Part shown: in pieces, positions 1 to 58,491 of the stretch
Position numbering within the stretch: the first letter of the stretch is position 1
How the letters are laid out: every line of letters starts with the position of its first letter
NCBI GenBank assembly: GCA_038106575.1
Contig: JAYOED010000008.1
Span: 1-58,491 of the forward strand
Source of the DNA: Burkholderiales bacterium
GTDB lineage: Bacteria; Pseudomonadota; Gammaproteobacteria; Burkholderiales; SG8-41
DNA length: 58,491 nucleotides
Direction: 5' to 3'
Program-made: the position numbers and the translations under genes
Notes under the pieces: generated by a model
The model's input: the letters and a program-made list of their open reading frames with translations, nothing else
Database searches by the model: none
Told to the model about the DNA's origin: nothing

Positions 1-260
1 CCGATCATGTTGTCCCACCAGCCGACATTGTCGGGTTCGTCCGCATAACTGCCGGCAACGTGGTGTGATGCATTCAGTGCGTGGCAGACCAACACCGCGT
101 TGGAACGTTCCGCATTGAGCGTTCCGTAGGTCTCATAGACCAGTTCGTAGTCCCGCAGCACGGCACCGCTGCGCAGGGGCAGGGGTTCGGCAAAGCGCGC
201 GATCTGCGGGCTTACCGTTCCGACGGATGCGAACAGATTCTGCGTGGATGTGACAGCCAT
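1..260 (-). CDS. metX: Homoserine O-acyltransferase MetX, N-terminal part (gene runs off the left edge)
   Basis: Absent from the ORF track because it is open at the window edge. My translation from ATG 260-258 gives [87 protein letters not shown], a typical MetX N-terminus. Confidence 0.85.
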
Positions 261-291
261 AAAAAAACCCCGAAAGCCTGCGCCCGGGGTT
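261..291 (-). terminator. Hairpin plus U7 ending at the metX ATG. Could be the ptsI-operon terminator, a metX leader attenuator, or both
   Basis: Minus strand reads AACCCCG-(12 nt loop)-CGGGGTT followed by TTTTTTT and then ATG. The GGGG in the 3' arm is the only SD-like element. Confidence 0.5.
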
Positions 292-370
292 ATGAGAATC
301 GATGATCTCTTTAGCCGGATTTATTACGCGCCCGCAAGCTGATTCAAATCGGCGCGAAAACACTAGATGA

Positions 371-399
371 ACCTTACCCGCCCGGAACCATTTTGTCAA
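371..399 (-). promoter_or_regulatory. Sigma70-like promoter candidate for the metX leader
   Basis: Minus strand TTGACA (399-394), 17-nt spacer, TAAGGT (376-371). Confidence 0.3.
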
Positions 400-417
400 A
401 TATGCCAACCCCGGGGG

Positions 418-2145
418 TCAGGCGTTGAGCTTGTCAAGCATGCCCTGCAGTTTGGCGGGATCAGATGTCTTGAGCATCCGCCGGGCAATGGGATAGGCAT
501 CGGCTAGATTGGTTTTGAGTATGCGTTGTTTGACTTCAAGAAGGTGGGCCGAGTGCATCGAGAAATTGCGCAGCCCCAGCGCAAGCAGCAAACGGGTCAA
601 GGCAACATCGCCGGCCATCTCACCGCACAAGGCGACAGGTACCTGAGCCTTTCCGGCGGCATTGAAAATATTCGCCAGTACCGTCAGGACTGCAGGATGC
701 AGTGGGTCGTAGAGATGGGCCACGGTGTCGTCGGTTCGGTCGATGGCCAGCAGATATTGGATCAGGTCATTGGTGCCCACCGACAGGAAATCCAGCCGGC
801 GGGTGAGCATATTCAATGCCAGCGCAGCGGCCGGAATTTCCACCATGCCGCCCACAGTAACTTCGTGATCGTAGGCGATCCCGTCATCGTCGAGGCTGCG
901 TTTGGCCTGGGCAATCAGCTGCAATGCCTGGTCAATTTCGACGGCGTTCATTAGCATGGGGATCAGTATCTTCATGCTGCCGTAGCTCGAAGCTCGCAGC
1001 ATGGCCCGCAATTGGGTGACGAAGCGCCTGGGTTCAGTCAGGCACAGCCGGATGGCGCGCAAACCCAGGGCGGGATTTGGTGCGAGCCGTACCGTGTCGT
1101 CGGTCTGCTTGTCCGCGCCAAGATCGTATGTGCGCATGGTGACCGGCAGACCATCCATTTTCTGCATGACGTGCCGGTAAGCTTCAAATTGCTCGTCTTC
1201 TCCGGGAAGGTCCGAACGGTTGAGAAACAGGAATTCGGTGCGAAACAGGCCGATGCCCATGGCGCCGCTTTCCCGGGCAAGCGCCACGTCACCCGGCAAT
1301 TCGATATTGGCGTGCAGTTCGATTTCGGCACCGTCCAGCGTACGCGCCGGGGTGTTGCGGATCCGTTTCAGCTTTTGCCGCTCCAGACCGAATTCCCTCT
1401 GCCTGAGCTGGTATTCCGCGAGCACCTGCGGATCGGGGTCGACAATGACAACGCCCTGGATCCCGTCAACGATGATGATTTCGTTTTCACTCACCATCTG
1501 CCGCGCATGGTGCAAGGCGACGATGCAGGGGATGTTCAGGCTGCGCGCGACAATGGCGGTATGCGAAGTCGAGCTGCCCAGATCCGTGATGAAGCTAGCG
1601 AACTGGTGCTGCTTGAACAATACGACATCCGCAGGCGACAGGTCGTGCGCGACCAAAACCAGGTTTTTATCCTCTGTGCCGGACGGCGGGGGCGCGTGGC
1701 CTGGTTGTCCCTGCAGCGCTTTCATGACGCGCTGCGCGACCTGAATGACGTCCGTCTTGCGTTCCCGCAGGTAAACATCTTCAATAGCGTCGAACTTGGT
1801 CAGCAACTCGTCGGTCTGGGTCTTCAACGCCCACTCGGCATTGCAGTGCTTGGCCGCGATGATTTCACGAGGTACCTCCGACAGCGTCGAGTCGTCCAGG
1901 ATCATATGGTGAAGATCGATGAACGCGGAGAAGTCCGCCGGCGCATCCGCCGGCACGGCGAGTCGCAATTGTTTGAGTTCTCCGCGAACGGTGGTTACCG
2001 CAAGGTCAAATCGTGCCGACTCCTTGGCGACTTCGGTGGCCGGAATCTCGTAATGCGCGACTTCAAGGTTGGTGTGAGAAACCAGATGGGCATGGCCAAT
2101 GGCGATGCCACCCGAAACGCCGATGCCGTGTATCGTAAAACTCAT
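418..2145 (-). CDS. ptsI: PEP-protein phosphotransferase (PTS Enzyme I)
   Basis: 575 aa. Phospho-His region GSSTSHTAIVARSL and C-terminal motif SVGTNDLIQY. No N-terminal GAF domain. Confidence 0.9.
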   Translation of the reverse strand: MSFTIHGIGVSGGIAIGHAHLVSHTNLEVAHYEIPATEVAKESARFDLAVTTVRGELKQLRLAVPADAPADFSAFIDLHHMILDDSTLSEVPREIIAAKHCNAEWALKTQTDELLTKFDAIEDVYLRERKTDVIQVAQRVMKALQGQPGHAPPPSGTEDKNLVLVAHDLSPADVVLFKQHQFASFITDLGSSTSHTAIVARSLNIPCIVALHHARQMVSENEIIIVDGIQGVVIVDPDPQVLAEYQLRQREFGLERQKLKRIRNTPARTLDGAEIELHANIELPGDVALARESGAMGIGLFRTEFLFLNRSDLPGEDEQFEAYRHVMQKMDGLPVTMRTYDLGADKQTDDTVRLAPNPALGLRAIRLCLTEPRRFVTQLRAMLRASSYGSMKILIPMLMNAVEIDQALQLIAQAKRSLDDDGIAYDHEVTVGGMVEIPAAALALNMLTRRLDFLSVGTNDLIQYLLAIDRTDDTVAHLYDPLHPAVLTVLANIFNAAGKAQVPVALCGEMAGDVALTRLLLALGLRNFSMHSAHLLEVKQRILKTNLADAYPIARRMLKTSDPAKLQGMLDKLNA

Positions 2146-2236
2146 GATGAAGAATGTTAGGACCGGAAAATGCCGTACTGCCGGTAATCTTAAACGGATT
2201 CTGCCGCAACCGGTTACGGGAGTGCCAGGGTGCTGT

Positions 2237-2506
2237 TTATTCGCTCTCGCCGAAGCGATCAGTGATCAGCTTTTGTAGTGCCTGCATGGCCCCCGATTCG
2301 TCGGGGCCGTCGGTTTCCACCAGTATTTTTGATCCCTTGGCTGCAGCAAGCATCATCACGCCCATGATGCTTTTGGCGTTGACCCTGCGGCCGTTACGGC
2401 TCAGCCACACCGCGCAGGCAAAGCTGCCGGCGACTTGTGTCAGCTTCGCAGACGCCCGGGCATGCAACCCGAGCTTGTTGATGATTTCAGCTTCCTGTTG
2501 CAGCAT
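2237..2506 (-). CDS. ptsH: Phosphocarrier protein HPr
   Basis: 89 aa. Active-site His context NKLGLHARASAKL and Ser region NAKSIMGVMML. Confidence 0.9.
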   Translation of the reverse strand: MLQQEAEIINKLGLHARASAKLTQVAGSFACAVWLSRNGRRVNAKSIMGVMMLAAAKGSKILVETDGPDESGAMQALQKLITDRFGESE

Positions 2507-2909
2507 TTTGGACCGCGACGAGTGCTGCGGGAACGCGCACCACGCCTTCGCAGCCGCCGCTGATGGCCTTTGTGATCATTACTGAAAGCGGCCTGTCACG
2601 GTAGGTCAGTGCCCTGATCAGCATCGGCAGACTGACGCCAGCGACACTTTCAACTTTCCCGGGGCTGACCAGCTTCGCGGCAATGTTAGACGGTGAGCCG
2701 CCATACATATCCGTCAGTACCAGAACGCCATCCCCTTCATCCAGTTCCTTGACCAGTTTCCGCGCCTGGGGAACCAGCAGTACCGGATCATCCTGTGCGG
2801 TGACACCGAGCTGACGAAGCCGGGACGGGCGCTTATTGAGCATGTGGCTGGCGCAATGGATGAGGCTTTCGCCGAGGGTGCCGTGGCTGATAATCAGTAT
2901 GCCGATCAT
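2487..2909 (-). CDS. PTS EIIA component, mannose/fructose family
   Basis: MIGILIISHGTLGESL N-terminus. I prefer ATG 2909 over the GTG at 2930 in the ORF track. Overlaps the ptsH start by 20 nt. Confidence 0.8.
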   Translation of the reverse strand: MIGILIISHGTLGESLIHCASHMLNKRPSRLRQLGVTAQDDPVLLVPQARKLVKELDEGDGVLVLTDMYGGSPSNIAAKLVSPGKVESVAGVSLPMLIRALTYRDRPLSVMITKAISGGCEGVVRVPAALVAVQNAATGS

Positions 2910-3000
2910 GAACTTACGTGGTCTTGTCACGAAAGGACAATACTCTACGCCCCCTTTTCTTGCGCCGCAACAAATTCAGTATTCGATGTAACATTATGTT

Positions 3001-3936
3001 TTAAATAGATCTTTCCAAAGAATCCAGGAAAATGGCGGACACATTCAGTCCCGACTGCGCGGAGATTTCCTGAAAGCAGGTCGGGCTGGTTACGTTGACC
3101 TCGGTCAGCCAGTTTCCGATGACGTCGAGTCCTACCAGCAACAGCCCTGCTGCCATCAGCTGTGGCCCCAGCGCCTCAGCAATTTGCCGGTCCCGCGAGG
3201 TCAGTTCGCGTGCTACCCCCGTGCCGCCAGCGGCGAGGTTGCCGCGGGTTTCGCCGGCCTTAGGAATACGGGCAAGGCAATTAGGTATGGGTTTGCCGCC
3301 GATGACCAGTATGCGCTTGTCACCGTCTGCAATTTCCGGGATGTAGCGCTGTGCCATGATCGTGCGCATGCCATTGCCGGTCAGGGTTTCGATGATGACA
3401 CCCAAGTTGGGGTCATCGTGGCGGACGCGGAATACTGAGGCGCCTCCCATGCCGTCCAGCGGTTTGAGGATGATGTCAACGTGCTCTTTAATGAACAGGC
3501 GCAGGCGTTCTGCAGAGCGCGCGACCAGAGTCGGCGCAGTGAACTCAGCAAAACGAGCAATGGCCATTTTTTCGTTGTAGTCACGAATGGCTTGGGGGCG
3601 GTTGAAGACCCGGGCACCTTGGCGTTCGGCGATTTCCAGAAGATAGCTGCTGTAAACGTATTCCATGTCGAAGGGCGGGTCCTTGCGCATCAGTACTGCA
3701 TCGAACTGTTCGAGCGGAGTGTCATGCGGTGGATCTAGCCTGTACCAAGGGGTCGAGCCGGTCAGATGAAGGCGGCTGGCACGACCGATGACGATCTGCT
3801 TGTGCCAGGCCAGATCGCCCTGCTGCATGACATGAAGTTCATAGCCGCGCGCAGCGGCTTCGCGCATGATGGCGTAGGTGGTGTCTTTTTCGAGCTTGAA
3901 GTCGTCGAGCGGGTCGACGATGAACGCCAGTTTCAT
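3001..3936 (-). CDS. gshB: Glutathione synthetase
   Basis: 311 aa, starting MKLAFIVDPLDDFKLEKDTTYAIMREAAARGYEL. ATP-grasp C-terminal half. 4-nt overlap with the upstream gshA stop. Confidence 0.9.
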   Translation of the reverse strand: MKLAFIVDPLDDFKLEKDTTYAIMREAAARGYELHVMQQGDLAWHKQIVIGRASRLHLTGSTPWYRLDPPHDTPLEQFDAVLMRKDPPFDMEYVYSSYLLEIAERQGARVFNRPQAIRDYNEKMAIARFAEFTAPTLVARSAERLRLFIKEHVDIILKPLDGMGGASVFRVRHDDPNLGVIIETLTGNGMRTIMAQRYIPEIADGDKRILVIGGKPIPNCLARIPKAGETRGNLAAGGTGVARELTSRDRQIAEALGPQLMAAGLLLVGLDVIGNWLTEVNVTSPTCFQEISAQSGLNVSAIFLDSLERSI

Positions 3937-5240
3937 GGGGCAGCGCGCAGCAGCACCGGCGCCTGCGTTGCGACTTCCATTCGCTCCAGTTCAAGTGCCG
4001 CAGCCACCAGCGCCAGCCGGGCGATTACGCCGTACGAGTAAAACCGGTTTGGCGGACAACCGGGGTCGTTGGGATCCGGGGATGAGCAGGGCTCGTCGAA
4101 TGCCAGGGGGACGAACTGCATGCCGGGGGCGTTGAGGTTCTGGTCTTTGCCGCGCCCGGTATGAACCCGATAGAACCCGCCGACCACGAAATGATCGATC
4201 ATGTAGACCACGGGTTCGGCCACCGCATCGCCGACGGTCTCGAAGGAATAGACGCCCTCCTGGACTATGACGTCATGCACCTCCATTCCCTCCTTGACCA
4301 CGGCCATCTTGTTGCGCTGCTTGCGGTTGAGCCCTTTGACTTCTGATGCATCCTTTACGGTCATGATGCCCATGCCGTAAGTGCCGGCGTCGGCCTTGAC
4401 GATCACGAACGGGTCCTCGGTCACGCCATATTCCGCATACTTTTTGCGGATATCGCCGAGGATTTCCGAAACATATCCCTCAAGGCATTCTTCGCCGGCG
4501 CGTTCGCGGAAATTGATCTTTCCGCATTTCTCGAAAAACGGGTTGATCAGCCACGGATCGATCCCGATCAATTCCGAAAATTCGCGGGCTACGGCATCGA
4601 AAGCGGAAAAATGCTGTGATTTTCGCCGGGTTGACCAGCCGGCATGGATCGGGGGCAGCACAGTCTGCTCAAGGTTCTGCAATATCGCCGGAACCCCGCC
4701 TGACAGATCATTGTTCAGCAGCACGACAAAGGGATTAAATTCCCCGATTTGCAGCCGCTTGCCGATACGCTGAAGCGGCTCCAGGCGCAAAGTGCCGCCG
4801 TTAGGCAACTCGAGATCGGTGAGCGAAGTGATTTCCGGCTGCAGGCTGCCGACGCGCACTTCCACGCCGGCATGTCTCAGTATGGTTGCCAGTTTCTCGA
4901 CGTTCTGGAGGTAAAACTGGTTGCGGGTGTGATTTTCCGGGACCAACACGACCGCCCGCGCGTCCGGGCAGGCTTTTTCGATCGCTGACATCGCTGCCTG
5001 CACGCACAGCGTATGGAATTCCGGGTTGAGGTTGTTGAAGCCTCCGGGAAACAGGTTGGTGTCGACCGGCGCCAGCTTGAAGCCCGCGTTGCGTAAATCT
5101 ACCGAGGCGTAGAACGGTGCGGCATGAGTTTGCCAGCGGCTGCGCAGCCAATGCTCGATTTCAGTGGTGGCCTTGAGGATATGGTTTTCCAGATCCTGCA
5201 GCGGACCGGTGAGCGCAGTGGTGAGTCTGGGTACGGTCAT
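3933..5240 (-). CDS. gshA: Glutamate--cysteine ligase (short beta-proteobacterial / Acidithiobacillus-type family)
   Basis: About 435 aa, coupled directly to gshB. Start placed at ATG 5240 (MTVPRLTTAL) rather than 5294. Family assignment is from memory. Confidence 0.75.
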   Translation of the reverse strand: MTVPRLTTALTGPLQDLENHILKATTEIEHWLRSRWQTHAAPFYASVDLRNAGFKLAPVDTNLFPGGFNNLNPEFHTLCVQAAMSAIEKACPDARAVVLVPENHTRNQFYLQNVEKLATILRHAGVEVRVGSLQPEITSLTDLELPNGGTLRLEPLQRIGKRLQIGEFNPFVVLLNNDLSGGVPAILQNLEQTVLPPIHAGWSTRRKSQHFSAFDAVAREFSELIGIDPWLINPFFEKCGKINFRERAGEECLEGYVSEILGDIRKKYAEYGVTEDPFVIVKADAGTYGMGIMTVKDASEVKGLNRKQRNKMAVVKEGMEVHDVIVQEGVYSFETVGDAVAEPVVYMIDHFVVGGFYRVHTGRGKDQNLNAPGMQFVPLAFDEPCSSPDPNDPGCPPNRFYSYGVIARLALVAAALELERMEVATQAPVLLRAAP

Positions 5241-5292
5241 GATACGGGATTGTAGCTGATCCTGGAAATGGCCCTTCCGGCCGCGGTTTCCC

Positions 5293-5322
5293 AAAAAAAA
5301 ACGGGCGCCCGCAGGCGCCCGT
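5293..5322 (-). terminator. Rho-independent terminator after amtB
   Basis: Minus strand ACGGGCGCC-TGCG-GGCGCCCGT (perfect 9-bp GC stem) followed by T9, about 20 nt after the amtB stop. Confidence 0.85.
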
Positions 5323-5342
5323 GGGGAAAATGTTGAACGGTT

Positions 5343-6710
5343 CTAGTTGTAAGCTGACTCCCCGTGCTCCGTGGTGTCGAGACCCTCGGTTTCCGATTCC
5401 TCGGACACCCTGAGGCCAACGATCATGTCCACGATTTTCAGGATCACGTAGCTCAATACACCCGTGTAGACCAGGGTGAATCCGACGCTGATGATCTGGG
5501 TTATCAACTGGGCGCCTATGGTTTCGTTACCGCTGCCGAAACCGGTGCCACCCAGCGATGGGGACGCCAGGATGCCGATGCCGATGGCGCCGACAATACC
5601 GGCAATGCCATGTACGCCGAATACATCAAGGGAGTCATCGTAACCCAGCATTTTCTTCAGGCTGATAACTGCCCACAGCGAGATGATGCCTGCCGCGATG
5701 CCGAGCATGATCGAGCCCATCGGTCCTGCGTTGCCGCAGGCCGGGGTGATGGCAACCAGGCCGGCGACGGCACCGGTTGCAATGCCCAGCAGGCTAGGTT
5801 TGCCCTTTACCATCCACTCAGTGAACATCCAGGCAACAGCTGCCGCAGCGGTGGCGAGCGTGGTGTTGATCATTGCCAGGGCGGCCCCGCCATTGGCAGC
5901 GACCGCGCTTCCGGCATTGAAGCCGTACCAGCCCACCCACAGCATTGAGGCACCTATCATCGTTAGCGCGAGATTGTGCGGCGGCATTGCCACAGTGCCG
6001 TAACCTTTGCGCTTGCCGAGGACGATCGCTGCAATAAGTCCCGCGATACCGGCGTTGATATGAACCACAGTGCCGCCGGCAAAGTCGATTGCGCCCATGC
6101 CTGCAATCCAGCCGCCGCCCCAGACCATGTGCGCCATCGGCACATAACACACCGTCAGCCACAGGACCATGAACAGCAGCACCGCCGAGAACTTCATACG
6201 TTCGGCGTAGGCGCCGACGATCAGAGCCGGCGTGATTGCCGCAAAGGTCAGCTGGAAGTTGACGAACACCAGTTCAGGTATGGTCCCCTGCAGTGAGTTG
6301 GGTGTGATGCCGGCAAGGAATATCTTGTCGAATGCACCGATCACCTTACCGCTGCCGGTAAAGGCCATGCTGTATCCGTAAACCGCCCAAAGTATGGCAA
6401 TAACGCTGAATACGGCGAATACCTGCATGAGAACTGATAGCACGTTCTTGGTCCGTACCATGCCCCCGTAAAACAGGGCGAGGCCAGGCAATACCATCAA
6501 TGTAACCAGAATTGTGGAAACCATCATCCACGACGTATCACCAGTGTCCAGCTTGGGTGCGGGTGCCGCTGCTGGCGCCGCAGCGGCAGGCGCTGCTGCA
6601 GCCGGTGCAGTGGCGGCGGGCGCTTCAGAGGGTTTGTCCTGCGCGATGGCCAGTGAGCCAGCGATACTCAGTACGCCGAACAAAGCCAGAACCGCAAAAA
6701 GTCTTTTCAT
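5343..6710 (-). CDS. amtB: Ammonium transporter AmtB
   Basis: Multi-TM Amt family (FAGGTVVHINAGIAGL, DVFGVHGIAGIVG). ATG 6710 (MKRLF) has GGAGA 6 nt upstream. The ORF-track start at 6722 is a TTG inside the RBS. Confidence 0.92.
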   Translation of the reverse strand: MKRLFAVLALFGVLSIAGSLAIAQDKPSEAPAATAPAAAAPAAAAPAAAPAPKLDTGDTSWMMVSTILVTLMVLPGLALFYGGMVRTKNVLSVLMQVFAVFSVIAILWAVYGYSMAFTGSGKVIGAFDKIFLAGITPNSLQGTIPELVFVNFQLTFAAITPALIVGAYAERMKFSAVLLFMVLWLTVCYVPMAHMVWGGGWIAGMGAIDFAGGTVVHINAGIAGLIAAIVLGKRKGYGTVAMPPHNLALTMIGASMLWVGWYGFNAGSAVAANGGAALAMINTTLATAAAAVAWMFTEWMVKGKPSLLGIATGAVAGLVAITPACGNAGPMGSIMLGIAAGIISLWAVISLKKMLGYDDSLDVFGVHGIAGIVGAIGIGILASPSLGGTGFGSGNETIGAQLITQIISVGFTLVYTGVLSYVILKIVDMIVGLRVSEESETEGLDTTEHGESAYN

Positions 6711-6722
6711 GTCATTCTCCAA

Positions 6723-7076
<354 letters not shown>

Positions 7077-7081
7077 TTAGG

Positions 7082-7103
7082 GGGGGCGGCTTTCACCGCC
7101 CCC
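7082..7103 (-). other. GC-rich stem-loop between the porin gene and glnK
   Basis: GGGGGCGG-loop-CCGCCCCC (8 bp). No U-run follows it. The glnK RBS (AAGGAAA) lies just downstream on the minus strand. Confidence 0.6.
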
Positions 7104-7118
7104 GGCGTGGATCTCAGA

Positions 7119-7940
7119 TCAGAAAGTTTTGGCGACGAAAACCGTGAAGGTGTCCTTGCCTAAAAGGCGTGCGCCTGCATTGCTGGCGTTGGTGTAGAAA
7201 GATTTTTGCGCAGCGGTCATGTCTGTGCCGGTAAAGTAGGCGCCGACAGTGAAGTCTTTCGGCAACGCGTATGTGCCCCCGAGTTTCCAGTCTTTGTAGG
7301 ACGCACAACGGTCATTCGGGGTGTTTGCGCCGCAGGCCGCGCTGGTGCCCTTGAATTCTTGGATACCGTAGTGGGCAAGAATGTTGAACTTGTCGGTGAC
7401 GGGGAAGGTCGCAGACAGGTCAACATAGTACGTGCCGTCGCTGTTGTTCACGCCGAAGGTCTTTTTGTTGATGCTGTGCGAGTATTTGGCCGACAGCCAT
7501 TTCCAGGTCAGCGCGGCATAGACTTCTAGCGTATCTGCTTTGTAAGTGCCGGCATTGACAGCGGTGTTATGGGTGCCGGGGTAGTAGTACTGAAGAATCC
7601 CAACGTCATAGCCGAAGTCGCTTTTGCCGATAGAACCCTTGTAGCCGCCGTAGAAATCCATTTCCAGACTGCTGCTGGTATAGCCGGTGGAGGCCGGAGT
7701 GTCGGTCAGCCAGCTTACATTCGACATCCAGGTGCCGGCATAAAAGCCGCTGGAGTGGCTGTAGTCGAATCCACCTTGCAGCGCCGGATCTTTATTAGTT
7801 TGCGTTAGGCCTCGGAAAATGTATTGACTGTAAATGCCCATATTTCCTGAAAGCGAGTGGGGCGAGTCGGCGGCGGTGGCCAGAGTAGTCGTGAGTGCTG
7901 CGGCAGCAATGAGACCGGCGATCATGGTCTTCTTAAACAT
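7119..7940 (-). CDS. Putative outer-membrane porin, TorF/TIGR02001-like
   Basis: 273 aa. Signal peptide MFKKTMIAGLIAAAALTTTLATA, beta-barrel-like Gly/Tyr-rich pattern and a C-terminal Phe. This family is often found upstream of glnK-amtB (from memory). Confidence 0.7.
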   Translation of the reverse strand: MFKKTMIAGLIAAAALTTTLATAADSPHSLSGNMGIYSQYIFRGLTQTNKDPALQGGFDYSHSSGFYAGTWMSNVSWLTDTPASTGYTSSSLEMDFYGGYKGSIGKSDFGYDVGILQYYYPGTHNTAVNAGTYKADTLEVYAALTWKWLSAKYSHSINKKTFGVNNSDGTYYVDLSATFPVTDKFNILAHYGIQEFKGTSAACGANTPNDRCASYKDWKLGGTYALPKDFTVGAYFTGTDMTAAQKSFYTNASNAGARLLGKDTFTVFVAKTF

Positions 7941-7991
7941 GTTGGTTCCCTTTTGTAGTTAGCACATGTGCGAAAAACGCAACGATTGATA

Positions 7992-8007
7992 AGCAGGTAA
8001 CGTGCCA
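7992..8007 (-). promoter_or_regulatory. Sigma54 (-24/-12) promoter for porin-glnK-amtB
   Basis: Minus strand TGGCACGTTACCTGCT fits TGGCAC-N5-TTGC spacing, with GG and GC in register. About 50 nt upstream of the porin ATG. Confidence 0.8.
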
Positions 8008-8070
8008 GTTAAAAAAATCATTTATAAACAGATATTTATTATTTTATCCGATGCTCAAGGAAAAACGCAG

Positions 8071-8087
8071 CGCACCACAATGGTGCG
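8071..8087. promoter_or_regulatory. NtrC-type enhancer dyad
   Basis: cGCACCAcaaTGGTGCg matches TGCACCA-N3-TGGTGCA. About 80-95 nt upstream of the sigma54 promoter. Confidence 0.7.
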
Positions 8088-8098
8088 TTATGATATGT

Positions 8099-8121
8099 GA
8101 GCGCCCCGTATCGGGGCGCTC
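8099..8121. repeat. Perfect 9-bp GC-rich inverted repeat
   Basis: GAGCGCCCC-gtatc-GGGGCGCTC in the divergent intergenic region. No flanking U-run on either strand. Confidence 0.6.
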
Positions 8122-8206
8122 AGGTTCCAGTAGCTTTGAGGGGCGGCTGGAGGGACGGGGCCGATCGAGTTGTTAAACTGGAGGGCCGGACAAGGAGTCT
8201 GTCTGC

Positions 8207-8443
8207 ATGGATCAGAAACTGCTCGATGAAATTAACGAACGGCTGCGCTCGGTGCTGGCCCAAAGCCCTGCAGCCGACCTTGAGAAAAATCTCCGCGCCA
8301 TGCTGGCTGCCTTGCTCGGCCGGCTCGATCTGGTGACCCGGGAGGAATTCGATATCCAGCGCGAGGTTATGGCCCGTTCACGGGCAAGGCTGGAAGAACT
8401 CGAGAAGAAGGTGGCTGAGCTCGAGGCTGCCAGTACGCCCTGA
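8207..8443 (+). CDS. ubiK: UbiK/YqiC-family accessory factor (coiled-coil)
   Basis: 78 aa: MDQKLLDEINERLRSVLAQSPAADLEKNLRAML...LVTREEFDIQREVMARSRARLEELEKKVAELE. Confidence 0.8.
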   Translation: MDQKLLDEINERLRSVLAQSPAADLEKNLRAMLAALLGRLDLVTREEFDIQREVMARSRARLEELEKKVAELEAASTP

Positions 8444-8576
8444 AGCAGCGCTATTCACTGCCCGCGGTCAGCCGCCAGGGATTCGCAAGCGTTGAGTGTT
8501 TTCCAGTCAACTCCGGAATGTTTGATCCCGCGTGTCCCTGGCCGTACTCTTTAGATGCACCCTCTCGGGCATGGAC

Positions 8577-8722
8577 TGACCTGCTCCCAAGAATTAGCTA
8601 CAGGTCGATGAAGAGTCCGGGGTTAAATTACCTGATTTTCGTTGTGCAGCAAACTCGGCGGGGGTGAGATAGCCGAGCGCACTGTGCGGCCGAAGGTGGT
8701 TGTCATCCTTGCGCCAGAGGCG
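8577..8722 (-). mobile_element. Remnant of an IS3-family (IS407-like) element: terminal inverted repeat plus the 3' end of the transposase
   Basis: Minus-strand translation LWRKDDNHLRPHSALGYLTPAEFAAQRKSGN is the C-terminus of a DDE integrase-core transposase. The outer end TGACCTGCTCCC at 8577 resembles IS407-group IRs. Everything upstream of about 8722 is missing. Confidence 0.75.
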
Positions 8723-8745
8723 CTTTTTCTTATGTTGACCCGATT

Positions 8746-9960
8746 ATGATGAGTGATGGACCTGCGGTCGCTTCAAGGCTACCCGTAATTGCGCTCATAC
8801 TGGCGGCGCTGGCGATGATCGGGCCATTCACGATCGATACTTATCTGCCCGCGTTTCCCTTTATCGCTGCGGATCTGCTGGCGACCCCGGCTCAGATGCA
8901 GCAGACGCTTAGCCTCTATCTGCTTGCGCTTGCCGTGATGACCCTGTTCCACGGGACGTTATCGGATTCCCTGGGGCGGCGTCCGGTCATCATTTTCAGC
9001 CTGCTGCTTTACGTGATGACCGCCATCGGTTGTGCGCTTGCTACTACATTTTCACAACTGCTGTTTTGGCGCACGGTGCAGGGCCTATCCGCCGGGGCCG
9101 GCATTATTGTCGGTCGCGCAATTATTCGCGACAGCCAGCAGGGACATGAAGCTCAACGACTGATGTCCTTGGTGACGATGATATTCGGAATTGCACCCGC
9201 TATTGCGCCGGTGATTGGTGGTTGGCTGCAGCAGGCTGCCGGCTGGCGCTCGATTTTCTGGTTTCTTGTAATTTACGGTATTGTTACGCTGGTCGGGACC
9301 TGGTTGCGGTTGCCGGAAACACATCCCGTCGAAGCAAGACAGCCGCTCAGGATCGTGCCGTTGTTGCACAACTACCTGAGACTTGGCAGTAACCCGATAC
9401 TGGTGTTGCTGTGTATGGTTGTGGCGTTCAATTTTTCCGGTTTTTTTCTTTATGTCGTTTCTGCACCCGCAGTGATCTACGGTTTGCTGGGTCTGACAGC
9501 GACGGATTTTCCGTGGTTGTTTGTCCCGGGCATTGGTGGGGTCATGCTCGGTGCATTTCTGTCGGGGCGGCTGGCTGGCAAACTGTCGTCGCACCATACA
9601 GTCATCATCGGATATCTGGCCATGGCATGTGCGGCAGTGCTAAATATTCTCTACTGCGCATTTTTCCCACCGTCGCTGCCGTGGACCGTGCTGCCGGTCA
9701 TGCTCTACAGCACCGGCATGGCGCTGGCGATGCCAAGCGTGACGGTGTTGGTGCTTGATCTTTATCCGCAACTGCGCGGCACGGTGTCTTCACTGCAGGG
9801 ATTCGCGCACAGCCTGTTTTCAGGCATTACCGCTGGTGTGATATCTCCGCTGGTTTCAGGCAGTGCGCTGACGCTGGCTGTCGCCATGGGCGGACTGCTG
9901 TTCGCAGGAGTGTGTTCCTGGTTGGCGTATCTGCGGCTGAAAGGATCGCGGTCCGGGTAG
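8746..9960 (+). CDS. MFS transporter, Bcr/CflA drug-efflux subfamily
   Basis: 404 aa, 12-TM pattern. Motifs LSDSLGRRPVI and GLSAGAGIIVGRAIIRD. Confidence 0.8.
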   Translation: MMSDGPAVASRLPVIALILAALAMIGPFTIDTYLPAFPFIAADLLATPAQMQQTLSLYLLALAVMTLFHGTLSDSLGRRPVIIFSLLLYVMTAIGCALATTFSQLLFWRTVQGLSAGAGIIVGRAIIRDSQQGHEAQRLMSLVTMIFGIAPAIAPVIGGWLQQAAGWRSIFWFLVIYGIVTLVGTWLRLPETHPVEARQPLRIVPLLHNYLRLGSNPILVLLCMVVAFNFSGFFLYVVSAPAVIYGLLGLTATDFPWLFVPGIGGVMLGAFLSGRLAGKLSSHHTVIIGYLAMACAAVLNILYCAFFPPSLPWTVLPVMLYSTGMALAMPSVTVLVLDLYPQLRGTVSSLQGFAHSLFSGITAGVISPLVSGSALTLAVAMGGLLFAGVCSWLAYLRLKGSRSG

Positions 9961-9979
9961 CCTCAGCGAGAGCCGGGGC

Positions 9980-10366
9980 TCAACACTGTTCCCAGGGCAG
10001 CCCATCATATCGCCATCCGGTTTTCGTGCCCCGGTGATGTTTGTCATCGAGTTCGCCTTCGAAGCCGTGGAGCACGTTGTAGACCTGGGTGAAGCCGGCT
10101 TCTTCAAGGGCATGGCCGGCATCCAGAGAGCGGTTGCCGCTGCGGCAGATGACGATGATCGGACGATCGACACTGGCCGCTTTTTTGACATGAGCGACAA
10201 AATGAGGATTTATTTCCCAGTTGGGGCCGTCATTCCATGCCACGTGGATGGCCCTGATGGGATGCCCGACGAACAAATATTCTATCTCGCTGCGGCAGTC
10301 GATGAATACCGAATTCGGGTTCTGGTTCAGAAACTCGAAGGCTTCCTTGGGCTCCATGTGCTTCAT
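9980..10366 (-). CDS. Single-domain rhodanese-like sulfurtransferase
   Basis: Active-site loop VICRSGNRS. Start uncertain: ATG 10366 (MKHMEPKE) versus TTG 10417. Confidence 0.75.
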   Translation of the reverse strand: MKHMEPKEAFEFLNQNPNSVFIDCRSEIEYLFVGHPIRAIHVAWNDGPNWEINPHFVAHVKKAASVDRPIIVICRSGNRSLDAGHALEEAGFTQVYNVLHGFEGELDDKHHRGTKTGWRYDGLPWEQC

Positions 10367-10513
10367 CGGGATGTCACTGTCACGCTTCGTTAATGAAGGC
10401 GCATTATAGGCGCGCAAAGGTTTCAGGGCCAGTTGCCCAAAAACGCGCTAAGTCCATGATAAAATTCGCGCTTTTCCGGCCTATCCGGCCGTAATAGGGC
10501 TCAAACTGAAGCC

Positions 10514-13500
10514 ATGACTCACTCCCGCATCCACCAATTACCCGAGCTGCTGTCGAAGCGCATCCTGATTCTCGACGGCGCCATGGGCACGATGATCCAG
10601 AGCTACAAGCTGGACGAGGCGGCTTATCGCGGCAAACGTTTCAAGGATTTTGAATACGAGGTCAAGGGTAACAACGACCTGCTAGTGCTGACGCAACCCC
10701 AGATCATCCGCGAGATTCACGAGCAGTATCTCGATGCCGGTTCCGACATCATTGAAACCAACACCTTCAATTCGACATCGGTCGCCATGGCCGATTACCA
10801 CATGGAAGAGCTGGTGTATGAATTGAATGTAGAGGCTGCAAAAATCGCGCGTGCGGCTGCGGACACCTACGAAAAGAAGGATGCCTGCCGGCCGCGCTTC
10901 GTCGCGGGTACGCTCGGACCGACTAATCGCACGGCCTCGATATCGCCCGACGTCAACGACCCCGGGTTCCGCAACGTTAGTTTTGATGGGCTGGTGGCTG
11001 CTTATACCGAAGCCATTCGCGGACTGGTTGACGGCGGCGCCGACCTGTTACTGGTGGAAACAATATTCGACTCGCTGAACGCCAAGGCCGCCCTGTTTGC
11101 GATCGACCGGTATTGTGCGGAAAAAGGACTGAAAATCCCGGTCATGATTTCCGGCACCATCACCGACGCATCGGGCCGCACCCTGTCTGGCCAGACGCCG
11201 GAAGCGTTCTGGAATTCAGTGCGCCATGCCAAACCGATCACCATCGGCTTGAACTGCGCTCTGGGGGCAAAGCTAATGAGGCCGTACATCGAGGAAATCT
11301 CGACGGTCGCCGATACTTTTGTCTGCGCCTATCCAAATGCAGGCCTGCCGAATCCGCTGGCACCGACAGGTTACGACGAGCTACCGGCCGATACCGCAGC
11401 CTATCTGCTTGATTTCGCGAAAAGCGGCTTCGTCAACGTGGTGGGCGGTTGCTGTGGAACGACGCCGCCGCATATCCGCGCCATTGCGGACATCGTGAAA
11501 GACATTACCCCGCGCAAGGTTCCCGCAGTTGAAAAGAAAATGCGCCTGTCCGGACTGGAGCCGCTGAACATCAGCGACGATTCGCTGTTCGTCAATGTCG
11601 GCGAGCGTACCAATGTCACCGGATCCCGCGCCTTTGCCAAGCTGATCCTGGCTGGGAACTATGCCGAAGCAGTGTCGGTGGCACGTCAGCAGGTGGAAAG
11701 CGGCGCCCAGGTGATTGACGTGAACATGGACGAGGCGATGCTCGACTCGAAGGCGGCGATGACCACCTTTCTCAACCTGATCGCCTCCGAACCCGACATT
11801 TCTCGTGTGCCGGTGATGATCGACTCCTCGAACTGGGAACTCATCGAAGCCGGGTTGAAATGCGTTCAGGGCAAGGCGATAGTCAACTCGATCAGCATGA
11901 AAGAGGGTGTCGAACCGTTCAAGCAGCAGGCACGGCTCGCCAAGCGCTATGGCGCTGCTGTAGTGGTGATGGCTTTCGACGAAAAGGGCCAAGCCGATAC
12001 TTATCAGCGTCGCATCGAGATCTCGAAAAAGGCCTACGATATCCTGGTCGGGGAAATCGGTTTTCCGCCGGAAGATATCATCATCGATCCGAATATTTTC
12101 GCGATCGCGACCGGCATCGAGGAACATAACCGCTACGGCATCGATTTCATCGAAGCTACGCGCTGGATACGACAGAATCTGCGACATGCGCGGATCAGCG
12201 GCGGGCTATCGAACATCTCGTTTTCGTTCCGCGGCAATGACCCGGTGCGCGAGGCCATACATACCGCGTTCCTGTTCCACGCGATCAAGGCTGGGCTGAC
12301 CATGGCCATCGTCAATGCCGGCCAGATCGGCGTCTACGACGATATTCCCCAGGATCTGCTCGAGCATGTCGAAGACATCATCTTCGATCGCCGTCACGAC
12401 GCCGCCGAGCGCATGGTCGCATTTGCCGAAACCTTCAAAGGCAAGGGAAAGGTGGTGACGGAGGATCTGGCCTGGCGGGACGCGCCAGTCCGCGAGCGGC
12501 TGACCCATGCGCTGGTCAAGGGCATCTCGAACTGGATTGTTGAAGACACCGAGGAGATGCGCCTGGAAATCGCGGAGCGCAACGGCCGGCCAATCGAGGT
12601 GATCGAGGGCCCGCTGATGGACGGAATGAACGTCGTCGGCGATCTCTTCGGCGCCGGCAAGATGTTTCTGCCGCAGGTGGTGAAATCAGCGCGGGTGATG
12701 AAACAGGCGGTGGCCCATCTGGTGCCGTTCATCGAGGAAGAAAAGAGCCGGCTGGGCGATATTCGTGCCAAGGGCAAGATCGTGTTGGCCACGGTCAAGG
12801 GCGATGTTCATGACATCGGCAAGAACATCGTTGCCGTAGTGCTCCAGTGCAACAATTATGAAGTGGTGAACCTCGGTGTGATGGTGCCGTGGAAACAGAT
12901 CGCGGAAGTCGCGGAGAAGGAAAAAGCTGACATCATCGGCCTCTCGGGGCTGATCACGCCGTCGCTGGAAGAAATGGCCCACAACGCGCGCGAAATGCAG
13001 CGTGCCGGTATGAACATCCCGCTGTTGATCGGCGGTGCCACGACTTCGCGCGTGCATACCGCGGTGAAAATCGCACCGCATTACTCTGGGCCGGTGGTGT
13101 GGGTACCGGATGCTTCGCGCAGCGTCAGCGTGTGTTCGAGCCTGCTCTCCGACAACCAGCGCAAGGGTTATCTGAACGACGTCGCAGCAGAGTACGAGCG
13201 CATCCGCGAACAGCGTGCGGGCAAGAAAGGCCCTGAACTGATTTCGATGGCCGAGGCGCGCGCAAACGCTCTGAAGACCGACTGGAAGAGTTACGTGCCG
13301 CCGAAGCCGGAGATGATCGGGTTGAAGCCGCTGAAGAACTACGACCTATCCGAAATTGCCCGCCACATCGACTGGGGGCCGTTCTTCCAGACCTGGGACC
13401 TGGCCGGGCCATATCCGGCAATTCTAAAGGATCCGGTCGTCGGGGAGGAGGCGCGCAAGGTGCTGGCCGACGGACAGGCGATGCTGAAAAAAATCATCGA

Positions 13501-14221
13501 AGGCCGTTGGCTGACGGCGAACGGCGTATTCGGGTTGTTTCCAGCCGCGCGTATCAATCATGAAGACATTGCAATTTATGCCGACGATACCCGAAAAAAA
13601 CGGCTGATGACCTGGCATAACCTGCGCCAGCAGAACCGCAAACCGAGTGGCCGCGCCAACCAGAGCATTGCCGATTTCGTCGCGCCGCTGGAATCCGGGG
13701 TCGCCGATTATGTCGGCGCTTTTGCAGTTACTGCGGGGCTGGGCATCGACAAGCGCATTGAGAATTTTGAAAAGCGGCATGACGATTATTCAGCCATCCT
13801 GCTCAAGGCGCTGGCCGACCGTCTGGCTGAAGCGTTCGCCGAACTGCTGCATTTGCGCGTGCGCCGCGAGTTCTGGGGTTATGCGCGCGACGAAGCGCTG
13901 GACAATGACGCCTTGATCGCGGAGAAATACCGCGGCATCCGGCCTGCTCCGGGATATCCGGCTTGTCCGGACCATACCGAGAAAGGCGCATTGTTCGAAT
14001 TGCTGCAGGCGGGTCGCATTGACATGCGGCTGACCGAGTCCTACGCCATGCAGCCGGCATCCTCGGTAAGCGGATTTTATTTCTCGCATCCCGAGGCGCA
14101 GTATTTCGCCATCGGCAAAGTTGATCGCGATCAGGTGGCGGATTACGCAAAGCGCAAGGGTATTTCGCTAGCCGATGCCGAACGCTGGCTGGCGCCGGTC
14201 CTGGGCTACGATTCCGCTTGA
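10514..14221 (+). CDS. metH: Cobalamin-dependent methionine synthase
   Basis: 1235 aa with Hcy-binding, pterin-binding, B12-binding ([11 protein letters not shown]) and AdoMet-activation domains in order. Confidence 0.97.
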
Positions 14222-15072
14222 CGCAATTTCCCCTTTCGCCGGCCAGGCGTTATCTGGCGCTGGCCGATGCAGCTCACAACAGCTGGTGGCGTTACCTGCT
14301 GGGCATTCTGGGCATTGCCGCGATCTGGTTGATCGGCGGCAATATTGCCTATTTGCTAGTTTTGTACCTGCCGCTGGGTCGTATCACCGAATTTGTCGCA
14401 GTCAATGCCAGCGTGCTGATGCTGCTGGCAGGCGTAGTGACCGTCATCGTCATTTTGCACCGCCGTCGAATTCGCTCCCTGATCACGCCGCATCCTGTAA
14501 TCGATCGGCGGCGCATGGCGGAGGGTGCCGTGGTCTGGATCGTGCTGGGCCTGCTGTTTGCGGTAGTCGAGAACCTGCTGTATCCGGGACGCTATGGGTG
14601 GAGCCTGGATCTGCAGCGCTGGCTGCCCTTTCTCTTTGCGGCATTGTTGCTGACGCCGTTGCAGTGTGCAGCCGAAGAACTGTTTTTTCGCGGATACCTG
14701 GTTCAGGCCATGGGTCGCTGGTTGCGGCAGCCGGCAGCGCTCGCCGTGCTGAGCAGCGTGGTTTTCACCATCCCGCACCTCTATAATCCAGAGGTGGCCG
14801 CATACGGACTCGCGATCATGGCAGCCAATTATTTCGTGATGGGACTGTTTCTTGCCAGTGTGAGCCTTCGCGACGGCCGTCTAGAACTAGCGATTGGCGC
14901 ACATGCAGGTAACAATCTGCTGCTAGCGGTAGTGGTCAATTACGAGGATTCAGTATTCCGCACAGAATCGCTGTTCACGGCGGGTGCTCTCGATCCCCAG
15001 TATTCGCTGGTGACGCTGATTTTGGGTGCAATATTGTTTCATCTGTGGGTATTCAGAAGGCGGTCCATCTAG
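14218..15072 (+). CDS. CPBP (CAAX) family intramembrane metalloprotease
   Basis: Multi-TM with [14 protein letters not shown] and HAGNN motifs. The TTG start overlaps the metH stop. Confidence 0.75.
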
Positions 15073-15073
15073 C

Positions 15074-15835
15074 GTGAATGACCGGTTTTCAGATGCCGAA
15101 GTCGCCGGTTTCAACCAGGAAGGCTATCAGGTGGTCCGTGGCTTGGTGCCGTTCGCGTCCTGCGTGCAGCTGCGGGCACTGGCCGAGCGAGATCTTGATG
15201 CCAAAAAAACGCCGGTCGAGTACGAATCGGACACCCTTTATCCGGGTGCCCCAGAATCGCTTGAAGCGCCCGGAGGACGCACCATCCGGAGATTACTGCA
15301 AGCCTACTCCCGCGACGCGCTGTTCCGCCAATGGGCGACAGCGCTGCCGGTAGTGGAACGCCTGCGCCAACTGCTCGGCCCGCAAGTTGCTCTGGTGCAG
15401 GCGCACCACAACTGCGTGATGACCAAGGATCCGCGCTACAGCAGCATTACCAGCTGGCATCGTGATTTCCGCTACTGGTCATACGAGCGAGCTGAAATGG
15501 TTTCGGTTTGGCTGGCCTTGGGGGAGGAGCATCCGGATAACGGCTGCCTGATGTTGCTGCCAGGCAGCCATGCCATCGATTACAGTGCTGAACAGCTCGA
15601 CCAGGCGCAATTTCTGCGCACCGATGTTGCAAAAAACGCCGAACTGCTGAGCCAACGCATATATGCCGAACTTAATCCCGGTGATGCGCTGTTTTTTCAT
15701 TGCCGGCTGTTTCATGCCGCCGGCCATAACAGAACCTCTACCACCAAATATTCAGTAGTGTTCACCTACCACGCTGCCGACAACCGCCCATTGCCGGGAA
15801 CCCGTTCCGCGGCCATGGAGGATATTCTATTGTGA
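15074..15835 (+). CDS. Phytanoyl-CoA dioxygenase (PhyH) family Fe(II)/2-oxoglutarate oxygenase
   Basis: WHRDF (H-x-D) and distal His in FHAAGHN. GTG 15074 chosen so that it follows the CPBP stop. Confidence 0.75.
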   Translation: MNDRFSDAEVAGFNQEGYQVVRGLVPFASCVQLRALAERDLDAKKTPVEYESDTLYPGAPESLEAPGGRTIRRLLQAYSRDALFRQWATALPVVERLRQLLGPQVALVQAHHNCVMTKDPRYSSITSWHRDFRYWSYERAEMVSVWLALGEEHPDNGCLMLLPGSHAIDYSAEQLDQAQFLRTDVAKNAELLSQRIYAELNPGDALFFHCRLFHAAGHNRTSTTKYSVVFTYHAADNRPLPGTRSAAMEDILL

Positions 15836-15873
15836 GCAACGGTTTTACATTTCATGTTTTCTGATTTGCCGCG

Positions 15874-16503
15874 ATGAACCCAGAAGAAAGCATTGAACGC
15901 TACAGCAAGCATGCCGAAGGCTATGACGCCAGCGCACGGCGCACGATGGGACTACGCCGGCGCACCATCGCCAGGTTGGCGTTGCATTCGGGTGATATCG
16001 TGCTGGATGCCGGGTGCGGCACCGGGCTTAGTTTTCCGCTGTTGCTCGAGGCGGTTGGTCGGGAAGGTAGGATCATCGGTGTAGAACACAGCCCAGAGAT
16101 GCTAGCACTTGCAAGAGCGAGGGTCGATGAGGCTGGCTGGAGCAATATCACGCTGATCGAGTCAGCGATGGAGGCGGTCGAATGGCAGCAACCCGTGACA
16201 GGGGTGCTGTTTAACTATACCCACGATGTAATGCGCTCTCCGGCTGCGCTGGACAACATTTTTCGCCAGGCTGTTGCCGATGCAAAGGTTGCAGCTGCCG
16301 GCATCAAGCACCCGCCGCGCTGGCTGGATCCGTTCAGGCTATACCGGTGCTTCAAGTCGCGGGGTTGTTACACCCACACCGAAGGCCTGGAGACGCCCTG
16401 GGATCGCCTGCAGGCGTATGTGCCGGATTTGCAGATCGAATTGACACTGCTGGGCACTGGTTACATTGCCTGGGGGACTGCGCGACGGCGCTTTCAGGAA
16501 TAA
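15874..16503 (+). CDS. Class I SAM-dependent methyltransferase
   Basis: Motif I VLDAGCGTGLS. 209 aa. Confidence 0.75.
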   Translation: MNPEESIERYSKHAEGYDASARRTMGLRRRTIARLALHSGDIVLDAGCGTGLSFPLLLEAVGREGRIIGVEHSPEMLALARARVDEAGWSNITLIESAMEAVEWQQPVTGVLFNYTHDVMRSPAALDNIFRQAVADAKVAAAGIKHPPRWLDPFRLYRCFKSRGCYTHTEGLETPWDRLQAYVPDLQIELTLLGTGYIAWGTARRRFQE

Positions 16504-16586
16504 ACACATTTCTGTATGTTTATTCCGGTATCCGCGACTGATGTCCATAGCCGTGACATCGGTACCTGAAAATTCTGGAGCCTGCA

Positions 16587-17861
16587 TTGAAACCCAGACG
16601 CATATTGATATTGTTTCCCAAGGACTGGGATCGCGCTGAACTCGAACATTCCCGCTATCAGTCTGATTACCGTTTTTATTACGAAGGCTTTGATCTTTTT
16701 GCCTTTCCCGAAAATGCGCGGCTGCTGACGTTTGATGCGCGCCGCTATGTGGATCGACTGGTGCGTCGTTACAGGGGCCGGATCGACGGGGTTGTCAGCA
16801 ACAATGAGCATTTCGGCGCGCTGCTGGTGGCAGTCATTGCCCAGCGACTCGGCCTGCCGGGTATGGATCCGGCAACGATCATCGCTGCACAGCACAAATA
16901 TTATTCCCGCTGCCTGCAGCAGAAAATAGTACCAGAGGCTACGCCGCGGTTTTCGGTAATGCCTTATGCAAGGCATATCGAACATGCACCTGAGATCGGT
17001 TTTCCCTGTTTTGTGAAACCGGTGAAGGCGACCTATTCGGTGCTGGCACGGCGGGTTAATGACATGGCGCAGTTACAGGCGCTGCTGGATTTCTCGCCGC
17101 TGGAGCGCCTGATCCTGCGCAAGCTGGTAAAGCCATTTGATGATCTGACGCCGCTTTACACGCCGTTCTCCATTGGTGCCAGGGCAATGATCGCCGAGGA
17201 AATCCTCGAGGGTGATCAGATCAGTATCGACGGCTATGTGCACAATGGCAAAATCACCGTTCTGGGTATGGTCGACGAAGTCATGTATCCCGGCACCCAG
17301 GCGTTCATGCAGTTCGAATATCCCTCGCGGATGGAAGAGTCGCTCCAGCAGAGGGTGCGGACGCTGACCGAGAAGCTGCTTTCAGGACTGGATTACAGCC
17401 ACGGATTTTTCAATGTCGAGATGGTGATCAACCGCACGAACGGAAATATACGCATTATCGAAATCAACCCGCGCATGGCATCCCAGATCATGAATTTGTA
17501 CGGCCGCGTTGATGGCTGTGATCCTTACGGCATGTTGTTGGATCTCGCTGTCGGCGAAGCCCCGCGCGTGCCGGATGAGGCTGGTGAATTCCGTACCGCA
17601 GCCAGTTTCGTTTTTCGCCGTTTCGACGGACGTGCTCCCGAACGCGTACCAACATTGGCTCAGATAGAGGCTATACACCGCCGCTATCCAGATGCCCGGC
17701 TGATGCTTTATCGGAAGCGGGGTGTTGGGCTTGCCCGAGAAATGAAATGGCTGGGCAGCCATCGCTATGCAGTGCTCAATCTTGGCGGTCGCGATGCGGC
17801 TGATTTGCATACGCGTTACGAAAATATACGCCGCGAACTCGCACTGGGCAGTGCTGCTTAA
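16587..17861 (+). CDS. ATP-grasp domain protein (carboxylate-amine ligase-like)
   Basis: 424 aa. TTG start with GGAG 7 nt upstream. IRIIEINPRMAS (E-x-N Mg site) and FPCFVKPVKA. Confidence 0.75.
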   Translation: MKPRRILILFPKDWDRAELEHSRYQSDYRFYYEGFDLFAFPENARLLTFDARRYVDRLVRRYRGRIDGVVSNNEHFGALLVAVIAQRLGLPGMDPATIIAAQHKYYSRCLQQKIVPEATPRFSVMPYARHIEHAPEIGFPCFVKPVKATYSVLARRVNDMAQLQALLDFSPLERLILRKLVKPFDDLTPLYTPFSIGARAMIAEEILEGDQISIDGYVHNGKITVLGMVDEVMYPGTQAFMQFEYPSRMEESLQQRVRTLTEKLLSGLDYSHGFFNVEMVINRTNGNIRIIEINPRMASQIMNLYGRVDGCDPYGMLLDLAVGEAPRVPDEAGEFRTAASFVFRRFDGRAPERVPTLAQIEAIHRRYPDARLMLYRKRGVGLAREMKWLGSHRYAVLNLGGRDAADLHTRYENIRRELALGSAA

Positions 17862-17986
17862 GCCGGCAGTCGCATCCGTGGCCTTACCTTGCTGAGCCTT
17901 CAGGCAAAACCAATCAGATTCCGCCGTTCTGACGCGGGCTTGTCGTCCGATTCGCGTATCATTTGCCCCGGATTCACGGATTGAAC

Positions 17987-19333
17987 ATGCATATTCATAT
18001 TCTCGGTATCTGCGGTACGTTCATGGGCGGGCTTGCGCTGCTTGCCCGCGCAGCAGGGCACCGCGTGACCGGTTGCGATGCCAATGTCTACCCGCCGATG
18101 AGCACCCAGCTCGAAGCGGAAGGCATCGAACTGATCAACGGCTACGGTGCGGAGCAGATCGATCTAAGACCCGACCTCTTTGTGGTTGGAAATGTGGTGA
18201 CCCGCGGCAATGTGCTGATGGAAGCCATTCTCAACCGCGGACTGCCCCACGTGTCAGGCCCGCAGTGGCTGCATGATCATGTGTTGCAGGGGCGCTGGGT
18301 GCTTGCCGTGGCGGGCACGCATGGCAAGACGACCACCAGTTCGATGGTGGCGTGGATACTTGAGCACGCGGGACTCAGCCCCGGTTTCCTTATCGGCGGT
18401 GTGCCTCAGAATTTCGGCGTGTCAGCGCGCCTCACCGAAACGCCCTTTTTCGTGATCGAAGCCGATGAGTACGACACCGCCTTTTTCGACAAGCGCTCGA
18501 AATTCGTTCATTACTCGCCGCGTACTCTTGTGCTCAATAATCTCGAATACGATCATGCCGACATTTTTCCCGACCTCTCCGCCATCGAGAACCAGTTTCA
18601 TCACCTGGTTCGCATCGTGCCCGCTAACGGACTGATTGTTTCGAATGGCGCCGATTCAGCGCTTGAGCGTGTGCTGGCGAGAGGGGCATGGACCCCGGTA
18701 GAGCGTTTTGGCGATACATGCGCATGGCGGGCGGGCGATACGGATGCGCGCGGTGCATTCGAGGTGATCCATGAAGGCGCCTCACGGGGCCGAGTGATGT
18801 GGGATCTTGCCGGAGAGCACAACCGGCTCAATGCACTGGCGGCCATCGCCGCAGCACGACATGCCGGCGTTCCCGCCGTCGGTGCCGTTGATGCGCTCGG
18901 GCAGTTTAAGGGCGTACGGCGCCGCATGGAGACGCGCGGCACAGTGCGCGGCGTCACCGTGTACGATGATTTTGCGCACCATCCGACGGCGATTGCGACC
19001 ACCCTGTCGGGGTTGCGACGCAAGGCGTCCAGCGGCCGTATCCTTGCGGTCATCGAACCCCGCTCGAACACGATGAAACTCGGAATCATGAAACAGGCGC
19101 TGCCCGGCAGTCTTGCCGAGGCCGATCAGGTCTATTGCTACAGTGGCGGCATCAACTGGGATGCGGCTGCTGCGCTTGCTCCGCTAGGAGGCAAGGCGCA
19201 GGTGCATGGCGACCTGACACAGCTGATCGAAGCTGTTGCCGCTGCCGCACACGACGGCGATCATGTCCTGATCATGAGCAACGGTGGATTCGGCGGTATC
19301 CACGACAAGCTTCTGCTGCGCCTGGCTGCCTGA
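17987..19333 (+). CDS. mpl: UDP-N-acetylmuramate:L-Ala-gamma-D-Glu-meso-DAP ligase
   Basis: MHIHILGICGTFMGGLA N-terminus and Mur-ligase P-loop GTHGKTTTSSM. Confidence 0.9.
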   Translation: MHIHILGICGTFMGGLALLARAAGHRVTGCDANVYPPMSTQLEAEGIELINGYGAEQIDLRPDLFVVGNVVTRGNVLMEAILNRGLPHVSGPQWLHDHVLQGRWVLAVAGTHGKTTTSSMVAWILEHAGLSPGFLIGGVPQNFGVSARLTETPFFVIEADEYDTAFFDKRSKFVHYSPRTLVLNNLEYDHADIFPDLSAIENQFHHLVRIVPANGLIVSNGADSALERVLARGAWTPVERFGDTCAWRAGDTDARGAFEVIHEGASRGRVMWDLAGEHNRLNALAAIAAARHAGVPAVGAVDALGQFKGVRRRMETRGTVRGVTVYDDFAHHPTAIATTLSGLRRKASSGRILAVIEPRSNTMKLGIMKQALPGSLAEADQVYCYSGGINWDAAAALAPLGGKAQVHGDLTQLIEAVAAAAHDGDHVLIMSNGGFGGIHDKLLLRLAA

Positions 19334-20517
19334 TGGCGGTGATTCCCGAAGACGCGCTGGGCGCTTTCTGCCGGCATACTCACGTTGCCTTGCGTGGTTC
19401 GGGCAGCGGCCTTCTTGCGGGCCTAACCTTCGGCGCCAAGGATATTTACGACGTTGCGGGATATCAGACCGGATTCGGCAGTCCGGAGTGGCTGGCCACG
19501 CATGAACCTGCTGCGCATACCGCGCCAGCCATTGAAATGCTGCTAGGTGCAGGCGCCGACATGGCGGGCAAGACGCAGACCGATGAGCTGACCTTCAGCA
19601 TCACCGGTGAGAACGCGCACTACGGCACGCCGGTCAACGTCAATGCGCCGGGACGTGTACCCGGCGGTTCCTCCAGCGGTTCTGCAGCCGCAGTTGCGGG
19701 TAGCCTGGTGGATTTTTCGATCGGCAGCGATACCGGCGGTTCAGTGCGCGCGCCAGCAAGTTTTTGCGGTCTCTACGGCATACGGCCGACCCACGGGCGG
19801 GTGCCGATGGCCGGCGTCTGCCCGATGGCGCCGAGCTTTGATGTCGCGGGATGGTTTGCTCGCGATGCGGCATTGCTGGAGCGTGTCGGCACCGTTCTGC
19901 TGCAAGAGCAGCCAGTTGTGAACCCAAAATCGTTGCGGGGACTGCTTGCCGAGGATGCATTTGCGCTTGTGTCGTCCGACGTTACTTCTGCAATGCAACC
20001 AGTACTTGAGCGTGTTCGTTCCCTGTTCAGCGAGCTGCGTCCAGTTACAGTTAGTGCTGAAGGCCTGCCGCAATGGTTTCAGGCGTTTCGGGTGTTGCAG
20101 GGGGCCGAGTTTCACTCCCAGCATGGGGAATGGATCGCACGCGTGAAACCCCAATTGGGTCCGGGCGTGCGCGAACGCGCAGCATGGGCTGCTGGCGTGA
20201 CCGAGGGCGAAGTGTCCCGCATGCAGGCAGTGCGGGACATGGTACGGCGGCGTATGGACGGGCTGCTTATGGATGATACCGTGCTGTTGTTGCCTACCGT
20301 TCCCGACATTGCACCACATTGCAACACCCCCTCCGCACAGCTTGATAATTTCCGTGCGCGGGCGATGAGTTTGCTGTGCATCGCAGGTCTTGCGGGTCTG
20401 CCGCAGATTAGTCTTCCGCTGGCCACCCTGAACGGCTGTCCGCTCGGGCTGTCTATCCTGGGTGCGCGCGGCAGCGATGCCCGGCTGCTGGCGCTGGCAA
20501 AACAGATTGGCGGATAG
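19333..20517 (+). CDS. Amidase-signature family protein
   Basis: GGSSSGSAAAVA signature. ATG 19333 overlaps the mpl TGA by 1 nt. The longer ORF-track version is a frame run-on inside mpl. Confidence 0.8.
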   Translation: MAVIPEDALGAFCRHTHVALRGSGSGLLAGLTFGAKDIYDVAGYQTGFGSPEWLATHEPAAHTAPAIEMLLGAGADMAGKTQTDELTFSITGENAHYGTPVNVNAPGRVPGGSSSGSAAAVAGSLVDFSIGSDTGGSVRAPASFCGLYGIRPTHGRVPMAGVCPMAPSFDVAGWFARDAALLERVGTVLLQEQPVVNPKSLRGLLAEDAFALVSSDVTSAMQPVLERVRSLFSELRPVTVSAEGLPQWFQAFRVLQGAEFHSQHGEWIARVKPQLGPGVRERAAWAAGVTEGEVSRMQAVRDMVRRRMDGLLMDDTVLLLPTVPDIAPHCNTPSAQLDNFRARAMSLLCIAGLAGLPQISLPLATLNGCPLGLSILGARGSDARLLALAKQIGG

Positions 20518-20522
20518 TCCCC

Positions 20523-21095
20523 GTGCTGGTCTACATCCACGGGTTCAACAGCTCGGCGCGCTCGCACAAGGCGGGCCTGCTGCGTGATTACATGACCCGC
20601 GCGGGACTGGGTAATCAATTTGCATGTCCCGAGCTATCTCACCGCCCGGCTGCGGCAATGGCGATGCTGCGAGAGCTGGTTACTGAACGTGATCCACGCC
20701 AGGTAACGCTGGTCGGTTCTTCACTGGGCGGGTATTACGCAACCTGGCTGGTCGAAAACCTGGGTGCGCGCGCCGTGCTGGTAAATCCCGCCGTACGCTC
20801 CTATGAGCTGCTGGCTGGACAGCTGGGCCCACAGAAAAATCTTTATACCGGCGCTGTGTATGAGTTCACCGAAAAACACCTCGAAGAATTGCGCGCACTG
20901 GAGGTTGACCGGATTACGCCGCAGCGCTACCAGTTGATCACGGCGACCGGGGACGAAGTGCTGGATTACCGCGCCGGTATCCGGCGGTACGCCGGCTGCG
21001 AACAAACCGTCGTTGAAGGCGGAGACCACGGATTTCGCGAATTTGAGGAGTATCTGGGCACCGTCTTCGCATTCTGGCAGTACGGGCGCGTATAA
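20523..21095 (+). CDS. YqiA/YcfP-family alpha/beta hydrolase (esterase)
   Basis: LVYIHGFNSS and nucleophile elbow GSSLGG. GTG start. Confidence 0.75.
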   Translation: MLVYIHGFNSSARSHKAGLLRDYMTRAGLGNQFACPELSHRPAAAMAMLRELVTERDPRQVTLVGSSLGGYYATWLVENLGARAVLVNPAVRSYELLAGQLGPQKNLYTGAVYEFTEKHLEELRALEVDRITPQRYQLITATGDEVLDYRAGIRRYAGCEQTVVEGGDHGFREFEEYLGTVFAFWQYGRV

Positions 21096-21156
21096 TTCAG
21101 CTGCCATTTCCTCCGCTCGCCGTCCTCTACGGCGATTCCCTGCGCGGTATTTCCCG

Positions 21157-23013
21157 ATGAATGTTTTTTACGAAGAAGGCGGTGAATTCAAAGTCGGCGC
21201 CGTGCTTGCCGACAATGACATATCACTGCAGATCGAGGCGCCGCACGGCAAGCGCTCAAAGGCGAAAGCCTCAGCGGTGCTGTTGCGTTTCGAGTCTCCG
21301 GCTCTCACAGCGTTCATGGAAGAGGCGCGAGCCTGCGCCGATGCGATTGACGTCGATTTTCTGTGGCAATGCTGCGGAGAGGGCGAATTTTCTTACGATA
21401 CGCTGGCGCGCGAATATTTTGGCCACATGCCCGGCGCTGTGGAGTCTGCCGGCGTGCTGATGCGATTACATGGCGCGCCGATGTATTTTTACAAGAAGGG
21501 GCGCGGCCGCTACAAGGCGGCACCGGAGGATGCGCTGAAGGCGGCGCTGGCCAGTGTCGAACGGAAAAAACTGCAGGCCGAACGCAAGACAGCCTATGTG
21601 GCGGAATTGGTTTCCAGCCGGCTTCCTGAAGCTTTGGTCGCGCATCTGGACCAGCTTCTGTACAAGCCGGATCGCAACAGCATCGAATGGAAGGCCCTGG
21701 AAGAGGCCAGCAATGCAGAAAAGGTAACTCCGGCGCGACTGATCGAACGCTGTGGCGGTTTGAAGGATACGCATGCCTATCATCTGAACCGTTTTCTGTT
21801 CGAGCATTTTCCGCGCGGCAGCGGGTTTCCCGATCTGCCCGCGGAAGTCGAACCGGCGGACTTGCCGCTGGCCGATGTCTGCGCCTGCAGTATCGACGAT
21901 GCGGAAACGACTGAAATTGACGACGCGTTTTCGCTGCAGGAATTGCCCGGCGGTATTCACCGACTGGGGGTTCACATCGCGGCTCCTGCGTTGGGCATCG
22001 CCCCGCAATCGCCCCTGGATACCATTGCGCGTGAACGACTTTCAACGGTGTATTTTCCCGGAGGCAAGATCACGATGCTGCCGGATGCGGCAGTGGAGGC
22101 CTACACCCTGGCGGCGGGTCGAGAATGCCCGGCGTTGTCGGTTTATTTCGACATTGGCACGGATTATTCGGTGCGTGGACACGAGACGAAACTCGAGCGC
22201 GTATTGATCGCCGACAATCTGCGGCACGATGCGCTGGAGCCCGTGTTCAATGCCGAGGCGCTGGCGCGCGGCAGGGTGGACCATCCTTTGGGGACGGAGC
22301 TGGCGTGGCTGTGGCAGTTTGCGGGGCACCGCCTGGTTGAGCGCATGGGAGATGCCCCCCGGGGTGAAGATCGCCCTGATTTCGTGTTTCGCGTCAGCGA
22401 GGGGCGAATTTCGATTGTGCCGCGCAGGCGCGGCACGCCGATTGATCTGGTGGTAGCTGAGCTGATGATTCTGGCCAACACTACCTGGGCGGCGGATTTG
22501 CACGCCAAAGGGCAGGCTGCGCTTTATCGGGTGCAAAGCGGGGGCAAGGTACGCACCAGCACTGTGGCAGGTCCCCACGACGGGCTGGGGGTGGCCCAGT
22601 ATCTGTGGGCGACTTCGCCGTTGCGGCGGTATGCGGACCTGGTCAACCAGCGCCAGCTAATCGCGTGCGTGCGCGGCGAAAAGGCGCCTTACCCAGCGAA
22701 AGATACCGGCTTGCTGGCGGTCATGAGCGAGTTTGAGACAGCTTACGAAAGCTATGCTGAATATCAGCGTACGATGGAGCGCTATTGGAGTTTGCGCTGG
22801 CTGCAACAGGAAAACATCCGGGAGGCTCCCGCGGTTGTGTTGCGCGAAAATCTGGTGAGACTGGAAGCTGCCCCGGTTACGCAGCGCGTGCCGTCCCTGC
22901 CTGCAGACGTGGCGCCAGGGTCGCGGATCGTTTTGCGGGTGGGCGCCATCGATCTGCTTGATCTGGGGGTGCAACTCGAATTTCTCGGGATGCCTGATGC
23001 CGCGAAAAGTTAG
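21157..23013 (+). CDS. RNB-domain 3'-5' exoribonuclease (RNase II family)
   Basis: Acidic motif DDAETTEIDDAFS and SPLRRYADLVNQRQL. Start placed at MNVFYEEGGEFKVG. Confidence 0.8.
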   Translation: MNVFYEEGGEFKVGAVLADNDISLQIEAPHGKRSKAKASAVLLRFESPALTAFMEEARACADAIDVDFLWQCCGEGEFSYDTLAREYFGHMPGAVESAGVLMRLHGAPMYFYKKGRGRYKAAPEDALKAALASVERKKLQAERKTAYVAELVSSRLPEALVAHLDQLLYKPDRNSIEWKALEEASNAEKVTPARLIERCGGLKDTHAYHLNRFLFEHFPRGSGFPDLPAEVEPADLPLADVCACSIDDAETTEIDDAFSLQELPGGIHRLGVHIAAPALGIAPQSPLDTIARERLSTVYFPGGKITMLPDAAVEAYTLAAGRECPALSVYFDIGTDYSVRGHETKLERVLIADNLRHDALEPVFNAEALARGRVDHPLGTELAWLWQFAGHRLVERMGDAPRGEDRPDFVFRVSEGRISIVPRRRGTPIDLVVAELMILANTTWAADLHAKGQAALYRVQSGGKVRTSTVAGPHDGLGVAQYLWATSPLRRYADLVNQRQLIACVRGEKAPYPAKDTGLLAVMSEFETAYESYAEYQRTMERYWSLRWLQQENIREAPAVVLRENLVRLEAAPVTQRVPSLPADVAPGSRIVLRVGAIDLLDLGVQLEFLGMPDAAKS

Positions 23014-23124
23014 TATACACCAACCCAACACACTATATCTAGAGTCTGCTTTAAGCATTTTCCATAATTATATGATAAATAATGTTTTTATTGATATTTT
23101 TAGGGGCTTGTCTAGAATAGTCCC

Positions 23125-24138
23125 ATGAAGCTCAAACCCGCTGCCGAGGTGATTACCCTGCCGCGCCGCGCGAAGCATCCACGGCGCGGCTCGTGGGCGG
23201 GCGCAGCGGACCGGTTGGATGCGCGGGTTGCCGAACTGGAGCGGCGCATCGAGGACTTCGACCGGCGCTATGCGCGGATGACGGTACGCGCCCGATTCAG
23301 CGCTGCAGGGGTGCTGTCACTGCTGATGCACGCCTTCGTGATTTTCGGTCTTACGTTCACCATGCCTGACTTGCGCGAGCTGAAGAACATGACTCCGCCG
23401 CTTGAGGTTGTGCTGGTCAATACCAAATCCCAGGCCAAACCGCGCAAGGCTGACGCCCTGGCGCAGCATAATCTTGATGGTGGGGGCAATACCGACGCCA
23501 GGCAGCGCGCAAAGAGTCCGCTGCCGGCGATTACTCGGGATGTCCAGACCACCGAGCTGCAGCTGGCGCAGAAACGCGTGGCCGAACTTGAACAGGAGGC
23601 GCAGCAGCTGCTGGCCATCAAGGGCAAGCCTGCGGTATCCAATGCAGCGGTCAAGTCTGAGGCGCAGCGTTCGCCGGAGCCGGCACCGCCGGCTGACACC
23701 ACGGAACTCCTGCAAAAAAGCCTGGCCATTGCCCGGCTTGAAGCGCAGATTAGCAAGGACTGGAACAGCTACCAGGAACGCCCGCGCCGCAAGTTTATCG
23801 GCGCCCGTGCGCAGGAATACCGCTTCGCACGTTACGTCGATGACTGGCGGCAGAAGATCGAGCGCTTCGGTGAACTGAATTACCCGCAGGCCGCGCGCGA
23901 CCAGCGCATCTACGGCAGCCTAGTGGCTACCGTTTCGATCAAGTCCAACGGCGTGCTGGAAAAGGTTCAGATCGATCGTTCTTCTGGACACAAGTTGCTG
24001 GATGAAGCCACGATACGTATCGTAAAGCTGGCCGCACCGTTCGCGGCATTCCCGCCCAATATCGCCCGTGATACCGACATCCTGCACATTACCCGGACCT
24101 GGACGTTCACGCGGGCGGACCAGTTCATCAGCCAGTGA
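23125..24138 (+). CDS. TonB C-terminal-domain protein
   Basis: N-terminal TM segment. The C-terminus YPQAARDQRIYGSLVATVSIKSNGVLEKVQIDRSSGHKLLDEA fits the TonB_C fold. Confidence 0.7.
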   Translation: MKLKPAAEVITLPRRAKHPRRGSWAGAADRLDARVAELERRIEDFDRRYARMTVRARFSAAGVLSLLMHAFVIFGLTFTMPDLRELKNMTPPLEVVLVNTKSQAKPRKADALAQHNLDGGGNTDARQRAKSPLPAITRDVQTTELQLAQKRVAELEQEAQQLLAIKGKPAVSNAAVKSEAQRSPEPAPPADTTELLQKSLAIARLEAQISKDWNSYQERPRRKFIGARAQEYRFARYVDDWRQKIERFGELNYPQAARDQRIYGSLVATVSIKSNGVLEKVQIDRSSGHKLLDEATIRIVKLAAPFAAFPPNIARDTDILHITRTWTFTRADQFISQ

Positions 24139-24971
24139 CCGATCGCTACGCTGTCATCGGTAACCCGGTTGAACACAGCAAATCGCCGCTGATTCATGCC
24201 GCATTCGCCAGGCAGACTGGCGAGGATATTGCCTACGACCGTCTGTTCTCGCCGCTGGATGGGTTCACGGAGACGGTTCGCCAGTTTTTTGCCGAAGACG
24301 GCAAGGGACTCAATGTCACGGTACCTTTCAAAAACGAAGCGTTCCGGATCACCCGTCCCGGTGACATCGCGATCGGCGGAGTTGCGGATGCAGAAGCGGT
24401 GAATACGATCAAGGTCGATGGCGGACAACTGGTCGGATACAACACGGATGGAGTTGGTCTGGTAACCGACCTGGAAAAAAATCTCGGTTTTCCACTCCGC
24501 GGCAAGCGCGTGTTGCTGATGGGGGCGGGCGGGGCGGCCCAGGGTGTCATGCATTCCCTGCTCGAGAAGCATGCGGACTCATTGGTGGTTGCCAACCGCA
24601 CGCTGGACAAGGCGAACTTGATGGTGAGTAGGTTTAAAAAGCTCGAACACTTTGCCGTGCATGGTATTTCAACTTCTCCGTACCGGAATCTCGATGGTGT
24701 TCCATTCGATCTGATTATTAATGCCACTTCTGCCGGTTTAAGCGGGGAAATGCCGGATTTGCCGGGAGGTGTTTTCGCCCGGAACGCGCTGGCTTACGAC
24801 ATGGTGTACGGGCGTGACACCCCGTTTCTCGAATTCGCGCGCAAATCCGGCGCCCGCGCCGTCGACGGCCTGGGCATGCTGGTCGAGCAGGCGGCAGAGT
24901 CGTTTTTTATCTGGCGTGGTGTGCGTCCGCAAACGGCGCCGGTCATCAAGCAGCTGCGCACCGCAGTCTGA
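24135..24971 (+). CDS. aroE: Shikimate dehydrogenase
   Basis: VIGNPVEHSKSPLIH and GAGGAAQGV. GTGA overlap with the upstream gene. Confidence 0.9.
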   Translation: MTDRYAVIGNPVEHSKSPLIHAAFARQTGEDIAYDRLFSPLDGFTETVRQFFAEDGKGLNVTVPFKNEAFRITRPGDIAIGGVADAEAVNTIKVDGGQLVGYNTDGVGLVTDLEKNLGFPLRGKRVLLMGAGGAAQGVMHSLLEKHADSLVVANRTLDKANLMVSRFKKLEHFAVHGISTSPYRNLDGVPFDLIINATSAGLSGEMPDLPGGVFARNALAYDMVYGRDTPFLEFARKSGARAVDGLGMLVEQAAESFFIWRGVRPQTAPVIKQLRTAV

Positions 24972-24995
24972 CTTTCAGGAAAGATTTTCCCCGAT

Positions 24996-25736
24996 ATGGC
25001 CCGTGCCAAGGCAGGCAAGGTTGCGCGTCCGACGCTGTTGCGGATGCTGCTTCGCTTGACCGGATTCATGCTGCTGCTGGCACTGATCGTGCTGACCGCA
25101 GTGCAGTTCTGGTTCCTGGTGCATGTCTGGTACTGGGTGGATCATAACCCTGAAACCACAGCATTCATGCGCGCACGGCTGGAAATTCTGCGTGAAAGCG
25201 ATTCACGGGCGCGGCTGCACCAGCGATGGGTACCGTACCAGCGGATTTCCTCGCATCTGAAGCGGGCCGTAGTGGCATCTGAAGACGCAAAATTCGTATT
25301 TCATCAGGGTTTCGACTGGGATGGCATCCGTTATGCAATGGAACGCAACCTGCGCGAAGGCGAAATCGTCGCCGGCGGATCGACCATTTCCCAGCAACTT
25401 GCGAAAAACCTTTTTTTCGGCGGGCAGCGTGCCTGGTGGCGCAAGACCCAGGAAGCGGCGGTGACCGTCATGCTCGAAACGATAATGAGCAAAAGACGGA
25501 TACTCGAGATTTATCTGAATGTGATTGAGTGGGGAGATGGGGTCTACGGAGCGGAAGCCGCGGCGCGGTATCACTACGGCACCAATGCCGCTGTTCTCAC
25601 CGATGAGCAGGCGGCGCGTTTGGCGGCCATCGTGCCCAGTCCCCGCCGTTACGGGCCGGACAGCAATACCGATTACCTCCAGCTGCGGACTCAGACCATA
25701 CTCTCGCGCATGAACAGTTCGTCTGTTCCCCGATAA
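24996..25736 (+). CDS. mtgA: Monofunctional peptidoglycan glycosyltransferase
   Basis: [30 protein letters not shown] and RKTQEA. Confidence 0.9.
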
Positions 25737-25928
25737 ATACCGAATTAATAACAACAAACCCGGAACAGTGCAGTCAAGGCGGGATGGAGTCTGCGGATCT
25801 GGTCAATTCACTGTTGACCGGTCCCGGACGTCGGCATACTCTGCCCAGATGTTTTTCTGCTGCAGCGGAAAATCTGACCGCGGCGTTCGACCGCGGCTTG
25901 TATGACAGGGATCGAGGGGCTCAGGAGC

Positions 25929-25946
25929 GCCGCATCGGTGTGCGGC
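25929..25946 (+). promoter_or_regulatory. Leader inverted repeat upstream of Mo-hydroxylase module 1
   Basis: GCCGCA-tcggtg-TGCGGC, then a T7 run and GAGG before the ATG. It is positionally equivalent to the module 2 dyad. Confidence 0.5.
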
Positions 25947-25978
25947 AACGTGTCTTTTTTTCAAAGCGAGGTTTGAGC

Positions 25979-26428
25979 ATGATTTCACTCAATATCAATG
26001 GCCGCATGCATCAGGTCGATGTCGAACCCGATACGCCGCTGTTGTGGGCGATTCGCGAGCAGGTTGGTCTGACCGGCACCAAATACGGTTGCGGGGTCGC
26101 GCAGTGCGGATCCTGCACAGTGCACATCGATGGTGAAGCCGTGCGCTCTTGTGCGATGCCGGTTAGTGCCGCTGCCGGCAAGCGTATTACCACGATCGAA
26201 GGCCTTGCCAAGGGAAAGACGCTGCACAAGGTGCAGAAGGCCTGGGTCGATCACCAGGTACCGCAGTGCGGGTATTGCCAGTCGGGCATGGTCATGGCGG
26301 TTGCAGCATTGTTGGCGAAGAAACCGAAGCCGACCAATGCCGACATTGACACCCATGTCACCAACATCTGTCGCTGCGGCACCTTCCAGCAGGTGCGTGA
26401 AGCGATACACGCCGCAGCCAAGGCCTAG
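25979..26428 (+). CDS. [2Fe-2S] small subunit of a xanthine-oxidase-family hydroxylase (IorA/CoxS-like), copy 1
   Basis: 149 aa. [11 protein letters not shown] and CGYCQSG...CRCG cluster motifs. No signal peptide. Start at MISLNINGR. Confidence 0.9.
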
Positions 26429-26439
26429 GAGACCGCGAC

Positions 26440-28632
26440 ATGGAAACCATCAATATGAATCGCCGTTCGTTCTTGGTCACCAGCGCTGCCGCGGGGGGCG
26501 GGCTCGTCCTCGGCTTGCAGATCCCCTTCGGCATGACGACTGCGCAGGCTGCAGAAACCGTTCCCGAAATCAATGCCTGGGTCGTAATCAAGGCCGACGA
26601 TTCGGTCGTGATCCGGGTTGCGCGTTCTGAAATGGGTCAGGGCACCATCACCGGTCTGGCCCAGCTGGTCGTCGAAGAACTGGAATGCGACTGGTCAAAA
26701 GTCAGCACCGAATATCCGACGCCGGGCGAGAACCTGAAGCGCAATCGCGTCTGGCAGAGTTTCTCGACAGGAGGCAGCCGCGGCATCCGCACATCGCACG
26801 ATTATGTAAGGCGCGGTGGTGCTGCGGCACGCATGATGCTGCTGCAAGCAGCGGCCGACCAGTGGAAAGTGCCGGTCAACCAGTTGTCGGTCAGCAGGGG
26901 CGTGATTACACATGGTGCCAGCGGGCGCAAGGTGACTTACGGCAAGGTGGCTGCGGCCGCGGCGAAATTGACCCCGCCCGATGCGAAAGCCATCAAGCTC
27001 AAGGATCCGAAGAAATGGAAGGTCGCCGGAAAACCGATGAAGCGTTTTGGTACGGTCGACAAGGTCACCGGCCGCCAGGTCTATGGTGCGGACCTCAAGC
27101 TGCCGGGCATGGTCAATGCAACGATCATGGAATGCCCGGTATTTGGCGGCAAACTGAAAGCGTTTGATGCCGCCAAAGTCTCCGGCATGAAGGGCGTCAA
27201 GCAGGTCCTGCGTGTCGGTGATACCGCGGTCGCTGTTGTTGCCGATACCTGGTGGCATGCAAAAAAAGCACTGGATGGGCTGCCTGTCGATTGGGACTAT
27301 GGCGACAACGTCAAGGTATCGAGCGCCTCGATTGCCGATGTACTGAAGGCGGGTCTGGATGCACCGCAGGCTTTCGTCGGCAACAAGACGGGCGATGTCC
27401 AGTCCGCACTGAAAGGCGCGGCGAAGACCGTCGATGCGGTCTATTCATATCCGTACCAGAACCACGCACCGATGGAGCCGATGAACGCGACCGCGCGTTA
27501 CACACCGGACAAGTGCGAAGTCTGGGTGCCCACACAGGACGGCGAATCCTCGTTCGCCGCCGTGCTGGCGGCTTCCGGTCTGCCTGCGGACAAGTGCGAG
27601 GTTTACAAGATCGATCTCGGCGGCGGTTTCGGCCGGCGTGGTGCCTTCCAGGATTATGTGAAGCAGGCCGTGCTGATTGCCAAGCAGATGCCCGGGACAC
27701 CGGTCAAGTTGCTGTGGACGCGCGAGGAAGACATGCGCCAGGGCCGCTACCACCCCGTCATGCAATGCAAGCTCACCGGCAGTCTCGACTCCGCCAACAA
27801 CCTTACCGGGCTGCACATGCGCCTGTCAGGACAGTCGATTCTGGCTTCGGTGCGTCCGGCCGTCGTCGAGAAAGCCGGTGGCAAGGATCCGCTGACGTTC
27901 CAGGGTGTGGCGCAAAGCGGTGAGCATTCGATCGGCTACAGCTTTCCGAACCTGCTGATCGACCATGCCATGCGCAATCCGCATGTGCCGCCCGGTTTCT
28001 GGCGTGGCGTCAACATCAATCAGAACGCCATTTTCATCGAATGCTTCATGGATGAACTGGCGCATGCGGCAGGGCAGGATCCTCTGGAATTCCGTCGCAA
28101 GTTCATGGCGGATCATCCGCGCAATCTCGGCGTGCTGAATGCTGTTGCCAAGGGTATCGGCTGGACGAAACCCGCACCGAAGGGGCGTTATCGAGGCCTG
28201 GCGCAAATGAAAGCGTTCGACAGTTTTGTCGCGGCGGCCTGTGAGATTTCGGTGGACAGCACCGGCAACAAGGTCAAGATTCACCGCATCGTGGCAGCGA
28301 CCGACCCGGGTTATGCGGTCAATCCGGCGCAGATCGAGCGCCAGATCGCCGGATCATTTGTCTACGGCCTGTCTGCATTGTTTATGCAGGAATGCACGGT
28401 CAAGGACGGCCGCATCGAGCAGGACAACTTTCACACCTACAACTCGATGCGCATCGCGCAGATGCCCAGGGTCGAAAGCATCATCATGCCGACCGGCGGG
28501 AAGGTCTGGGGCGGCATCGGCGAGCCTACCATCTGCGTTGCTGCGCCGGCAGTGCTCAACGCCTACTTCAAGGCGACCGGCAAGCGCATCCGCACGGTCC
28601 CGTTGAAGAATCACGGTATTGAACTCGTTTGA
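26440..28632 (+). CDS. Molybdopterin-binding large subunit (IorB/CoxL-like), Tat-exported, copy 1
   Basis: 730 aa. Twin-arginine signal MNRRSFLVTSAAAGGGL. EINAWVVIKADDSVVIRVARSEMGQGT is typical of the IorB-type family. Confidence 0.9.
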   Translation: METINMNRRSFLVTSAAAGGGLVLGLQIPFGMTTAQAAETVPEINAWVVIKADDSVVIRVARSEMGQGTITGLAQLVVEELECDWSKVSTEYPTPGENLKRNRVWQSFSTGGSRGIRTSHDYVRRGGAAARMMLLQAAADQWKVPVNQLSVSRGVITHGASGRKVTYGKVAAAAAKLTPPDAKAIKLKDPKKWKVAGKPMKRFGTVDKVTGRQVYGADLKLPGMVNATIMECPVFGGKLKAFDAAKVSGMKGVKQVLRVGDTAVAVVADTWWHAKKALDGLPVDWDYGDNVKVSSASIADVLKAGLDAPQAFVGNKTGDVQSALKGAAKTVDAVYSYPYQNHAPMEPMNATARYTPDKCEVWVPTQDGESSFAAVLAASGLPADKCEVYKIDLGGGFGRRGAFQDYVKQAVLIAKQMPGTPVKLLWTREEDMRQGRYHPVMQCKLTGSLDSANNLTGLHMRLSGQSILASVRPAVVEKAGGKDPLTFQGVAQSGEHSIGYSFPNLLIDHAMRNPHVPPGFWRGVNINQNAIFIECFMDELAHAAGQDPLEFRRKFMADHPRNLGVLNAVAKGIGWTKPAPKGRYRGLAQMKAFDSFVAAACEISVDSTGNKVKIHRIVAATDPGYAVNPAQIERQIAGSFVYGLSALFMQECTVKDGRIEQDNFHTYNSMRIAQMPRVESIIMPTGGKVWGGIGEPTICVAAPAVLNAYFKATGKRIRTVPLKNHGIELV

Positions 28633-29080
28633 CCGCCGCCGCGACTTCCTGAAAACCGCTGGCCTTGCGGCCGGCGGCGCGGCGCTGGTGTTGCCGGCAC
28701 TGGCCTCACCGGAAGATATGCGCGCCGCATTGACTAAGATCACCGGCGGGGCTGACGTGCGCCGTGGACGCGTCAAGTTGCAATTGCCGCCGTTGGTGGA
28801 AAACGGCAACTCGGTCGAGTTTTCGGTGACCGTCGACAGTCCGATGACGGAAACCGACTATGTGAAGGCGATCCATGTATTCACGGAAAAAAATCCCCAG
28901 CCGTACGTGATCAACGCCTATCTGGGGCCGCGCGCCGGCCGTGCACGGATCACCAGCAGAACGCGGCTGGCTGACACTCAAACCGTGCACGCGGTTGCCG
29001 AACTGAGCAACGGCACATTCTGGACGGATTCTGTCAGCGTGGTGGTCACACTGTCAGCGTGCATCGGGGATTTGATCTGA
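28619..29080 (+). CDS. SoxY-like sulfur-carrier protein with a non-canonical C-terminal arm, copy 1
   Basis: Tat signal RRRDFLKTAGL. SoxY core LPPLVENGNSVEFSV...VHAVAELSNGTFW. Ends VVVTLSACIGDLI instead of GGCGG. The TTG start overlaps the Mo-subunit stop by 14 nt. Confidence 0.8.
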   Translation: MNSFDRRRDFLKTAGLAAGGAALVLPALASPEDMRAALTKITGGADVRRGRVKLQLPPLVENGNSVEFSVTVDSPMTETDYVKAIHVFTEKNPQPYVINAYLGPRAGRARITSRTRLADTQTVHAVAELSNGTFWTDSVSVVVTLSACIGDLI

Positions 29081-29400
29081 TGGCCGACGTGATGGTCAGC
29101 GTTCCTGCTCAGGCGCGGCGTGGCGAGATCATCGAGATCAAGGCGCTGGTGCGCCATCCGATGGAGAACGGGTTTCGCCACACGCAAACCGGTGAACGCA
29201 TTCCGCGTAACATCATCACCAATTTCGTCTGTCGCTATGACGGAGTGGAGATTTTCCGGGCGACGCTGCATCCATCGATCACCGCCAATCCAATGCTGGT
29301 GTTCTCGACGGTCGCAACTGCAAGCGGCAGGATCGAGTTTAGTTGGACCGGGGACAATGGCTTCGTGGTTACGCAGGCGGCCAGCCTCCGGGTGATTTAG
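29080..29400 (+). CDS. soxZ: SoxZ-family protein, copy 1
   Basis: IEIKALVRHPMENGFRHTQTGERIPRNII...ANPMLVFS...FSWTGDNGF. The ATG overlaps the SoxY-like TGA by 1 nt. Confidence 0.85.
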   Translation: MADVMVSVPAQARRGEIIEIKALVRHPMENGFRHTQTGERIPRNIITNFVCRYDGVEIFRATLHPSITANPMLVFSTVATASGRIEFSWTGDNGFVVTQAASLRVI

Positions 29401-29599
29401 AAAATATCATTTAAAACAGACACTTGTAAATTATCTTCTACGGCAATGTGGTTGCGCTTGGGTTACTCGCCGCCGCCGCCAGTTTTTTTCTTGACCGGTG
29501 CAGACCGCGGGAATAATCTGCCCGGCGCGCGTTGTTCATCATGCGCAGACTGCGGCGCCAGACCGCGGCGAATACCAGCGGCGTCGAGGGGAATCAGGC

Positions 29600-29618
29600 G
29601 TGCCACATTGGGTGGCAC
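29600..29618 (+). promoter_or_regulatory. Leader inverted repeat upstream of Mo-hydroxylase module 2
   Basis: GTGCCAC-attgg-GTGGCAC, then a T5 run and GAGG before the ATG. Confidence 0.5.
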
Positions 29619-29647
29619 CGGATGGTTTTTCACTGCGAGGAAAAGTC

Positions 29648-30199
29648 ATGATTCAACTCAATGTCAACGGTCGCACCTACAGGCTCGATGTCGAGCCCGA
29701 TACCCCCCTGCTGTGGGTCATTCGCGAACATGTCGGATTGACCGGCACCAAATACGGTTGTGGTGTCGCCCAGTGCGGCGCCTGCTCGGTTCATCTTAAC
29801 GGCGAGCTGATTCGTTCCTGTTCGCTGCCGGTGAGCGCAGTCAAGGCCTCGGACAAGATCGTCACCATCGAGGGGCTGTCGCGGAACAGTTCACATCCCC
29901 TGCAGAAAGCCTGGGTCGAATTTGACGTTCCCCAGTGCGGTTACTGCCAGTCGGGCCAGTTGATGGCGGCGTCTGCGCTGCTTGCGAAAAATCCGAAACC
30001 CACCGATCAGGACATCGATGACGCGATGACCAACATCTGCCGCTGTGGCACGTATCAGCGCATTCGAGCCGCGATTCATCGGGCGGCCGGCACCGGCAAA
30101 GGCGGCAAGGGCAATGGTTCGATCATACACATGGGCGCAGGTCCGACGGGCCGCGAGGTGGTGATGGCCGAAGCCGGGCAACCCGAGATGAAAGCCTGA
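29648..30199 (+). CDS. [2Fe-2S] small subunit (IorA/CoxS-like), copy 2, with a Gly/Lys-rich C-terminal tail
   Basis: 183 aa. Same Cys motifs as copy 1. The extra tail [36 protein letters not shown] is absent from copy 1. Confidence 0.9.
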
Positions 30200-30212
30200 G
30201 GAGCGCGCGATC

Positions 30213-32414
30213 ATGACGACCAAGCAATCAATGAATATTGAAAATGAATCCCGCCGCCGCTTCATCGTCGGTTCGGCTGCCGCAGGCGGCGGACTGGCGC
30301 TCGGTATTGGCTTGCCTTTTGGTTCGGTCACGGCGGCGGAAGGCCCCGGCAGCACCGAGGTCAATGCCTGGGTCGTCGTCAAACCCGACGACACTTGCGT
30401 GATCCGCATCGCCCGCGCCGAAATGGGACAGGGCACTCATACCGGACTGGCCCAGCTGGTGGCCGAAGAACTGGAGTGCGATTGGAAAAAAGTTGCGATC
30501 GAACCGATCAGCCCGGGCAGCAATCTGGCGCGCAAGCGGGTTTGGGGTCCGATGTCGACCGGCGGCAGCCGCGGCATCCGCAGTTCCCAGGATTATGTCC
30601 GTCAGGGTGGTGCGGCGGCACGCATCATGCTGTTGCAGGCGGCAGCGGATCAGTGGAACGTCACTGCGGGTGAACTGACGGTGTCCAATGGGGTCATCAC
30701 TCATGCTGCCTCGGGACGCAAGACTACCTACGGCAAGGTGGCTGACGCGGCTGCCAGGCTGCCGGTGCCGAAATTCAAATCTATCAAGCTGAAGAATCCC
30801 CGTGACTGGAAGATTGCCGGTCAGCCGCTGAAGCGGCTCGACACCGCGGACAAGGTCAATGGGGGCAAGAAATACTCGATCGACCTCAAACTTCCCGGCA
30901 TGATGTTCGCCGCGATCAAAGCCTGCCCTGTTTTCGGCGGCAAGGTGGCGGGTTACGAAGAAGGGGCGATTGCGAGCCGCCGCGGCGTGAAGGGCGTGGT
31001 GAAGGTGGGCGACTCGGCGATCGCAGTCGTTGCCGATACCTGGTGGCGCGCCAAGACCGCTCTGGATGCGCTGCCAATCACCTGGGACGAGGGCGTCAAT
31101 GCCAAGGAGACGAGCGCGACCATCGCGGTACGGTTGAAAGAAGGCCTTGATGCTGATGGCGAGGCTTATGCGGATACCGATATCGGAGACGCTTCGGGCA
31201 CCATTTCCGGCGCTGTGAAAAAGGTTGAAGCTGTCTACAGTGTGCCGTTCGTTTCACATTCCTGCATGGAGCCGATGAACTGCACGGTCAAGGTCAGCGC
31301 CAACTCCGCGGAAGTCTGGATGCCGAGCCAGAACGCCGAGGCTTCGCTGGCCGTGCTGTCCTCGGTTTCCGGCGTTCCTCTGAACCAGTGCGAGGCTTAC
31401 AACCATGGACTTGGCGGCGGATTCGGCCGTCGTGGCGGCACGCAGGACTTCGTAAGACAGGCTACAGCAATCGCCAGACAATTTCCCGACACCCCGGTGA
31501 AGCTGATCTGGAGCCGGGAAGAAGACCAGTCACACGATTTCTACCGGCCGATCGCACAGTGCAGGCTGTCGGCAGGACTGGATGAAGACGGCAACCTGCA
31601 GGGACTGCATATCCGAGTGTCCGGCCAGTCGATCAACGCCTACCTGGCTCCGCACAACATCAAGGAAGGCAAGGATCGCCGGCAATTGCAGGGGTTGTGG
31701 AAGCAGCCGCATGACGCACAGTTCGGCTACACGGTGCCGCACCTGCGCATCGAATACGTGATGCGCAACACCCATGTTCCTGTCGGACCCTGGCGTGGCG
31801 TGAATACCAACCAGAACGGCATATTCAGCGAGTGTTTCATGGATGAGGTCGCCAAGGCTGCGGGCAAGGACCCGCTGGAATTCCGCCGCGAGCTGATGAA
31901 AGATCATCCTAAGCATCTCGGCGTGCTCAATGCCGCTGCCGAGAAGGGCGACTGGGGCAAACCCCTGCCTGCCGGAAGGTTTCGCGGCATTGCCCAGTTC
32001 ATGGGCTACGCCAGTTACACTGCGGCGGTGGCAGAAGTGTCGGTCAGCGCCAAAGGCGAGATCAAGGTGCATCGAATGGTGCTGGCGACCAATTGCGGTC
32101 ACGCAGTGAATCCCGCTACGATTGCGGCACAGATCGAAGGCTCGGTAGCCTACGGGTTTGATTCGCTGCTTACTGAAATCAGCATTAAGGATGGCCGGGT
32201 GCAGGAACAGAATTTCCATACCTACCAGATCGCTCGACTGCGGCATTTGCCCAAGGTCGAATCGGTCATTGTGCCGACCTATGATTTCTGGGGAGGAGTG
32301 GGTGAGCCGACGATCTGCGTGACGGTTCCCGCAGTGCTGAACGCGGTTTTCGCGGCCACTGGCAAGCCGGTGCGTACGTTGCCGCTGAAGCACGAAGGGT
32401 TGACGCTGGTCTGA
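30213..32414 (+). CDS. Molybdopterin-binding large subunit (IorB/CoxL-like), Tat-exported, copy 2
   Basis: 733 aa. SRRRFIVGSAAAGGGL signal. Collinear with copy 1 over its whole length. Confidence 0.9.
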   Translation: MTTKQSMNIENESRRRFIVGSAAAGGGLALGIGLPFGSVTAAEGPGSTEVNAWVVVKPDDTCVIRIARAEMGQGTHTGLAQLVAEELECDWKKVAIEPISPGSNLARKRVWGPMSTGGSRGIRSSQDYVRQGGAAARIMLLQAAADQWNVTAGELTVSNGVITHAASGRKTTYGKVADAAARLPVPKFKSIKLKNPRDWKIAGQPLKRLDTADKVNGGKKYSIDLKLPGMMFAAIKACPVFGGKVAGYEEGAIASRRGVKGVVKVGDSAIAVVADTWWRAKTALDALPITWDEGVNAKETSATIAVRLKEGLDADGEAYADTDIGDASGTISGAVKKVEAVYSVPFVSHSCMEPMNCTVKVSANSAEVWMPSQNAEASLAVLSSVSGVPLNQCEAYNHGLGGGFGRRGGTQDFVRQATAIARQFPDTPVKLIWSREEDQSHDFYRPIAQCRLSAGLDEDGNLQGLHIRVSGQSINAYLAPHNIKEGKDRRQLQGLWKQPHDAQFGYTVPHLRIEYVMRNTHVPVGPWRGVNTNQNGIFSECFMDEVAKAAGKDPLEFRRELMKDHPKHLGVLNAAAEKGDWGKPLPAGRFRGIAQFMGYASYTAAVAEVSVSAKGEIKVHRMVLATNCGHAVNPATIAAQIEGSVAYGFDSLLTEISIKDGRVQEQNFHTYQIARLRHLPKVESVIVPTYDFWGGVGEPTICVTVPAVLNAVFAATGKPVRTLPLKHEGLTLV

Positions 32415-32869
32415 TGGAGATCCGCAGCTGCGTGCGCCTGTGCGCGTGGTGGATTGCGCTAGGCGCCGTGGCTGGCTGTGCAATTTCTGAAGTATCGCCC
32501 GTTGAAGTAACGGTCAGGGTCGGCGCCATTCCGGTGGCGCTATCCAAGGCGCCTGCCGACCCGGCGCGCGGCCTGAAAATCATGTCCGGGCGCGACGCAA
32601 ACTGCCTGCTGTGTCATGCAGTGCCGGAATCAGGGCTGCGCTTCATGGGCAATCTCGCGCCGCCGCTGTCGGGTATTGGCGGGCGACTGTCCGCCGCACA
32701 ACTGCGGTTGCGCGTGGTTGATATGTCGCGGCTGAATCCCGAAACCATCATGCCGCCGTATTATCGGGTCACCGGACTGCGCAACGTGGCTGACGCCTAT
32801 CGCGGAAGACCTGTTCTGACGGCGCAGGAAATCGAGGACGTGGTGGCCTATCTGCAGACGCTGAAATGA
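32414..32869 (+). CDS. soxX: Monohaem c-type cytochrome SoxX-like, with a lipobox signal
   Basis: Single CLLCH. GNLAPPLSGIG...IMPPYY matches the SoxX pattern. N-terminus ALGAVAGC is a lipobox. Sits in soxX-Y-Z-A order. Confidence 0.75.
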   Translation: MEIRSCVRLCAWWIALGAVAGCAISEVSPVEVTVRVGAIPVALSKAPADPARGLKIMSGRDANCLLCHAVPESGLRFMGNLAPPLSGIGGRLSAAQLRLRVVDMSRLNPETIMPPYYRVTGLRNVADAYRGRPVLTAQEIEDVVAYLQTLK

Positions 32870-33318
32870 TTTCCCGCAGAACATTCCTGCAGTGGATGGC
32901 CGGACTGTGTGCGCTGGACGCCGGTTCGGCGCGCGCGCAGGCCGTTGCATCAAACGATCTGCGGCCGCTAATCGCTGAGCTTACCAGTGGTGCCGCGGTA
33001 ACCGTCGGACGTATCCGTGTGGAAACGCCGCGTCTGGCCGACAACGGGCATTCGGTGCCGATGAAGCTCGTGGTGGACAGCCCGATGACGGCGACGGACT
33101 ATGTGAGCAGCATCACGCTGCTGTCACCGCGCAACCCGCGGCCGCTGATGGCGAAATTCATGCTTGGGCCGCGCGCCGGCCGCGCAGAAATCCTGACCCG
33201 CGTGCGCCTCAACGGTACCCAGGCCGTGCTGGCAATCGCGCATTTGTCCGACGGCACGTTCTGGAGCGGCAGCGCCGAGGTCGAGGTGACCGAGTCGGCC
33301 TGTCTGGATGCCGTCTAA
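32866..33318 (+). CDS. SoxY-like sulfur-carrier protein with a non-canonical C-terminal arm, copy 2
   Basis: Tat signal SRRTFLQWMAGL. Core TPRLADNGHSVPMKL...LAIAHLSDGTFW. Ends VEVTESACLDAV. ATGA overlap with soxX. Confidence 0.8.
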   Translation: MISRRTFLQWMAGLCALDAGSARAQAVASNDLRPLIAELTSGAAVTVGRIRVETPRLADNGHSVPMKLVVDSPMTATDYVSSITLLSPRNPRPLMAKFMLGPRAGRAEILTRVRLNGTQAVLAIAHLSDGTFWSGSAEVEVTESACLDAV

Positions 33319-33638
33319 TGGTGGCGCGTGTGCAGGTTCCGGCGAATGCAAGGCGCGGCGACGTCATTGCCGTGCGCATCGCAATCCAGCATCCGATGGA
33401 AACCGGTTTTCGCTATGACTTGCGCGGCAAACTGTTGCCGAAAAATGTGATCAACAGCCTGGTGTGCCGTTACAACGGCACTGAAATTTTCCGTGCGGAA
33501 ATGGGCTCGGGCATTGCCGCCAATCCCTCCCTGCAGTTTTACACGGTGGCTGCGGACAGCGGCGAATTGCATTTCGAGTGGGTGGACGACCGGGGCGTGC
33601 GCGGCGAGGAACGGGCGCGACTGGTCGTCAGCGGTTGA
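33318..33638 (+). CDS. soxZ: SoxZ-family protein, copy 2
   Basis: IAVRIAIQHPMETGFRYDLRGKLLPKNVI...ANPSLQFY...FEWVDDRGV. TAATG overlap with the upstream gene. Confidence 0.85.
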   Translation: MVARVQVPANARRGDVIAVRIAIQHPMETGFRYDLRGKLLPKNVINSLVCRYNGTEIFRAEMGSGIAANPSLQFYTVAADSGELHFEWVDDRGVRGEERARLVVSG

Positions 33639-33640
33639 AC

Positions 33641-34423
33641 ATGTCCTGCGTCCGCAAGCGCTGGTGTTGGGGCCTGCTGCTGGCGGGCTGCATGGTCGCG
33701 GCCATGGGCGCCGATAACGGACCGCGTCAGCGTTCGGGCGTCGACTACGCCAGCGAATATATTCGTACCATGCAGGCTGATGATTTTTCCAATCCCGGTA
33801 TGCTGTGGGTCACGCGCGGAGAGAAACTGTGGAATGCCAGTGATGGACGCACCGGAAAATCTTGCGCCGGCTGCCATCAGGATGCGCGATCAAGCATGAA
33901 GGGCGTGGCGACCCGCTATCCATTGCAGGACAGAGATTCGGGAAAACTGCTTAATCTCGAAGCGCGCATCAACCAGTGCCGTCAGGTTCGCCAGGGCGCG
34001 GAGCCGTATCGCTACGAGTCCGACGAACTTCTGGGGTTGACCGCTTACGTAGCGCATCAGTCGCGGGGGCTACCGCTGGCGGTCAGGATTGATGACAGCA
34101 ACCGCGAGCATTACCTCCGCGGTAGGGCCACCTATAACCGCAGGCAGGGCCAGATGAATCTCGCCTGTGTCAATTGCCATGAGCAGAATGCCGGACGCCG
34201 GCTGCTGGCGGAAACGATCAGTGAGGGTCATGGCAACGCATACCCAATCTACCGATTAGAGTGGCAGTCTACTGGATCGTTACACCGGCGCTTGCGTTCC
34301 TGCTATTTTGGCATTCGCGCGCAGTTGCCCGCGTACGGCTCCGACGAACTTCTGGAGCTGGAGCTGTTTCTGGCGCAGCGGGCACGCGGGCTTGCGGTCG
34401 AGACACCGGGCGTCCGCCGCTAG
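33641..34423 (+). CDS. soxA: Dihaem c-type cytochrome SoxA-like
   Basis: CAGCH and CVNCH, plus the conserved Cys-ligand context LHRRLRSCYFGIRA. N-terminus GLLLAGC may be a lipobox. Confidence 0.8.
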   Translation: MSCVRKRWCWGLLLAGCMVAAMGADNGPRQRSGVDYASEYIRTMQADDFSNPGMLWVTRGEKLWNASDGRTGKSCAGCHQDARSSMKGVATRYPLQDRDSGKLLNLEARINQCRQVRQGAEPYRYESDELLGLTAYVAHQSRGLPLAVRIDDSNREHYLRGRATYNRRQGQMNLACVNCHEQNAGRRLLAETISEGHGNAYPIYRLEWQSTGSLHRRLRSCYFGIRAQLPAYGSDELLELELFLAQRARGLAVETPGVRR

Positions 34424-34447
34424 TTCGGGCGGCTTTATTGGTCAGAG

Positions 34448-35425
34448 TTAGATCTGGGTGCCCAGTTCGATGACCCGGTTGTTCGGCAGGTTGAAATAAT
34501 CGACGAGCCTGCTGGCATTGCGCACCATCGCCGCGAATATGCGTTCCCGCAACAGCGCCATGTCTCCGCCGCTGAACGGAATCAGTATCTCACGGCTGAG
34601 GAAGAACGAGGTTTCCATGAATTCGAACACCAGTCCGTGCGGGCAGTAAAGATCCAGCGCCTGAGGCACATCGGGCTGGTTCTCGAATCTGAAGCGCGCC
34701 CGAATTTACTAGCAGCCATTGCCCAGCGACTTCACGGATATGCGCTCGCTGCACGAAACCCAGGGCACACCCTCGATGGTTACAGTCAGGAAGATCACAC
34801 GTTCTTACAGAAACTTATTGCGCGATAGGTTGTGCAGTAGGGTATGGGGCAAGGTATCTGGGGCCTCCATGAATACCGCTGTACCGGGGACGCAAGGCAG
34901 CGGAAATTCAGACACTGAACCAAGCGAGGTTTGCAGCGGAATGGCGGACGAATGCATGCGGTCGATGACAATCTGCCGTCCCCGCGCCTAGGTCAGCATG
35001 ATAACGAACATCGTGGTAACCAGCACCAGCGGCGGCCAGCCGCCCTGTGCCACCTTGAGTAGACTTGATGAGAAAAACGCAATATCGATCAGGATGAAAA
35101 ACCCAGCAGCGCCATGCGAAAATTTAGGTTGGGCGGGTTAATCCACCAGAGATGCGCGCCAAACCAGATGGCCAGGTTGCTACATGCCAGTAGGCTCTCA
35201 AACTGGGCGGACCTACCTGAATTGATTACACGTCGGGTCGAGCCGATCCATGCGGCAATCAGCAACGTAATTAAGGCAATGGCGACGACATGTGTAGGGA
35301 GAAAGCGTGAAAAGACTCTATGAATAACGAGCCTGCCATTCCTGCAGATGGCGATCCGTTAGCCTCCGTTCGGAAATACCAGGGACATACAGCCTGCCGG
35401 GACGTGCCTGATGAAACTAACGCAA
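34448..35425 (-). pseudogene. kup: Decayed, 5'-truncated KUP/HAK-family potassium transporter gene
   Basis: My minus-strand translation gives ...AAGFFILIDIAFFSSSLLKVAQGGWPPLVLVTTMFVIMLT*ARGRQ...[43 protein letters not shown]...LGNGC**IRARFRFENQPDVPQALDLY...METSFFLSREILIP...LPNNRVIELGTQI. In-frame stops lie at 34988-90, 34805-07, 34709-11 and 34706-08. The frame changes near 35110-35140. Homology starts only around 35425. Confidence 0.85.
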
Positions 35426-36472
35426 ACTGGCATTGATTTTTTCCAGTGTCGCCGAGCCGGGGCACAGGTCGCCGGTACCGAGCTGGTTAAGCGGGGTGTC
35501 GACGGTCTTGATGTAGTGATGCAGGTCGGCGGCGTCCGGCGACAGATAGAGTAGGCCGGTCACAATTTCGCCTGCTGCGGCGCGCTCCTGCACGTAGTTC
35601 ATGGCCTTGATACGGTCGGTGGGATCGTAGTCCGGCGACAGCTTGCGTAACCTAAGCATCGAGCCATCGTGCTGGGCGACGCTGATGACCTCGCCAGGCT
35701 CGTAATCAGCGGTAATTTCTTCCCTGGATTCGATGAAGTCAAGCCGGTTGACCGCGGCGTTATGCAGGCGCACGTATTCGTAGGACTTGGTCGAACCTTC
35801 GTGATTGTTGAAGGCGACGCAGGGTGAAATGATGTCGATGAACGAGGGTCCCGGATGCTGGATCGCGGCCTTGATCAGCGGTACCAGCTGCTTTTTGTCT
35901 CCGGAGAAGGCACGCGCGACAAAAGTAGCGCGCAGCAGCAGGGCCATGCCGACCAAGTCTACGGCCTCGTCGGGATTGAAAACGCCGCGCTTGGATTTCG
36001 AACCCTTGGTTGCCGTAGCAGAGAACTGACCCTTTGTCAGTCCGTAAACGCCATTGTTTTCGACGATGTAGACCATGTTGACGCCGCGGCGAATGCAGTG
36101 CGCAAACTGGCCAAGACCAATCGAGGCCGAGTCGCCGTCTCCGGAAACGCCCAGATAGAGCAGGTCGCGATTGGCGAGATTGGCGCCGGTCAGCACCGAG
36201 GGCATGCGGCCATGGACGCTGTTGAAACCGTGCGAATTGCCGAGGAAGTAATCCGGGGTCTTTGACGAGCAGCCGATGCCGGACAGCTTGGCGACGCGGT
36301 GGGGCTGGATATCCAGTTCCCAGCAAGCCTGGATGATGGAGGCCGAGATCGAATCGTGGCCGCATCCGGCGCACAGCGTGGAAATCTTGCCCTCGTAATC
36401 GCGGCGGGTATAGCCCGCGGCATTGGGGGCAAGTGACGGATGGTGCAGTTTGGGTTTAGCAAGATAGGTCAT
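35417..36472 (-). CDS. korB: 2-oxoacid:ferredoxin oxidoreductase beta subunit (TPP-binding)
   Basis: 351 aa. CAGCGHDSI and GVSGDGDSASIG motifs. Confidence 0.88.
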   Translation of the reverse strand: MTYLAKPKLHHPSLAPNAAGYTRRDYEGKISTLCAGCGHDSISASIIQACWELDIQPHRVAKLSGIGCSSKTPDYFLGNSHGFNSVHGRMPSVLTGANLANRDLLYLGVSGDGDSASIGLGQFAHCIRRGVNMVYIVENNGVYGLTKGQFSATATKGSKSKRGVFNPDEAVDLVGMALLLRATFVARAFSGDKKQLVPLIKAAIQHPGPSFIDIISPCVAFNNHEGSTKSYEYVRLHNAAVNRLDFIESREEITADYEPGEVISVAQHDGSMLRLRKLSPDYDPTDRIKAMNYVQERAAAGEIVTGLLYLSPDAADLHHYIKTVDTPLNQLGTGDLCPGSATLEKINASLR

Positions 36473-36484
36473 GATGACTTCAGG

Positions 36485-38320
36485 TCAGGACGCTTTTTTT
36501 AGCGGCACCACGCGGTGCGCGCCGGCATGCTGGGAAATGTGATCGACGATGAAACGAGCGGTGATCGGCGTGCCGTCGTAGTGCAGCACTGAAATGAGGC
36601 GCGAAGGATTGATCTTGCCGTCGTTGACCAGCAGGGTTTTCAGCTGGGCGTCACGGTTCTGCTCGATGACGAATACCCAGGGATGTGAACGCACGAAATC
36701 GTTGAGTTCGTCGCCAAATGGAAAACCGCGAACGCGAAGCGCGTTGACGTGTATGCCTTTTTCACCAAGCAGGTCGAGGGCCTCTTCCATTGCCGGGCTG
36801 GTCGAGCCGTAGAATATCGCGCCGAACCGTGCCGGTTTGTCCGCCGGATACAGCAGGGGTTTCGGCACTAGTGACTTCGCGGTTTCGAACTTGCGCATCA
36901 GCCGCTGCATATTGTCGACGTAGTCCGGGCCAGCTTCAGAATATTGCGCGTAGCGGTTCTTGGTGGTTCCGCGGGTGAAATAGCCGCCCTTGGTGGGGTG
37001 AGTACCGGGATAAGTGCGGAACGGGATGCCGTCGCCGTCGACATCGAGGTAGCGGCCGAAATCGGCGCCGGCCTCGAGCCGTTCGTAGGTCATCACCTTG
37101 CCGCGGTCGTATTTCTTCGTATCGTCCCAGGCAAAGGGTCGGCAGAGCCGCGTGTTCATGCCGATATCAAGGTCGGTCATCACGAATACCGGCGTCTGCA
37201 GCCGTTCGGCCAGGTCAAACGCCTGCGCGGTCAGTTCGAAGCACTCGGTGGGGTCTTCGGGAAACAGCAGCACGTGCTTGGTATCGCCGTGCGAGGCATA
37301 GGCGCAGGCCAGGATATCGGACTGCTGGGTGCGTGTCGGCATGCCGGTTGAAGGTCCGCCGCGCTGCACGTCGATCAGTACCACCGGGATTTCGGCGAAA
37401 TAGGCGAGACCGATGAATTCGCTCATCAGGGAGATGCCTGGACCGGAGGTCGCGGTAAACGACCGGGCGCCGTTCCAGCCGGCACCGATAGCGATGCCGA
37501 TTGAGGCCAGTTCGTCTTCGCCCTGGATGATCGCGTACTTGTTCTTGCCTGAATCGGCGTCGATACGGTGTTTTTTGCAATGGGCCATGAAAGCTTCGGC
37601 CAGCGAGGACGACGGCGTGATCGGATACCAGGCGCAGACCGAGGCGCCGCCGTAAACTGCACCCAGGGCCGCCGCGCTGTTGCCGTCGGTAAAGATGCGG
37701 TCGCCGACGTTGTCTGATTTCTGAATGCGGATGCCTAGCGGGCAGGGAAGATTATCCAGCGCGTAATCACGTCCCAGATGCAGAGCCTTGAGATTGGACT
37801 GCAGTAGCGCTTCCTTGCCCTTGTACTGTTCGGAAAACAGTTTTTCGATGACTTTCGGGTCGATTTCCAGCAGTGCTGAAAGCGCGCCGACATAGATAAT
37901 GTTCTTGAACAGCTGTCGCTGGCGCGGATCGCTGTAGGTGGTATTGCAGATTTCGGTCAGCGGCATCCCGATCGGGGTCACGTCTTCGCGGAATTTCGAT
38001 TTCGGCAGCGGCTTGGTGTTGTCGTAGAACAGATAGCCACCGGACTCGATTTCCTTGAGGTCGTTGTCCCAGGTCTGCGGGTTCATTGCCACCATCAGAT
38101 CGACGCCGCCGCGGCGGCCAAGATATCCTTTTTCGGTGACCCGTACTTCGTACCAAGTCGGGAGACCCTGGATATTCGAAGGGAAGATGTTGCGTGGGCT
38201 GACCGGGACACCCATGCGCAGGATGGAGCGCGCGAACAGTTCGTTGGCTGAGGCGGATCCAGAGCCGTTGACGTTGGCAAACTTGACGACAAAATCGTTA
38301 ACAGCGGTAATCGAAGTCAT
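36485..38320 (-). CDS. korA: 2-oxoacid:ferredoxin oxidoreductase alpha subunit (fused gamma/alpha)
   Basis: 611 aa. N-terminus VKFANVNGSGSASANELFARSILRMGVPVSPRNIFPSNIQGLPTWYEVRV. Sits upstream of korB. Confidence 0.88.
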   Translation of the reverse strand: MTSITAVNDFVVKFANVNGSGSASANELFARSILRMGVPVSPRNIFPSNIQGLPTWYEVRVTEKGYLGRRGGVDLMVAMNPQTWDNDLKEIESGGYLFYDNTKPLPKSKFREDVTPIGMPLTEICNTTYSDPRQRQLFKNIIYVGALSALLEIDPKVIEKLFSEQYKGKEALLQSNLKALHLGRDYALDNLPCPLGIRIQKSDNVGDRIFTDGNSAAALGAVYGGASVCAWYPITPSSSLAEAFMAHCKKHRIDADSGKNKYAIIQGEDELASIGIAIGAGWNGARSFTATSGPGISLMSEFIGLAYFAEIPVVLIDVQRGGPSTGMPTRTQQSDILACAYASHGDTKHVLLFPEDPTECFELTAQAFDLAERLQTPVFVMTDLDIGMNTRLCRPFAWDDTKKYDRGKVMTYERLEAGADFGRYLDVDGDGIPFRTYPGTHPTKGGYFTRGTTKNRYAQYSEAGPDYVDNMQRLMRKFETAKSLVPKPLLYPADKPARFGAIFYGSTSPAMEEALDLLGEKGIHVNALRVRGFPFGDELNDFVRSHPWVFVIEQNRDAQLKTLLVNDGKINPSRLISVLHYDGTPITARFIVDHISQHAGAHRVVPLKKAS

Positions 38321-38336
38321 TGCGAAGGCTGTGTGA

Positions 38337-40223
38337 TCAGGCGGCTTTGCGTTGGGGATTGCGGCACCCGGGTCCGGCGTGCGTCATCTTGAGCAGGTAT
38401 TTCTGCATGTCCCAGGCACCGGTCGGACAGCGTTCCGCACAGAGCCCGCAGTGCAGACAGACATCCTCGTCCTTGGCCATGATGCGGCCGGTCATGCGCA
38501 GCTTGTCTGACACGTAGAGACTCTGGTCCGCATGCAGCGACGGCGCGGTCAGGCGTTCGCGCAGCTCGGCTTCCTCGCCATCCGGTGTGAACGTGATGCA
38601 ATCCATCGGGCAGATGTCTACGCAGGCGTCGCATTCGATGCACAGCCGTGGGGTAAATACCGTCTGCACGTCGCAATTGAGACAACGCTGGGTTTCGCCG
38701 TAGGCAGTTTTGGCGTCGAAGCCGAGTTCGACCTCGACCTTGATGTTCTTCAGCGTCAGCTTCTGGTCCTGCCAGGGCACTTTGTTGCGCAGCGCCGCTG
38801 AAATGTCGTTGTCGTAACTCCATTCGTGGATGCCCATCTTCTGCGACATCACGACGACTGCGGGAAGCGGTCGGTCGGTCAGCGATTCGCCATTGAGCAT
38901 TTTGTCGATGGATACCGCGGCTTCGTGACCATGCGCCACGGCCCAGATGATGTTCTTCGGGCCGAAGGCGGCATCGCCACCGAAAAACACCTTCGGGTTG
39001 GTCGATTGCATGGTCACCTTGTCGACCACCGGCATGTTCCATTTATCGAAATCGAGACCGGCATCGCGCTCGATCCAGGGGAATGCGTTTTCCTGGCCGA
39101 TGGCGACCAGCACGTCGTCGCACTCGACCAGCTGGTCGGGTTCTCCGGTGGGCACCAGGCTGCGGCGGCCCTTGGCGTCGTATTCGGCCTTGACCTTTTC
39201 AAATACCACGCCGGTCAGCTTGCCGTCCTCGATTTTGCAGGACTTAGGCACCATGAAATTGATGATGGGGATGTCTTCGTGTATGGCATCTTCCTTCTCC
39301 CACGGGCTCGCCTTCATCTCATCATAGCCCGAGCGCACGATGACCTTGACGTCCTCGCCGCCCAGACGTTTTGCCGAGCGGCAACAGTCCATCGCGGTAT
39401 TTCCGCCGCCAAGCACGATCACGCGCTTGCCCACCTTATCGATGTGACCGAATGAAACGCTGGCCAGCCAGTCGATGCCGATATGGATGTTCTTTGCGCC
39501 TTCCTGGCGGCCAGGCACGTCGAGATCGCGACCGCGCGGTGCGCCGGTGCCGATGAAAATTGCGTCATAGCCTTCGGCCAGGACTTTTTTCAGGCTGTCG
39601 ATGCGCGTGCCGGATTTGACCGTGATATTGCCGATGCCGGTGATGTAGCCGATCTCCTCGTCGATGACGGCTTCCGGCAGCCGGAAGCGCGGCACCTGGG
39701 TGCGCATGAAACCGCCGGCCTTGGGGTCGGATTCATAAATGGTGATGTCATAACCCAGCGGAGCCAGATCGCGTGCAACCGTCAGTGAGGCAGGGCCGGC
39801 GCCGATGCAGGCGATGCGTTTGCCGTTTTTCTGTTTTAGCGCCTTAGGCATGCGCTGCGCGACGTCATCCTTGTTGTCAGCGGCGACGCGTTTGAGTCGG
39901 CAGATCGCTACCGGCTCCGGTTTCGAGCCTTCTGCATGCGTGGTCGGTTTGCGCAGTTCGACGTTGCCTTCCTCGACGCGGCCGCGGCGGCATGCCGGTT
40001 CACAAGGGCGGTCACAGGTGCGGCCGAGGATTCCGGGAAAGACATTCGAATTCCAGTTGACCATGTAGGCATCGCTGAAGCGGCCCGCGGCGATCAAGCG
40101 GATGTATTCGGGGACGGGTGTGTGAGCCGGGCAGGCCCACTGACAATCGACAACTTTATGGAAGTAATCGGGGTGCGCGATATCAGTCGGTTTCAACAAA
40201 TACTCCGTTGCAGGTGCCGCCAC
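38337..40223 (-). CDS. GltD/NfnB-like NAD(P)H flavin oxidoreductase fused to a C-terminal 2x[4Fe-4S] ferredoxin domain
   Basis: 628 aa. N-terminal Cys-rich region (CDRPCEPAC). IACIGAGPASLTVARDL and VLGGGNTAMDC dinucleotide folds. C-terminal CIECDACVDICP and CLHCGLCAERCP. GTG start. Confidence 0.8.
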   Translation of the reverse strand: MAAPATEYLLKPTDIAHPDYFHKVVDCQWACPAHTPVPEYIRLIAAGRFSDAYMVNWNSNVFPGILGRTCDRPCEPACRRGRVEEGNVELRKPTTHAEGSKPEPVAICRLKRVAADNKDDVAQRMPKALKQKNGKRIACIGAGPASLTVARDLAPLGYDITIYESDPKAGGFMRTQVPRFRLPEAVIDEEIGYITGIGNITVKSGTRIDSLKKVLAEGYDAIFIGTGAPRGRDLDVPGRQEGAKNIHIGIDWLASVSFGHIDKVGKRVIVLGGGNTAMDCCRSAKRLGGEDVKVIVRSGYDEMKASPWEKEDAIHEDIPIINFMVPKSCKIEDGKLTGVVFEKVKAEYDAKGRRSLVPTGEPDQLVECDDVLVAIGQENAFPWIERDAGLDFDKWNMPVVDKVTMQSTNPKVFFGGDAAFGPKNIIWAVAHGHEAAVSIDKMLNGESLTDRPLPAVVVMSQKMGIHEWSYDNDISAALRNKVPWQDQKLTLKNIKVEVELGFDAKTAYGETQRCLNCDVQTVFTPRLCIECDACVDICPMDCITFTPDGEEAELRERLTAPSLHADQSLYVSDKLRMTGRIMAKDEDVCLHCGLCAERCPTGAWDMQKYLLKMTHAGPGCRNPQRKAA

Positions 40224-40495
40224 ATCCTATTGTTTTTATTTGCCTATTTTTGCCCTCGGCGTAGCGGGCGAAAAGTGTTGCAAATACTACGCCTTTGGGA
40301 CGGGGAAAAAAAGAGCGAATTACGTCAAGTGCTAGTGAAGAACCCTTCGGTGAGAGATGATTTTTAACCGTCTGGCCACAATTGGAGTATCCGGACGGTT
40401 GAAGGAAAAATAATCGTTAACTATTTGTTTTATTGATATAAGTTGCATTTCCTGTGCTGGTCGATGCGCGGTGCTGCAGACAGGTCGGGGATGCG

Positions 40496-42274
40496 CTATT
40501 TTTTCTTGGATACGTAAAGATCGGTTATTGATCCTTCCGCCATTTCCGCAGCGAAGAACAGCGTTTCCGACAGCGTCGGATGGGGATGGATGGTCAGGCC
40601 GATGTCGGTGGCGTCGGCGCCCATCTCCAGTGCCAACACTGCTTCGGCGATCAGTTCACCGGCGTTGACGCCGGTCATCGCCGCGCCGAGCAGCCGCCGC
40701 GTTTTCTTGTCGAACAACGCCTTGGTCATGCCTTCGTCGCGGCCGGTAGCGAGCGCACGTCCGCTCGCAGCCCACGGGAATGTGGCCTTGTCGTATTCGA
40801 TACCCTGGTCCTGGGCCTGGGTTTCGGTAAGACCCATCCACGCAATTTCCGGATCGGTGTAGGCCACCGAAGGAATCGTGCGCGCATCGTAGAACGCCTT
40901 GTGGCCGGCAATGACTTCAGCGGCAATCTTGGCTTCGTGGGTTGCCTTGTGCGCGAGCATCGGTTCGCCGCAGATGTCGCCGATGGCGTAGATGTGTGGC
41001 ACGTTGGTGCGCTGCTGCTTGTCCACCGGGATGTAGCCGCGCTCGTTGACGTTGACGCCAGCGGCTTCAGCCTGGATCTCGCGGCCGTTGGGGCGGCGGC
41101 CCACCGCCATCAGCGTGGCGTCGAAGGTGTCGGTGCTGGTGCTGCCGTCGGTGCCTTCAAACGTAACCTTGAGCCCCGCCTTCTGCGCCTCGATTTTCGC
41201 GACCTTGGTTTTCAGCAGGATTTTTTCGTAGCGCTTTTCGATGCGCTTAGCGAGCGGACGCACTACATCCTTGTCGGCACCGGGAATTAGTCCGTCCATC
41301 AATTCCACGACGGTGATTTTCGATCCCAGAGCGTCGTAGACCGTGGCCATTTCGAGACCGATTATTCCGCCGCCGATCACCAGCAGGCGCTTGGGAATTT
41401 CAGCGAGCTTCAGCGCCCCGGTGGAATCGATGATACGCGGATCGTCATAGGGGAAGCTGGGGATTTTTGCCACCGATGACCCGGCGGCGATGATGCAGCT
41501 TTCAAAGGCGACGGTCTTTGTGCCTTCCGTGGTTTCGACGCGGAGGGTGTTGACCGAGTCGAATTCTCCGCGACCGGTGACGACCTGCACCTTGCGCTGC
41601 TTGGCAAGGCCGTCGAGTCCCTTGGTCAGCTTGCCCAGCACGCCGTCCTTCCACATCCTCAGTTTATCGATGTCGATTTTCGGTTTGCCGAAGCTGATGC
41701 CGGCATGCACGGCTTCGTCGGCCTCGGTGATGACCTTCGCCATGTGCAGCAGCGCTTTCGACGGGATGCAGCCGACGTTCAGGCATACGCCGCCCAGCGT
41801 CGGATAACGCTCGACCAGTACAACCTTCTTGCCGAGGTCGGCGGCGCGGAATGCCGCGGTGTAGCCGCCGGGGCCGGCGCCAAGCACTAACACTTCGGCG
41901 TGTATGTCGGCCTTGATGCCGGAGATGTCGGTTTGCGCGGTTGCTGCGGGAGCCGCAGCTGCCGGGGTCGGTTTCACCGGTGCGGGAGTGGCGGCCGGCA
42001 CGGGCGCCGGCGCACTGGCTGGAGCGCCTGCCGCGCCTTCTTCCAACGTCAGGATCAACGTGCCCTTGGAAACCTTGTCACCGGTGTTCAGGCTTAGCGA
42101 CTTGACCACACCGGCGGTAGGCGCCGGGATGTCCATCGTCGCCTTGTCCGACTCCAGCGTGATCAGTGAATCCTCTTTCTTCACCGTGTCGCCGGGTTTG
42201 ACTAGCACTTCGATGACCGGGATGTTCTTGAAATCTCCGATATCTGGAACCGTGACTTCGATGATCTTGCTCAT
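40496..42274 (-). CDS. lpdA: Dihydrolipoyl dehydrogenase (E3) with an N-terminal lipoyl domain
   Basis: [11 protein letters not shown] lipoyl-Lys motif, Ala/Pro linker, [13 protein letters not shown] and the redox disulfide [13 protein letters not shown]. Confidence 0.92.
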
Positions 42275-42349
42275 CAGATACTCTTCAGGTTTTCTCTAAA
42301 AAAAGTAAATGTCGTCGACGATGCTTTGCTATTGCCGGCCGGTTGGCAA

Positions 42350-43606
42350 TCAGCCACGCACATGCCCGTCGCCGAAGACCACGTATTTGAGGGACGTCAG
42401 CCCTTCCAGGCCGACCGGACCGCGAGCATGCAGCTTGTCGGTGGAAATGCCGATTTCGGCGCCGAGGCCGAATTCATAACCATCGGCAAAGCGCGTCGAT
42501 GCATTGACCATTACCGAACTGGAATCCACTTCGCGCAGGAAGCGCCGCGCCTTCATGATATTTTCAGTGACGATAGCGTCAGTGTGCTGGGAGCCGTAGC
42601 GCGTAATGTGTTCAATTGCGGCCTCGAGTCCATCGACCACGCGGATCGAAAGGATGGCGTCGAGATATTCGGTGTGCCAGTCCTCCTCGGTCGCAGCCTT
42701 CATGCCGGAAACGATTGTCCGTGCTGCGTCGTCACCACGTAGTTCGATCTTCTTTTCCGAATAGATCTTGCATAGCGCCGGCAGGACGTTTGCGGCGACG
42801 CTCTTCGCCACCAGCAATGTTTCCATGGTGTTGCAGGTGCCCAGGCGCTGGGTTTTGGCGTTATCGGCAATGCGCAGGGCCTTGTCGAAGTCAGCTTCGT
42901 CGTCGATGTAGACGTGGCATATGCCATGCAGATGCTTGATCATCGGGATGCGTGATTCGCGCATCAGTAGTTCAATCAGGCTCTTGCCCCCGCGCGGCAC
43001 AATGATGTCGACGTAATCGTGCATTGTGATCAGCTCCCCGACAGCTGCACGATCCATCGTATTGATCACCTGCACCGCGGCTTCCGGCAAGCCAGCGGCC
43101 TTGAGGCCCTCGTGCACGCAGGCTGCGATGGCCTGATTTGAGTGTAAGGCTTCCGATCCGCCACGCAGGATCGCGGCGTTGCCCGACTTCAGGCACAGCC
43201 CGGCAGCATCGGCGGTGACGTTGGGCCTGGATTCATAGATGATACCGACCACGCCCAGCGGCACCCTCATCTGCCCAACCTGGATGCCGGTTGGCCGGTA
43301 TTTGAGGCCGCTGATTTCTCCGACCGGATCCGGCAGCGCGGCAATCTGGTGCAAACCATCAGCCATCGATTCGATGCGATCGGCATTCAGCGTGAGCCTG
43401 TCGATAGCGGCAGTGTCGAGTTTTTTCGCCTTGGCCGCCTCCACATCGCGCGCGTTCTCGCGTAGCAGCACCTTGGCTGCGTGCTTAACGGCAAGTGCCA
43501 TCGCGTTTAGCGCGGTGTTTTTGGCGTTGGTGTCAGCGACCGCCATCCCGCGCGATGCCGCGCGGGCCGCTTTGCCAATACCGAGCATGTAGGTTTGAAC
43601 ATTCAT
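42350..43606 (-). CDS. proA: Glutamate-5-semialdehyde dehydrogenase
   Basis: 418 aa. [11 protein letters not shown] catalytic Cys context. Confidence 0.92.
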
Positions 43607-43678
43607 GAATGGGATTCTAGCAGGGGAACGCCAACCGGATCGGGTGGCGCGGTGAGCGGACAGCTGATGCTAAAGAGA

Positions 43679-44761
43679 TCAGAAAAGCGCCGGATGAGCC
43701 GCAAATACCGCTGGCATCGTCCGTCGCGCGGGCGTTGCCCTGGCGATGCCAGGGTTGTTGCGCGCGAAGCGCAGCGCAAGTTGCAGCAGTTCGTTCCAGG
43801 CATCGCCGCGCACTAAGCCCTTGACGACGCGGTCGATGACTGCGGCATGGCGCAGTGCTTCGGTGACCTGGGCGAGGGTGAATCGGCGTAGGTTGTTCAG
43901 CATCGCGCCCTGATGCGACGGGCCGAAGATACGCGCTTCGCGCAGCATCATCGATGACGGTTTTCCGGAGTCGATACCGGTGATGATCTTACCGATGGCA
44001 CGGATTTCTTCAGTCAGCGACCATAGCACCAGCGGCGCGGCAGTGCCTTCTCCCTGCAGTCCGTCGAGCACTCGTGCCAGGCGCAGCGGGTCGCCTTCGA
44101 GCATGATTTCTCCAAGATTGAACACGTCGTAGCGGGCAACGTCGAGAATGGCGGTGCTGACCTGTTCGAAACCGATCGTTCCCTGCGGAAACAGTAGTGC
44201 CAGTTTCTGTACTTCCTGGTGGGCGGCTAGGAGGTTGCCTTCGACGCGGTCAGCAACGAAGTCCAGCGTTTCGGCATCGACTTCCTGCTGCTGGTCTTTT
44301 AGGCGTCCCGCGATCCACTGCGGCAGCGCCTTGCGCGGAACAGGTTTGGCTTCGACGGCAACGCCGGCGCTTTCCAGCGCGGCAAACCAGGCTGCTTTCT
44401 GGCCCCGCCAGTCGAGATCCGGCACATGAATCAGGGTCACGGTGTCAGGGGGCAGCGATTGAGAATAGGCCTGCAACGCATCGCCCCCTTCCTTGCCCGG
44501 CTTGCCGGTAGGGATGCGCAGTTCAAGCAGCTTGCGAGAAGCAAACAGTGACTGTGAATTTCCGGCCAGTGCCAGCTGGTTCCACTTGAATCCGGAGTCA
44601 ACGGTCAGCACTTCGCGTTCGGTATAGCCTTCGGCGCGCGCCTTAGCACGGATGCGGTCGCCGGCTTCCAGTGCCAGCAGCGGTTCGGTGCCGAATACCG
44701 TATAGAGGGGCTGGATGTCCCGTTTGAGGTGGCCGGCGAGTTGTTCTGATTGCAGTCGCAT
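43679..44761 (-). CDS. holA: DNA polymerase III delta subunit
   Basis: 360 aa, MRLQSEQLAGHLKRDIQPLYTVFGTEPLL. Conserved position after lptE. Confidence 0.85.
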   Translation of the reverse strand: MRLQSEQLAGHLKRDIQPLYTVFGTEPLLALEAGDRIRAKARAEGYTEREVLTVDSGFKWNQLALAGNSQSLFASRKLLELRIPTGKPGKEGGDALQAYSQSLPPDTVTLIHVPDLDWRGQKAAWFAALESAGVAVEAKPVPRKALPQWIAGRLKDQQQEVDAETLDFVADRVEGNLLAAHQEVQKLALLFPQGTIGFEQVSTAILDVARYDVFNLGEIMLEGDPLRLARVLDGLQGEGTAAPLVLWSLTEEIRAIGKIITGIDSGKPSSMMLREARIFGPSHQGAMLNNLRRFTLAQVTEALRHAAVIDRVVKGLVRGDAWNELLQLALRFARNNPGIARATPARRTMPAVFAAHPALF

Positions 44762-44795
44762 CGGTGCAGCGTATGCTACCGCAGAAAGCTGCGCA

Positions 44796-45281
44796 TTACG
44801 ATGCCCGCCGGAATACCCGCAGCCGCCGCACTAGTTGCTGCACGGCATCGTTCTGCATTTCGCCGAACAGCAGCGCCTCTTCGGATTCCTTGGACAGTGT
44901 GTCCTGATCGTTGAAGGAAAAATCGCGGGTCATTGTGATTTCAGTGACCGGAATGGTTTCAGCCGCCTTGTTGTCGACCATTCGGTAGGACATGCGATAG
45001 CGCAGCTGGAATTCGCGCACCCGTCCGCTACTCGACAGCGACAAAATGCTTTTCTCACGCAGTTCATTGATAACGACCAGCGTCGCTTCCGCCTCCCTGG
45101 CGGTGTTGACGATGCGGGTGGTACTGCCGGCGGTTACCGCACGGCGGAACTGGTTGGCGAACAGCGAACCGGTGGGCGCCTGTATGTACAAGGTATTGAA
45201 CGCCAGACTGGCCGTGTTACGCAGCTTGAAGCCGCAGCCGGCGAGCATGAGGATGCAGAGAAGTGTGGTCAGGACTTTCAT
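44796..45281 (-). CDS. lptE: LPS-assembly lipoprotein LptE
   Basis: Lipobox LMLAGCGFKLR. 161 aa. Sits between leuS and holA. Confidence 0.85.
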   Translation of the reverse strand: MKVLTTLLCILMLAGCGFKLRNTASLAFNTLYIQAPTGSLFANQFRRAVTAGSTTRIVNTAREAEATLVVINELREKSILSLSSSGRVREFQLRYRMSYRMVDNKAAETIPVTEITMTRDFSFNDQDTLSKESEEALLFGEMQNDAVQQLVRRLRVFRRAS

Positions 45282-45287
45282 CGGGGC

Positions 45288-47891
45288 TTAGACGACCAGA
45301 TTGACTAGTCGTCCCGGCACGATAACAATTTTTTTGACCGGCTGCCCGGCGACGAATTTCTGCACTTCGGGGTGCGCGAGTAAGGCGGCCTCGATAGTGG
45401 CCTTGTTCGCGTCCTTGGTCACGCGTATTCCGCCACGTTTCTTGCCGTTGATCTGCACCACCAGCTCGATCTCGTCCTCGACCAGCGCGGCGGCGTCAGG
45501 CTCGGGCCAAGGTGCCGTGAGGATGTCCTCTCCGTAGCCGAGGTCGCGCCACAGCTGGTGGGAAATGTGAGGTGCGATCGGGGACAGCACCCGCAGCAGT
45601 ATGGACAGGCCTTCACGCAGGACCGCATTCTCTGATTCATCAGCGCCGCCCTTGAGCACACTTTCCAGAGCATTGAGCATTTTCATCGTCGCCGAAGCGA
45701 CAGTGTTGAATTGCTGGCGCTCGAGGTCGTAGTTGGCCTGCTTGAGAACGGCATGGACTTCGCGGCGGACGGCAGCCAGCGACGCAGGCAAGGACTGCGG
45801 TGCCACGCCCTCAATATCGCCACGCTGCGCTGTCTCGTAGCCCAGCGTCCACACCCGGCGCAGAAAACGCGCAGCTCCCTCGACGCTGGAATCCGACCAC
45901 TCGAGTGTCTGTTCAGGCGGAGCGGTGAACATCATGTAGAAACGTGCGATGTCGGCGCCGTAGCTCTCGATCAGGGATTGCGGATCAACGCCGTTGTTTT
46001 TGGATTTCGACATGGTGCCGATGCCGCCGGATTCGACAGGCTGGCCGTCGGTACGCAGGACCGCGCCGGTGCGGTTGCCCTTATCGTCGACCTTGAGTTC
46101 GACATCCGCTGGGTTGAAGTAGGTGATCCGGCCCGCAGCGGGTTTGCGGAAGAAGATTTCGTTGAGCACCATGCCCTGGGTCAACAGGTTCTTGAACGGC
46201 TCGTCGATCTTCACCAGACCGAGGTCGCGCATGGTCTTGTTCCAGAAACGCGAATACAGCAGGTGCAGGATCGCGTGCTCGATGCCGCCGATGTACTGGT
46301 CCGCCGGCAGCCAGTAGTTGACGCGGTCATCAACCATCGCCGACTTACTGTCGGCACAGGCATAGCGCAGGTAGTACCAGGACGAGTCAACGAAGGTGTC
46401 CATGGTGTCGGTTTCTCGCCTGGCAGGCTTGCCGCAATTCGGACAGTCGCAGTTGACGAAGTCGACGCGCTTGTTGAGCGGGTTGCCGCTGCCGTCTGGT
46501 ACGCAGTCCTCGGGCAGCACCACTGGCAGATCCCTGTCCGGCACCGGCACGTCGCCGCAGTCGCCGCAGTGGATGATCGGAATCGGGCACCCCCAGTAGC
46601 GCTGGCGCGAGATGCCCCAGTCGCGCAGGCGGTATAGCACCTGCTTCTTACCGAGAGTTTTGGCAGAAAGATCGGCGGCGATGGCGTCCACCGCAGCGGA
46701 ATAATTCAAGCAGTTGTATTTTCCGGAGTTGCTGCATACTCCGTGCTCCTTGTCGGCATACCATTCCTGCCAGGCATCGGTCGAAAAAGCTTTGCCATCT
46801 ACATCGATGACCGGCTTGATCGGCAGGCCATACTGCTTTGCGAAATGAAAATCGCGCTCGTCATGCGCCGGCACCGCCATCACCGCGCCTTCGCCGTAGC
46901 CCATCAGTACGTAGTTGCCGACCCAGACCTCGACCCGTTCTCCGGTCAGAGGGTGCTCGACGTAAATCCCGGTTGGCACGCCTTTTTTGTCCACGGTGGC
47001 GAGGTCGGCTTCCATGACCGAGGTGCGCTTGCATTCATTGACGAACTCTGCGACTTTCGGATTGGTTTTCGCGGCATGGGCCGCGAGCGGATGCTCCGCG
47101 GCCACGACGACGAAGGTGACGCCCATGATGGTGTCGGCGCGGGTGGTGAATACCCACAGCTTTTCCGCTTTGCCATCCAGGACGTACGGGAACGCGAAGC
47201 GCACCCCGTAGCTTTTTCCGATCCAGTTGGCCTGCATCGCCTTTACGCGCTCGGGCCAGCCAGGCAGCGTGTCGAGTGCGGCGAGCAGTTCGTCAGCGTA
47301 TTTGGTGATCGCGAGGTAGTAGCCGGGAATTTCGCGGCGCTCGACGGTGGCGCCGGTGCGCCAACCCTTGCCGTCGATGACCTGCTCATTGGCGAGCACG
47401 GTCTGGTCGACCGGATCCCAGTTCACAACTTGCGTTTTTTTGTAGGCAATGCCTTTATCCAACAGGCGCAGGAACAGCCACTGGTTCCAGCGGTAATAAT
47501 CGGGGCTGCAGGTCGCCAATTCGCGTGACCAGTCGATCGCGAAACCTAGCGACTTCAGCTGTTTGCGCATGTAGGCGATGTTGTCCCAGGTCCATTTCGC
47601 GGGCGGCACACTGTTCGCCATTGCTGCGTTTTCCGCGGGCAGACCGAAGGCGTCCCAGCCCATTGGCTGAAGGACATTGAAGCCCTTCATGCGGTGATAG
47701 CGAGACAGCACGTCACCGATGGTGTAGTTGCGTACGTGGCCCATGTGCAGCTTGCCAGAGGGGTACGGAAACATCGACAGGCAGTAATACTTGGGCTTGT
47801 CTCGGTTTTCCGCGGCACTAAAAGACTTGTTGCTCTCCCAGAATTGCTGTGCGTCGCGCTCAATGACTTGCGGGTTGTATTTTTGCTGCAT
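45288..47891 (-). CDS. leuS: Leucine--tRNA ligase
   Basis: 867 aa. HIGH-type [13 protein letters not shown] and KMSKS-type [10 protein letters not shown]. Confidence 0.97.
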
Positions 47892-47997
47892 CTTGCCGAT
47901 CGGGGGGTGTATTCAGGAAAGGCGCAATTATATCCGCAGGCCCGGTTCAGGACTTTCGCGACGAATAGAGAGGAGTGCTCACGTATAATCCGGCGCG

Positions 47998-50202
47998 ATG
48001 ACGCCTGCCTTTCTTTCCGGACTCAACGACCAGCAATTGCAGGCAGTTACGCTGCCGCATCAATCCGCCCTGATTCTAGCTGGCGCTGGCAGCGGCAAGA
48101 CGCGCGTGCTGACGACGCGGATGGCGTGGCTGATCCAGACCGGGCAGGTCAATCCGATGAACCTGCTGGCGGTGACCTTCACCAACAAGGCGGCCAAGGA
48201 AATGCTGACGCGCATCAGCGCGATGCTGCCAATCAATACCCGCGGCATGTGGGTGGGCACCTTCCACGGTCTCTGCAATCGCATGCTACGCGCTCATTAC
48301 CGTGAGGCCGGGTTGCCGCAGTTGTTCCAGATCCTTGATACCCAGGACCAGCTGGCGCTGGTGAAGCGCCTGGTGAAGACACTGAATCTCGACGAAGAGC
48401 GCTATCCGCCGCGCCAGGCACAGTGGTTTATCGCCGGACAGAAAGAGGAGGGCAAACGCGCCGACAAGGTCGAGCCGTATGACGATTTTTCGCGGCGTAT
48501 GGTGGAGTTCTATGCGGAATATGACCGCCAGTGCCAGCGCGAAGGCGTCGTCGATTTCGCCGAACTGCTACTGCGCTCCTACGAGTTGCTGGCGCGAAGC
48601 GAAGTGCTGCGCGAGCATTATTCCAGCCGCTTCAGCTATATCCTCGTCGATGAGTTCCAGGATACCAACCGCCTGCAGTACCGCTGGCTGCAGTTGTTTG
48701 CCGGAGAGCGGAACGCAATTTTTGCCGTGGGAGATGACGACCAGTCGATCTACGGCTGGCGCGGCGCTTCGACAGCCAACATGCAGCATCTGCAGCGCGA
48801 TTTCCATGTCGATACCGTGATCAAGCTGGAGCAGAACTACCGCTCCCACGGCAACATTCTCGATGCTGCCAACGCACTGATTGGACATAACCGAAAGCGT
48901 CTGGGCAAGAACCTGTGGACCGACGAAACCCGCGGCGAGCCGCTGCGGGTATTCGAGACACCGTCGGATTTCGAGGAAGCAGCCTACGTGGTCGAGGAAG
49001 TGAGTTTGCTGCATGCCGAAGGCGTGAAGCTTGCCGACATGGCGGTGCTGTACCGCTCGAATGCACAATCGCGGGTCCTCGAACATGCGCTGTTCACCTC
49101 CGGTATGCCGTACCGGGTATATGGCGGCCTGAGGTTTTTCGAGCGTAAGGAAATCAAGCACTCGCTGGCCTACCTGCGGCTGGTCGCCAACCAGGATGAC
49201 GATAACGCGCTGCTGCGGGTCATCAATTTCCCGACCCGCGGCATCGGCGCGCGCAGCCTCGAGCAGTTGCAGGGCATGGCGCGCGAAGCCGGTACGAGCC
49301 TGTGGGCGGCGGCCTGCGCCAACACACTGTCAGGCAAGGCTGCAGCCAGCATCGCTGCGTTCGTGAAAATGATCGAAGCCATGCGTGACGCCACCGCGGG
49401 ACTGCCTCTGCCCGAGGTCATTGCCCATGTCATCGAACACGGCGGATTGAAGACGCATTACCGCAACGAGAAGGAAGGCGCCGACCGGTTGGAGAACCTC
49501 GATGAACTGATTAATGCCGCTGCGGTATTTGTCGACGAGCGTGCCACGCAGATTCCGACTGAGGGTGCGCCGCCGGAAGAAATGGATGAATTGACGGCGT
49601 TTCTCGCCCACGCCGCGCTGGAGGCCGGTGAGCATCAGGCCGAAGCCGGCGCCGATGCGCTGCAACTCATGACCGTGCATTCAGCCAAAGGGCTCGAGTT
49701 TCATGCGGTGTTCATCACCGGGCTGGAGGAGGGGCTGTTTCCCCACGAGAACAGCATGACTGAAGCGGAAGGCGTGGAAGAGGAGCGACGACTGATGTAC
49801 GTTGCATTGACCCGCGCGCGGCGCAGGCTTTACCTGACGCTTGCGCAAAGTCGCATGCTGCACGGCCAAACCTGTTACAACGTGCCTTCGCGATTTTTCG
49901 GGGAGCTGCCTGAGGCGTTGTTGCAGAGAGTGAACCACATGTCGCAAGTGTATTCATCTGCGCGGCAGGAGACGCCTGCCTATGGCGCACGGAGCGGAAC
50001 TCGCGGCGCTTCCCCCGCGCCGGTCATGCAGTCACGCGATTCGCCATGGCGCATCGGGCAGGCTGTCGTGCATCCGAAGTTCGGCGAAGGCGTGATCGTC
50101 AATGCCGAAGGCTTTGGTAGCGAGGCGCGCGTTCACGTGAATTTCAAGAACGGCGGCGTGAAACAGCTGATGCTGGAATACGCGAAACTGACACTTGCCT
50201 GA
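47998..50202 (+). CDS. uvrD: ATP-dependent DNA helicase (UvrD/helicase II)
   Basis: Walker A AGAGSGKTRVL and DExx VDEFQDTN. The C-terminal WRIGQAVVHPKFGEGVIV domain is typical of UvrD. Confidence 0.85.
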   Translation: MTPAFLSGLNDQQLQAVTLPHQSALILAGAGSGKTRVLTTRMAWLIQTGQVNPMNLLAVTFTNKAAKEMLTRISAMLPINTRGMWVGTFHGLCNRMLRAHYREAGLPQLFQILDTQDQLALVKRLVKTLNLDEERYPPRQAQWFIAGQKEEGKRADKVEPYDDFSRRMVEFYAEYDRQCQREGVVDFAELLLRSYELLARSEVLREHYSSRFSYILVDEFQDTNRLQYRWLQLFAGERNAIFAVGDDDQSIYGWRGASTANMQHLQRDFHVDTVIKLEQNYRSHGNILDAANALIGHNRKRLGKNLWTDETRGEPLRVFETPSDFEEAAYVVEEVSLLHAEGVKLADMAVLYRSNAQSRVLEHALFTSGMPYRVYGGLRFFERKEIKHSLAYLRLVANQDDDNALLRVINFPTRGIGARSLEQLQGMAREAGTSLWAAACANTLSGKAAASIAAFVKMIEAMRDATAGLPLPEVIAHVIEHGGLKTHYRNEKEGADRLENLDELINAAAVFVDERATQIPTEGAPPEEMDELTAFLAHAALEAGEHQAEAGADALQLMTVHSAKGLEFHAVFITGLEEGLFPHENSMTEAEGVEEERRLMYVALTRARRRLYLTLAQSRMLHGQTCYNVPSRFFGELPEALLQRVNHMSQVYSSARQETPAYGARSGTRGASPAPVMQSRDSPWRIGQAVVHPKFGEGVIVNAEGFGSEARVHVNFKNGGVKQLMLEYAKLTLA

Positions 50203-50210
50203 CCGACGGG

Positions 50211-50963
50211 TTAGGACGGCAGCGGATTCTCCTGCAGCGGCGGTGATTCCGCACCCTCTTCGGGAAAGACGTCCTTGTAGCTCATGTAAATCGAGCACAT
50301 CAGCACCGGCACCAGTATGAAGAAGCCCAGCATCAGTGGTAGGAACGCGGCAACGGACAGCACCAGGGCGGCCACGCCGTAGACCAGGAAAGGCACCGTG
50401 TTCTGCCAGCACGCTGCAAACGACAGTTTCATCGCTGCCACTGGTGCAATGTTGCGAAACACGATCAGCAGCGGTGCAAACCAGATGGCCATCAGTACCG
50501 GTATGAATACCGCCACACCGACGGCCAGCCCCTGCAACAGACCGCCCATCGCTACGCGCATGGTTTCGGGATTAGCGCTGCTCTTGCCGAGAAAGGCCGG
50601 TAGAGCAGCGCCGCCCGCTACCGCGAACATGACGCCGGCGGCAATGATATTGCCGATCAGGTAAATGCCGCCGATAGTGACCAGCGGCGCGGCGTGTGTC
50701 TTGAATGCGGCGAAGAGCAGACCGACCTCGGGCTCCCCGCCCTGATCGGCGGATTTGCAGGCGATCATCAATCCGGCGAAAAACACCGGAGATACCATGT
50801 TGAGGATCAGGGCACCAAGCAACGGAACCATCGCGGAGGCCACCGATATCACCAGAACGATGATCACCATCACGATCCATACCAGTGGCTGCATGCGGAA
50901 CATGCGGAATCCCTCGACGATCCACTGCCAGCCGCGGTCAGCGGCCACGATGCGTGGTTCCAT
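50211..50963 (-). CDS. Conserved polytopic membrane protein of unknown function (BPSS1780/DUF2189-like?)
   Basis: 250 aa with about 6 hydrophobic spans. Family name is from memory only. Confidence 0.5.
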   Translation of the reverse strand: MEPRIVAADRGWQWIVEGFRMFRMQPLVWIVMVIIVLVISVASAMVPLLGALILNMVSPVFFAGLMIACKSADQGGEPEVGLLFAAFKTHAAPLVTIGGIYLIGNIIAAGVMFAVAGGAALPAFLGKSSANPETMRVAMGGLLQGLAVGVAVFIPVLMAIWFAPLLIVFRNIAPVAAMKLSFAACWQNTVPFLVYGVAALVLSVAAFLPLMLGFFILVPVLMCSIYMSYKDVFPEEGAESPPLQENPLPS

Positions 50964-51023
50964 ATGCGCCTCCCCGTATTCGCGATGTCCGATTATAGAT
51001 CGTGAGTTACGGTTCAGGCACTA

Positions 51024-51974
51024 TCAGCCCGCCAGACCAGGTAGCTGGTGTTCATCGCGGATGCGCAGCTCGAGTATGCGGCGAAAATGACCGGGATCCT
51101 TGGCATGGGTCAGTTCACCGGGGCGTGGCAGATGAAAATCGTAGAGGCGTGAGACCCAGAAACGCAGGGCGCCTGCGCGCAGCATGACCGGCCAGGCGCC
51201 GCGCTCAATGGAGGTGTAGGGGCGTATTGCTGCATAGGCATCGAGAAAGGCGCGTGCGCGCGCTAAGTCCAGCGTGCCATCCGCGGCGAGACACCAGTCG
51301 TTGACAGCGATGGCCATGTCATAGAGCATGGCGTCGGTGCAAGCGAAATAAAAATCAATGACACCGGCAATGCGGTCGCCGTCAAACAGGACATTGTCGC
51401 GAAACAGGTCGGCATGGATCGCGCCGCGCGGCAGATCGGAAAAACGGTATAGCGACTGAAAACGCACCTCTTCTTTCAGCAGGGCTGATTCTTCCGCAGA
51501 CAGGAACGGCAGGATTTCGGGCATCACTGACTTCCACCATTTCGGACCGCGGGGATTGTCCATTTTTGCCGGATAGGATTGCCCTGCAATATGCAGCCGC
51601 GCGAGGACGGCTCCTAATGATGCGCACTGCAGCGGCGTTGGAGACTCCAGGTCGCGGCCTTCGAGAAAGGCCACCAGTGCCGCGGGTTTGCCGTTGAGCG
51701 TGCCCAGATAGTTTCCGGCACGATTGGCGACCGGATGTGCGCTGGGTACTTCGTGCTCGGCAAGATAGGCCATAAGGTTCAGGTAGAATGGCAATTGCTG
51801 CGCTGTCAGTTTCTCGAACAGCGTGAGGACGTAACGGCCGCCGCTGGTGGTGACACAGTAGTTGGTATTTTCGATGCCGGAGGCAATGCCGCTCAGTTTG
51901 ATCAGCTCGCCGACTGAATATTCCTTCAGCCACTGGCGCATTTCGTCATCGGTTACAGTCGTGAATACAGACAT
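51024..51974 (-). CDS. thrB: Homoserine kinase, APH-fold (Pseudomonas-type ThrB)
   Basis: MSVFTTVTDDEMRQWLKEYSVGELIKLSGIASGIENTNY...HADLFRDNVLF. Confidence 0.88.
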   Translation of the reverse strand: MSVFTTVTDDEMRQWLKEYSVGELIKLSGIASGIENTNYCVTTSGGRYVLTLFEKLTAQQLPFYLNLMAYLAEHEVPSAHPVANRAGNYLGTLNGKPAALVAFLEGRDLESPTPLQCASLGAVLARLHIAGQSYPAKMDNPRGPKWWKSVMPEILPFLSAEESALLKEEVRFQSLYRFSDLPRGAIHADLFRDNVLFDGDRIAGVIDFYFACTDAMLYDMAIAVNDWCLAADGTLDLARARAFLDAYAAIRPYTSIERGAWPVMLRAGALRFWVSRLYDFHLPRPGELTHAKDPGHFRRILELRIRDEHQLPGLAG

Positions 51975-52030
51975 GGCGGAGGAATCACGCGAACAACAGC
52001 GCGCTGAGCATTAGGGCATCAACGACGGGA

Positions 52031-52381
52031 TCAAAATGAGTGGATCACCCACATCGGCGGTCGTATGCCCTGGCCGGGGCCGTCGTAACGGGAAAACCTG
52101 CCGTCTCCGCGCTCGTCGATCATGTAATACGGGGTGCCACCCGGCGGTGTGACCTTGATCATGTAGAGCTTTCCGCCGATGCGGTATTCCTCGACGGTAT
52201 CTTCGCCGCGTTTGCGGATAGTCACCTGGGGCTCCATGGCGGGATCCAGTTCATAGCCAGGCGGTGGCGGCGGCGGTTCAGGTATCGGCTGCGCGTTGGC
52301 ACCCGGCTTGTTCTGCGCGGCCGCGGGGGGCGCCATGGCTACTATTACGGCGAGTGCAACCAGCGTCAGGATCTTTTTCAT
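52031..52381 (-). CDS. DUF2782-family periplasmic protein
   Basis: Signal peptide. EPQVTIRKRGEDTVEEYRIGGKLYMIKVTP. Usual position between thrB and polA. Confidence 0.75.
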   Translation of the reverse strand: MKKILTLVALAVIVAMAPPAAAQNKPGANAQPIPEPPPPPPGYELDPAMEPQVTIRKRGEDTVEEYRIGGKLYMIKVTPPGGTPYYMIDERGDGRFSRYDGPGQGIRPPMWVIHSF

Positions 52382-52533
52382 GTGCGGCTCCAGTGGCTGG
52401 CATTATCGGTCTTTCGCCGGGCTTTTGAAAGGAGGTGCGGGCCTGTGTGCAGTGACGCTGGCGAGAACTCTGCGATAATTCTCCGGGTGACCCTGTCAAC
52501 TGGCGATTTGCGGCGCAAGCAAACTGGATTCCG

Positions 52534-55251
52534 ATGAAAACCCTGCTGCTCGTCGATGGTTCTTCCTATCTTTACCGCGCTTTTCATGCGATCCGCGATC
52601 TGGTTAGCAGCAAGGGTGAGCCGACCAATGCCATTTACGGTGTGCTCAACATGCTGCGCCGGTTGCACAAGGATTATCCCGCCGACTACAGCGCCTGCGT
52701 ATTCGACGCCAAAGGCAGGACTTTCCGCGACGACCTGTATTCCGATTACAAGGCCAACCGGCCGTCAATGCCTGACGATCTTTCCGTGCAGATCGAGCCG
52801 CTGAAGGAAGCCATCGTCGCGATGGGCTGGCCACTGCTTGAAATCGAAGGAGTCGAGGCCGACGACGTGATCGGTACGCTAGCGCACAGCGCTGAGAAGG
52901 CGGGCATGCGGGTGGTAATTTCCACCGGCGACAAGGACATCACGCAACTGGTCACGCCGAACATCATGCTGGTCAACACCATGTCGAATGAGAAGCTGGA
53001 CGTGGCCGGTGTTGAACAGAAATTCGGCGTCGCTCCGGAACGTATGATCGATTACCTTACGCTGATTGGCGACAGCGTAGACAATGTTCCGGGTGTGCCC
53101 AAGGTGGGGCCGAAGACTGCGGTGAAATGGCTGGCTCAGTACGGCACCCTGGACGCTATCGTCAAACACGCGGATCAAATCGGTGGAGTAGTCGGAGAGA
53201 ATCTGCGCAATACGCTGGACTGGCTGCCGCAGGCCAAAACCCTGTTGACCATCAGATGTGACGTTGACCTTCCGGTTCATGTCGAGGATCTGGGGCCGAA
53301 ACCGCAGGACGGTACTAAGCTTGCGCAGTTGTTTGATCGTTTCGAATTCAGGACATGGCGGCGCGAACTCGACGGGAATAAAGTTGCGGCATCGGCCTCG
53401 TCAGAAGTGGCGGACCCGGTCGCGCTTTCTTTACCGCCGCCGGTGGCCCGCAACTATGAAACCGTACTGACAGAGGCTGCTCTTGACGCCTGGTTGAATT
53501 GCATCGAGGCTGCGCCACTGACCGCTGTAGATACAGAAACTACCAGCCTCGATCCGATGACGGCGGAACTGGTCGGCATTTCTCTGTCAGCAGAAACGGG
53601 GCGGGCCGCTTACATCCCGCTGGCGCATGCTTATGCCGGAGCCCCGGCGCAATTGTCACGCGACAGTGTACTGGCGAAACTCAAACCCTGGCTGGAGAAT
53701 CCGCGGCGGCCCAAACTGGGCCAGCACATCAAGTACGACATGCATGTGTTCGCCAACCACGGTGTACAACTGTCCGGGGTGGTGCACGACACGCTGCTGG
53801 AGTCCTATGTCCTCGAAAGCCATCAGCGGCACGACATGGACAGCCAAGCCAATAGAATTCTATCAATTAAAACAATAAGTTATGATAACATCACCGGGAC
53901 CGGAGCGAAGCGCATCGGTTTCGAGCAGGTGACCGTCGAACACGCCGCCGAATACGCCGCGGAAGACGCTGACGTCACGCTGCAACTTCACCAGGCGCAG
54001 CATCCGCGCATCGCCGCCGATGAAAAGCTGAACCATGTGTACGCCGACATCGAAATGCCGGTGATGCCGGTGCTATACGCAATGGAGCGCAACGGCGTGC
54101 TGCTCGATGAAAAACTACTGGCCGAACTGTCTGGCGAGTTCGGCGCAAAGATGATAGAGATCGAAAAACGCGCGCACAAGCAGGCAGGCCAGCCGTTCAA
54201 CCTCAGTTCGCCAAAGCAGATCCAGGAAATCCTTTTCGAAAAGCAGGGACTCAAACCGTTCAAGAAGACACCCAAGGGCGCGCCTTCCACCGACGAGGAA
54301 TCGCTGGAAGCACTGGCGCAGGACCATCCCTTGCCAAAGCTAATACTTGAGCACCGTAGCCTGTCGAAACTGAAATCGACCTATACCGACAAGCTACCGG
54401 ACATGATTAACCGCTGCACGGCCCGCGTCCACACCAGCTACGGGCAGGCGACGGCGGTGACTGGCCGGCTCGCCAGCACCGATCCCAATCTGCAGAATAT
54501 TCCGATCCGGACCGCTGAAGGACGGCGCATCCGCGAGGCTTTCGTGGCGCCACCGGGATCGCAGATCGTCTCGGCGGACTATTCCCAGATCGAACTTCGC
54601 ATCATGGCGCATATTTCGCGCGACGAAAATCTTTTGAAGGCGTTTGCCGGAGGGGAAGACGTGCATCGCGCGACCGCCGCCGAAATCTTCGGCGTCGATC
54701 CCGGGACCGTGGACAGCGAACAGCGGCGCTACGCCAAGGTCATCAATTTCGGATTGATCTACGGCATGTCGGCATTCGGGCTGGCGCGGCAGCTGAACCT
54801 CGAGCGCGCGGCGGCGCAGCAGTACATGGACCGTTATTTCCAGCGTTATCCCGGCGTTGCCGAATACATGCGTGTGACCCGCGAGCAGGCGAGCGAGCGG
54901 GGATACGTTGAAACCGTGTTCGGGCGCCGGTTGTGGCTGCCTGAAATCCGCAGCAGCAACGGTAGCCGCCGGCAGGGTGCGGAACGCGCGGCGATCAACG
55001 CGCCGATGCAGGGCACCGCTGCCGACCTGATCAAGCTGGCGATGATTGCAGTGCAGAAATGGCTGGTTGAAGAAAAGCTGCAATCAATAATGATCATGCA
55101 AGTGCACGATGAACTGGTTCTTGAGGTTCCTGATCGTGAACTGGATACCGTCAAATTGGGCCTGCACCGGCTGATGACCGGCGTCGCCGAACTGGCGGTG
55201 CCGCTGCTGGTGGAGGTCGGAGCAGGCAGTAATTGGGATCAAGCGCATTGA
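52534..55251 (+). CDS. polA: DNA polymerase I
   Basis: 905 aa. 5'-nuclease N-terminus, motif A SADYSQIELRIMAH, motif B RRYAKVINFGLIYGMS and motif C MQVHDELV. Confidence 0.97.
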   Translation: MKTLLLVDGSSYLYRAFHAIRDLVSSKGEPTNAIYGVLNMLRRLHKDYPADYSACVFDAKGRTFRDDLYSDYKANRPSMPDDLSVQIEPLKEAIVAMGWPLLEIEGVEADDVIGTLAHSAEKAGMRVVISTGDKDITQLVTPNIMLVNTMSNEKLDVAGVEQKFGVAPERMIDYLTLIGDSVDNVPGVPKVGPKTAVKWLAQYGTLDAIVKHADQIGGVVGENLRNTLDWLPQAKTLLTIRCDVDLPVHVEDLGPKPQDGTKLAQLFDRFEFRTWRRELDGNKVAASASSEVADPVALSLPPPVARNYETVLTEAALDAWLNCIEAAPLTAVDTETTSLDPMTAELVGISLSAETGRAAYIPLAHAYAGAPAQLSRDSVLAKLKPWLENPRRPKLGQHIKYDMHVFANHGVQLSGVVHDTLLESYVLESHQRHDMDSQANRILSIKTISYDNITGTGAKRIGFEQVTVEHAAEYAAEDADVTLQLHQAQHPRIAADEKLNHVYADIEMPVMPVLYAMERNGVLLDEKLLAELSGEFGAKMIEIEKRAHKQAGQPFNLSSPKQIQEILFEKQGLKPFKKTPKGAPSTDEESLEALAQDHPLPKLILEHRSLSKLKSTYTDKLPDMINRCTARVHTSYGQATAVTGRLASTDPNLQNIPIRTAEGRRIREAFVAPPGSQIVSADYSQIELRIMAHISRDENLLKAFAGGEDVHRATAAEIFGVDPGTVDSEQRRYAKVINFGLIYGMSAFGLARQLNLERAAAQQYMDRYFQRYPGVAEYMRVTREQASERGYVETVFGRRLWLPEIRSSNGSRRQGAERAAINAPMQGTAADLIKLAMIAVQKWLVEEKLQSIMIMQVHDELVLEVPDRELDTVKLGLHRLMTGVAELAVPLLVEVGAGSNWDQAH

Positions 55252-55255
55252 GTGC

Positions 55256-55442
55256 ATGGTCACGCAGCCCGATCACTGGAACGAGCACGCGCGTCAGTGG
55301 GGTACGATCGGAACTCCGCTACATCCAGCACCGGAAGACATCCGGTTTCTTGAATCCAGACTGGAAAGCTGGCAGTCGCATTCCAAAGTTGCCGAGCTGC
55401 AGGCGCTGTTGTGCGGGGTGACAGTGGAGGTCGCGGGGATGC
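55256..55442 (+). pseudogene. 5' fragment of a SAM-methyltransferase-like gene (3' end deleted)
   Basis: WNEHARQWGTIGTPLHPAPEDIRFLE...ALLCGVTVEVAGM resembles the N-terminus of a class I methyltransferase family. Similarity stops near 55442 and the rest of the ORF looks like read-through. Confidence 0.45.
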
Positions 55443-55680
55443 GCAGGCAGCTTTCGACTTTCTTTAGTGCAGGCGGCAGCGGAATCTTGACCTTGACATT
55501 GCAGAAATAGCCGTTTTCACGCCACAGCAGCTTGACTGCGGCAGCTAATCCGTTAGTCAGTGCCAGTCGCAGGCCGCTGATCGTATCGGCGTCGGACAGT
55601 TCGGTAATACCAGCTATCGCCAGACTGGCATGCGGCATGATGACAAGCGTCAGCAGAACCCCGAAAATATTACGGTTCAT
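55440..55680 (-). pseudogene. 5' fragment of a DUF4197-family periplasmic protein gene (3' end deleted)
   Basis: MNRNIFGVLLTLVIMPHASLA signal, then LSDADTISGLRLALTNGLAAAVKLLWRENGYFCNVKVKIPLPPALKKVESCLR fits the DUF4197 N-terminal pattern. About 150 further residues would be expected and are missing. Confidence 0.5.
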
Positions 55681-55704
55681 GGCCGAACTTCCCGATTGGT
55701 GCAA

Positions 55705-56208
55705 ATGCTTAGATTACGTAACCTGATTTTAGCCGCGGTGGCGGTTTGTGCGGTATCGCTGGGCGCGCTGGCAGCACTGAATATCCGGCCGGAAGCGCCG
55801 CCGGTAACGTTCGTGTCGCTGAAAGGGGAGAAGGTCACTCCGGAATCGCTCCGCGGTAAGGTGGTTCTGGTGAATTTCTGGGCAACCGACTGCGTGATCT
55901 GCCTGAAGGAGATGCCGGAGATCACCGCGACCTACAACAAATACCGGTCCCGCGGATTCGAAATTATTGCGGTGGCGATGCCCTATGATCCACCGAATCA
56001 CGTATTGGATTATGTCGAGAAATCCCGGCTGCCTTTCAAGGTCGCGCTGGACCCTATGGGAAAACTGGCAAGGGCATATGGTGACGTAAGACTGACGCCG
56101 ACGGCATTTGTCATCGACCGGCAAGGTCGTCTCATATTGCGCGTACAAGGCCGGCCCGATTTTTCCGGACTGCATGTATTGCTTGAAGAGAAGCTGGACG
56201 AAACCTGA
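55705..56208 (+). CDS. TlpA-family periplasmic thiol:disulfide oxidoreductase
   Basis: N-terminal anchor MLRLRNLILAAVAV. Redox motif WATDCVICLKEMP. Confidence 0.8.
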   Translation: MLRLRNLILAAVAVCAVSLGALAALNIRPEAPPVTFVSLKGEKVTPESLRGKVVLVNFWATDCVICLKEMPEITATYNKYRSRGFEIIAVAMPYDPPNHVLDYVEKSRLPFKVALDPMGKLARAYGDVRLTPTAFVIDRQGRLILRVQGRPDFSGLHVLLEEKLDET

Positions 56209-56212
56209 AAGC

Positions 56213-57151
56213 TCAGGCCACGCCGGCGTCGTGAGCCTGTTGGTCGGCGTGATACGACGAACGCACCAGCGGTCCACTCGCCGCATTCTGGAAACCCATG
56301 CGCTCGGCTTCAGTGGAATACATCTCGAATGTCGCCGGTTCGACATAGCGTAATACGGGCAGATGGTGGGCGGAAGGCTGCAGGTACTGGCCAATGGTCA
56401 GCATGTCAACGTCATGGGCTCGGAGGTCGCGCATGACCTGAAGAATTTCCTCGTCCGTTTCGCCGAGCCCCACCATCAGTCCAGATTTTGCCGGGATGTC
56501 GGGGAAGCGTGCCTTGAAGTCCAAGAGCAGTTTCAGCGAATGCAGGTAGTCGGACCCGGGGCGGGCCTGCTTGTAAAGTCGTGGTACGGTTTCCAGGTTG
56601 TGATTCATTACGTCAGGAGGGCACTCTGAGAGGATGTCGAGCGCGATATCCAGTCGACCGCGAAAGTCCGGCACCAGAATCTCGATGCGGGTCTGCGGCG
56701 CGTGTTCACGCACCGCGCGGATGCAATTCTTGAAGTGCTGAGCGCCGCCGTCACGCAGGTCGTCGCGATCCACACTGGTGATCACCACGTATTTCAGTTT
56801 AAGTGCGGCAATAGTTTCTGCCAGGTGTCGCGGCTCATGGGTGTCCGGCGGCTTGGGGCGGCCGTGGGCGACGTCGCAGAAGGGGCAGCGGCGGGTACAC
56901 AGATCGCCGAGGATCATGAACGTCGCAGTGCCTTTGCCAAAGCACTCGCCGATGTTGGGGCAGGTGGCTTCCTCGCACACGGTATGTAGCTTCTGCTCAC
57001 GTAGGATTTTCTTGATTTCCTGGAAGCGTGCCGAGTTGCCCAGGCGCACACGTATCCAGTCCGGTTTTTTCAGCGGAGCTGCCGGCACCACTTTGATCGG
57101 GATGCGTGCGGTCTTTGCGTGGCCCTTCTGCTTTTCGCCCGTGGTGGTCAT
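56213..57151 (-). CDS. lipA: Lipoyl synthase
   Basis: [12 protein letters not shown] and radical-SAM [13 protein letters not shown] 57151 forms an ATGA overlap with the lipB stop. Confidence 0.93.
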
Positions 57152-57831
57152 TGCAGCGCTTTCTTGATGCACTGGATCAGACGGATGCCGATCAGCGACT
57201 TGCTGTCAGTAATGCCGAGATCACGGGTGCGGGTGACTTTAAGTCCCTTGTAGCCGCAGGGATTGATCGCCAGAAACGGCTTCAGGTCGACGTTCACGTT
57301 CAGCGCCAGGCCGTGGTAGCAACAGCCGTTTTTCACTCGTAGTCCCAGCGCGGCGACTTTTGCACCGTCGACGTATACACCCGGCGCTTTGGGATCGCCG
57401 TTAGCTTCGATGCCGTAGCTGGCGAGCAGGGTGATCACAGCCTGTTCCATTCGGCGGACCAGCAGTCTTATGGTGAGGCCGTGGCGGCGCAAGTCGAGCA
57501 GCAGATAGGCGACGAGCTGGCCTGGCCCGTGGTAAGTGATCAGTCCGCCGCGATCGACGCGCACCAAGGGGATGCCGTTGTCAACGCGCGGCAAATGCTC
57601 AGATTTGCCGGCGATGCCGACGGTGTATACCGGCGGGTGTTCGAGCAGCCACAATTCATCCAAAGTCGAGGCGTCGCGCTTCAACGTGAACTCTTGCATC
57701 CGCTCCAGCGTCGCGCCGTAGGGCACCAGGCCGAGTCGGCGGATAAGGGGGGGCTTGGTCGTGATCGGAGCGGGATTTACGGAGATCCTATACACCGGGT
57801 ATGACGCGGCAGCTGGAGCAAGGTACCGCAT
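57148..57831 (-). CDS. lipB: Octanoyltransferase
   Basis: [25 protein letters not shown] and NPCGY. The start at ATG 57831 is a guess. The ORF-track start at 57963 looks too long. Confidence 0.85.
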
Positions 57832-57904
57832 GCTTTGAATAATGGGATAATGCGCGCCATTATAAATCCATCGAGAGAAGCCGGTGCGTTTGATTTTCAA
57901 CAGG

Positions 57905-58375
57905 ATGCGACGGTTATGCATTCTACTTGTTTGCACTCCTTTCGCGGCCGTTGCGCAGGACAATGATTACGGTTCAAATCTCAGCCGGGTTTATTTCTCC
58001 CATCAGCGACTGCTAGCGGTACGCGAAGCCTGCGACCAGGCGTTCCCCGCGCAGGCAATGGCCGCTGAGCTGGCATATGCGACATGGCATGCGCGGCACA
58101 AGGCGCTGTTGGAAGAACTGGATGCCAGGCTGACGTTGATGATGCGCGGCGCATCGAAAGACGAGCGGGAATTCGTCCGTAATGTCGGCAAGTACGAGGG
58201 TGCCATCCTCGAGTACCGAGCCGAGCAGCGCAAGCTGATTCTGGAACAACCGCGTGATGGTATGGAACAGGGTTGTGCGGATTTCCGTAATTACCTGACG
58301 GGATCAGGATCGGATTTCCATTCTGAATACGCAGAAGAATTACGCGTGCTGCGTGAGCGAAAGCTGCCGAAATGA
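57905..58375 (+). CDS. Hypothetical secreted protein
   Basis: Signal peptide MRRLCILLVCTPFAAVAQ and a balanced, charged helical composition. No family recognised. Confidence 0.5.
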   Translation: MRRLCILLVCTPFAAVAQDNDYGSNLSRVYFSHQRLLAVREACDQAFPAQAMAAELAYATWHARHKALLEELDARLTLMMRGASKDEREFVRNVGKYEGAILEYRAEQRKLILEQPRDGMEQGCADFRNYLTGSGSDFHSEYAEELRVLRERKLPK

Positions 58376-58491
58376 TGACGACTGACGGCTCGGTATACGA
58401 GATGGCTGCGGCTGGCCGCAACCCCGCAGTGATCGGGACGGTTTAGACTGTTGCTCTGATTGCTTCTGCCATTGCCTCCTATGTCCGGCTG

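Follow-up and report, generated by a model that had tools for sequence, protein, structure and literature searches.

[quoted passage not shown] Its products did not appear in proteomes, its transcripts were very low on thiosulfate, methanol, and glucose, and thiosulfate did not induce it; S. novella carries a complete canonical sox cluster too, and the authors suggested that the second one might be without functional significance (PMC3797975). B. diazoefficiens has a canonical sox cluster and a second soxY, which may or may not be of this type and is dispensable for thiosulfate oxidation. The carrier has a curated NCBI name, "SoxY-related AACIE arm protein" (TIGR04487), which PGAP also applies.

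We analyzed a window of 58,491 nucleotides from a Burkholderiales bacterium, for which the original prediction had proposed a system with no characterized counterpart. Full-text literature and PDB sequence searches indeed found no characterized system of this composition, but novelty did not hold for the cluster type, already described in S. novella (PMC3797975), or for its carrier, already curated as TIGR04487. The cluster type is real and widely conserved, and its composition has been known since 2013 (PMC3797975). Because a SoxYZ variant and SoxXA are paired with a xanthine-oxidase-family enzyme and not with SoxB/SoxCD, the cluster probably codes for a periplasmic sulfur-oxidation route, so far unexplored, of soil and freshwater bacteria.

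Gene content of the cluster

Ten genes, all on the + strand, lie at 25979–34423, as predicted and as borne out by the ORF list, Pfam, and NCBIfam, whose profiles upheld every Sox and Mo-hydroxylase homology call. Module 1 reads [2Fe-2S] subunit, Tat Mo subunit, SoxY-like, SoxZ, and module 2 reads [2Fe-2S] subunit, Tat Mo subunit, SoxX, SoxY-like, SoxZ, SoxA. The features are as follows:

25979..26428, + strand: FeS1, small subunit with two [2Fe-2S] clusters (PF01799, 2.6e-27; PF00111; Fer2 + Fer2_2)
26440..28632, + strand: Mo1, Tat-exported molybdopterin subunit of the IorB/membrane-aldehyde-dehydrogenase type, xanthine oxidase family (PF02738 and PF20256, MoCoBD_1/2; Tat signal)
28619..29080, + strand: Y1, SoxY-like carrier with Tat signal RRRDFLK (PF13501, 8.6e-29; TIGR04487, 192 bits vs. 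cutoff 172)
29080..29400, + strand: Z1, SoxZ partner of Y1 (PF08770, 7.4e-25; TIGR04490, 75.7 vs. cutoff 76)
29401..29647, no strand: inter-module spacer of ~247 nt, AT-rich at its 5' end (from sequence)
29648..30199, + strand: FeS2, second [2Fe-2S] small subunit (PF01799, 3.2e-29; 8 Cys kept)
30213..32414, + strand: Mo2, second Tat-exported Mo subunit, of a distinct clade (PF02738, PF20256)
32414..32869, + strand: SoxX, monoheme cytochrome c, CLLCH (TIGR04485, 75.9 vs. cutoff 61; PDB 1h31_B, 1.1e-21)
32866..33318, + strand: Y2, second SoxY-like carrier with Tat signal SRRTFLQ (PF13501, 2.1e-28)
33318..33638, + strand: Z2, SoxZ partner of Y2 (PF08770, 4e-27; TIGR04490, 83.5 vs. cutoff 76)
33641..34423, + strand: SoxA, diheme cytochrome, CAGCH and CVNCH (TIGR04484, 227 vs. 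cutoff 110)
34416..34433, + strand: terminator-like GC hairpin with T-rich tail at the soxA stop codon (consensus match only; such sites were no more numerous in total than in shuffled controls)

The prediction that most junctions overlap is roughly right, since five overlap (Mo1/Y1, Y1/Z1, Mo2/SoxX, X/Y2, and Y2/Z2), three have spacers of 2–13 nt (FeS1/Mo1, FeS2/Mo2, and Z2/SoxA), and one is the gap of ~247 nt. TGATG forms the Y1/Z1 and Mo2/SoxX junctions, ATGA the X/Y2 junction, and TAATG the Y2/Z2 junction. Y1 starts with TTG and overlaps Mo1 by 14 nt, an overlap that was counted in favor of a tethered sulfur substrate. The spacer may hold an internal promoter; a consensus promoter scan, not above shuffled controls, placed no + strand site in 29401..29647. 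The predicted absence of SoxB and SoxCD is also correct: a scan of the substantial ORFs of the window found neither domain. Both tandem modules are present as claimed, but they are not a recent tandem copy: Mo1 and Mo2 are 57% identical, Y1 and Y2 47%, and FeS1 and FeS2 68%. The two-module layout recurs in other MAGs.

Tat signals occur on the Mo subunits and the SoxY-like carriers and are absent from FeS and SoxZ. FeS1, which has 8 Cys in two [2Fe-2S] patterns (Cys38/43/46/58 and Cys97/100/131/133) and no signal peptide, is presumably exported in complex with Mo1; the C terminus of FeS2 is extended by a Gly/Lys-rich stretch of about 35 residues. The best PDB match of Mo1, over its full length, is 8gy3_C (3.7e-68), an aldehyde dehydrogenase; that this is the closest solved relative was counted against the tethered-sulfur reading. 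Q366, GGGFGRR (394–400), R522, and E695 of Mo1, which we take to be the catalytic set of the xanthine oxidase family, are invariant across 153 homologs. Mo2, whose catalytic Glu is Glu698, groups with the Mo2-type enzymes of four other loci (L005, L012, L065, and L069). Neither Mo subunit reached an NCBIfam equivalog cutoff, the best score (178 bits) falling short of the 780 required.

In Y1, the carrier Cys148 (codon 29060–29062) lies within the arm VTLSACIGDLI and lines up with the adduct-bearing Cys in solved structures of SoxY. Y2 has its carrier Cys146 (codon 33301–33303) within VTESACLDAV; its best NCBIfam family is TIGR04487 (144, under the cutoff of 172), and against TIGR04488 it scores 91, under the cutoff of 125. 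The Y2 arm type (TESACLD) was seen solely beside Mo2-type enzymes in the loci compared. In every linked SoxY, the C-terminal arm reads [S/A/G]-A-C-[L/I/V/T]-[E/D] in place of GGCGG, and this arm type corresponds to the "AACIE arm" paralog of TIGR04487. The Gly-rich C-terminal arm of SoxY is what SoxB and SoxCD recognize (SoxB–SoxYZ structures). The SoxXA sequences are nearly canonical: SoxA matches 1h31_A (3e-47) and 2c1d_A (1.1e-46) with its Cys aligned, and the Cys heme ligand is retained (RLRSCY). SoxX has a lipobox-like VAGC at its N terminus.

Linkage of the Mo enzyme to the carrier

The predicted coupling of Mo-hydroxylase and Sox-like genes is real. A SoxY-like gene lies within 6 kb downstream in 73 of 74 informative Mo-centered loci, and a co-occurrence census from the other side found the FeS–Mo pair upstream in 58 of 60 informative SoxY-centered loci; the association of the two gene sets is therefore far beyond chance. 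Linked loci are spread over Burkholderiales, Alphaproteobacteria, and Rokubacteria/Methylomirabilota. At least 592 species representatives have the cluster, nearly always complete with the Mo pair, and it is kept under selection across them.

The linkage extends to the arm. The A-C-x-E/D arm is found in all 62 carriers from the Mo-centered loci and the window and in 77/77 carriers of the SoxY-centered loci, and FeS–Mo is present in the seven arm-type loci (7/7) with enough upstream flank. No Mo enzyme stood beside SoxY in any of the canonical GGCGG loci retrieved, at least seven of which were read to GGC/GGCGG. This joint occurrence of arm variant and enzyme was counted in favor of a tethered sulfur substrate; the lack of any enzyme–carrier fusion among the best 120 SoxY homologs was counted against it. 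The window and three other loci (L005, L065, and L114) have a second copy of both enzyme and carrier but a single SoxXA, which in the window is common to the FeS1–Mo1/Y1–Z1 and FeS2–Mo2/Y2–Z2 pairs. SoxXA is present in every informative locus, and no conserved neighbor of the size of SoxB emerged when the genes of roughly 80 related loci were sorted into clusters. Alphaproteobacterial and Rokubacteria loci carry a flavocytochrome c sulfide dehydrogenase (a small cytochrome c plus the FCSD flavoprotein) between Mo and SoxX, which ties the module to sulfide.

The main caveat on enzyme–carrier coupling is a group of Rhizobiaceae homologs, 62–64% identical to Mo1, that have no Sox genes adjacent and nest within the Sox-linked diversity. 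Their layout is cytochrome c + FeS + Mo, with a cytochrome c2-like partner unrelated to SoxX and to the small cytochrome of the cluster, and the enzymes differ at just 6 otherwise conserved columns. The Mo enzyme is thus apparently able to work without an adjacent carrier. K275, D405, and H515 of the Mo subunit, the latter two adjoining active-site motifs, are kept in all deep Sox-linked clades and altered solely in this Sox-less clade, a pattern that was counted in favor of the tethered-sulfur reading. Further exceptions are one Rokubacteria locus (L024), devoid of Sox genes within 10 kb, and two SoxXYZA loci without the Mo pair; together with the Rhizobiaceae homologs, they were counted against that reading.

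A candidate sulfur oxidation route and its alternatives

That the Mo hydroxylase acts on a carrier-tethered substrate is plausible from the strict synteny, the enzyme–carrier co-duplication, and the dedicated arm motif. Our tentative reading, to which we give somewhat less than an even chance, is that the cluster is a self-contained periplasmic Sox derivative, in which SoxXA would load the variant carrier and the Mo hydroxylase would oxidize the load with water, replacing SoxB/SoxCD. SoxXA would attach reduced inorganic sulfur oxidatively to the carrier Cys, releasing 2 electrons; the species attached would most likely be sulfide or polysulfide-derived sulfane sulfur and not thiosulfate, which fits the low expression on thiosulfate in S. 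novella and the dispensability of soxY2 in B. diazoefficiens. The loaded arm would enter the funnel of the cognate Mo subunit, where Mo(VI)-OH, activated by Glu695/698, would oxidize the terminal sulfur with oxygen from water, two electrons at a time. Electrons would flow from Mo through the two [2Fe-2S] clusters to a c-type cytochrome, SoxX/SoxA here and the small flavocytochrome-type cytochrome in alphaproteobacterial versions. Two or three such oxidation steps would end with release of the oxidized sulfur as sulfite or sulfate without SoxB, regenerating the carrier. The two modules would represent two enzyme–carrier specificities, both loaded by the single SoxXA. Known members of the xanthine oxidase family hydroxylate C-H bonds or oxidize CO, and we know of no precedent for sulfur oxidation by one.

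The enzyme might instead oxidize an untethered small molecule, which could be an aldehyde, an N-heterocycle, or an inorganic species (sulfite, for example), with SoxYZ not its carrier and the Sox link reflecting electron transfer, SoxX/SoxA filling the IorAB-cytochrome slot, or shared regulation. The similarity to the periplasmic membrane-bound aldehyde dehydrogenase 8gy3_C and the Rhizobiaceae cytochrome c + FeS + Mo layout, only 6 columns away, speak for this, as does SoxX directly 3' of the Mo gene in most betaproteobacterial loci, the position of a cytochrome subunit. We nevertheless consider it unlikely, since it leaves unexplained the arm variant found solely beside the Mo enzyme, the duplication of YZ and not XA along with the enzyme, and the cross-phylum linkage, and since the Rhizobiaceae cytochrome resembles neither SoxX nor the small cytochrome of the cluster. 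A tethered substrate could also be organic or C1-sulfur, either a thiol such as methanethiol held as a SoxXA-made mixed disulfide or an aldehyde thiohemiacetal, on which the enzyme would perform its usual carbon hydroxylation. Such carbon-centered chemistry is the established one of the family, as in its nearest structure; the hosts include many methylotroph-related bacteria or soil generalists (Methylobacterium, Methylocella, Starkeya, and Methylomirabilota), the other SoxYZ-like carrier family (TIGR04557) is linked to periplasmic quinoprotein alcohol dehydrogenases, and thiosulfate fails to induce the S. novella cluster. Inorganic sulfur is indicated, however, by SoxXA and the flavocytochrome c sulfide dehydrogenase; a thiohemiacetal route needs no SoxXA, yet SoxXA is never missing from informative loci, and sp3 methyl hydroxylation is, to our knowledge, not known in this family, which makes an organic load quite improbable.

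We give little credence to the idea that the Sox-like genes are spare isoenzymes for canonical Sox, with a main sox cluster providing SoxB/SoxCD in trans and the Mo enzyme functionally unrelated or accessory. It would agree with the complete canonical cluster of S. novella, with the canonical cluster and second soxY (of this type or not) of B. diazoefficiens, with SoxA and SoxX scoring above NCBIfam equivalog cutoffs, and with the doubt about functional significance raised in 2013 (PMC3797975). Selection has, however, maintained the cluster in at least 592 species representatives, almost always with its Mo pair; thiosulfate does not induce it in S. novella, and soxY2, of this type or not, is dispensable for thiosulfate oxidation in B. 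diazoefficiens. The arm is moreover not GGCGG, whereas we infer that SoxB/SoxCD recognition calls for the Gly-rich arm.

Comparison with described systems

Like the canonical Sox system of Paracoccus pantotrophus (SoxXA, SoxYZ, SoxB, SoxCD, with or without SoxEF), the window cluster is periplasmic and combines SoxXA of canonical sequence type, Cys heme ligand included, with a SoxY/SoxZ pair bearing a carrier Cys and a Tat signal and with a molybdoenzyme; its alphaproteobacterial versions add a SoxEF-like flavocytochrome c. It differs in lacking SoxB and SoxCD, in a molybdoenzyme of the xanthine oxidase family (Mo plus 2x[2Fe-2S] subunit) and not of the sulfite oxidase family, and in a carrier arm that reads [S/A/G]ACxE/D followed by 1–4 further residues and not a C-terminal GGCGG. 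IorAB and membrane-bound aldehyde dehydrogenases (PDB 8gy3; isoquinoline 1-oxidoreductase; NicAB) share with the window enzyme the two-subunit core of a small subunit with two [2Fe-2S] clusters and a Tat-exported Mo subunit, the absence of a FAD subunit, the conserved catalytic Glu, and full-length similarity (3.7e-68 to 8gy3_C). The window enzyme, in contrast, has no multiheme cytochrome c subunit, is obligatorily coupled in the genome to SoxXA and a SoxYZ variant, and misses the NCBIfam equivalog cutoff (178 vs. 780 bits). The quinoprotein-dehydrogenase-associated carrier TIGR04557 is likewise a SoxYZ derivative coupled genomically to a non-Sox periplasmic dehydrogenase, but it is a fused YZ with a PQQ enzyme partner and no SoxXA, and the window proteins score 53–62 bits, far below its cutoff of 140. 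By its published description, the second sox cluster of S. novella (PMC3797975) also has duplicate SoxAX and SoxYZ without SoxB/SoxCD, a two-gene xanthine-oxidase-family enzyme (Snov_1975/1976) in the same operon, and the alphaproteobacterial layout found in five of our loci (L023, L045, L086, L179, and L183), whereas the window lacks SoxF flavocytochrome genes and carries two enzyme–carrier modules.

Gene content and sequence features of the two-module cluster

Open reading frames (ORFs), together with Pfam and NCBIfam profiles, place ten genes in one shared direction at 25979-34423, where they follow the order of two modules that had been read from the DNA alone. The profile searches also upheld the original prediction of Sox and IorAB-type homologies for all ten genes.

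Genes of the cluster, all in one shared direction (FeS and Mo, subunits of the molybdoenzymes; Y and Z, carrier pair; 1 and 2, module)
FeS1, 25979-26428: small subunit with two [2Fe-2S] clusters (PF00111, PF01799)
Mo1, 26440-28632: molybdopterin subunit, xanthine oxidase family, Tat signal (PF02738, PF20256)
Y1, 28619-29080: SoxY-like, Tat signal (TIGR04487, 192 bits against a cutoff of 172)
Z1, 29080-29400: SoxZ (0.3 bit below the NCBIfam equivalog cutoff)
FeS2, 29648-30199: small subunit with two [2Fe-2S] clusters (PF00111, PF01799)
Mo2, 30213-32414: molybdopterin subunit, xanthine oxidase family, Tat signal (PF02738, PF20256)
SoxX, 32414-32869: one haem (TIGR04485, 75.9 against a cutoff of 61)
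Y2, 32866-33318: SoxY-like, Tat signal (TIGR04487, 144 bits, below the cutoff but still the best family)
Z2, 33318-33638: SoxZ (exceeds the NCBIfam equivalog cutoff)
SoxA, 33641-34423: dihaem (TIGR04484, 227 against a cutoff of 110)

Most junctions had been read as overlapping by 1-14 nt, which is the case for five of them, while three are spaced by 2-13 nt and the two modules are set apart by a ~247-nt spacer that is AT-rich at its 5' end. The soxA stop codon bears a terminator-like hairpin; overall, the promoter/terminator scan was not above shuffled controls, and an Rfam search near the cluster returned no riboswitch or other RNA family. Near the start of the window, which otherwise looks betaproteobacterial (Burkholderiales-like), there is a SAM_alpha (SAM-II) riboswitch match at 290-365 on the - strand (39.5 bits, above the gathering score of 36; E 1.9e-5), with the putative controlled gene beyond the window start.

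Consistent with what had been predicted, a scan of the substantial ORFs along the whole window detected no SoxB or SoxCD domain, and the sole molybdoenzymes in the cluster belong to the xanthine oxidase family. The cluster has no gene for an FAD-binding subunit and none for a multihaem cytochrome c third subunit, its only cytochromes being SoxX and SoxA.

Both flanks are housekeeping, with an RNB-domain exoribonuclease, TonB, aroE, and mtgA upstream and a 2-oxoacid:ferredoxin oxidoreductase downstream. In related Burkholderiales metagenome-assembled genomes (MAGs; L002-L004, L006, L009, L025, and L052), the cluster occupies the same chromosomal site, after the RNB-domain gene, TonB, aroE, and mtgA (window 21013-25736) and before the 2-oxoacid:ferredoxin oxidoreductase and an Fe-S flavoprotein (window 35417-40223), and it is therefore inherited vertically in this lineage rather than a recent island. 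The ~1 kb past soxA (34424-35416) contains no convincing ORF, the longest being 90 aa without a Pfam match, and separates the cluster from the convergent 2-oxoacid:ferredoxin oxidoreductase genes.

Judged by their residues, the parts of the cluster look functional. Each FeS subunit has the eight cysteines of the two canonical [2Fe-2S] patterns; FeS2 also carries a Gly/Lys-rich C-terminal extension of ~35 residues (~30095-30199), which FeS1 does not have. Mo1 aligns over its full length with 8gy3_C, the large subunit of a periplasmic membrane-bound aldehyde dehydrogenase (3.7e-68), and a PDB sequence search returned no closer solved structure. Four of its motifs (TQ366, GGGFGRR394-400, WR522G, and GGIGE695P) do not vary across 153 aligned homologues, the last of these reading GGIGE695PT in Mo1 and GGVGE698PT in Mo2. 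We take the first to hold the Mo=O glutamine, the second to be the Moco loop, the third to be the active-site loop, and the fourth to hold the catalytic glutamate; presumably, these motifs are the counterparts of Gln767, Arg880, and Glu1261 in bovine xanthine oxidase.

In the carriers, Cys148 of Y1 aligns with the carrier cysteine of solved SoxY structures, and the C-terminal arms that hold the cysteine read SACIGDLI in Y1 and SACLDAV in Y2. With the TIGR04488 profile for genuine SoxY, Y1 and Y2 score 100 and 91 bits, both under the cutoff of 125. SoxA matches Rhodovulum and Paracoccus SoxA structures (~1e-47) with its cysteine haem ligand aligned, and SoxX matches solved SoxX in the PDB (1e-21). 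The signal peptide of SoxX (window 32414-32500) ends in a lipobox-like motif, as it does in L004, L005, L006, and L008; this suggests that SoxX is lipid-anchored in the sub-lineage of the window, in which these motifs are VAGC, LAGC, VVGC, VTGC, and FAAC. Most other SoxX homologues have an ordinary Sec signal.

Conservation and duplication of the enzyme-carrier pair

A search with Mo1, limited to one genome per species, yielded 315 relatives, and we mapped the best 80 of these 315 loci by tblastn. In these 80 loci, FeS-Mo is followed by SoxX, SoxY-like, SoxZ, and SoxA, or in a few Burkholderiales by the alternative order Y-Z-X-A, and a SoxY-like gene lies no more than 6 kb downstream of Mo in 73/74 loci with enough downstream sequence. 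Conversely, an alignment search with the SoxY-like family identified at least 592 relatives in species-representative genomes; among the best loci, 60 have at least 4.5 kb upstream, and 58 of these 60 carry an FeS-Mo pair. The co-occurrence anticipated for other genomes is thus borne out from both sides, and these two censuses rule out chance adjacency of Mo and Sox genes. The coupled gene cluster is real and statistically solid.

The coupling extends to the arm of the carrier. The pattern VT[L/E][S/A/G]AC[L/I/V/T][E/D] followed by 1-4 residues is present in all carriers, both of the Mo-centred loci and the window (62/62) and of the SoxY-centred loci (77/77). When SoxY was scanned with a single sequence, FeS-Mo was adjacent to 7/7 arm-type loci with enough upstream flank and to none of the canonical loci retrieved, at least seven of which are readable to GGC/GGCGG. 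No SoxY-Mo domain fusion was seen in the top 120 SoxY homologues, and clustering of the neighbours in ~80 related loci revealed no conserved gene of SoxB size.

The hosts are Burkholderiales-type MAGs, Alphaproteobacteria (including Bradyrhizobium, Pseudolabrys, Rhodoplanes, Methylocella, Methylobacterium, and Neorhizobium), and Rokubacteria/Methylomirabilota. Metagenome relatives of the SoxY-like carrier number in the thousands, a set that includes canonical SoxY, and an exact-sequence look-up of Mo1 gave one 4-kb contig only, with no added gene context. In Alphaproteobacteria and Rokubacteria, a small cytochrome c and the flavoprotein of a flavocytochrome c sulfide dehydrogenase (FCSD) lie between Mo and SoxX. 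PGAP annotation confirms this layout in two plasmid copies (L179 and L183), whose carriers it names "SoxY-related AACIE arm protein."

The paralogues of the two modules in the window are old, being 68% (FeS), 57% (Mo), 47% (Y), and 48% (Z) identical. The layout [FeS-Mo1-Y1-Z1][FeS-Mo2-X-Y2-Z2-A] is seen again in L005, L065, and L114, and partially in L002/L082, while in L012 two complete modules are present. These identities, together with the same layout in the three loci, rule out a recent tandem duplication. Since the Y2 arm type (TESACLD) occurs only beside enzymes that cluster with Mo2 and the layout recurs, enzyme and carrier are inherited and duplicated as a pair, with one SoxXA for both, which is what enzyme-carrier specificity would predict. 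In some Alphaproteobacteria the situation is reversed: one carrier set is preceded by three FeS-Mo pairs in tandem. In these loci (L059, L068, L070, and L081; ~6.5-18.8 kb in each), the pairs are followed by cytochrome c, FCSD, SoxX, SoxY-like, SoxZ, and SoxA, and the FeS-Mo pair next to the Sox genes falls in a Mo clade that is deep and separate, ~50% identical to Mo1.

A possible route for carrier-bound sulfur and its alternatives

These findings show a periplasmic module of three elements: SoxXA as the loading enzyme, a carrier dedicated to the module, and a single redox enzyme that could process the adduct. Both processing enzymes of canonical Sox are consistently missing from it. Given this composition, we infer a five-step mechanism. 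SoxXA would couple a reduced species of inorganic sulfur to the cysteine of the carrier, and the loaded arm would dock in the cognate Mo subunit, where the terminal sulfur would receive oxygen from water, two electrons being removed at each step. Electrons would leave by way of both [2Fe-2S] clusters and reach a c-type cytochrome, and the oxidised sulfur would be released, as either sulfite or sulfate, with no need for SoxB. As the input, sulfide or polysulfide seems more likely than thiosulfate because sulfide dehydrogenase genes are part of the alphaproteobacterial and Rokubacteria versions, and there is no thiosulfate response in Starkeya novella.

In the main alternative, the molecule that the Mo enzyme oxidises is free, and electron transfer or regulation is all that the enzyme has in common with the Sox proteins. 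Sulfur oxidation by a xanthine-oxidase-family enzyme has no precedent known to us, the closest solved structure is that of an aldehyde dehydrogenase, and one Rokubacteria locus has no Sox gene within 10 kb. Furthermore, Rhizobium and Sinorhizobium megaplasmids (L178, L180, L181, and L182) encode homologues 62-64% identical to Mo1, which nest within the Sox-linked diversity in a neighbour-joining tree and are organised as [cytochrome c2-like][2Fe-2S][Mo] with no adjacent Sox gene (XdhC is nearby in S. fredii). On comparison, their cytochrome c2-like gene is neither the small cytochrome of the cluster nor SoxX, and the only SoxY of S. meliloti pSymA is canonical and more than 400 kb away from the Mo homologue. 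Oxidation of a free molecule would, however, leave unexplained the dedicated arm, the co-duplication of enzyme and carrier, and the near-perfect synteny, and we consider it rather unlikely.

The Sox-less Rhizobiaceae enzymes differ from the Sox-linked ones at only six otherwise conserved columns. Three of these (K275, D405, and H515) are retained by every deep Sox-linked clade, including those with no more than 50-57% identity, and altered in the Sox-less clade only, with D405 and H515 flanking active-site motifs, which lends modest support to a putative Sox-specific surface or pocket. It is improbable that the tethered substrate is organic or a C1-sulfur compound, and very improbable that the Sox-like genes are spare parts for the canonical pathway. 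Our proposal, which we put forward tentatively as a plausible reading, is that this would be the first xanthine-oxidase-family molybdoenzyme acting on a protein-tethered sulfur adduct. With SoxXA and an AACIE-arm SoxYZ, it might form a SoxB/SoxCD-independent, oxygen-independent route from sulfide/sulfane to sulfite/sulfate in hundreds of species from soil, groundwater, and freshwater (Burkholderiales, Hyphomicrobiales, and Rokubacteria/Methylomirabilota).

Genomic and metagenomic studies routinely take Sox genes as markers of thiosulfate oxidation. Since the variant genes are annotated as "SoxX/SoxA/SoxZ/sulfur-oxidizing protein SoxY" in a cluster that has a different carrier arm and neither SoxB nor SoxCD, the variant is probably miscounted as such a marker. 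If the Mo hydroxylase does act on carrier-bound sulfur, both sulfur and protein-tethered substrates would come within the chemistry of xanthine-oxidase-family enzymes, oxidative sulfur cycling in soils would gain a newly defined branch, and the purpose of "second sox clusters," a question open since 2013, would have an answer. Cultured hosts include Neorhizobium galegae, Methylobacterium sp. NMS14P, Bradyrhizobium sp. STM 3843, Methylocella sp. CPCC 101449, and S. novella, some in genetically tractable genera, so the function of the cluster is open to direct testing.

Relation to known systems

A full-text literature search retrieved a single description of this cluster type, the "second sox cluster" soxX2Y2Z2A2F2 of S. 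novella, which shares an operon with the xanthine-oxidase-family Mo enzyme Snov_1975/1976 (Kappler & Nouwens 2013, PMC3797975). These authors noted that SoxB and SoxCD are missing from it, found its transcripts to be very low on thiosulfate, methanol, and glucose and its SoxAX and SoxYZ proteins undetected in proteomes, and left its function open. In the genome note for S. novella, sox goes unmentioned. In Bradyrhizobium diazoefficiens, a second soxY, which may or may not be of the cluster type in the window, is reported to be dispensable for thiosulfate oxidation. A 2024 survey of SoxY diversity kept only sequences with the GGC motif, thereby excluding the AACIE-arm carriers, and a 2026 evolutionary study counts out-of-cluster sox paralogues without discussing the Mo enzyme. 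The carrier itself is curated by NCBI as TIGR04487, a name that PGAP applies. The original prediction that no system of such composition has been characterised therefore stands insofar as we found none in the literature, but the cluster type, described in 2013 and with a curated carrier family, is not wholly new as an observation: it is already seen and named, yet uncharacterised.

With canonical Sox, the cluster shares the SoxXA cytochrome complex (above the TIGR04484 and TIGR04485 cutoffs), but it has neither SoxB nor SoxCD, the latter of the sulfite oxidase family, and its carriers end in arms other than the GGCGG arm of TIGR04488. They are closest to TIGR04487, the SoxY-related AACIE arm protein, with Y1 above the curated cutoff and an AACIE-like arm in all linked homologues. 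With the IorAB/aldehyde dehydrogenase type, it has in common the Mo domains, the catalytic glutamate, the two-[2Fe-2S] small subunit, and the absence of an FAD subunit, but not the multihaem third subunit. Apart from soxF, which is part of the S. novella second sox cluster and missing from the window, the two match by the published description in combining soxXYZA with a xanthine-oxidase-family Mo enzyme and no soxB/soxCD. Overall, the cluster is a widespread, uncharacterised variant of the Sox system, the mechanism of which we infer.

Follow-up and report, generated by a model that had tools for sequence, protein, structure and literature searches.

SoxY1, a 153-residue SoxY-like carrier encoded at 28,619..29,080 of the window (the whole 58,491-nucleotide stretch of Burkholderiales DNA analysed; all coordinates refer to the forward strand), is a genuine, conserved SoxY variant and, by its profile scores, a new member of the known, curated family TIGR04487. 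Where canonical SoxY ends GGCGG-COOH, SoxY1 ends SACIGDLI-COOH, and where SoxB or SoxCD might be sought its locus encodes a xanthine-oxidase-family molybdenum (Mo) enzyme. We put at slightly under an even chance the view that SoxXA loads Cys148 of this carrier and the Mo enzyme processes the adduct, in a SoxYZ module separate from the canonical thiosulfate cycle.

Against TIGR04487 ('SoxY-related AACIE arm protein') SoxY1 scores 192.2 bits (cut-off 172), matching with residues 7-149 positions 2-145 of the 146-position model at an E-value (3.7e-57) that sets the resemblance far beyond chance, whereas the GGCGG SoxY model TIGR04488 gives 100.2 bits, under its curated cut-off of 125. Since it passes the first model and fails the second, SoxY1 is placed in TIGR04487. 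An earlier sequence-only reading of this DNA had named such a curated family, which indeed exists, and the comparison of GGCGG-type and AACIE-arm models bears out that assignment. The family, the NCBIfam/TIGRFAMs model SoxY_para_1 of type 'exception', was thus curated beforehand, and the type of gene cluster had also been described; membership gives a sequence class and does not explain the role of SoxY1. With the family SoxY1 shares a Tat export signal (TIGR01409), an Ig-like SoxY core and an adjoining SoxZ gene (29,080..29,400). The model of the fused SoxYZ-like carrier, TIGR04557, is matched at 53.4 bits (cut-off 140), and Y and Z are separate genes here. That quinoprotein-dehydrogenase-associated fused carrier, represented by PP_2677 of the Pseudomonas putida ped cluster, resembles SoxY1 as a SoxYZ-derived periplasmic protein outside the thiosulfate pathway that is tied by neighbourhood to a periplasmic dehydrogenase (PMC12997753), but it is a single Y-Z polypeptide found with PQQ dehydrogenases, whereas SoxY1 is a separate subunit.

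The N-terminus of SoxY1, MNSFDRRRDFLKTAGLAAGGAALVLPALA|SP, translated from a TTG start codon, carries the twin-arginine signal that had been read from it (28,619..28,705, residues 1-29, DRRRDFLK ... ALA|SP; TIGR01409 22.5 bits, cut-off 16.7), with R7 and R8 invariant across alignment A1 and a probable cleavage site placed from the AxA motif. The SoxY Ig-like core likewise proved to be present (Pfam SoxY 100 bits): the AlphaFold2 model, of pLDDT 78.6 with blocks over residues 31-140 at 82-93, has a TM of 0.77-0.81 to the solved SoxY structures 2ox5_Y and 2nnc_A. SoxY1 resembles canonical SoxY (TIGR04488; 2OX5, 2OXG, 2NNC, 4UWQ) in fold, Tat export, SoxZ partner and a nearby SoxXA, and the core motifs RR, ENGN, DSPMT, NP and RLA..Q are common to both. 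Differences from the GGCGG proteins are concentrated in the arm (A147 against Gly), with few others (W135 against Tyr, R108 against Lys, N64).

The C-terminal arm (29,045..29,077) reads V143-T-L-S-A-C148-I-G-D-L-I153, the ORF closing in ...VVVTLSACIGDLI. As VTLSACIG is aligned by phmmer with VTIGGCGG of Paracoccus SoxY, Cys148 (codon tgc, 29,060-29,062) is the carrier cysteine, placed as in canonical SoxY where the last strand ends (VT-x-x-x-C), and exactly five residues, IGDLI, follow it. The replacement of GGCGG by SACIGDLI, with the cysteine kept and a longer, bulkier tail behind it, stands as originally read. A frame error that might hide a GGCGG terminus was looked for: the motif is absent from every forward frame across 29,040-29,120, where the two other frames read HCQRASGI* and TVSVHRGFDLMADV, and therefore none is concealed. 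Model confidence below a pLDDT of 50 at residues 149-153 suggests that the tail is flexible. Its conservation across homologous C-termini is clear, VT[LI][ASGP]AC[LIV].. being present in all 120 best homologues, and 197 relatives give the logo V-T-L-[A/S/G]-A-C-[L/V/T/I]-[E184/G9/D4] with an invariant A-C (197/197) and 4-6 residues after the cysteine. The xACIx/xACLx pattern proposed for these carriers can thus be refined to a family pattern [ASG]-A-C-[LVTI]-E, to which SoxY1 conforms in its A-C, in the hydrophobic residue after Cys and in tail length, and from which it departs at the Glu position, having Gly150. Compared with the A-A-C-I-E type, Ala(-1), Cys and Ile(+1) of S-A-C-I-G fit, Ser(-2) being a common state (46/197) and Ile(+1) a minority one (11/197), whereas the near-invariant Glu(+2), seen in 184 of the 197 relatives, is replaced by the Gly found in nine. 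SACIG[DN]L[IV] occurs in the seven closest homologues, and the IG variant is otherwise confined to the nearest relatives within Burkholderiales and, as AACVG, to a single further sequence.

Directly upstream of SoxY1 lie FeS1 (25,979..26,428), the 2Fe-2S small subunit of molybdenum hydroxylase 1 (Pfam Fer2_2 and Fer2, without a signal peptide of its own), and Mo1 (26,440..28,632), its Tat-exported molybdopterin-binding large subunit of IorB/membrane-ALDH type (Pfam MoCoBD_1 and MoCoBD_2, Tat signal). FeS1 resembles XdhC/PaoA/glyceraldehyde-DH gamma subunits and falls under all NCBIfam equivalog cut-offs; no substrate can be assigned to Mo1 because it too scores under every one. Mo1 aligns end to end (E 3.7e-68) with 8gy3_C, the large subunit of the aldehyde dehydrogenase 8gy3, its closest solved relative, and its GIGEP motif falls on GVGEL of PaoC and GLGEP of 8gy3, which we take to hold the catalytic Glu of those enzymes. 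With both MoCoBD domains, this alignment and a Fer2 plus Fer2_2 small subunit, Mo1/FeS1 has the marks of the xanthine-oxidase family. The start of SoxY1 overlaps the last 14 nt of the Mo1 gene, which suggests that the two may be translationally coupled, and the ATG of SoxZ1 at 29,080 shares one base with the stop codon of SoxY1. SoxZ1 (29,080..29,400, 106 residues) is the partner that the sequence-only reading had recognised (Pfam SoxZ 87.2 bits); its TIGR04490 score of 76.0 bits is exactly the cut-off of 76.

A second module follows in tandem. It comprises FeS2 (29,648..30,199; Pfam Fer2_2 and Fer2), the 2Fe-2S small subunit of a second molybdenum hydroxylase, which is missing from L081, a relative collinear otherwise; Mo2 (30,213..32,414; Pfam MoCoBD_1/2, Tat signal), the Tat-exported molybdopterin large subunit and Mo1 paralogue; the monohaem cytochrome c SoxX (32,414..32,869; TIGR04485 75.9 bits, cut-off 61; CLLCH haem motif); the carrier SoxY2 (32,866..33,318), with the tail ...EVEVTESACLDAV; SoxZ2 (33,318..33,638; TIGR04490 83.5 bits, cut-off 76; Pfam SoxZ 94 bits); and the dihaem SoxA (33,641..34,423; TIGR04484 227 bits, cut-off 110), for which ATG 33,641 is the likely start, the mechanical ORF beginning at GTG 33,578. 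SoxY2 lies under both curated cut-offs (TIGR04487 144.3 bits, <172; TIGR04488 91.1 bits, <125) and belongs to a VTE[ST]ACLD subfamily found in L001, L041 and L084 too. SoxX and SoxA, 3.3-4.6 kb downstream of SoxY1, are the sole copies in the locus, so that two Mo enzymes and two carrier pairs share one SoxXA. SoxA aligns with Rhodovulum SoxA 1h31_A (E 3.8e-47) over both CxxCH motifs, with RLRSC on RFRGC, the stretch that presumably holds the Cys ligand of the active-site haem. SoxA and Mo1 look catalytically competent, as these haem-ligand and catalytic Glu positions are kept.

These surroundings match a family context (FeS, Mo subunit, SoxX, SoxY, SoxZ, SoxA) that was derived here and stands outside the curated TIGR04487 definition. 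It comes from 80 genome loci, the closest relatives of SoxY1, drawn from Alpha-, Beta- and Gammaproteobacteria, Rokubacteria and Methylomirabilia and including Bradyrhizobium genomes. The conserved module consists of the 2Fe-2S subunit (upstream of the carrier in 66/70 loci), the xanthine-oxidase-family Mo subunit (upstream in 68/70), SoxX immediately upstream (76/80), the carrier, SoxZ downstream (80/80) and SoxA (75/77). An FccB/SoxF-like flavoprotein lies near the carrier in 58 of the 80 loci and a small cytochrome c in 16, and beyond these no neighbour is conserved among them. No neighbour cluster of SoxB or SoxCD type or size is conserved in the 80 loci, and no SoxB, SoxC or SoxD was found among the annotated ORFs over about 400-52,000 of the window. 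Linkage to a xanthine-oxidase-family Mo enzyme thus sets SoxY1 apart from canonical SoxY: by gene order this enzyme occupies the position at which one would look for SoxB/SoxCD, and it does so in several hundred bacterial species or more. Such a neighbourhood is compatible with the sequence-only reading's suggestion that the altered arm may change the set of docking enzymes.

A more conventional explanation is that SoxY1Z1 is a back-up or isoform thiosulfate carrier, which SoxXA loads and which SoxB/SoxCD from another part of the genome process, with the Mo enzyme an unrelated neighbour. This conforms to the SoxX, SoxZ and SoxA scores, which reach the NCBIfam equivalog cut-offs for the thiosulfate system, to the SoxY1 core, whose motifs are almost entirely those of GGCGG SoxY, and to the suggestion that duplicate sox genes modulate substrate specificity via SoxAX isoenzymes (PMC3797975). 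We nevertheless consider it unlikely. NCBIfam treats the family as an 'exception' to SoxY, and SoxY1 misses the SoxY equivalog cut-off; the Mo enzyme, linked in 68/70 loci across several phyla, is not a chance neighbour. In 4UWQ the canonical arm reportedly enters SoxB as a small peptide rich in Gly, and the tail of SoxY1, which has five more residues, Ile, Asp, Leu and Ile among them, would be unlikely to fit. For thiosulfate oxidation Bradyrhizobium diazoefficiens requires soxY1 of sox locus I and can do without soxY2 (PMC5748708), which counts against a thiosulfate carrier if that soxY2 has an AACIE-type arm.

The second sox cluster of Starkeya novella, soxX2Y2Z2A2F2 (Snov_1982-1977) with a xanthine-oxidase-family Mo enzyme (Snov_1975/1976), was noted in 2013 with no function given (PMC3797975). 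Likened by gene content, it has the same components, namely SoxX, SoxY, SoxZ, SoxA, a SoxF-like flavoprotein and a two-subunit Mo enzyme, without SoxB/SoxCD, but the window is without a SoxF/FccB-like gene and places two Mo enzymes and two carrier pairs on one SoxXA. Expression of the S. novella cluster is very low during growth on thiosulfate, methanol or glucose, with no protein detected (PMC3797975); to the extent that gene content makes the clusters comparable, this lack of induction by thiosulfate also speaks against a thiosulfate carrier. Such weak expression under three growth conditions would fit a decaying, functionless duplicate, as was considered for that cluster. For the present locus decay is extremely improbable and effectively refuted by the selection and conservation data: purifying selection acts on SoxY1 (dN/dS 0.126 in comparison with L081, the closest genome), as the range of 0.05-0.13 across all five genes compared with L081 also indicates, the A-C of the tail is kept in 197/197 relatives, gene order is kept across phyla in at least 594 species-level genomes, and the reading frames are intact.

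Family membership, fold, carrier cysteine position, periplasmic targeting, partner genes, conservation and purifying selection are established; every chemical step of the mechanism proposed here, and the identity of the substrate, we infer. SoxY1 would be the subunit that bears the cysteine in a periplasmic SoxY-SoxZ heterodimer, a carrier from the AACIE-arm family, working outside the canonical thiosulfate cycle (SoxXA, SoxB, SoxCD) in a module of its own with SoxXA, the xanthine-oxidase-family enzyme (2Fe-2S and Tat-exported Mo subunits) and often an FccB/SoxF-like flavoprotein. SoxXA would oxidatively couple a sulfur nucleophile to Cys148 on the flexible arm, much as it couples thiosulfate to canonical SoxY; candidates are sulfide, polysulfide and other thiol-type compounds, and thiosulfate is probably not the physiological trigger. 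The arm would then bring the adduct to the Mo enzyme for oxidation with water-derived oxygen, a step that would replace SoxCD and make SoxB unnecessary, and c-type cytochromes would receive the electrons by way of the 2Fe-2S clusters. With its greater length and bulk, the tail (AC-I/L-E/G-x-x-x against GC-G-G) may be the specificity element, directing the carrier toward the Mo enzyme set and away from SoxB/SoxCD.

With the sulfane dehydrogenase SoxCD, which acts on SoxY-bound persulfide, there is no more than an analogy of function, in that here too the genes for SoxYZ and SoxXA adjoin that of a periplasmic molybdoenzyme to which the oxidation of carrier-bound sulfur could fall; SoxC belongs to the sulfite-oxidase family and works with dihaem SoxD, whereas here a xanthine-oxidase-family Mo subunit is joined to a 2Fe-2S subunit, with no homology between the two systems. 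We know of no xanthine-oxidase-family enzyme that acts on a protein-bound or sulfur substrate, and such enzymes normally require a C-H for hydride transfer. We give somewhat less than an even chance to the view that AACIE-arm SoxYZ is the dedicated protein-bound substrate of such an enzyme. If true, the enzyme would be the first of its family with a sulfur or organosulfur substrate tethered to a carrier, in a SoxB- and SoxCD-independent periplasmic oxidation pathway found in hundreds of bacterial species from soil and freshwater, where the arm sequence would serve as an address label separating two Sox-type pathways within one periplasm.

Two further explanations leave the Mo enzyme with a free substrate. 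Enzymes of IorAB/ALDH type usually come with a cytochrome c subunit or domain, 8gy3 being such a complex, and no cytochrome subunit beyond SoxXA was found in the window's module by profile annotation. SoxXA, possibly with SoxYZ, might serve mainly as the cytochrome c acceptor chain of such an enzyme acting on a free aldehyde or N-heterocycle, with the carrier cysteine regulatory or a redox relay. We give this little credence: the RLRSC of SoxA presumably supplies a Cys haem ligand typical of a sulfur-coupling enzyme rather than a simple electron carrier, virtually all loci encode both SoxY and SoxZ, the arm being conserved and its A-C invariant, and the frequent FccB/SoxF-like flavoprotein points to sulfur chemistry.

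[quoted passage not shown] A carrier persulfide, formed via SoxXA and/or the FccB-like flavoprotein, might install or repair this ligand. The Mo enzyme itself would then oxidise some unrelated free compound, for instance an aldehyde, which suits the aldehyde dehydrogenase that is nearest to Mo1 among solved structures. No XdhC-type chaperone gene occurs among the conserved module neighbours of the 80 loci, which favours this view, but PaoABC and membrane ALDH, other periplasmic members of the family, manage without such a sulfur-donor system, and a dedicated four- or five-gene repair system seems extravagant; we judge the explanation improbable. The co-variation of carrier and enzyme fits a substrate relation, as in the preferred mechanism, and repair equally. 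By sequence type the two travel together: Mo1-type enzymes are paired with VTL[AS]AC[LI][EG] carriers in L081 and L023, which lack FeS2-Mo2 and Y2-Z2 and keep SoxXA, and Mo2-type enzymes with VTESACLD carriers in L041 and in L084, a standalone module bearing a Y2-type carrier. Mo1 is 93% identical to its L081 orthologue (dN/dS 0.055), whereas Mo2 has 57% identity to L081 and 69% to the Mo subunit of L084. The pairing is not strictly one to one, as five alphaproteobacterial loci (L009, L018, L022, L033, L058) have two or three FeS-Mo pairs and one carrier, an arrangement that would also suit a shared maintenance factor, and the second Mo subunit of L001 is neither Mo1- nor Mo2-type.

The carrier gene SoxY1 (28619-29080, +) has a TTG start codon, shares its first 14 nt with the end of the upstream gene and codes for 153 residues that end in VVVTLSACIGDLI. 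Its product has a twin-arginine signal at the N-terminus (MNSFDRRRDFLKTAGLAAGGAALVLPALA, followed by SP; TIGR01409 22.5 bits, cut-off 16.7) and matches Pfam SoxY over residues 41-148 (100 bits), while the stop codon overlaps by 1 base the ATG at 29080 of its partner SoxZ1, a 106-residue SoxZ homologue (29080-29400, Pfam SoxZ 87 bits). Cys148 (tgc at 29060-29062), with five residues after it, is the carrier cysteine, because VTLSACIG of SoxY1 pairs with VTIGGCGG of Paracoccus SoxY (2ox5_Y) in the phmmer alignment. The AlphaFold2 model (pLDDT 78.6) is well defined in the blocks spanning residues 31-140 (82-93) and falls below 50 in the last five residues; its best structural matches are solved SoxY structures (TM 0.77-0.81). 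These data establish a periplasmic SoxY-SoxZ carrier whose cysteine is canonically placed and sits on a longer, flexible arm. The sequence-only reading had described the Tat signal, SoxY Ig-like core, SoxZ partner and cysteine five residues from the end, and every detail is borne out; the finding is real and its interpretation correct. That reading had also considered a frame or sequencing error masking a GGCGG terminus, which is ruled out by the three forward frames, the other two likewise lacking GGCGG over the SoxY1 3′ end, and by the conserved tails of homologues.

The curated family named in that reading, the ‘SoxY-related AACIE arm protein’, exists as NCBIfam TIGR04487 (model type ‘exception’). 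SoxY1 scores 192.2 bits against it, above the cut-off of 172, and 100.2 bits against TIGR04488, the GGCGG thiosulfate carrier, below the cut-off of 125, and is therefore a member of this already curated family. A VT[LI][ASGP]AC[LIV].. tail is present in 120/120 of its best database homologues, and once the carriers from 80 genome loci are added (n=197) the arm reads V-T-L-[A130/S46/G18]-A197-C197-[L127/V38/T20/I11]-[E184/G9/D4], with 4-6 residues in total after the cysteine. SoxY1 carries Gly at the second position after the cysteine, where the family has a near-invariant Glu; this minor variation is common to SoxY1, the seven closest relatives listed (SACIG[DN]L[IV], 66-97% identity) and one AACVG sequence. 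Comparison of 24 AACIE-type with 12 GGCGG-type sequences reveals common core motifs (RR, ENGN, DSPMT, NP, G-x-A and RLA..Q), the positions separating the two types being essentially the arm (A147 vs G) together with W135/Y, R108/K and N64. The AACIE-arm family is large: a profile of this branch run against 1.84 billion cluster representatives (50% identity) gave 3092 matches, 322 of them at E ≤ 1e-30, a set that includes some GGCGG-type SoxY. Among the best 150 matches, 79 have an xAC[LIVT][ED] arm, 16 GGCGG and 25 other cysteine-containing tails, and 30 are truncated. Arm variants beyond both curated types also occur (L088 1095-1586 and the cluster representatives P0156, P0166 and P0226), e.g. 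ending in AACVVL-COOH or GACDALMFRY-COOH, AACIDGG being another of the more distant forms; the GACDALMFRY variant lies in a SoxX-Y-Z-A set on a short contig, with no molybdenum-subunit fragment detectable upstream.

SoxYZ is the textbook swinging-arm carrier of inorganic sulfur intermediates. Almost without exception the AACIE branch is tied to a molybdenum enzyme, from a family that to our knowledge is not known for sulfur chemistry, and the function of the whole module is the point of real interest. In the window all module genes lie on the + strand: a 2Fe-2S subunit (FeS1, 25979-26428), a Tat-exported molybdopterin subunit (Mo1, 26440-28632), SoxY1 and SoxZ1 (28619-29400) and, after a 250-nt gap, FeS2 (29648-30199), Mo2 (30213-32414), SoxX (32414-32869), SoxY2 with the tail ESACLDAV (32866-33318), SoxZ2 (33318-33638) and SoxA (about 33641-34423). 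The flanking genes are housekeeping, with aroE and mtgA upstream and a 2-oxoacid:ferredoxin oxidoreductase downstream. No riboswitch or other known RNA element was found near the module in an Rfam gathering scan of the window, and promoter and terminator matches over 25600-35500 did not exceed shuffled expectation, so that operon boundaries cannot be drawn; one terminator-like hairpin is present at the SoxA stop (34416-34433). Both molybdenum subunits belong to the xanthine-oxidase family, and as they fall under every NCBIfam equivalog cut-off no substrate name fits. The large subunit of a membrane-bound aldehyde dehydrogenase (8gy3_C) matches Mo1 from one end to the other (E 3.7e-68), and Mo1 has retained GIGEP, the motif that we take to be the site of the catalytic Glu. 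The window SoxA aligns with Rhodovulum SoxA across the two haem motifs as well as the RLRSC stretch, presumably the site of the Cys haem ligand. From these motifs SoxXA, i.e. SoxX with SoxA, and the xanthine-oxidase-family enzyme appear catalytically intact. SoxXA might serve mainly as cytochrome partner while the enzyme oxidises a free aldehyde or heterocycle, but we consider this improbable.

All genes compared with their counterparts in L081, a Burkholderiales MAG and the closest genome listed, are under purifying selection (dN/dS 0.126 for SoxY1, 0.114 for SoxZ1, 0.055 for Mo1, 0.064 for FeS1 and 0.095 for SoxA). This selection, together with conservation, effectively excludes the view that SoxY1 is a decaying duplicate. 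Lipobox-like motifs follow a short hydrophobic stretch at the N-termini of SoxX (AVAGC, 32414-32500) and SoxA (LLAGC, 33641-33700), and suggest that SoxXA is anchored as lipoproteins in this organism; anchoring is not a defining family trait, as such a motif is present in only 5/36 SoxX and 11/70 SoxA relatives.

A family-alignment scan of one genome per species yielded at least 600 stretches, at least 594 of them confirmed, and the best 80 were examined. They come from Alpha-, Beta- and Gammaproteobacteria, Rokubacteria and Methylomirabilia, cultured Bradyrhizobium and Methylocella among them. In these best 80, SoxZ lies downstream of the carrier in 80/80, SoxX directly upstream in 76/80 and SoxA downstream in 75/77, while of the 70 with enough flank 68 have a same-strand molybdenum-subunit gene no more than 5.3 kb upstream and 66 have an FeS subunit. 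Clustering of neighbouring ORFs adds two recurrent genes only, the rest being variable: a 427-residue FccB/SoxF-like flavoprotein between the molybdenum subunit and SoxX in 58 loci (e.g. L045 8235-9518), and a cytochrome c of roughly 100 residues ahead of it in 16. From these counts and clusters the conserved module is FeS, Mo, (cytochrome c, FccB-like), SoxX, SoxY(AACIE), SoxZ, SoxA. The flavoprotein belongs to most alphaproteobacterial, Rokubacteria and Methylomirabilia versions, and is not an obligatory part, since it is missing in the window and most betaproteobacterial loci. The gene linkage is tight and ancient, with no link to SoxB or SoxCD among these loci. The carrier might be a persulfide donor that keeps the periplasmic enzyme supplied with its Mo=S ligand, a role to which we give only a small chance.

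The module of L081 (7364-12107) lies at the same chromosomal site, with Mo1 93% identical, and consists of a single set, FeS-Mo-SoxY(SACIGDLV)-SoxZ-SoxX-SoxA. In the window (25979-34423) two FeS-Mo-SoxYZ sets stand in tandem and share a single SoxX and a single SoxA. By DNA collinearity SoxX and SoxA correspond to those of L081, and the genes that L081 lacks are precisely FeS2-Mo2 and SoxY2-SoxZ2. Such a tandem is also present in L001, L041 and L083. SoxY2 (tail EVEVTESACLDAV) scores 144 against the AACIE-arm model (cut-off 172) and 91 against GGCGG SoxY (cut-off 125), and belongs to an apparently uncurated VTE[ST]ACLD subfamily, also present in L001, L041 and the standalone module L084. In L084 the Y2-type carrier (VTESACLDAD) accompanies a Mo2-type enzyme, 69% identical to Mo2 and 58% to Mo1, and both types are jointly absent from L081 and L023, which keep SoxXA. 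Enzyme type and carrier type thus tend to move as a pair, the best computational hint of a direct relationship between the two. The window, L041 and L084 might suggest strict one-to-one pairing, but five alphaproteobacterial loci (L009, L018, L022, L033 and L058; about 1-8000 of each) have 2-3 tandem FeS-Mo paralogue pairs, 50-77% identical to FeS1/Mo1, before a single SoxX-Y-Z-A set, and the second Mo of L001 is neither Mo1- nor Mo2-type. Co-travel is therefore only a tendency, and in these Alphaproteobacteria the molybdenum enzyme is more diversified than the carrier.

On the most likely reading of these observations, SoxXA would couple a sulfur nucleophile oxidatively to Cys148 and the molybdenum enzyme would oxidise the tethered adduct with water-derived oxygen. 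The enzyme would then stand in place of SoxCD, SoxB would be unneeded, and the bulkier arm might steer the carrier to this set of partners. We give this reading as a whole, SoxXA loading and molybdenum-enzyme oxidation, a little short of an even chance; part of the remaining probability falls to something as yet unimagined. As an FccB-like flavoprotein is frequent, the entry point may be sulfide or polysulfide. Xanthine-oxidase-family enzymes normally attack a C-H. Thiocyanate, methanethiol, heteroaryl thiols and S-formyl adducts, considered from their chemistry alone, are not proposed as substrates, because no result supports any of them and several lack the C-H usually attacked.

The annotated ORFs, over about 400-52,000 of the window, include no SoxB, SoxC or SoxD. 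Alternatively, SoxY1 could be a back-up thiosulfate carrier served by SoxB and SoxCD encoded elsewhere. We regard this as unlikely, since the literature speaks against thiosulfate as the physiological trigger. The second sox cluster of Starkeya novella, in gene content (the sole basis of comparison) like the present module, as is that of Bradyrhizobium diazoefficiens, is expressed at very low levels on glucose, methanol and thiosulfate, and its proteome contained no detectable SoxAX2/SoxYZ2, the authors viewing the cluster as perhaps functionless or for other growth conditions (PMC3797975). For thiosulfate oxidation by B. diazoefficiens, soxY2 is dispensable and only soxY1 is essential (PMC5748708). 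The cluster type has thus been noted before, and the carrier family is already curated; what the window adds is two enzyme-carrier pairs with one common SoxXA. The string ‘AACIE’ does not occur in the literature searched, and a 2024 survey of SoxY diversity kept only sequences that have the GGC motif (PMC11237559), thereby leaving this branch out. In genome annotation, AACIE-module genes should not count as a sign of thiosulfate oxidation. If the carrier does feed the molybdenum enzyme, common soil bacteria such as Bradyrhizobium, Starkeya, Methylocella, Burkholderiales and Rokubacteria would possess an unrecognised periplasmic route for the oxidation of sulfur or organosulfur compounds, and xanthine-oxidase-family enzymes would have a substrate of a new kind.

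The sole Rfam match in the window is a SAM-II riboswitch (SAM_alpha, RF00521) at 290-365 (-), scoring 39.5 bits (gathering score 36); the gene it potentially controls is located at the window's left end or beyond it. A single-domain rhodanese gene (9980-10417, -) adjoining metH (10514-14221), and gshA and gshB for glutathione biosynthesis (3001-5294), belong to ordinary sulfur housekeeping and have no link to the module. Directly downstream of SoxA, a deletion scar is marked by the remnants of two genes that are intact in L081: a kup potassium transporter gene (34451-35110, -; corresponding to no more than residues 405-625 of the L081 protein) and a TMEM164-like gene (35107-35322, -; residues 3-74).

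Follow-up and report, generated by a model that had tools for sequence, protein, structure and literature searches.

A SoxYZ-type carrier with a variant cysteine arm encoded beside a xanthine-oxidase-family molybdenum enzyme in a Burkholderiales bacterium

Region 32,866–33,638 of the window (the whole 58,491-nucleotide stretch of contig JAYOED010000008.1 that was analysed) was shown by sequence and profile comparisons to encode what is predicted to be a functional, Tat-exported carrier of the SoxYZ type, the putative reactive cysteine of which is placed on a short free arm, T-E-S-A-C-L-D-A-x, rather than on a GGCGG arm. [quoted passage not shown] In our main reading, to which we assign a probability of about 45%, the arm would receive a sulfur species from SoxXA, and this adduct would then be the substrate of the Mo enzyme. 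The features of the locus are listed in Table 1.

Table 1. Features of the two-module locus in the window
Feature	Position	Strand	Basis
Promoter-like element, module 1 (TTGACC, 17 nt, CATACT)	25814..25846	+	Pattern match
GC-rich leader hairpin, module 1 (ACCGCGGC-N4-GACCGCGGC)	25877..25897	+	Conserved
2Fe-2S small subunit, Mo enzyme 1, 149 aa	25979..26428	+	PF00111, PF01799
Mo-binding large subunit 1, xanthine-oxidase family (IorB/ALDH-like)	26440..28632	+	PF02738, PF20256, Tat signal
SoxY-like carrier 1, tail VVVTLSACIGDLI	28619..29080	+	TIGR04487, 192.2 bits vs. cut-off 172
SoxZ-like partner 1, 106 aa, ATG overlapping the soxY1 stop	29080..29400	+	PF08770, 86.9 bits; 106-aa genes in relatives
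Promoter-like element, module 2 (TTGACC, 17 nt, AATAAT)	29491..29523	+	Pattern match
Leader hairpin, module 2	29549..29569	+	Conserved
2Fe-2S small subunit, Mo enzyme 2, 183 aa	29648..30199	+	PF00111, PF01799; 183-aa genes in relatives
Mo-binding large subunit 2, xanthine-oxidase family	30213..32414	+	PF02738, PF20256, Tat signal
SoxX, monohaem cytochrome c	32414..32869	+	TIGR04485, 75.9 vs. 61; aligns with 1H31_B (E 1e-21) including CxxCH
SoxY-like carrier 2	32866..33318	+	Tat signal SRRTFL; PF13501, 99.2 bits; free C-terminal arm E143-S-A-C146-L-D-A-V150
SoxZ-like partner 2	33318..33638	+	TIGR04490, 83.5 vs. cut-off 76; PF08770, 94.2 bits
SoxA, dihaem cytochrome c, 260 aa, ATG 33641	33641..34423	+	TIGR04484, 227 vs. 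110
Terminator-like hairpin with T-rich tail, operon end	34416..34433	+	Consensus scan; weak evidence alone

The first-pass annotation had placed a SoxY-like carrier between SoxX and SoxA, and the gene coordinates bear this out. The span takes in two genes, since SoxZ2, a SoxZ homologue of 106 aa, is the product of a separate open reading frame at 33,318–33,638. SoxY2 is a 150-aa, Tat-signalled SoxY homologue with the C-terminus VEVTESACLDAV (longer tail extract: SAEVEVTESACLDAV), and the RR of its SRRTFL motif is invariant across the alignments. Its PF13501 score lies far above the gathering score of 28.4 bits and, together with the Tat signal and the adjacent SoxZ partner, assigns carrier 2 to the SoxY superfamily. 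The top-scoring NCBIfam model is TIGR04487 (144.3 bits, under the cut-off of 172), and the true-SoxY model TIGR04488 gives 91.1 bits, under its cut-off of 125. The protein has no C-terminal GGCGG arm; its tail is ESACLDAV, which, as S-A-C-L-D, fits an arm of the type small residue-Ala-Cys-hydrophobic-acidic. The AF2 model (pLDDT 81.8) is an immunoglobulin-like beta-sandwich with a flexible C-terminal arm; its last strand runs from residue 132 to T142, and confidence is low beyond that, in the tail. The top Foldseek match is the SoxY of Paracoccus (2OX5_Y, TM 0.86), with whose carrier cysteine Cys146 aligns (VEVTESAC vs. VKVTIGGC). The stop codon of soxX and the start of soxY2 overlap as ATGA (32,866–32,869), and those of soxY2 and soxZ2 overlap as TAATG (33,316–33,320), which suggests coupled translation of the cassette genes and stoichiometric expression with the Mo enzyme.

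The tail of SoxY2 is conserved far beyond what would be expected by chance. All 120 of the best 120 homologues, which are 64–98% identical to SoxY2, end in VxVT[EQ]S[AT]C[LM]D followed by two residues, and pN/pS is 0.03 over the last 12 codons vs. 0.28 over the mature body. The terminal residue of SoxY2 itself is Val, at a position occupied by Gly, Thr or Ser in 110 of these 120 proteins. In carrier 1, the orthologues retain LSACIG[DN]L[VI] and dN/dS is 0.09–0.13; the Ala-Cys pair is invariant in both carrier clades. The departure from GGCGG, as well as the unusual terminal Val, might be taken for the mark of a decaying paralogue, the tail being a functionless degenerate remnant. This reading is refuted by the constancy of the tail in the 120 homologues and by the selection ratios: the reading frames are intact in every orthologue, no frameshifts were seen among seven orthologous loci, gene-wide dN/dS is 0.07–0.34, and more than 2600 related proteins were found in the database. 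The variant tail is therefore not a product of decay, and the view of the first-pass annotation that the non-canonical cysteine context is functional withstood two of the checks that it had named, those for relaxed selection and for frameshifts in orthologues.

The same annotation had regarded the second carrier as sharing a set of motifs with copy 1 while being clearly diverged from it. Both points hold: VDSPMT[AE]TDYV, LGPRAGRA, LS[DN]GTFW and V-x-VT-x-SAC are all present in the two copies, and in pairwise comparison SoxY1 and SoxY2 share 50% identity across 117 residues (E 4e-41), and SoxZ1 and SoxZ2 share 48%. Each module is closer to modules of other genomes than to its neighbour, so a recent tandem duplication was rejected; judged by these distances, the two copies belong to two old clades and are not recent duplicates. 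Copy 1, scoring over the cut-off, is a member of NCBIfam TIGR04487, the "SoxY-related AACIE arm protein", and the profile scores and arm residues place SoxY2 in a predicted sister clade of this family, with an ESACLD arm. As that family is already curated, the variant arm is not new in kind; no paper on SoxY proteins with an AACIE arm turned up in the literature searched. The earlier interpretation stands as regards the functional cysteine context, and its suggestion that SoxXA may load the arm is supported by the canonical look of SoxXA and the recurrent X-Y-Z-A order. Its account of this carrier names neither the curated arm family nor the Mo partner.

Carrier pair 2 was shown to sit in a self-contained periplasmic cassette built of two tandem modules, each with a homologous promoter and leader. 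The layout is [2Fe-2S + Mo subunit]-Y1-Z1, followed by [2Fe-2S + Mo subunit]-SoxX-Y2-Z2-SoxA, and it is retained at four further loci (L022, L023, L032 and L059). The 33-nt promoter-like pattern occurs just twice in the window, once before each module, and its −35 and −10 boxes are kept in orthologous leaders. The hairpin pattern likewise has two matches in the window against none expected; in an RNAalifold alignment of nine leaders, seven pairs were retained, with GC to AU changes in two sequences. No Rfam family, including the Moco RNA motif, matched the conserved leaders even at E ≤ 1, which speaks against a known riboswitch. There is no GC anomaly that would point to a foreign origin, the GC content being 0.57–0.62 over 20–40 kb.

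The SoxXA proteins of the window look fully canonical, with apparently intact catalytic residues. SoxA aligns over its full length with 1H31_A of Rhodovulum (E 3e-47) and with 2C1D_A, and its haem motifs CAGCH and CVNCH, as well as both cysteine ligands (inqCrq, lrsCyf), are conserved. Both proteins exceed their cut-offs (TIGR04484 and TIGR04485) and their haem motifs and Cys ligands align with 1H31; a SoxXA with a Cys-ligated active-site haem is a feature of the classical Sox system. The Mo enzymes are of the IorAB type, comprising MoCoBD domains, a 2×[2Fe-2S] subunit and a catalytic Glu position without an FAD subunit, for which no gene was found in the cassette. The start of small subunit 1 (ATG 25979) was picked by homology with the 148–149-aa genes at L018 and L022. 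Large subunit 1 (Mo_B1) is 57% identical to large subunit 2 (Mo_B2) and 69% identical to the Bradyrhizobium enzyme of locus L012. The closest solved relative of large subunit 2 is the large subunit of a membrane aldehyde dehydrogenase (8GY3_C, E 2e-63). The enzyme retains the GGGFGRR loop, and its GVGEP motif is matched in the alignment by GLGEP in 8GY3 and by GVGEL in PaoC, the Glu of which we take to be the catalytic base, Glu692. To our knowledge, enzymes of the xanthine-oxidase family hydroxylate carbon centres (and oxidise CO) but have not been found to act on sulfur.

In other genomes, the 2Fe-2S (Fer2) and Mo genes lie immediately upstream of the carrier at 64 of 68 informative loci. 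SoxXA, in the order X-Y-Z-A, accompanies 72 of the 79 carrier loci, and a gene related to the flavoprotein of sulfide dehydrogenase (FCSD), identified in tblastn searches for which the L012 protein was the query and confirmed by Pfam at L012, L020 and L021, was found at 46 of the 79. The remaining seven loci, as well as module 1 of the window, have carrier pairs without SoxXA. Carrier pairs accompanied by the Mo enzyme alone are seen, for example, in module 1, at L005–L009 and at Limnohabitans L039; modules of the L005 type adjoin a TRAP carboxylate transporter. The flanking genes vary among lineages. The linkage between Mo enzyme and carrier is kept in Alpha-, Beta- and Gammaproteobacteria, Rokubacteria and Methylomirabilota, and over 580 sites with the cassette were found in a one-genome-per-species collection. 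The window shows the same context, a carrier after a xanthine-oxidase-family Mo enzyme, usually with SoxXA, as derived for the AACIE family from the loci of the present analysis. Neither SoxB nor SoxCD was seen in the 58-kb window or among the Pfam-annotated genes of L015–L023.

In the neighbour-joining tree of the Mo enzymes, linkage to a carrier extends to a deep outgroup clade (41% identity), the whole of type 1 and most of type 2. The arm type follows the Mo clade: ES-A-C-L-D occurs with type 2 and the outgroup, and L-[AS]-A-C-x-[EG] with type 1. SoxXA does not follow it: at L018 the arm is of type 1, and yet the SoxA encoded there shares 77% identity with the SoxA of the window. At 31 of 69 informative loci with a 57–74% identical Mo enzyme (about 45%), there was no carrier in the DNA searched. 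Downstream of carrier-free Mo genes or F-M-Y-Z units, no conserved extra partner such as a cytochrome, hydrolase or regulator was found; the search returned only scattered TctC-type binding proteins, of which Burkholderiales have large numbers in any case. The Mo subunits were also screened for residues that might mark a docking surface for the arm. None was conserved in at least 90% of carrier-linked and present in at most 15% of carrier-free enzymes, and a relaxed screen (75% vs. 30%) gave six weak candidates from a carrier-linked set that spans three divergent clades.

According to the main reading, SoxXA would oxidatively couple the arm cysteine to a reduced sulfur species, which is more likely to be sulfide or polysulfide than thiosulfate; a sulfide dehydrogenase of the flavocytochrome c type may also load the arm in many relatives. 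The cognate Mo enzyme would then admit the arm to its active site and oxidise or hydroxylate the bound adduct, and electrons would pass from its 2Fe-2S clusters to c-type cytochromes. The Mo enzyme would thereby take the role of SoxCD (and SoxB) of the classical Sox system, and one SoxXA would serve both carriers in the source genome. The match between arm type and Mo clade, the linkage of the loci, the intact SoxXA, the catalytic Glu of the Mo enzyme and the absence of SoxB/SoxCD were counted in its favour. Against it were counted the carrier-free Mo enzymes, the carrier pairs without SoxXA, the lack of a Mo signature residue, the carbon-centre chemistry of the family and the dispensable or poorly expressed homologous clusters. 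The narrower proposal, that the Mo enzyme acts directly on a sulfur adduct tethered to SoxYZ as a non-homologous replacement of SoxCD/SoxB, is a tentative one, which we put at somewhat below even odds. It would imply a second, widespread route of periplasmic sulfur oxidation, with substrates other than thiosulfate, in Bradyrhizobium, Rokubacteria, Methylomirabilota and the Burkholderiales of soil and fresh water.

Other roles of the carrier were considered. The terminal Mo=S ligand, which enzymes of the xanthine-oxidase family require, is easily lost, and a persulfide received by the carrier from SoxXA or a flavocytochrome might install or restore it while the Mo enzyme oxidises a free small molecule, e.g., an aldehyde. 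The one-sidedness of the dependence, with carriers beside the Mo enzyme at 64 of 68 loci and about 45% of close Mo enzymes without a linked carrier, suits such an accessory factor, as do the missing active-site signature between carrier-linked and carrier-free enzymes and the absence of an XdhC/PaoD-type sulfuration chaperone from the cassette and the window. SoxYZ-like proteins have also been described beside non-sulfur periplasmic dehydrogenases, in the ped cluster (PMC12997753). However, translational coupling points to stoichiometric expression, each Mo paralogue has retained its own carrier pair, and high-flux sulfur oxidases (SoxXA and the FCSD flavoprotein) seem excessive for trace delivery. 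We also know of no description of, and hence no precedent for, re-sulfuration of the molybdenum cofactor in the periplasm, and it seems unlikely that this is the function of the carrier.

It is more doubtful still that the arm thiol holds an organic group, e.g., an aldehyde as a thiohemiacetal or methanethiol as a disulfide made by SoxXA, the carbon of which is oxidised by the Mo hydroxylase. The family is known for reactions at carbon, GGGFGRR and G-x-GEP recur in the nearest solved relative of the Mo subunit, an aldehyde dehydrogenase, and the SoxXA-free modules of the L005 type have a carboxylate transporter at their side; but SoxXA, in about 90% of the cassettes, and the FCSD flavoprotein, in about 58%, are sulfur-specific as far as is known. 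Besides, Mo aldehyde oxidoreductases take free aldehydes and need no carrier, and no transporter, regulator or downstream gene of catabolism is conserved alongside the cassette. The pair might finally be a spare carrier for classical thiosulfate oxidation, relying on a SoxB/SoxCD from another part of the genome, with the Mo enzyme unrelated. SoxX, SoxZ2 and SoxA do score above the equivalog cut-offs that were curated for genuine Sox proteins, and the scan for SoxB/SoxCD covered the 58-kb window, which is a part of the genome. This is nevertheless very improbable, as SoxY2 lies under the true-SoxY cut-off (91 vs. 125) without GGCGG, the Mo linkage is conserved over three proteobacterial classes, Rokubacteria and Methylomirabilota, and a soxY1 mutant of B. 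diazoefficiens fails to oxidise thiosulfate despite its soxY2 (PMC5748708).

Variant carriers are routinely labelled "sulfur oxidation protein SoxY", so metagenomic surveys may take them as evidence of thiosulfate oxidation; alternatively, surveys may drop them for the missing GGC motif (PMC11237559). They belong to a distinct cassette, the constant partner of which is a molybdenum hydroxylase. Should the Mo enzyme act on a tethered adduct, the sulfur cycle would have a branch that has so far gone unnoticed, and the xanthine-oxidase family a new type of reaction. Re-sulfuration of a periplasmic Mo=S cofactor by a carrier, if true, would also be chemistry not known for the family. Bradyrhizobium, Starkeya and Limnohabitans sp. 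Jir72 are cultured organisms suited to functional study.

Among known systems, the TIGR04487 family is the nearest to the carriers, its model giving the top score for each of the two copies. Both copies share with it the Tat signal, the SoxY fold, the invariant Ala-Cys-hydrophobic core, the adjacent SoxZ-like gene, and the SPM[TS] insertion and SDG-x-FW motif that are absent from canonical SoxY; NCBI already applies the family name to orthologues of copy 1. An acidic residue follows the arm hydrophobic in copy 2 and most homologues, whereas copy 1 has Gly (SACIGD). The clade of copy 2 differs in its fixed E-S-A-C-L-D-A arm, as against L-A-A-C-[ILV]-E, and in its association with the other Mo clade. 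The SoxYZ of Paracoccus pantotrophus (2OX5/2OXG) is similar in fold (TM 0.86, 34% identity), in the homologous cysteine at the end of the last strand, in the SoxZ partner, in the soxX-Y-Z-A order and in Tat export. Unlike it, the arm encoded in the window bears side chains (Glu, Ser, Leu, Asp) in place of GGCGG, and the cassette is without soxB/soxCD. With the Mo hydroxylases of the IorAB type (8GY3, isoquinoline 1-oxidoreductase, PaoABC), the Mo enzyme shares the two-subunit core without FAD, the Tat-exported large subunit and the GGGFGRR and G-x-GEP motifs. The relationship to 8GY3_C, the only full-length match, is distant, and the window has a SoxYZ-like carrier directly downstream and no ALDH-type cytochrome c subunit. 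The fused SoxY-SoxZ of PQQ enzymes (ped cluster) is likewise a SoxYZ derivative, enlisted by a periplasmic dehydrogenase that has no part in classical sulfur oxidation; SoxY2 differs from it in score (61.9 bits vs. a cut-off of 140), in its separate genes and in its Mo partner, with no PQQ enzyme nearby.

[quoted passage not shown] Thiosulfate oxidation by B. diazoefficiens does not require soxY2 (PMC5748708). The Bradyrhizobium locus L012 has the order F-M-FCSD-X-Y-Z-A and the arm LAACTEETN. The cassettes of both genera thus resemble that of the window in combining SoxXA, SoxYZ and a xanthine-oxidase-family Mo enzyme with no SoxB/SoxCD; they are of type 1 (AACIE) and have a flavocytochrome, whereas the window has no flavoprotein gene and has two modules on one SoxXA. 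In the classical system, the sulfur bound to the carrier arm is oxidised by SoxCD, in which SoxC belongs to the sulfite-oxidase family and SoxD is a haem subunit. The enzyme of the window is of the unrelated xanthine-oxidase family, with its 2×[2Fe-2S] subunit, and what it has in common with SoxCD is the use of Mo, the periplasmic location and the genetic link to SoxYZ. By this analogy we infer that it may be a functional analogue of SoxCD.

The carrier genes lie in a compact gene block on the plus strand of the window, at about 25.8-34.4 kb. The span 32866-33638, delimited by the first-pass annotation, comprises the SoxY2 and SoxZ2 genes, and all motifs quoted there were found in the sequence. 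The gene junctions in the block overlap (ATGA, TAATG), which fits translational coupling. The window SoxXA is canonical in all checkable features, among them the two haem motifs and the two cysteine ligands of SoxA. In the Mo subunit the family's catalytic glutamate and GGGFGRR loop are conserved, and the closest relative of solved structure is a membrane aldehyde dehydrogenase. The SoxX signal peptide (32414-32490) ends in ...LGAVAGC, similar to a lipoprotein lipobox, and the alignment of mature SoxX with soluble SoxX starts at residue 26.

Genes of the two molybdenum enzyme-carrier modules in the window
Feature	Position	Strand
2Fe-2S small subunit, module 1	25979-26428	+
Mo subunit 1, xanthine-oxidase family, Tat-signalled	26440-28632	+
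SoxY-like 1, tail VVVTLSACIGDLI	28619-29080	+
SoxZ-like 1	29080-29400	+
2Fe-2S subunit, module 2	29648-30199	+
Mo subunit 2	30213-32414	+
SoxX	32414-32869	+
SoxY-like 2, tail VEVTESACLDAV	32866-33318	+
SoxZ-like 2	33318-33638	+
SoxA	33641-34423	+

The two carriers had been described as clearly diverged; SoxY1 and SoxY2 are 50% identical, the SoxZ copies 48% and the Mo subunits of the two modules 57%. SoxY2 has a Pfam SoxY match (99 bits) and a Tat motif. Its AlphaFold model (pLDDT 81.8), in which the final strand runs to Thr142 and is followed by a low-confidence eight-residue tail, superimposes on Paracoccus SoxY with a TM of 0.86, and the carrier cysteine of the latter aligned with Cys146. 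All 120 nearest database homologues (64-98% identical) end in VxVT[EQ]S[AT]C[LM]D followed by two further residues. The SoxY2 gene is intact in seven orthologous loci and has a gene-wide dN/dS of 0.07-0.34; its last 12 codons show a pN/pS of 0.03 (pS 0.31), and the terminal Val of the window SoxY2 is the sole amino-acid difference in the tail. The SoxY1 tail is likewise constrained (pN/pS 0.10). Relaxed selection and frameshifts, looked for in the same seven loci, were not found. The intact orthologues, the kept tails and the low pN/pS in both copies therefore exclude decay: that SoxY2 is a decaying paralogue has a negligible probability, and the earlier view of the non-canonical Cys context as functional holds.

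Scanning for the carrier with each species represented by a single genome yielded 589 confirmed matching stretches; the best 80 loci (79 new) were analysed. In 68 of these loci the upstream DNA extends for 3.5 kb or more, and in 64 of the 68 the 2Fe-2S and Mo genes lie directly upstream of the carrier. SoxX/SoxA are present in 72 of the 79 carrier loci, and a gene assigned by tblastn as related to the flavoprotein of flavocytochrome-c sulfide dehydrogenase (FCSD) stands between the Mo gene and soxX in 46 of the 79. The partnership of the carrier with a molybdenum hydroxylase, absent from the first-pass annotation of 32866-33638, is near-obligate. The hosts include Burkholderiales, Bradyrhizobium and other Hyphomicrobiales, Gammaproteobacteria, Rokubacteria and Methylomirabilota; the system is real and widespread. 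The genes flanking the cassette vary among lineages, and no SoxB, SoxCD, regulator or transporter was found to co-travel with it in the loci with annotated genes. In the homologous locus L018 (10001-12107) SoxX follows SoxZ, the order being 2Fe-2S-Mo-Y-Z-X-A versus 2Fe-2S-Mo-X-Y-Z-A; soxX therefore has no fixed place with respect to the carrier genes. In two flavoprotein-containing cassettes, L020 (6975-7265) and L021 (7011-7301), the Mo subunit gene and the FCSD flavoprotein gene are separated by a conserved ORF of 96 aa that matches no Pfam family and could encode the flavocytochrome's small cytochrome subunit.

Seen from the enzyme side, 38 of the 80 closest Mo-enzyme loci contain the carrier pair (30 of them with SoxXA too), 31 have no carrier within the locus DNA examined and 11 are cut off. 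In a neighbour-joining tree without bootstrap, carriers accompany a deep outgroup clade (41% identity, 2Fe-2S-Mo-Y-Z only), all type-1 and most type-2 enzymes, and the carrier-free enzymes fall mainly within one sub-clade. This distribution suggests an ancestral linkage with one main loss. The arm type tracks the Mo clade. SoxXA does not track the arm type: SoxA of L018, a close relative with a type-1 module only at the same chromosomal site, is 77% identical to the window SoxA. Loci L005-L009 and L163 encode a Mo enzyme of the more distant clade (41% identical), then SoxY'Z' with the tail VNESACLDGG, without SoxXA; the L005 unit has a divergent TRAP transporter on one side and an HTH/DUF3612 regulator on the other. 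In the MAGs of the L005-type loci the closer Mo enzyme is present as well, in a copy that lacks a carrier (L034, L081).

Close relatives share the upstream flank (amidase, yqiA, RNase II-like, tonB, aroE, mtgA) and the downstream flank (2-oxoacid:ferredoxin oxidoreductase). At this site the type-2 module alone occurs in L015 and L017 and the type-1 module alone in L018; the tandem, with two carriers and one SoxXA, is found as in the window in L022 and L023, and also in L032 and L059. Recent duplication was rejected, since each window module is closer to modules of other genomes than to its neighbour; by this comparison the two are old paralogues brought together. Homologous leaders with a length of about 240 bp precede both modules; each has its own promoter-like TTGACCGGT-N17-[CA]ATA[CA]T element and, downstream of it, a conserved small GC hairpin, AC[CT]GCGGC-N4-GACCGCGGC (25814-25897, 29491-29569). 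Each of the two patterns has exactly two occurrences in the window. In orthologous leaders some compensatory changes preserve the hairpin pairing, and the leaders have no Rfam match. A Kup-type potassium transporter is represented by its last 73 residues only (PF22776; 34448-34669, minus strand). The full 627-aa gene occupies the corresponding position in L015, L017, L018 and L022, and the window gene therefore appears truncated or deleted. Directly downstream of the cassette (35417-40223, minus strand) are genes for the alpha and beta subunits of 2-oxoacid:ferredoxin oxidoreductase and for a large Fer4/pyridine-nucleotide-disulfide oxidoreductase; their synteny extends to all close relatives, and they seem to have no connection with the cassette.

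It is plausible that SoxXA loads the variant arm, as had been proposed from the gene order. Sulfur-sulfur bonds are the products of SoxXA and, where present, of the flavocytochrome, and the carrier retains a reactive cysteine, so the arm would most likely bear a sulfane or thiosulfonate adduct. The Mo enzyme, being the sole other enzyme of the cassette and co-diverging with the arm, is the likely processor of this adduct, a putative non-homologous counterpart of SoxCD; we give this reading a probability of about 0.45. Three points weaken it: nearly half of the closely related Mo enzymes lack a linked carrier, no residue signature was found to split carrier-linked from carrier-free Mo subunits, and the chemistry for which the xanthine-oxidase family is known is that of carbon, not of sulfur. 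That the arm holds a carbon or organosulfur adduct seems improbable. The main rival, somewhat less improbable and still unlikely, is that the carrier delivers sulfur maintaining the Mo=S ligand of the enzyme, which the one-sided dependence of carrier and Mo enzyme fits.

In B. diazoefficiens, thiosulfate oxidation depends on soxY1 and not on soxY2 (PMC5748708), and the equivalent cluster of Starkeya, for which a xanthine-oxidase-family member was noted, shows hardly any expression on thiosulfate (PMC3797975). Both observations argue against thiosulfate as the substrate. That the pair is a plain redundant Sox carrier seems more doubtful than either of the other two alternatives.

SoxY1 passes the NCBIfam model TIGR04487, 'SoxY-related AACIE arm protein' (192 bits, cut-off 172), and its orthologues already bear this name at NCBI. 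The same model scores best for SoxY2 with 144 bits, under the cut-off, and SoxY2 fails the true-SoxY model (91 versus 125 bits). It falls in a large sister clade whose arm is fixed as E-S-A-C-L-D and whose members the source databases label plainly as SoxY. As judged by these profiles, SoxY2 is a sister variant that falls below the threshold of a known family, and its arm type, already curated, is not new in kind. The Ala-Cys pair is invariant in both carrier clades, as are the SPM[TS] insertion and the SDG-x-FW motif, both of which canonical SoxY lacks.
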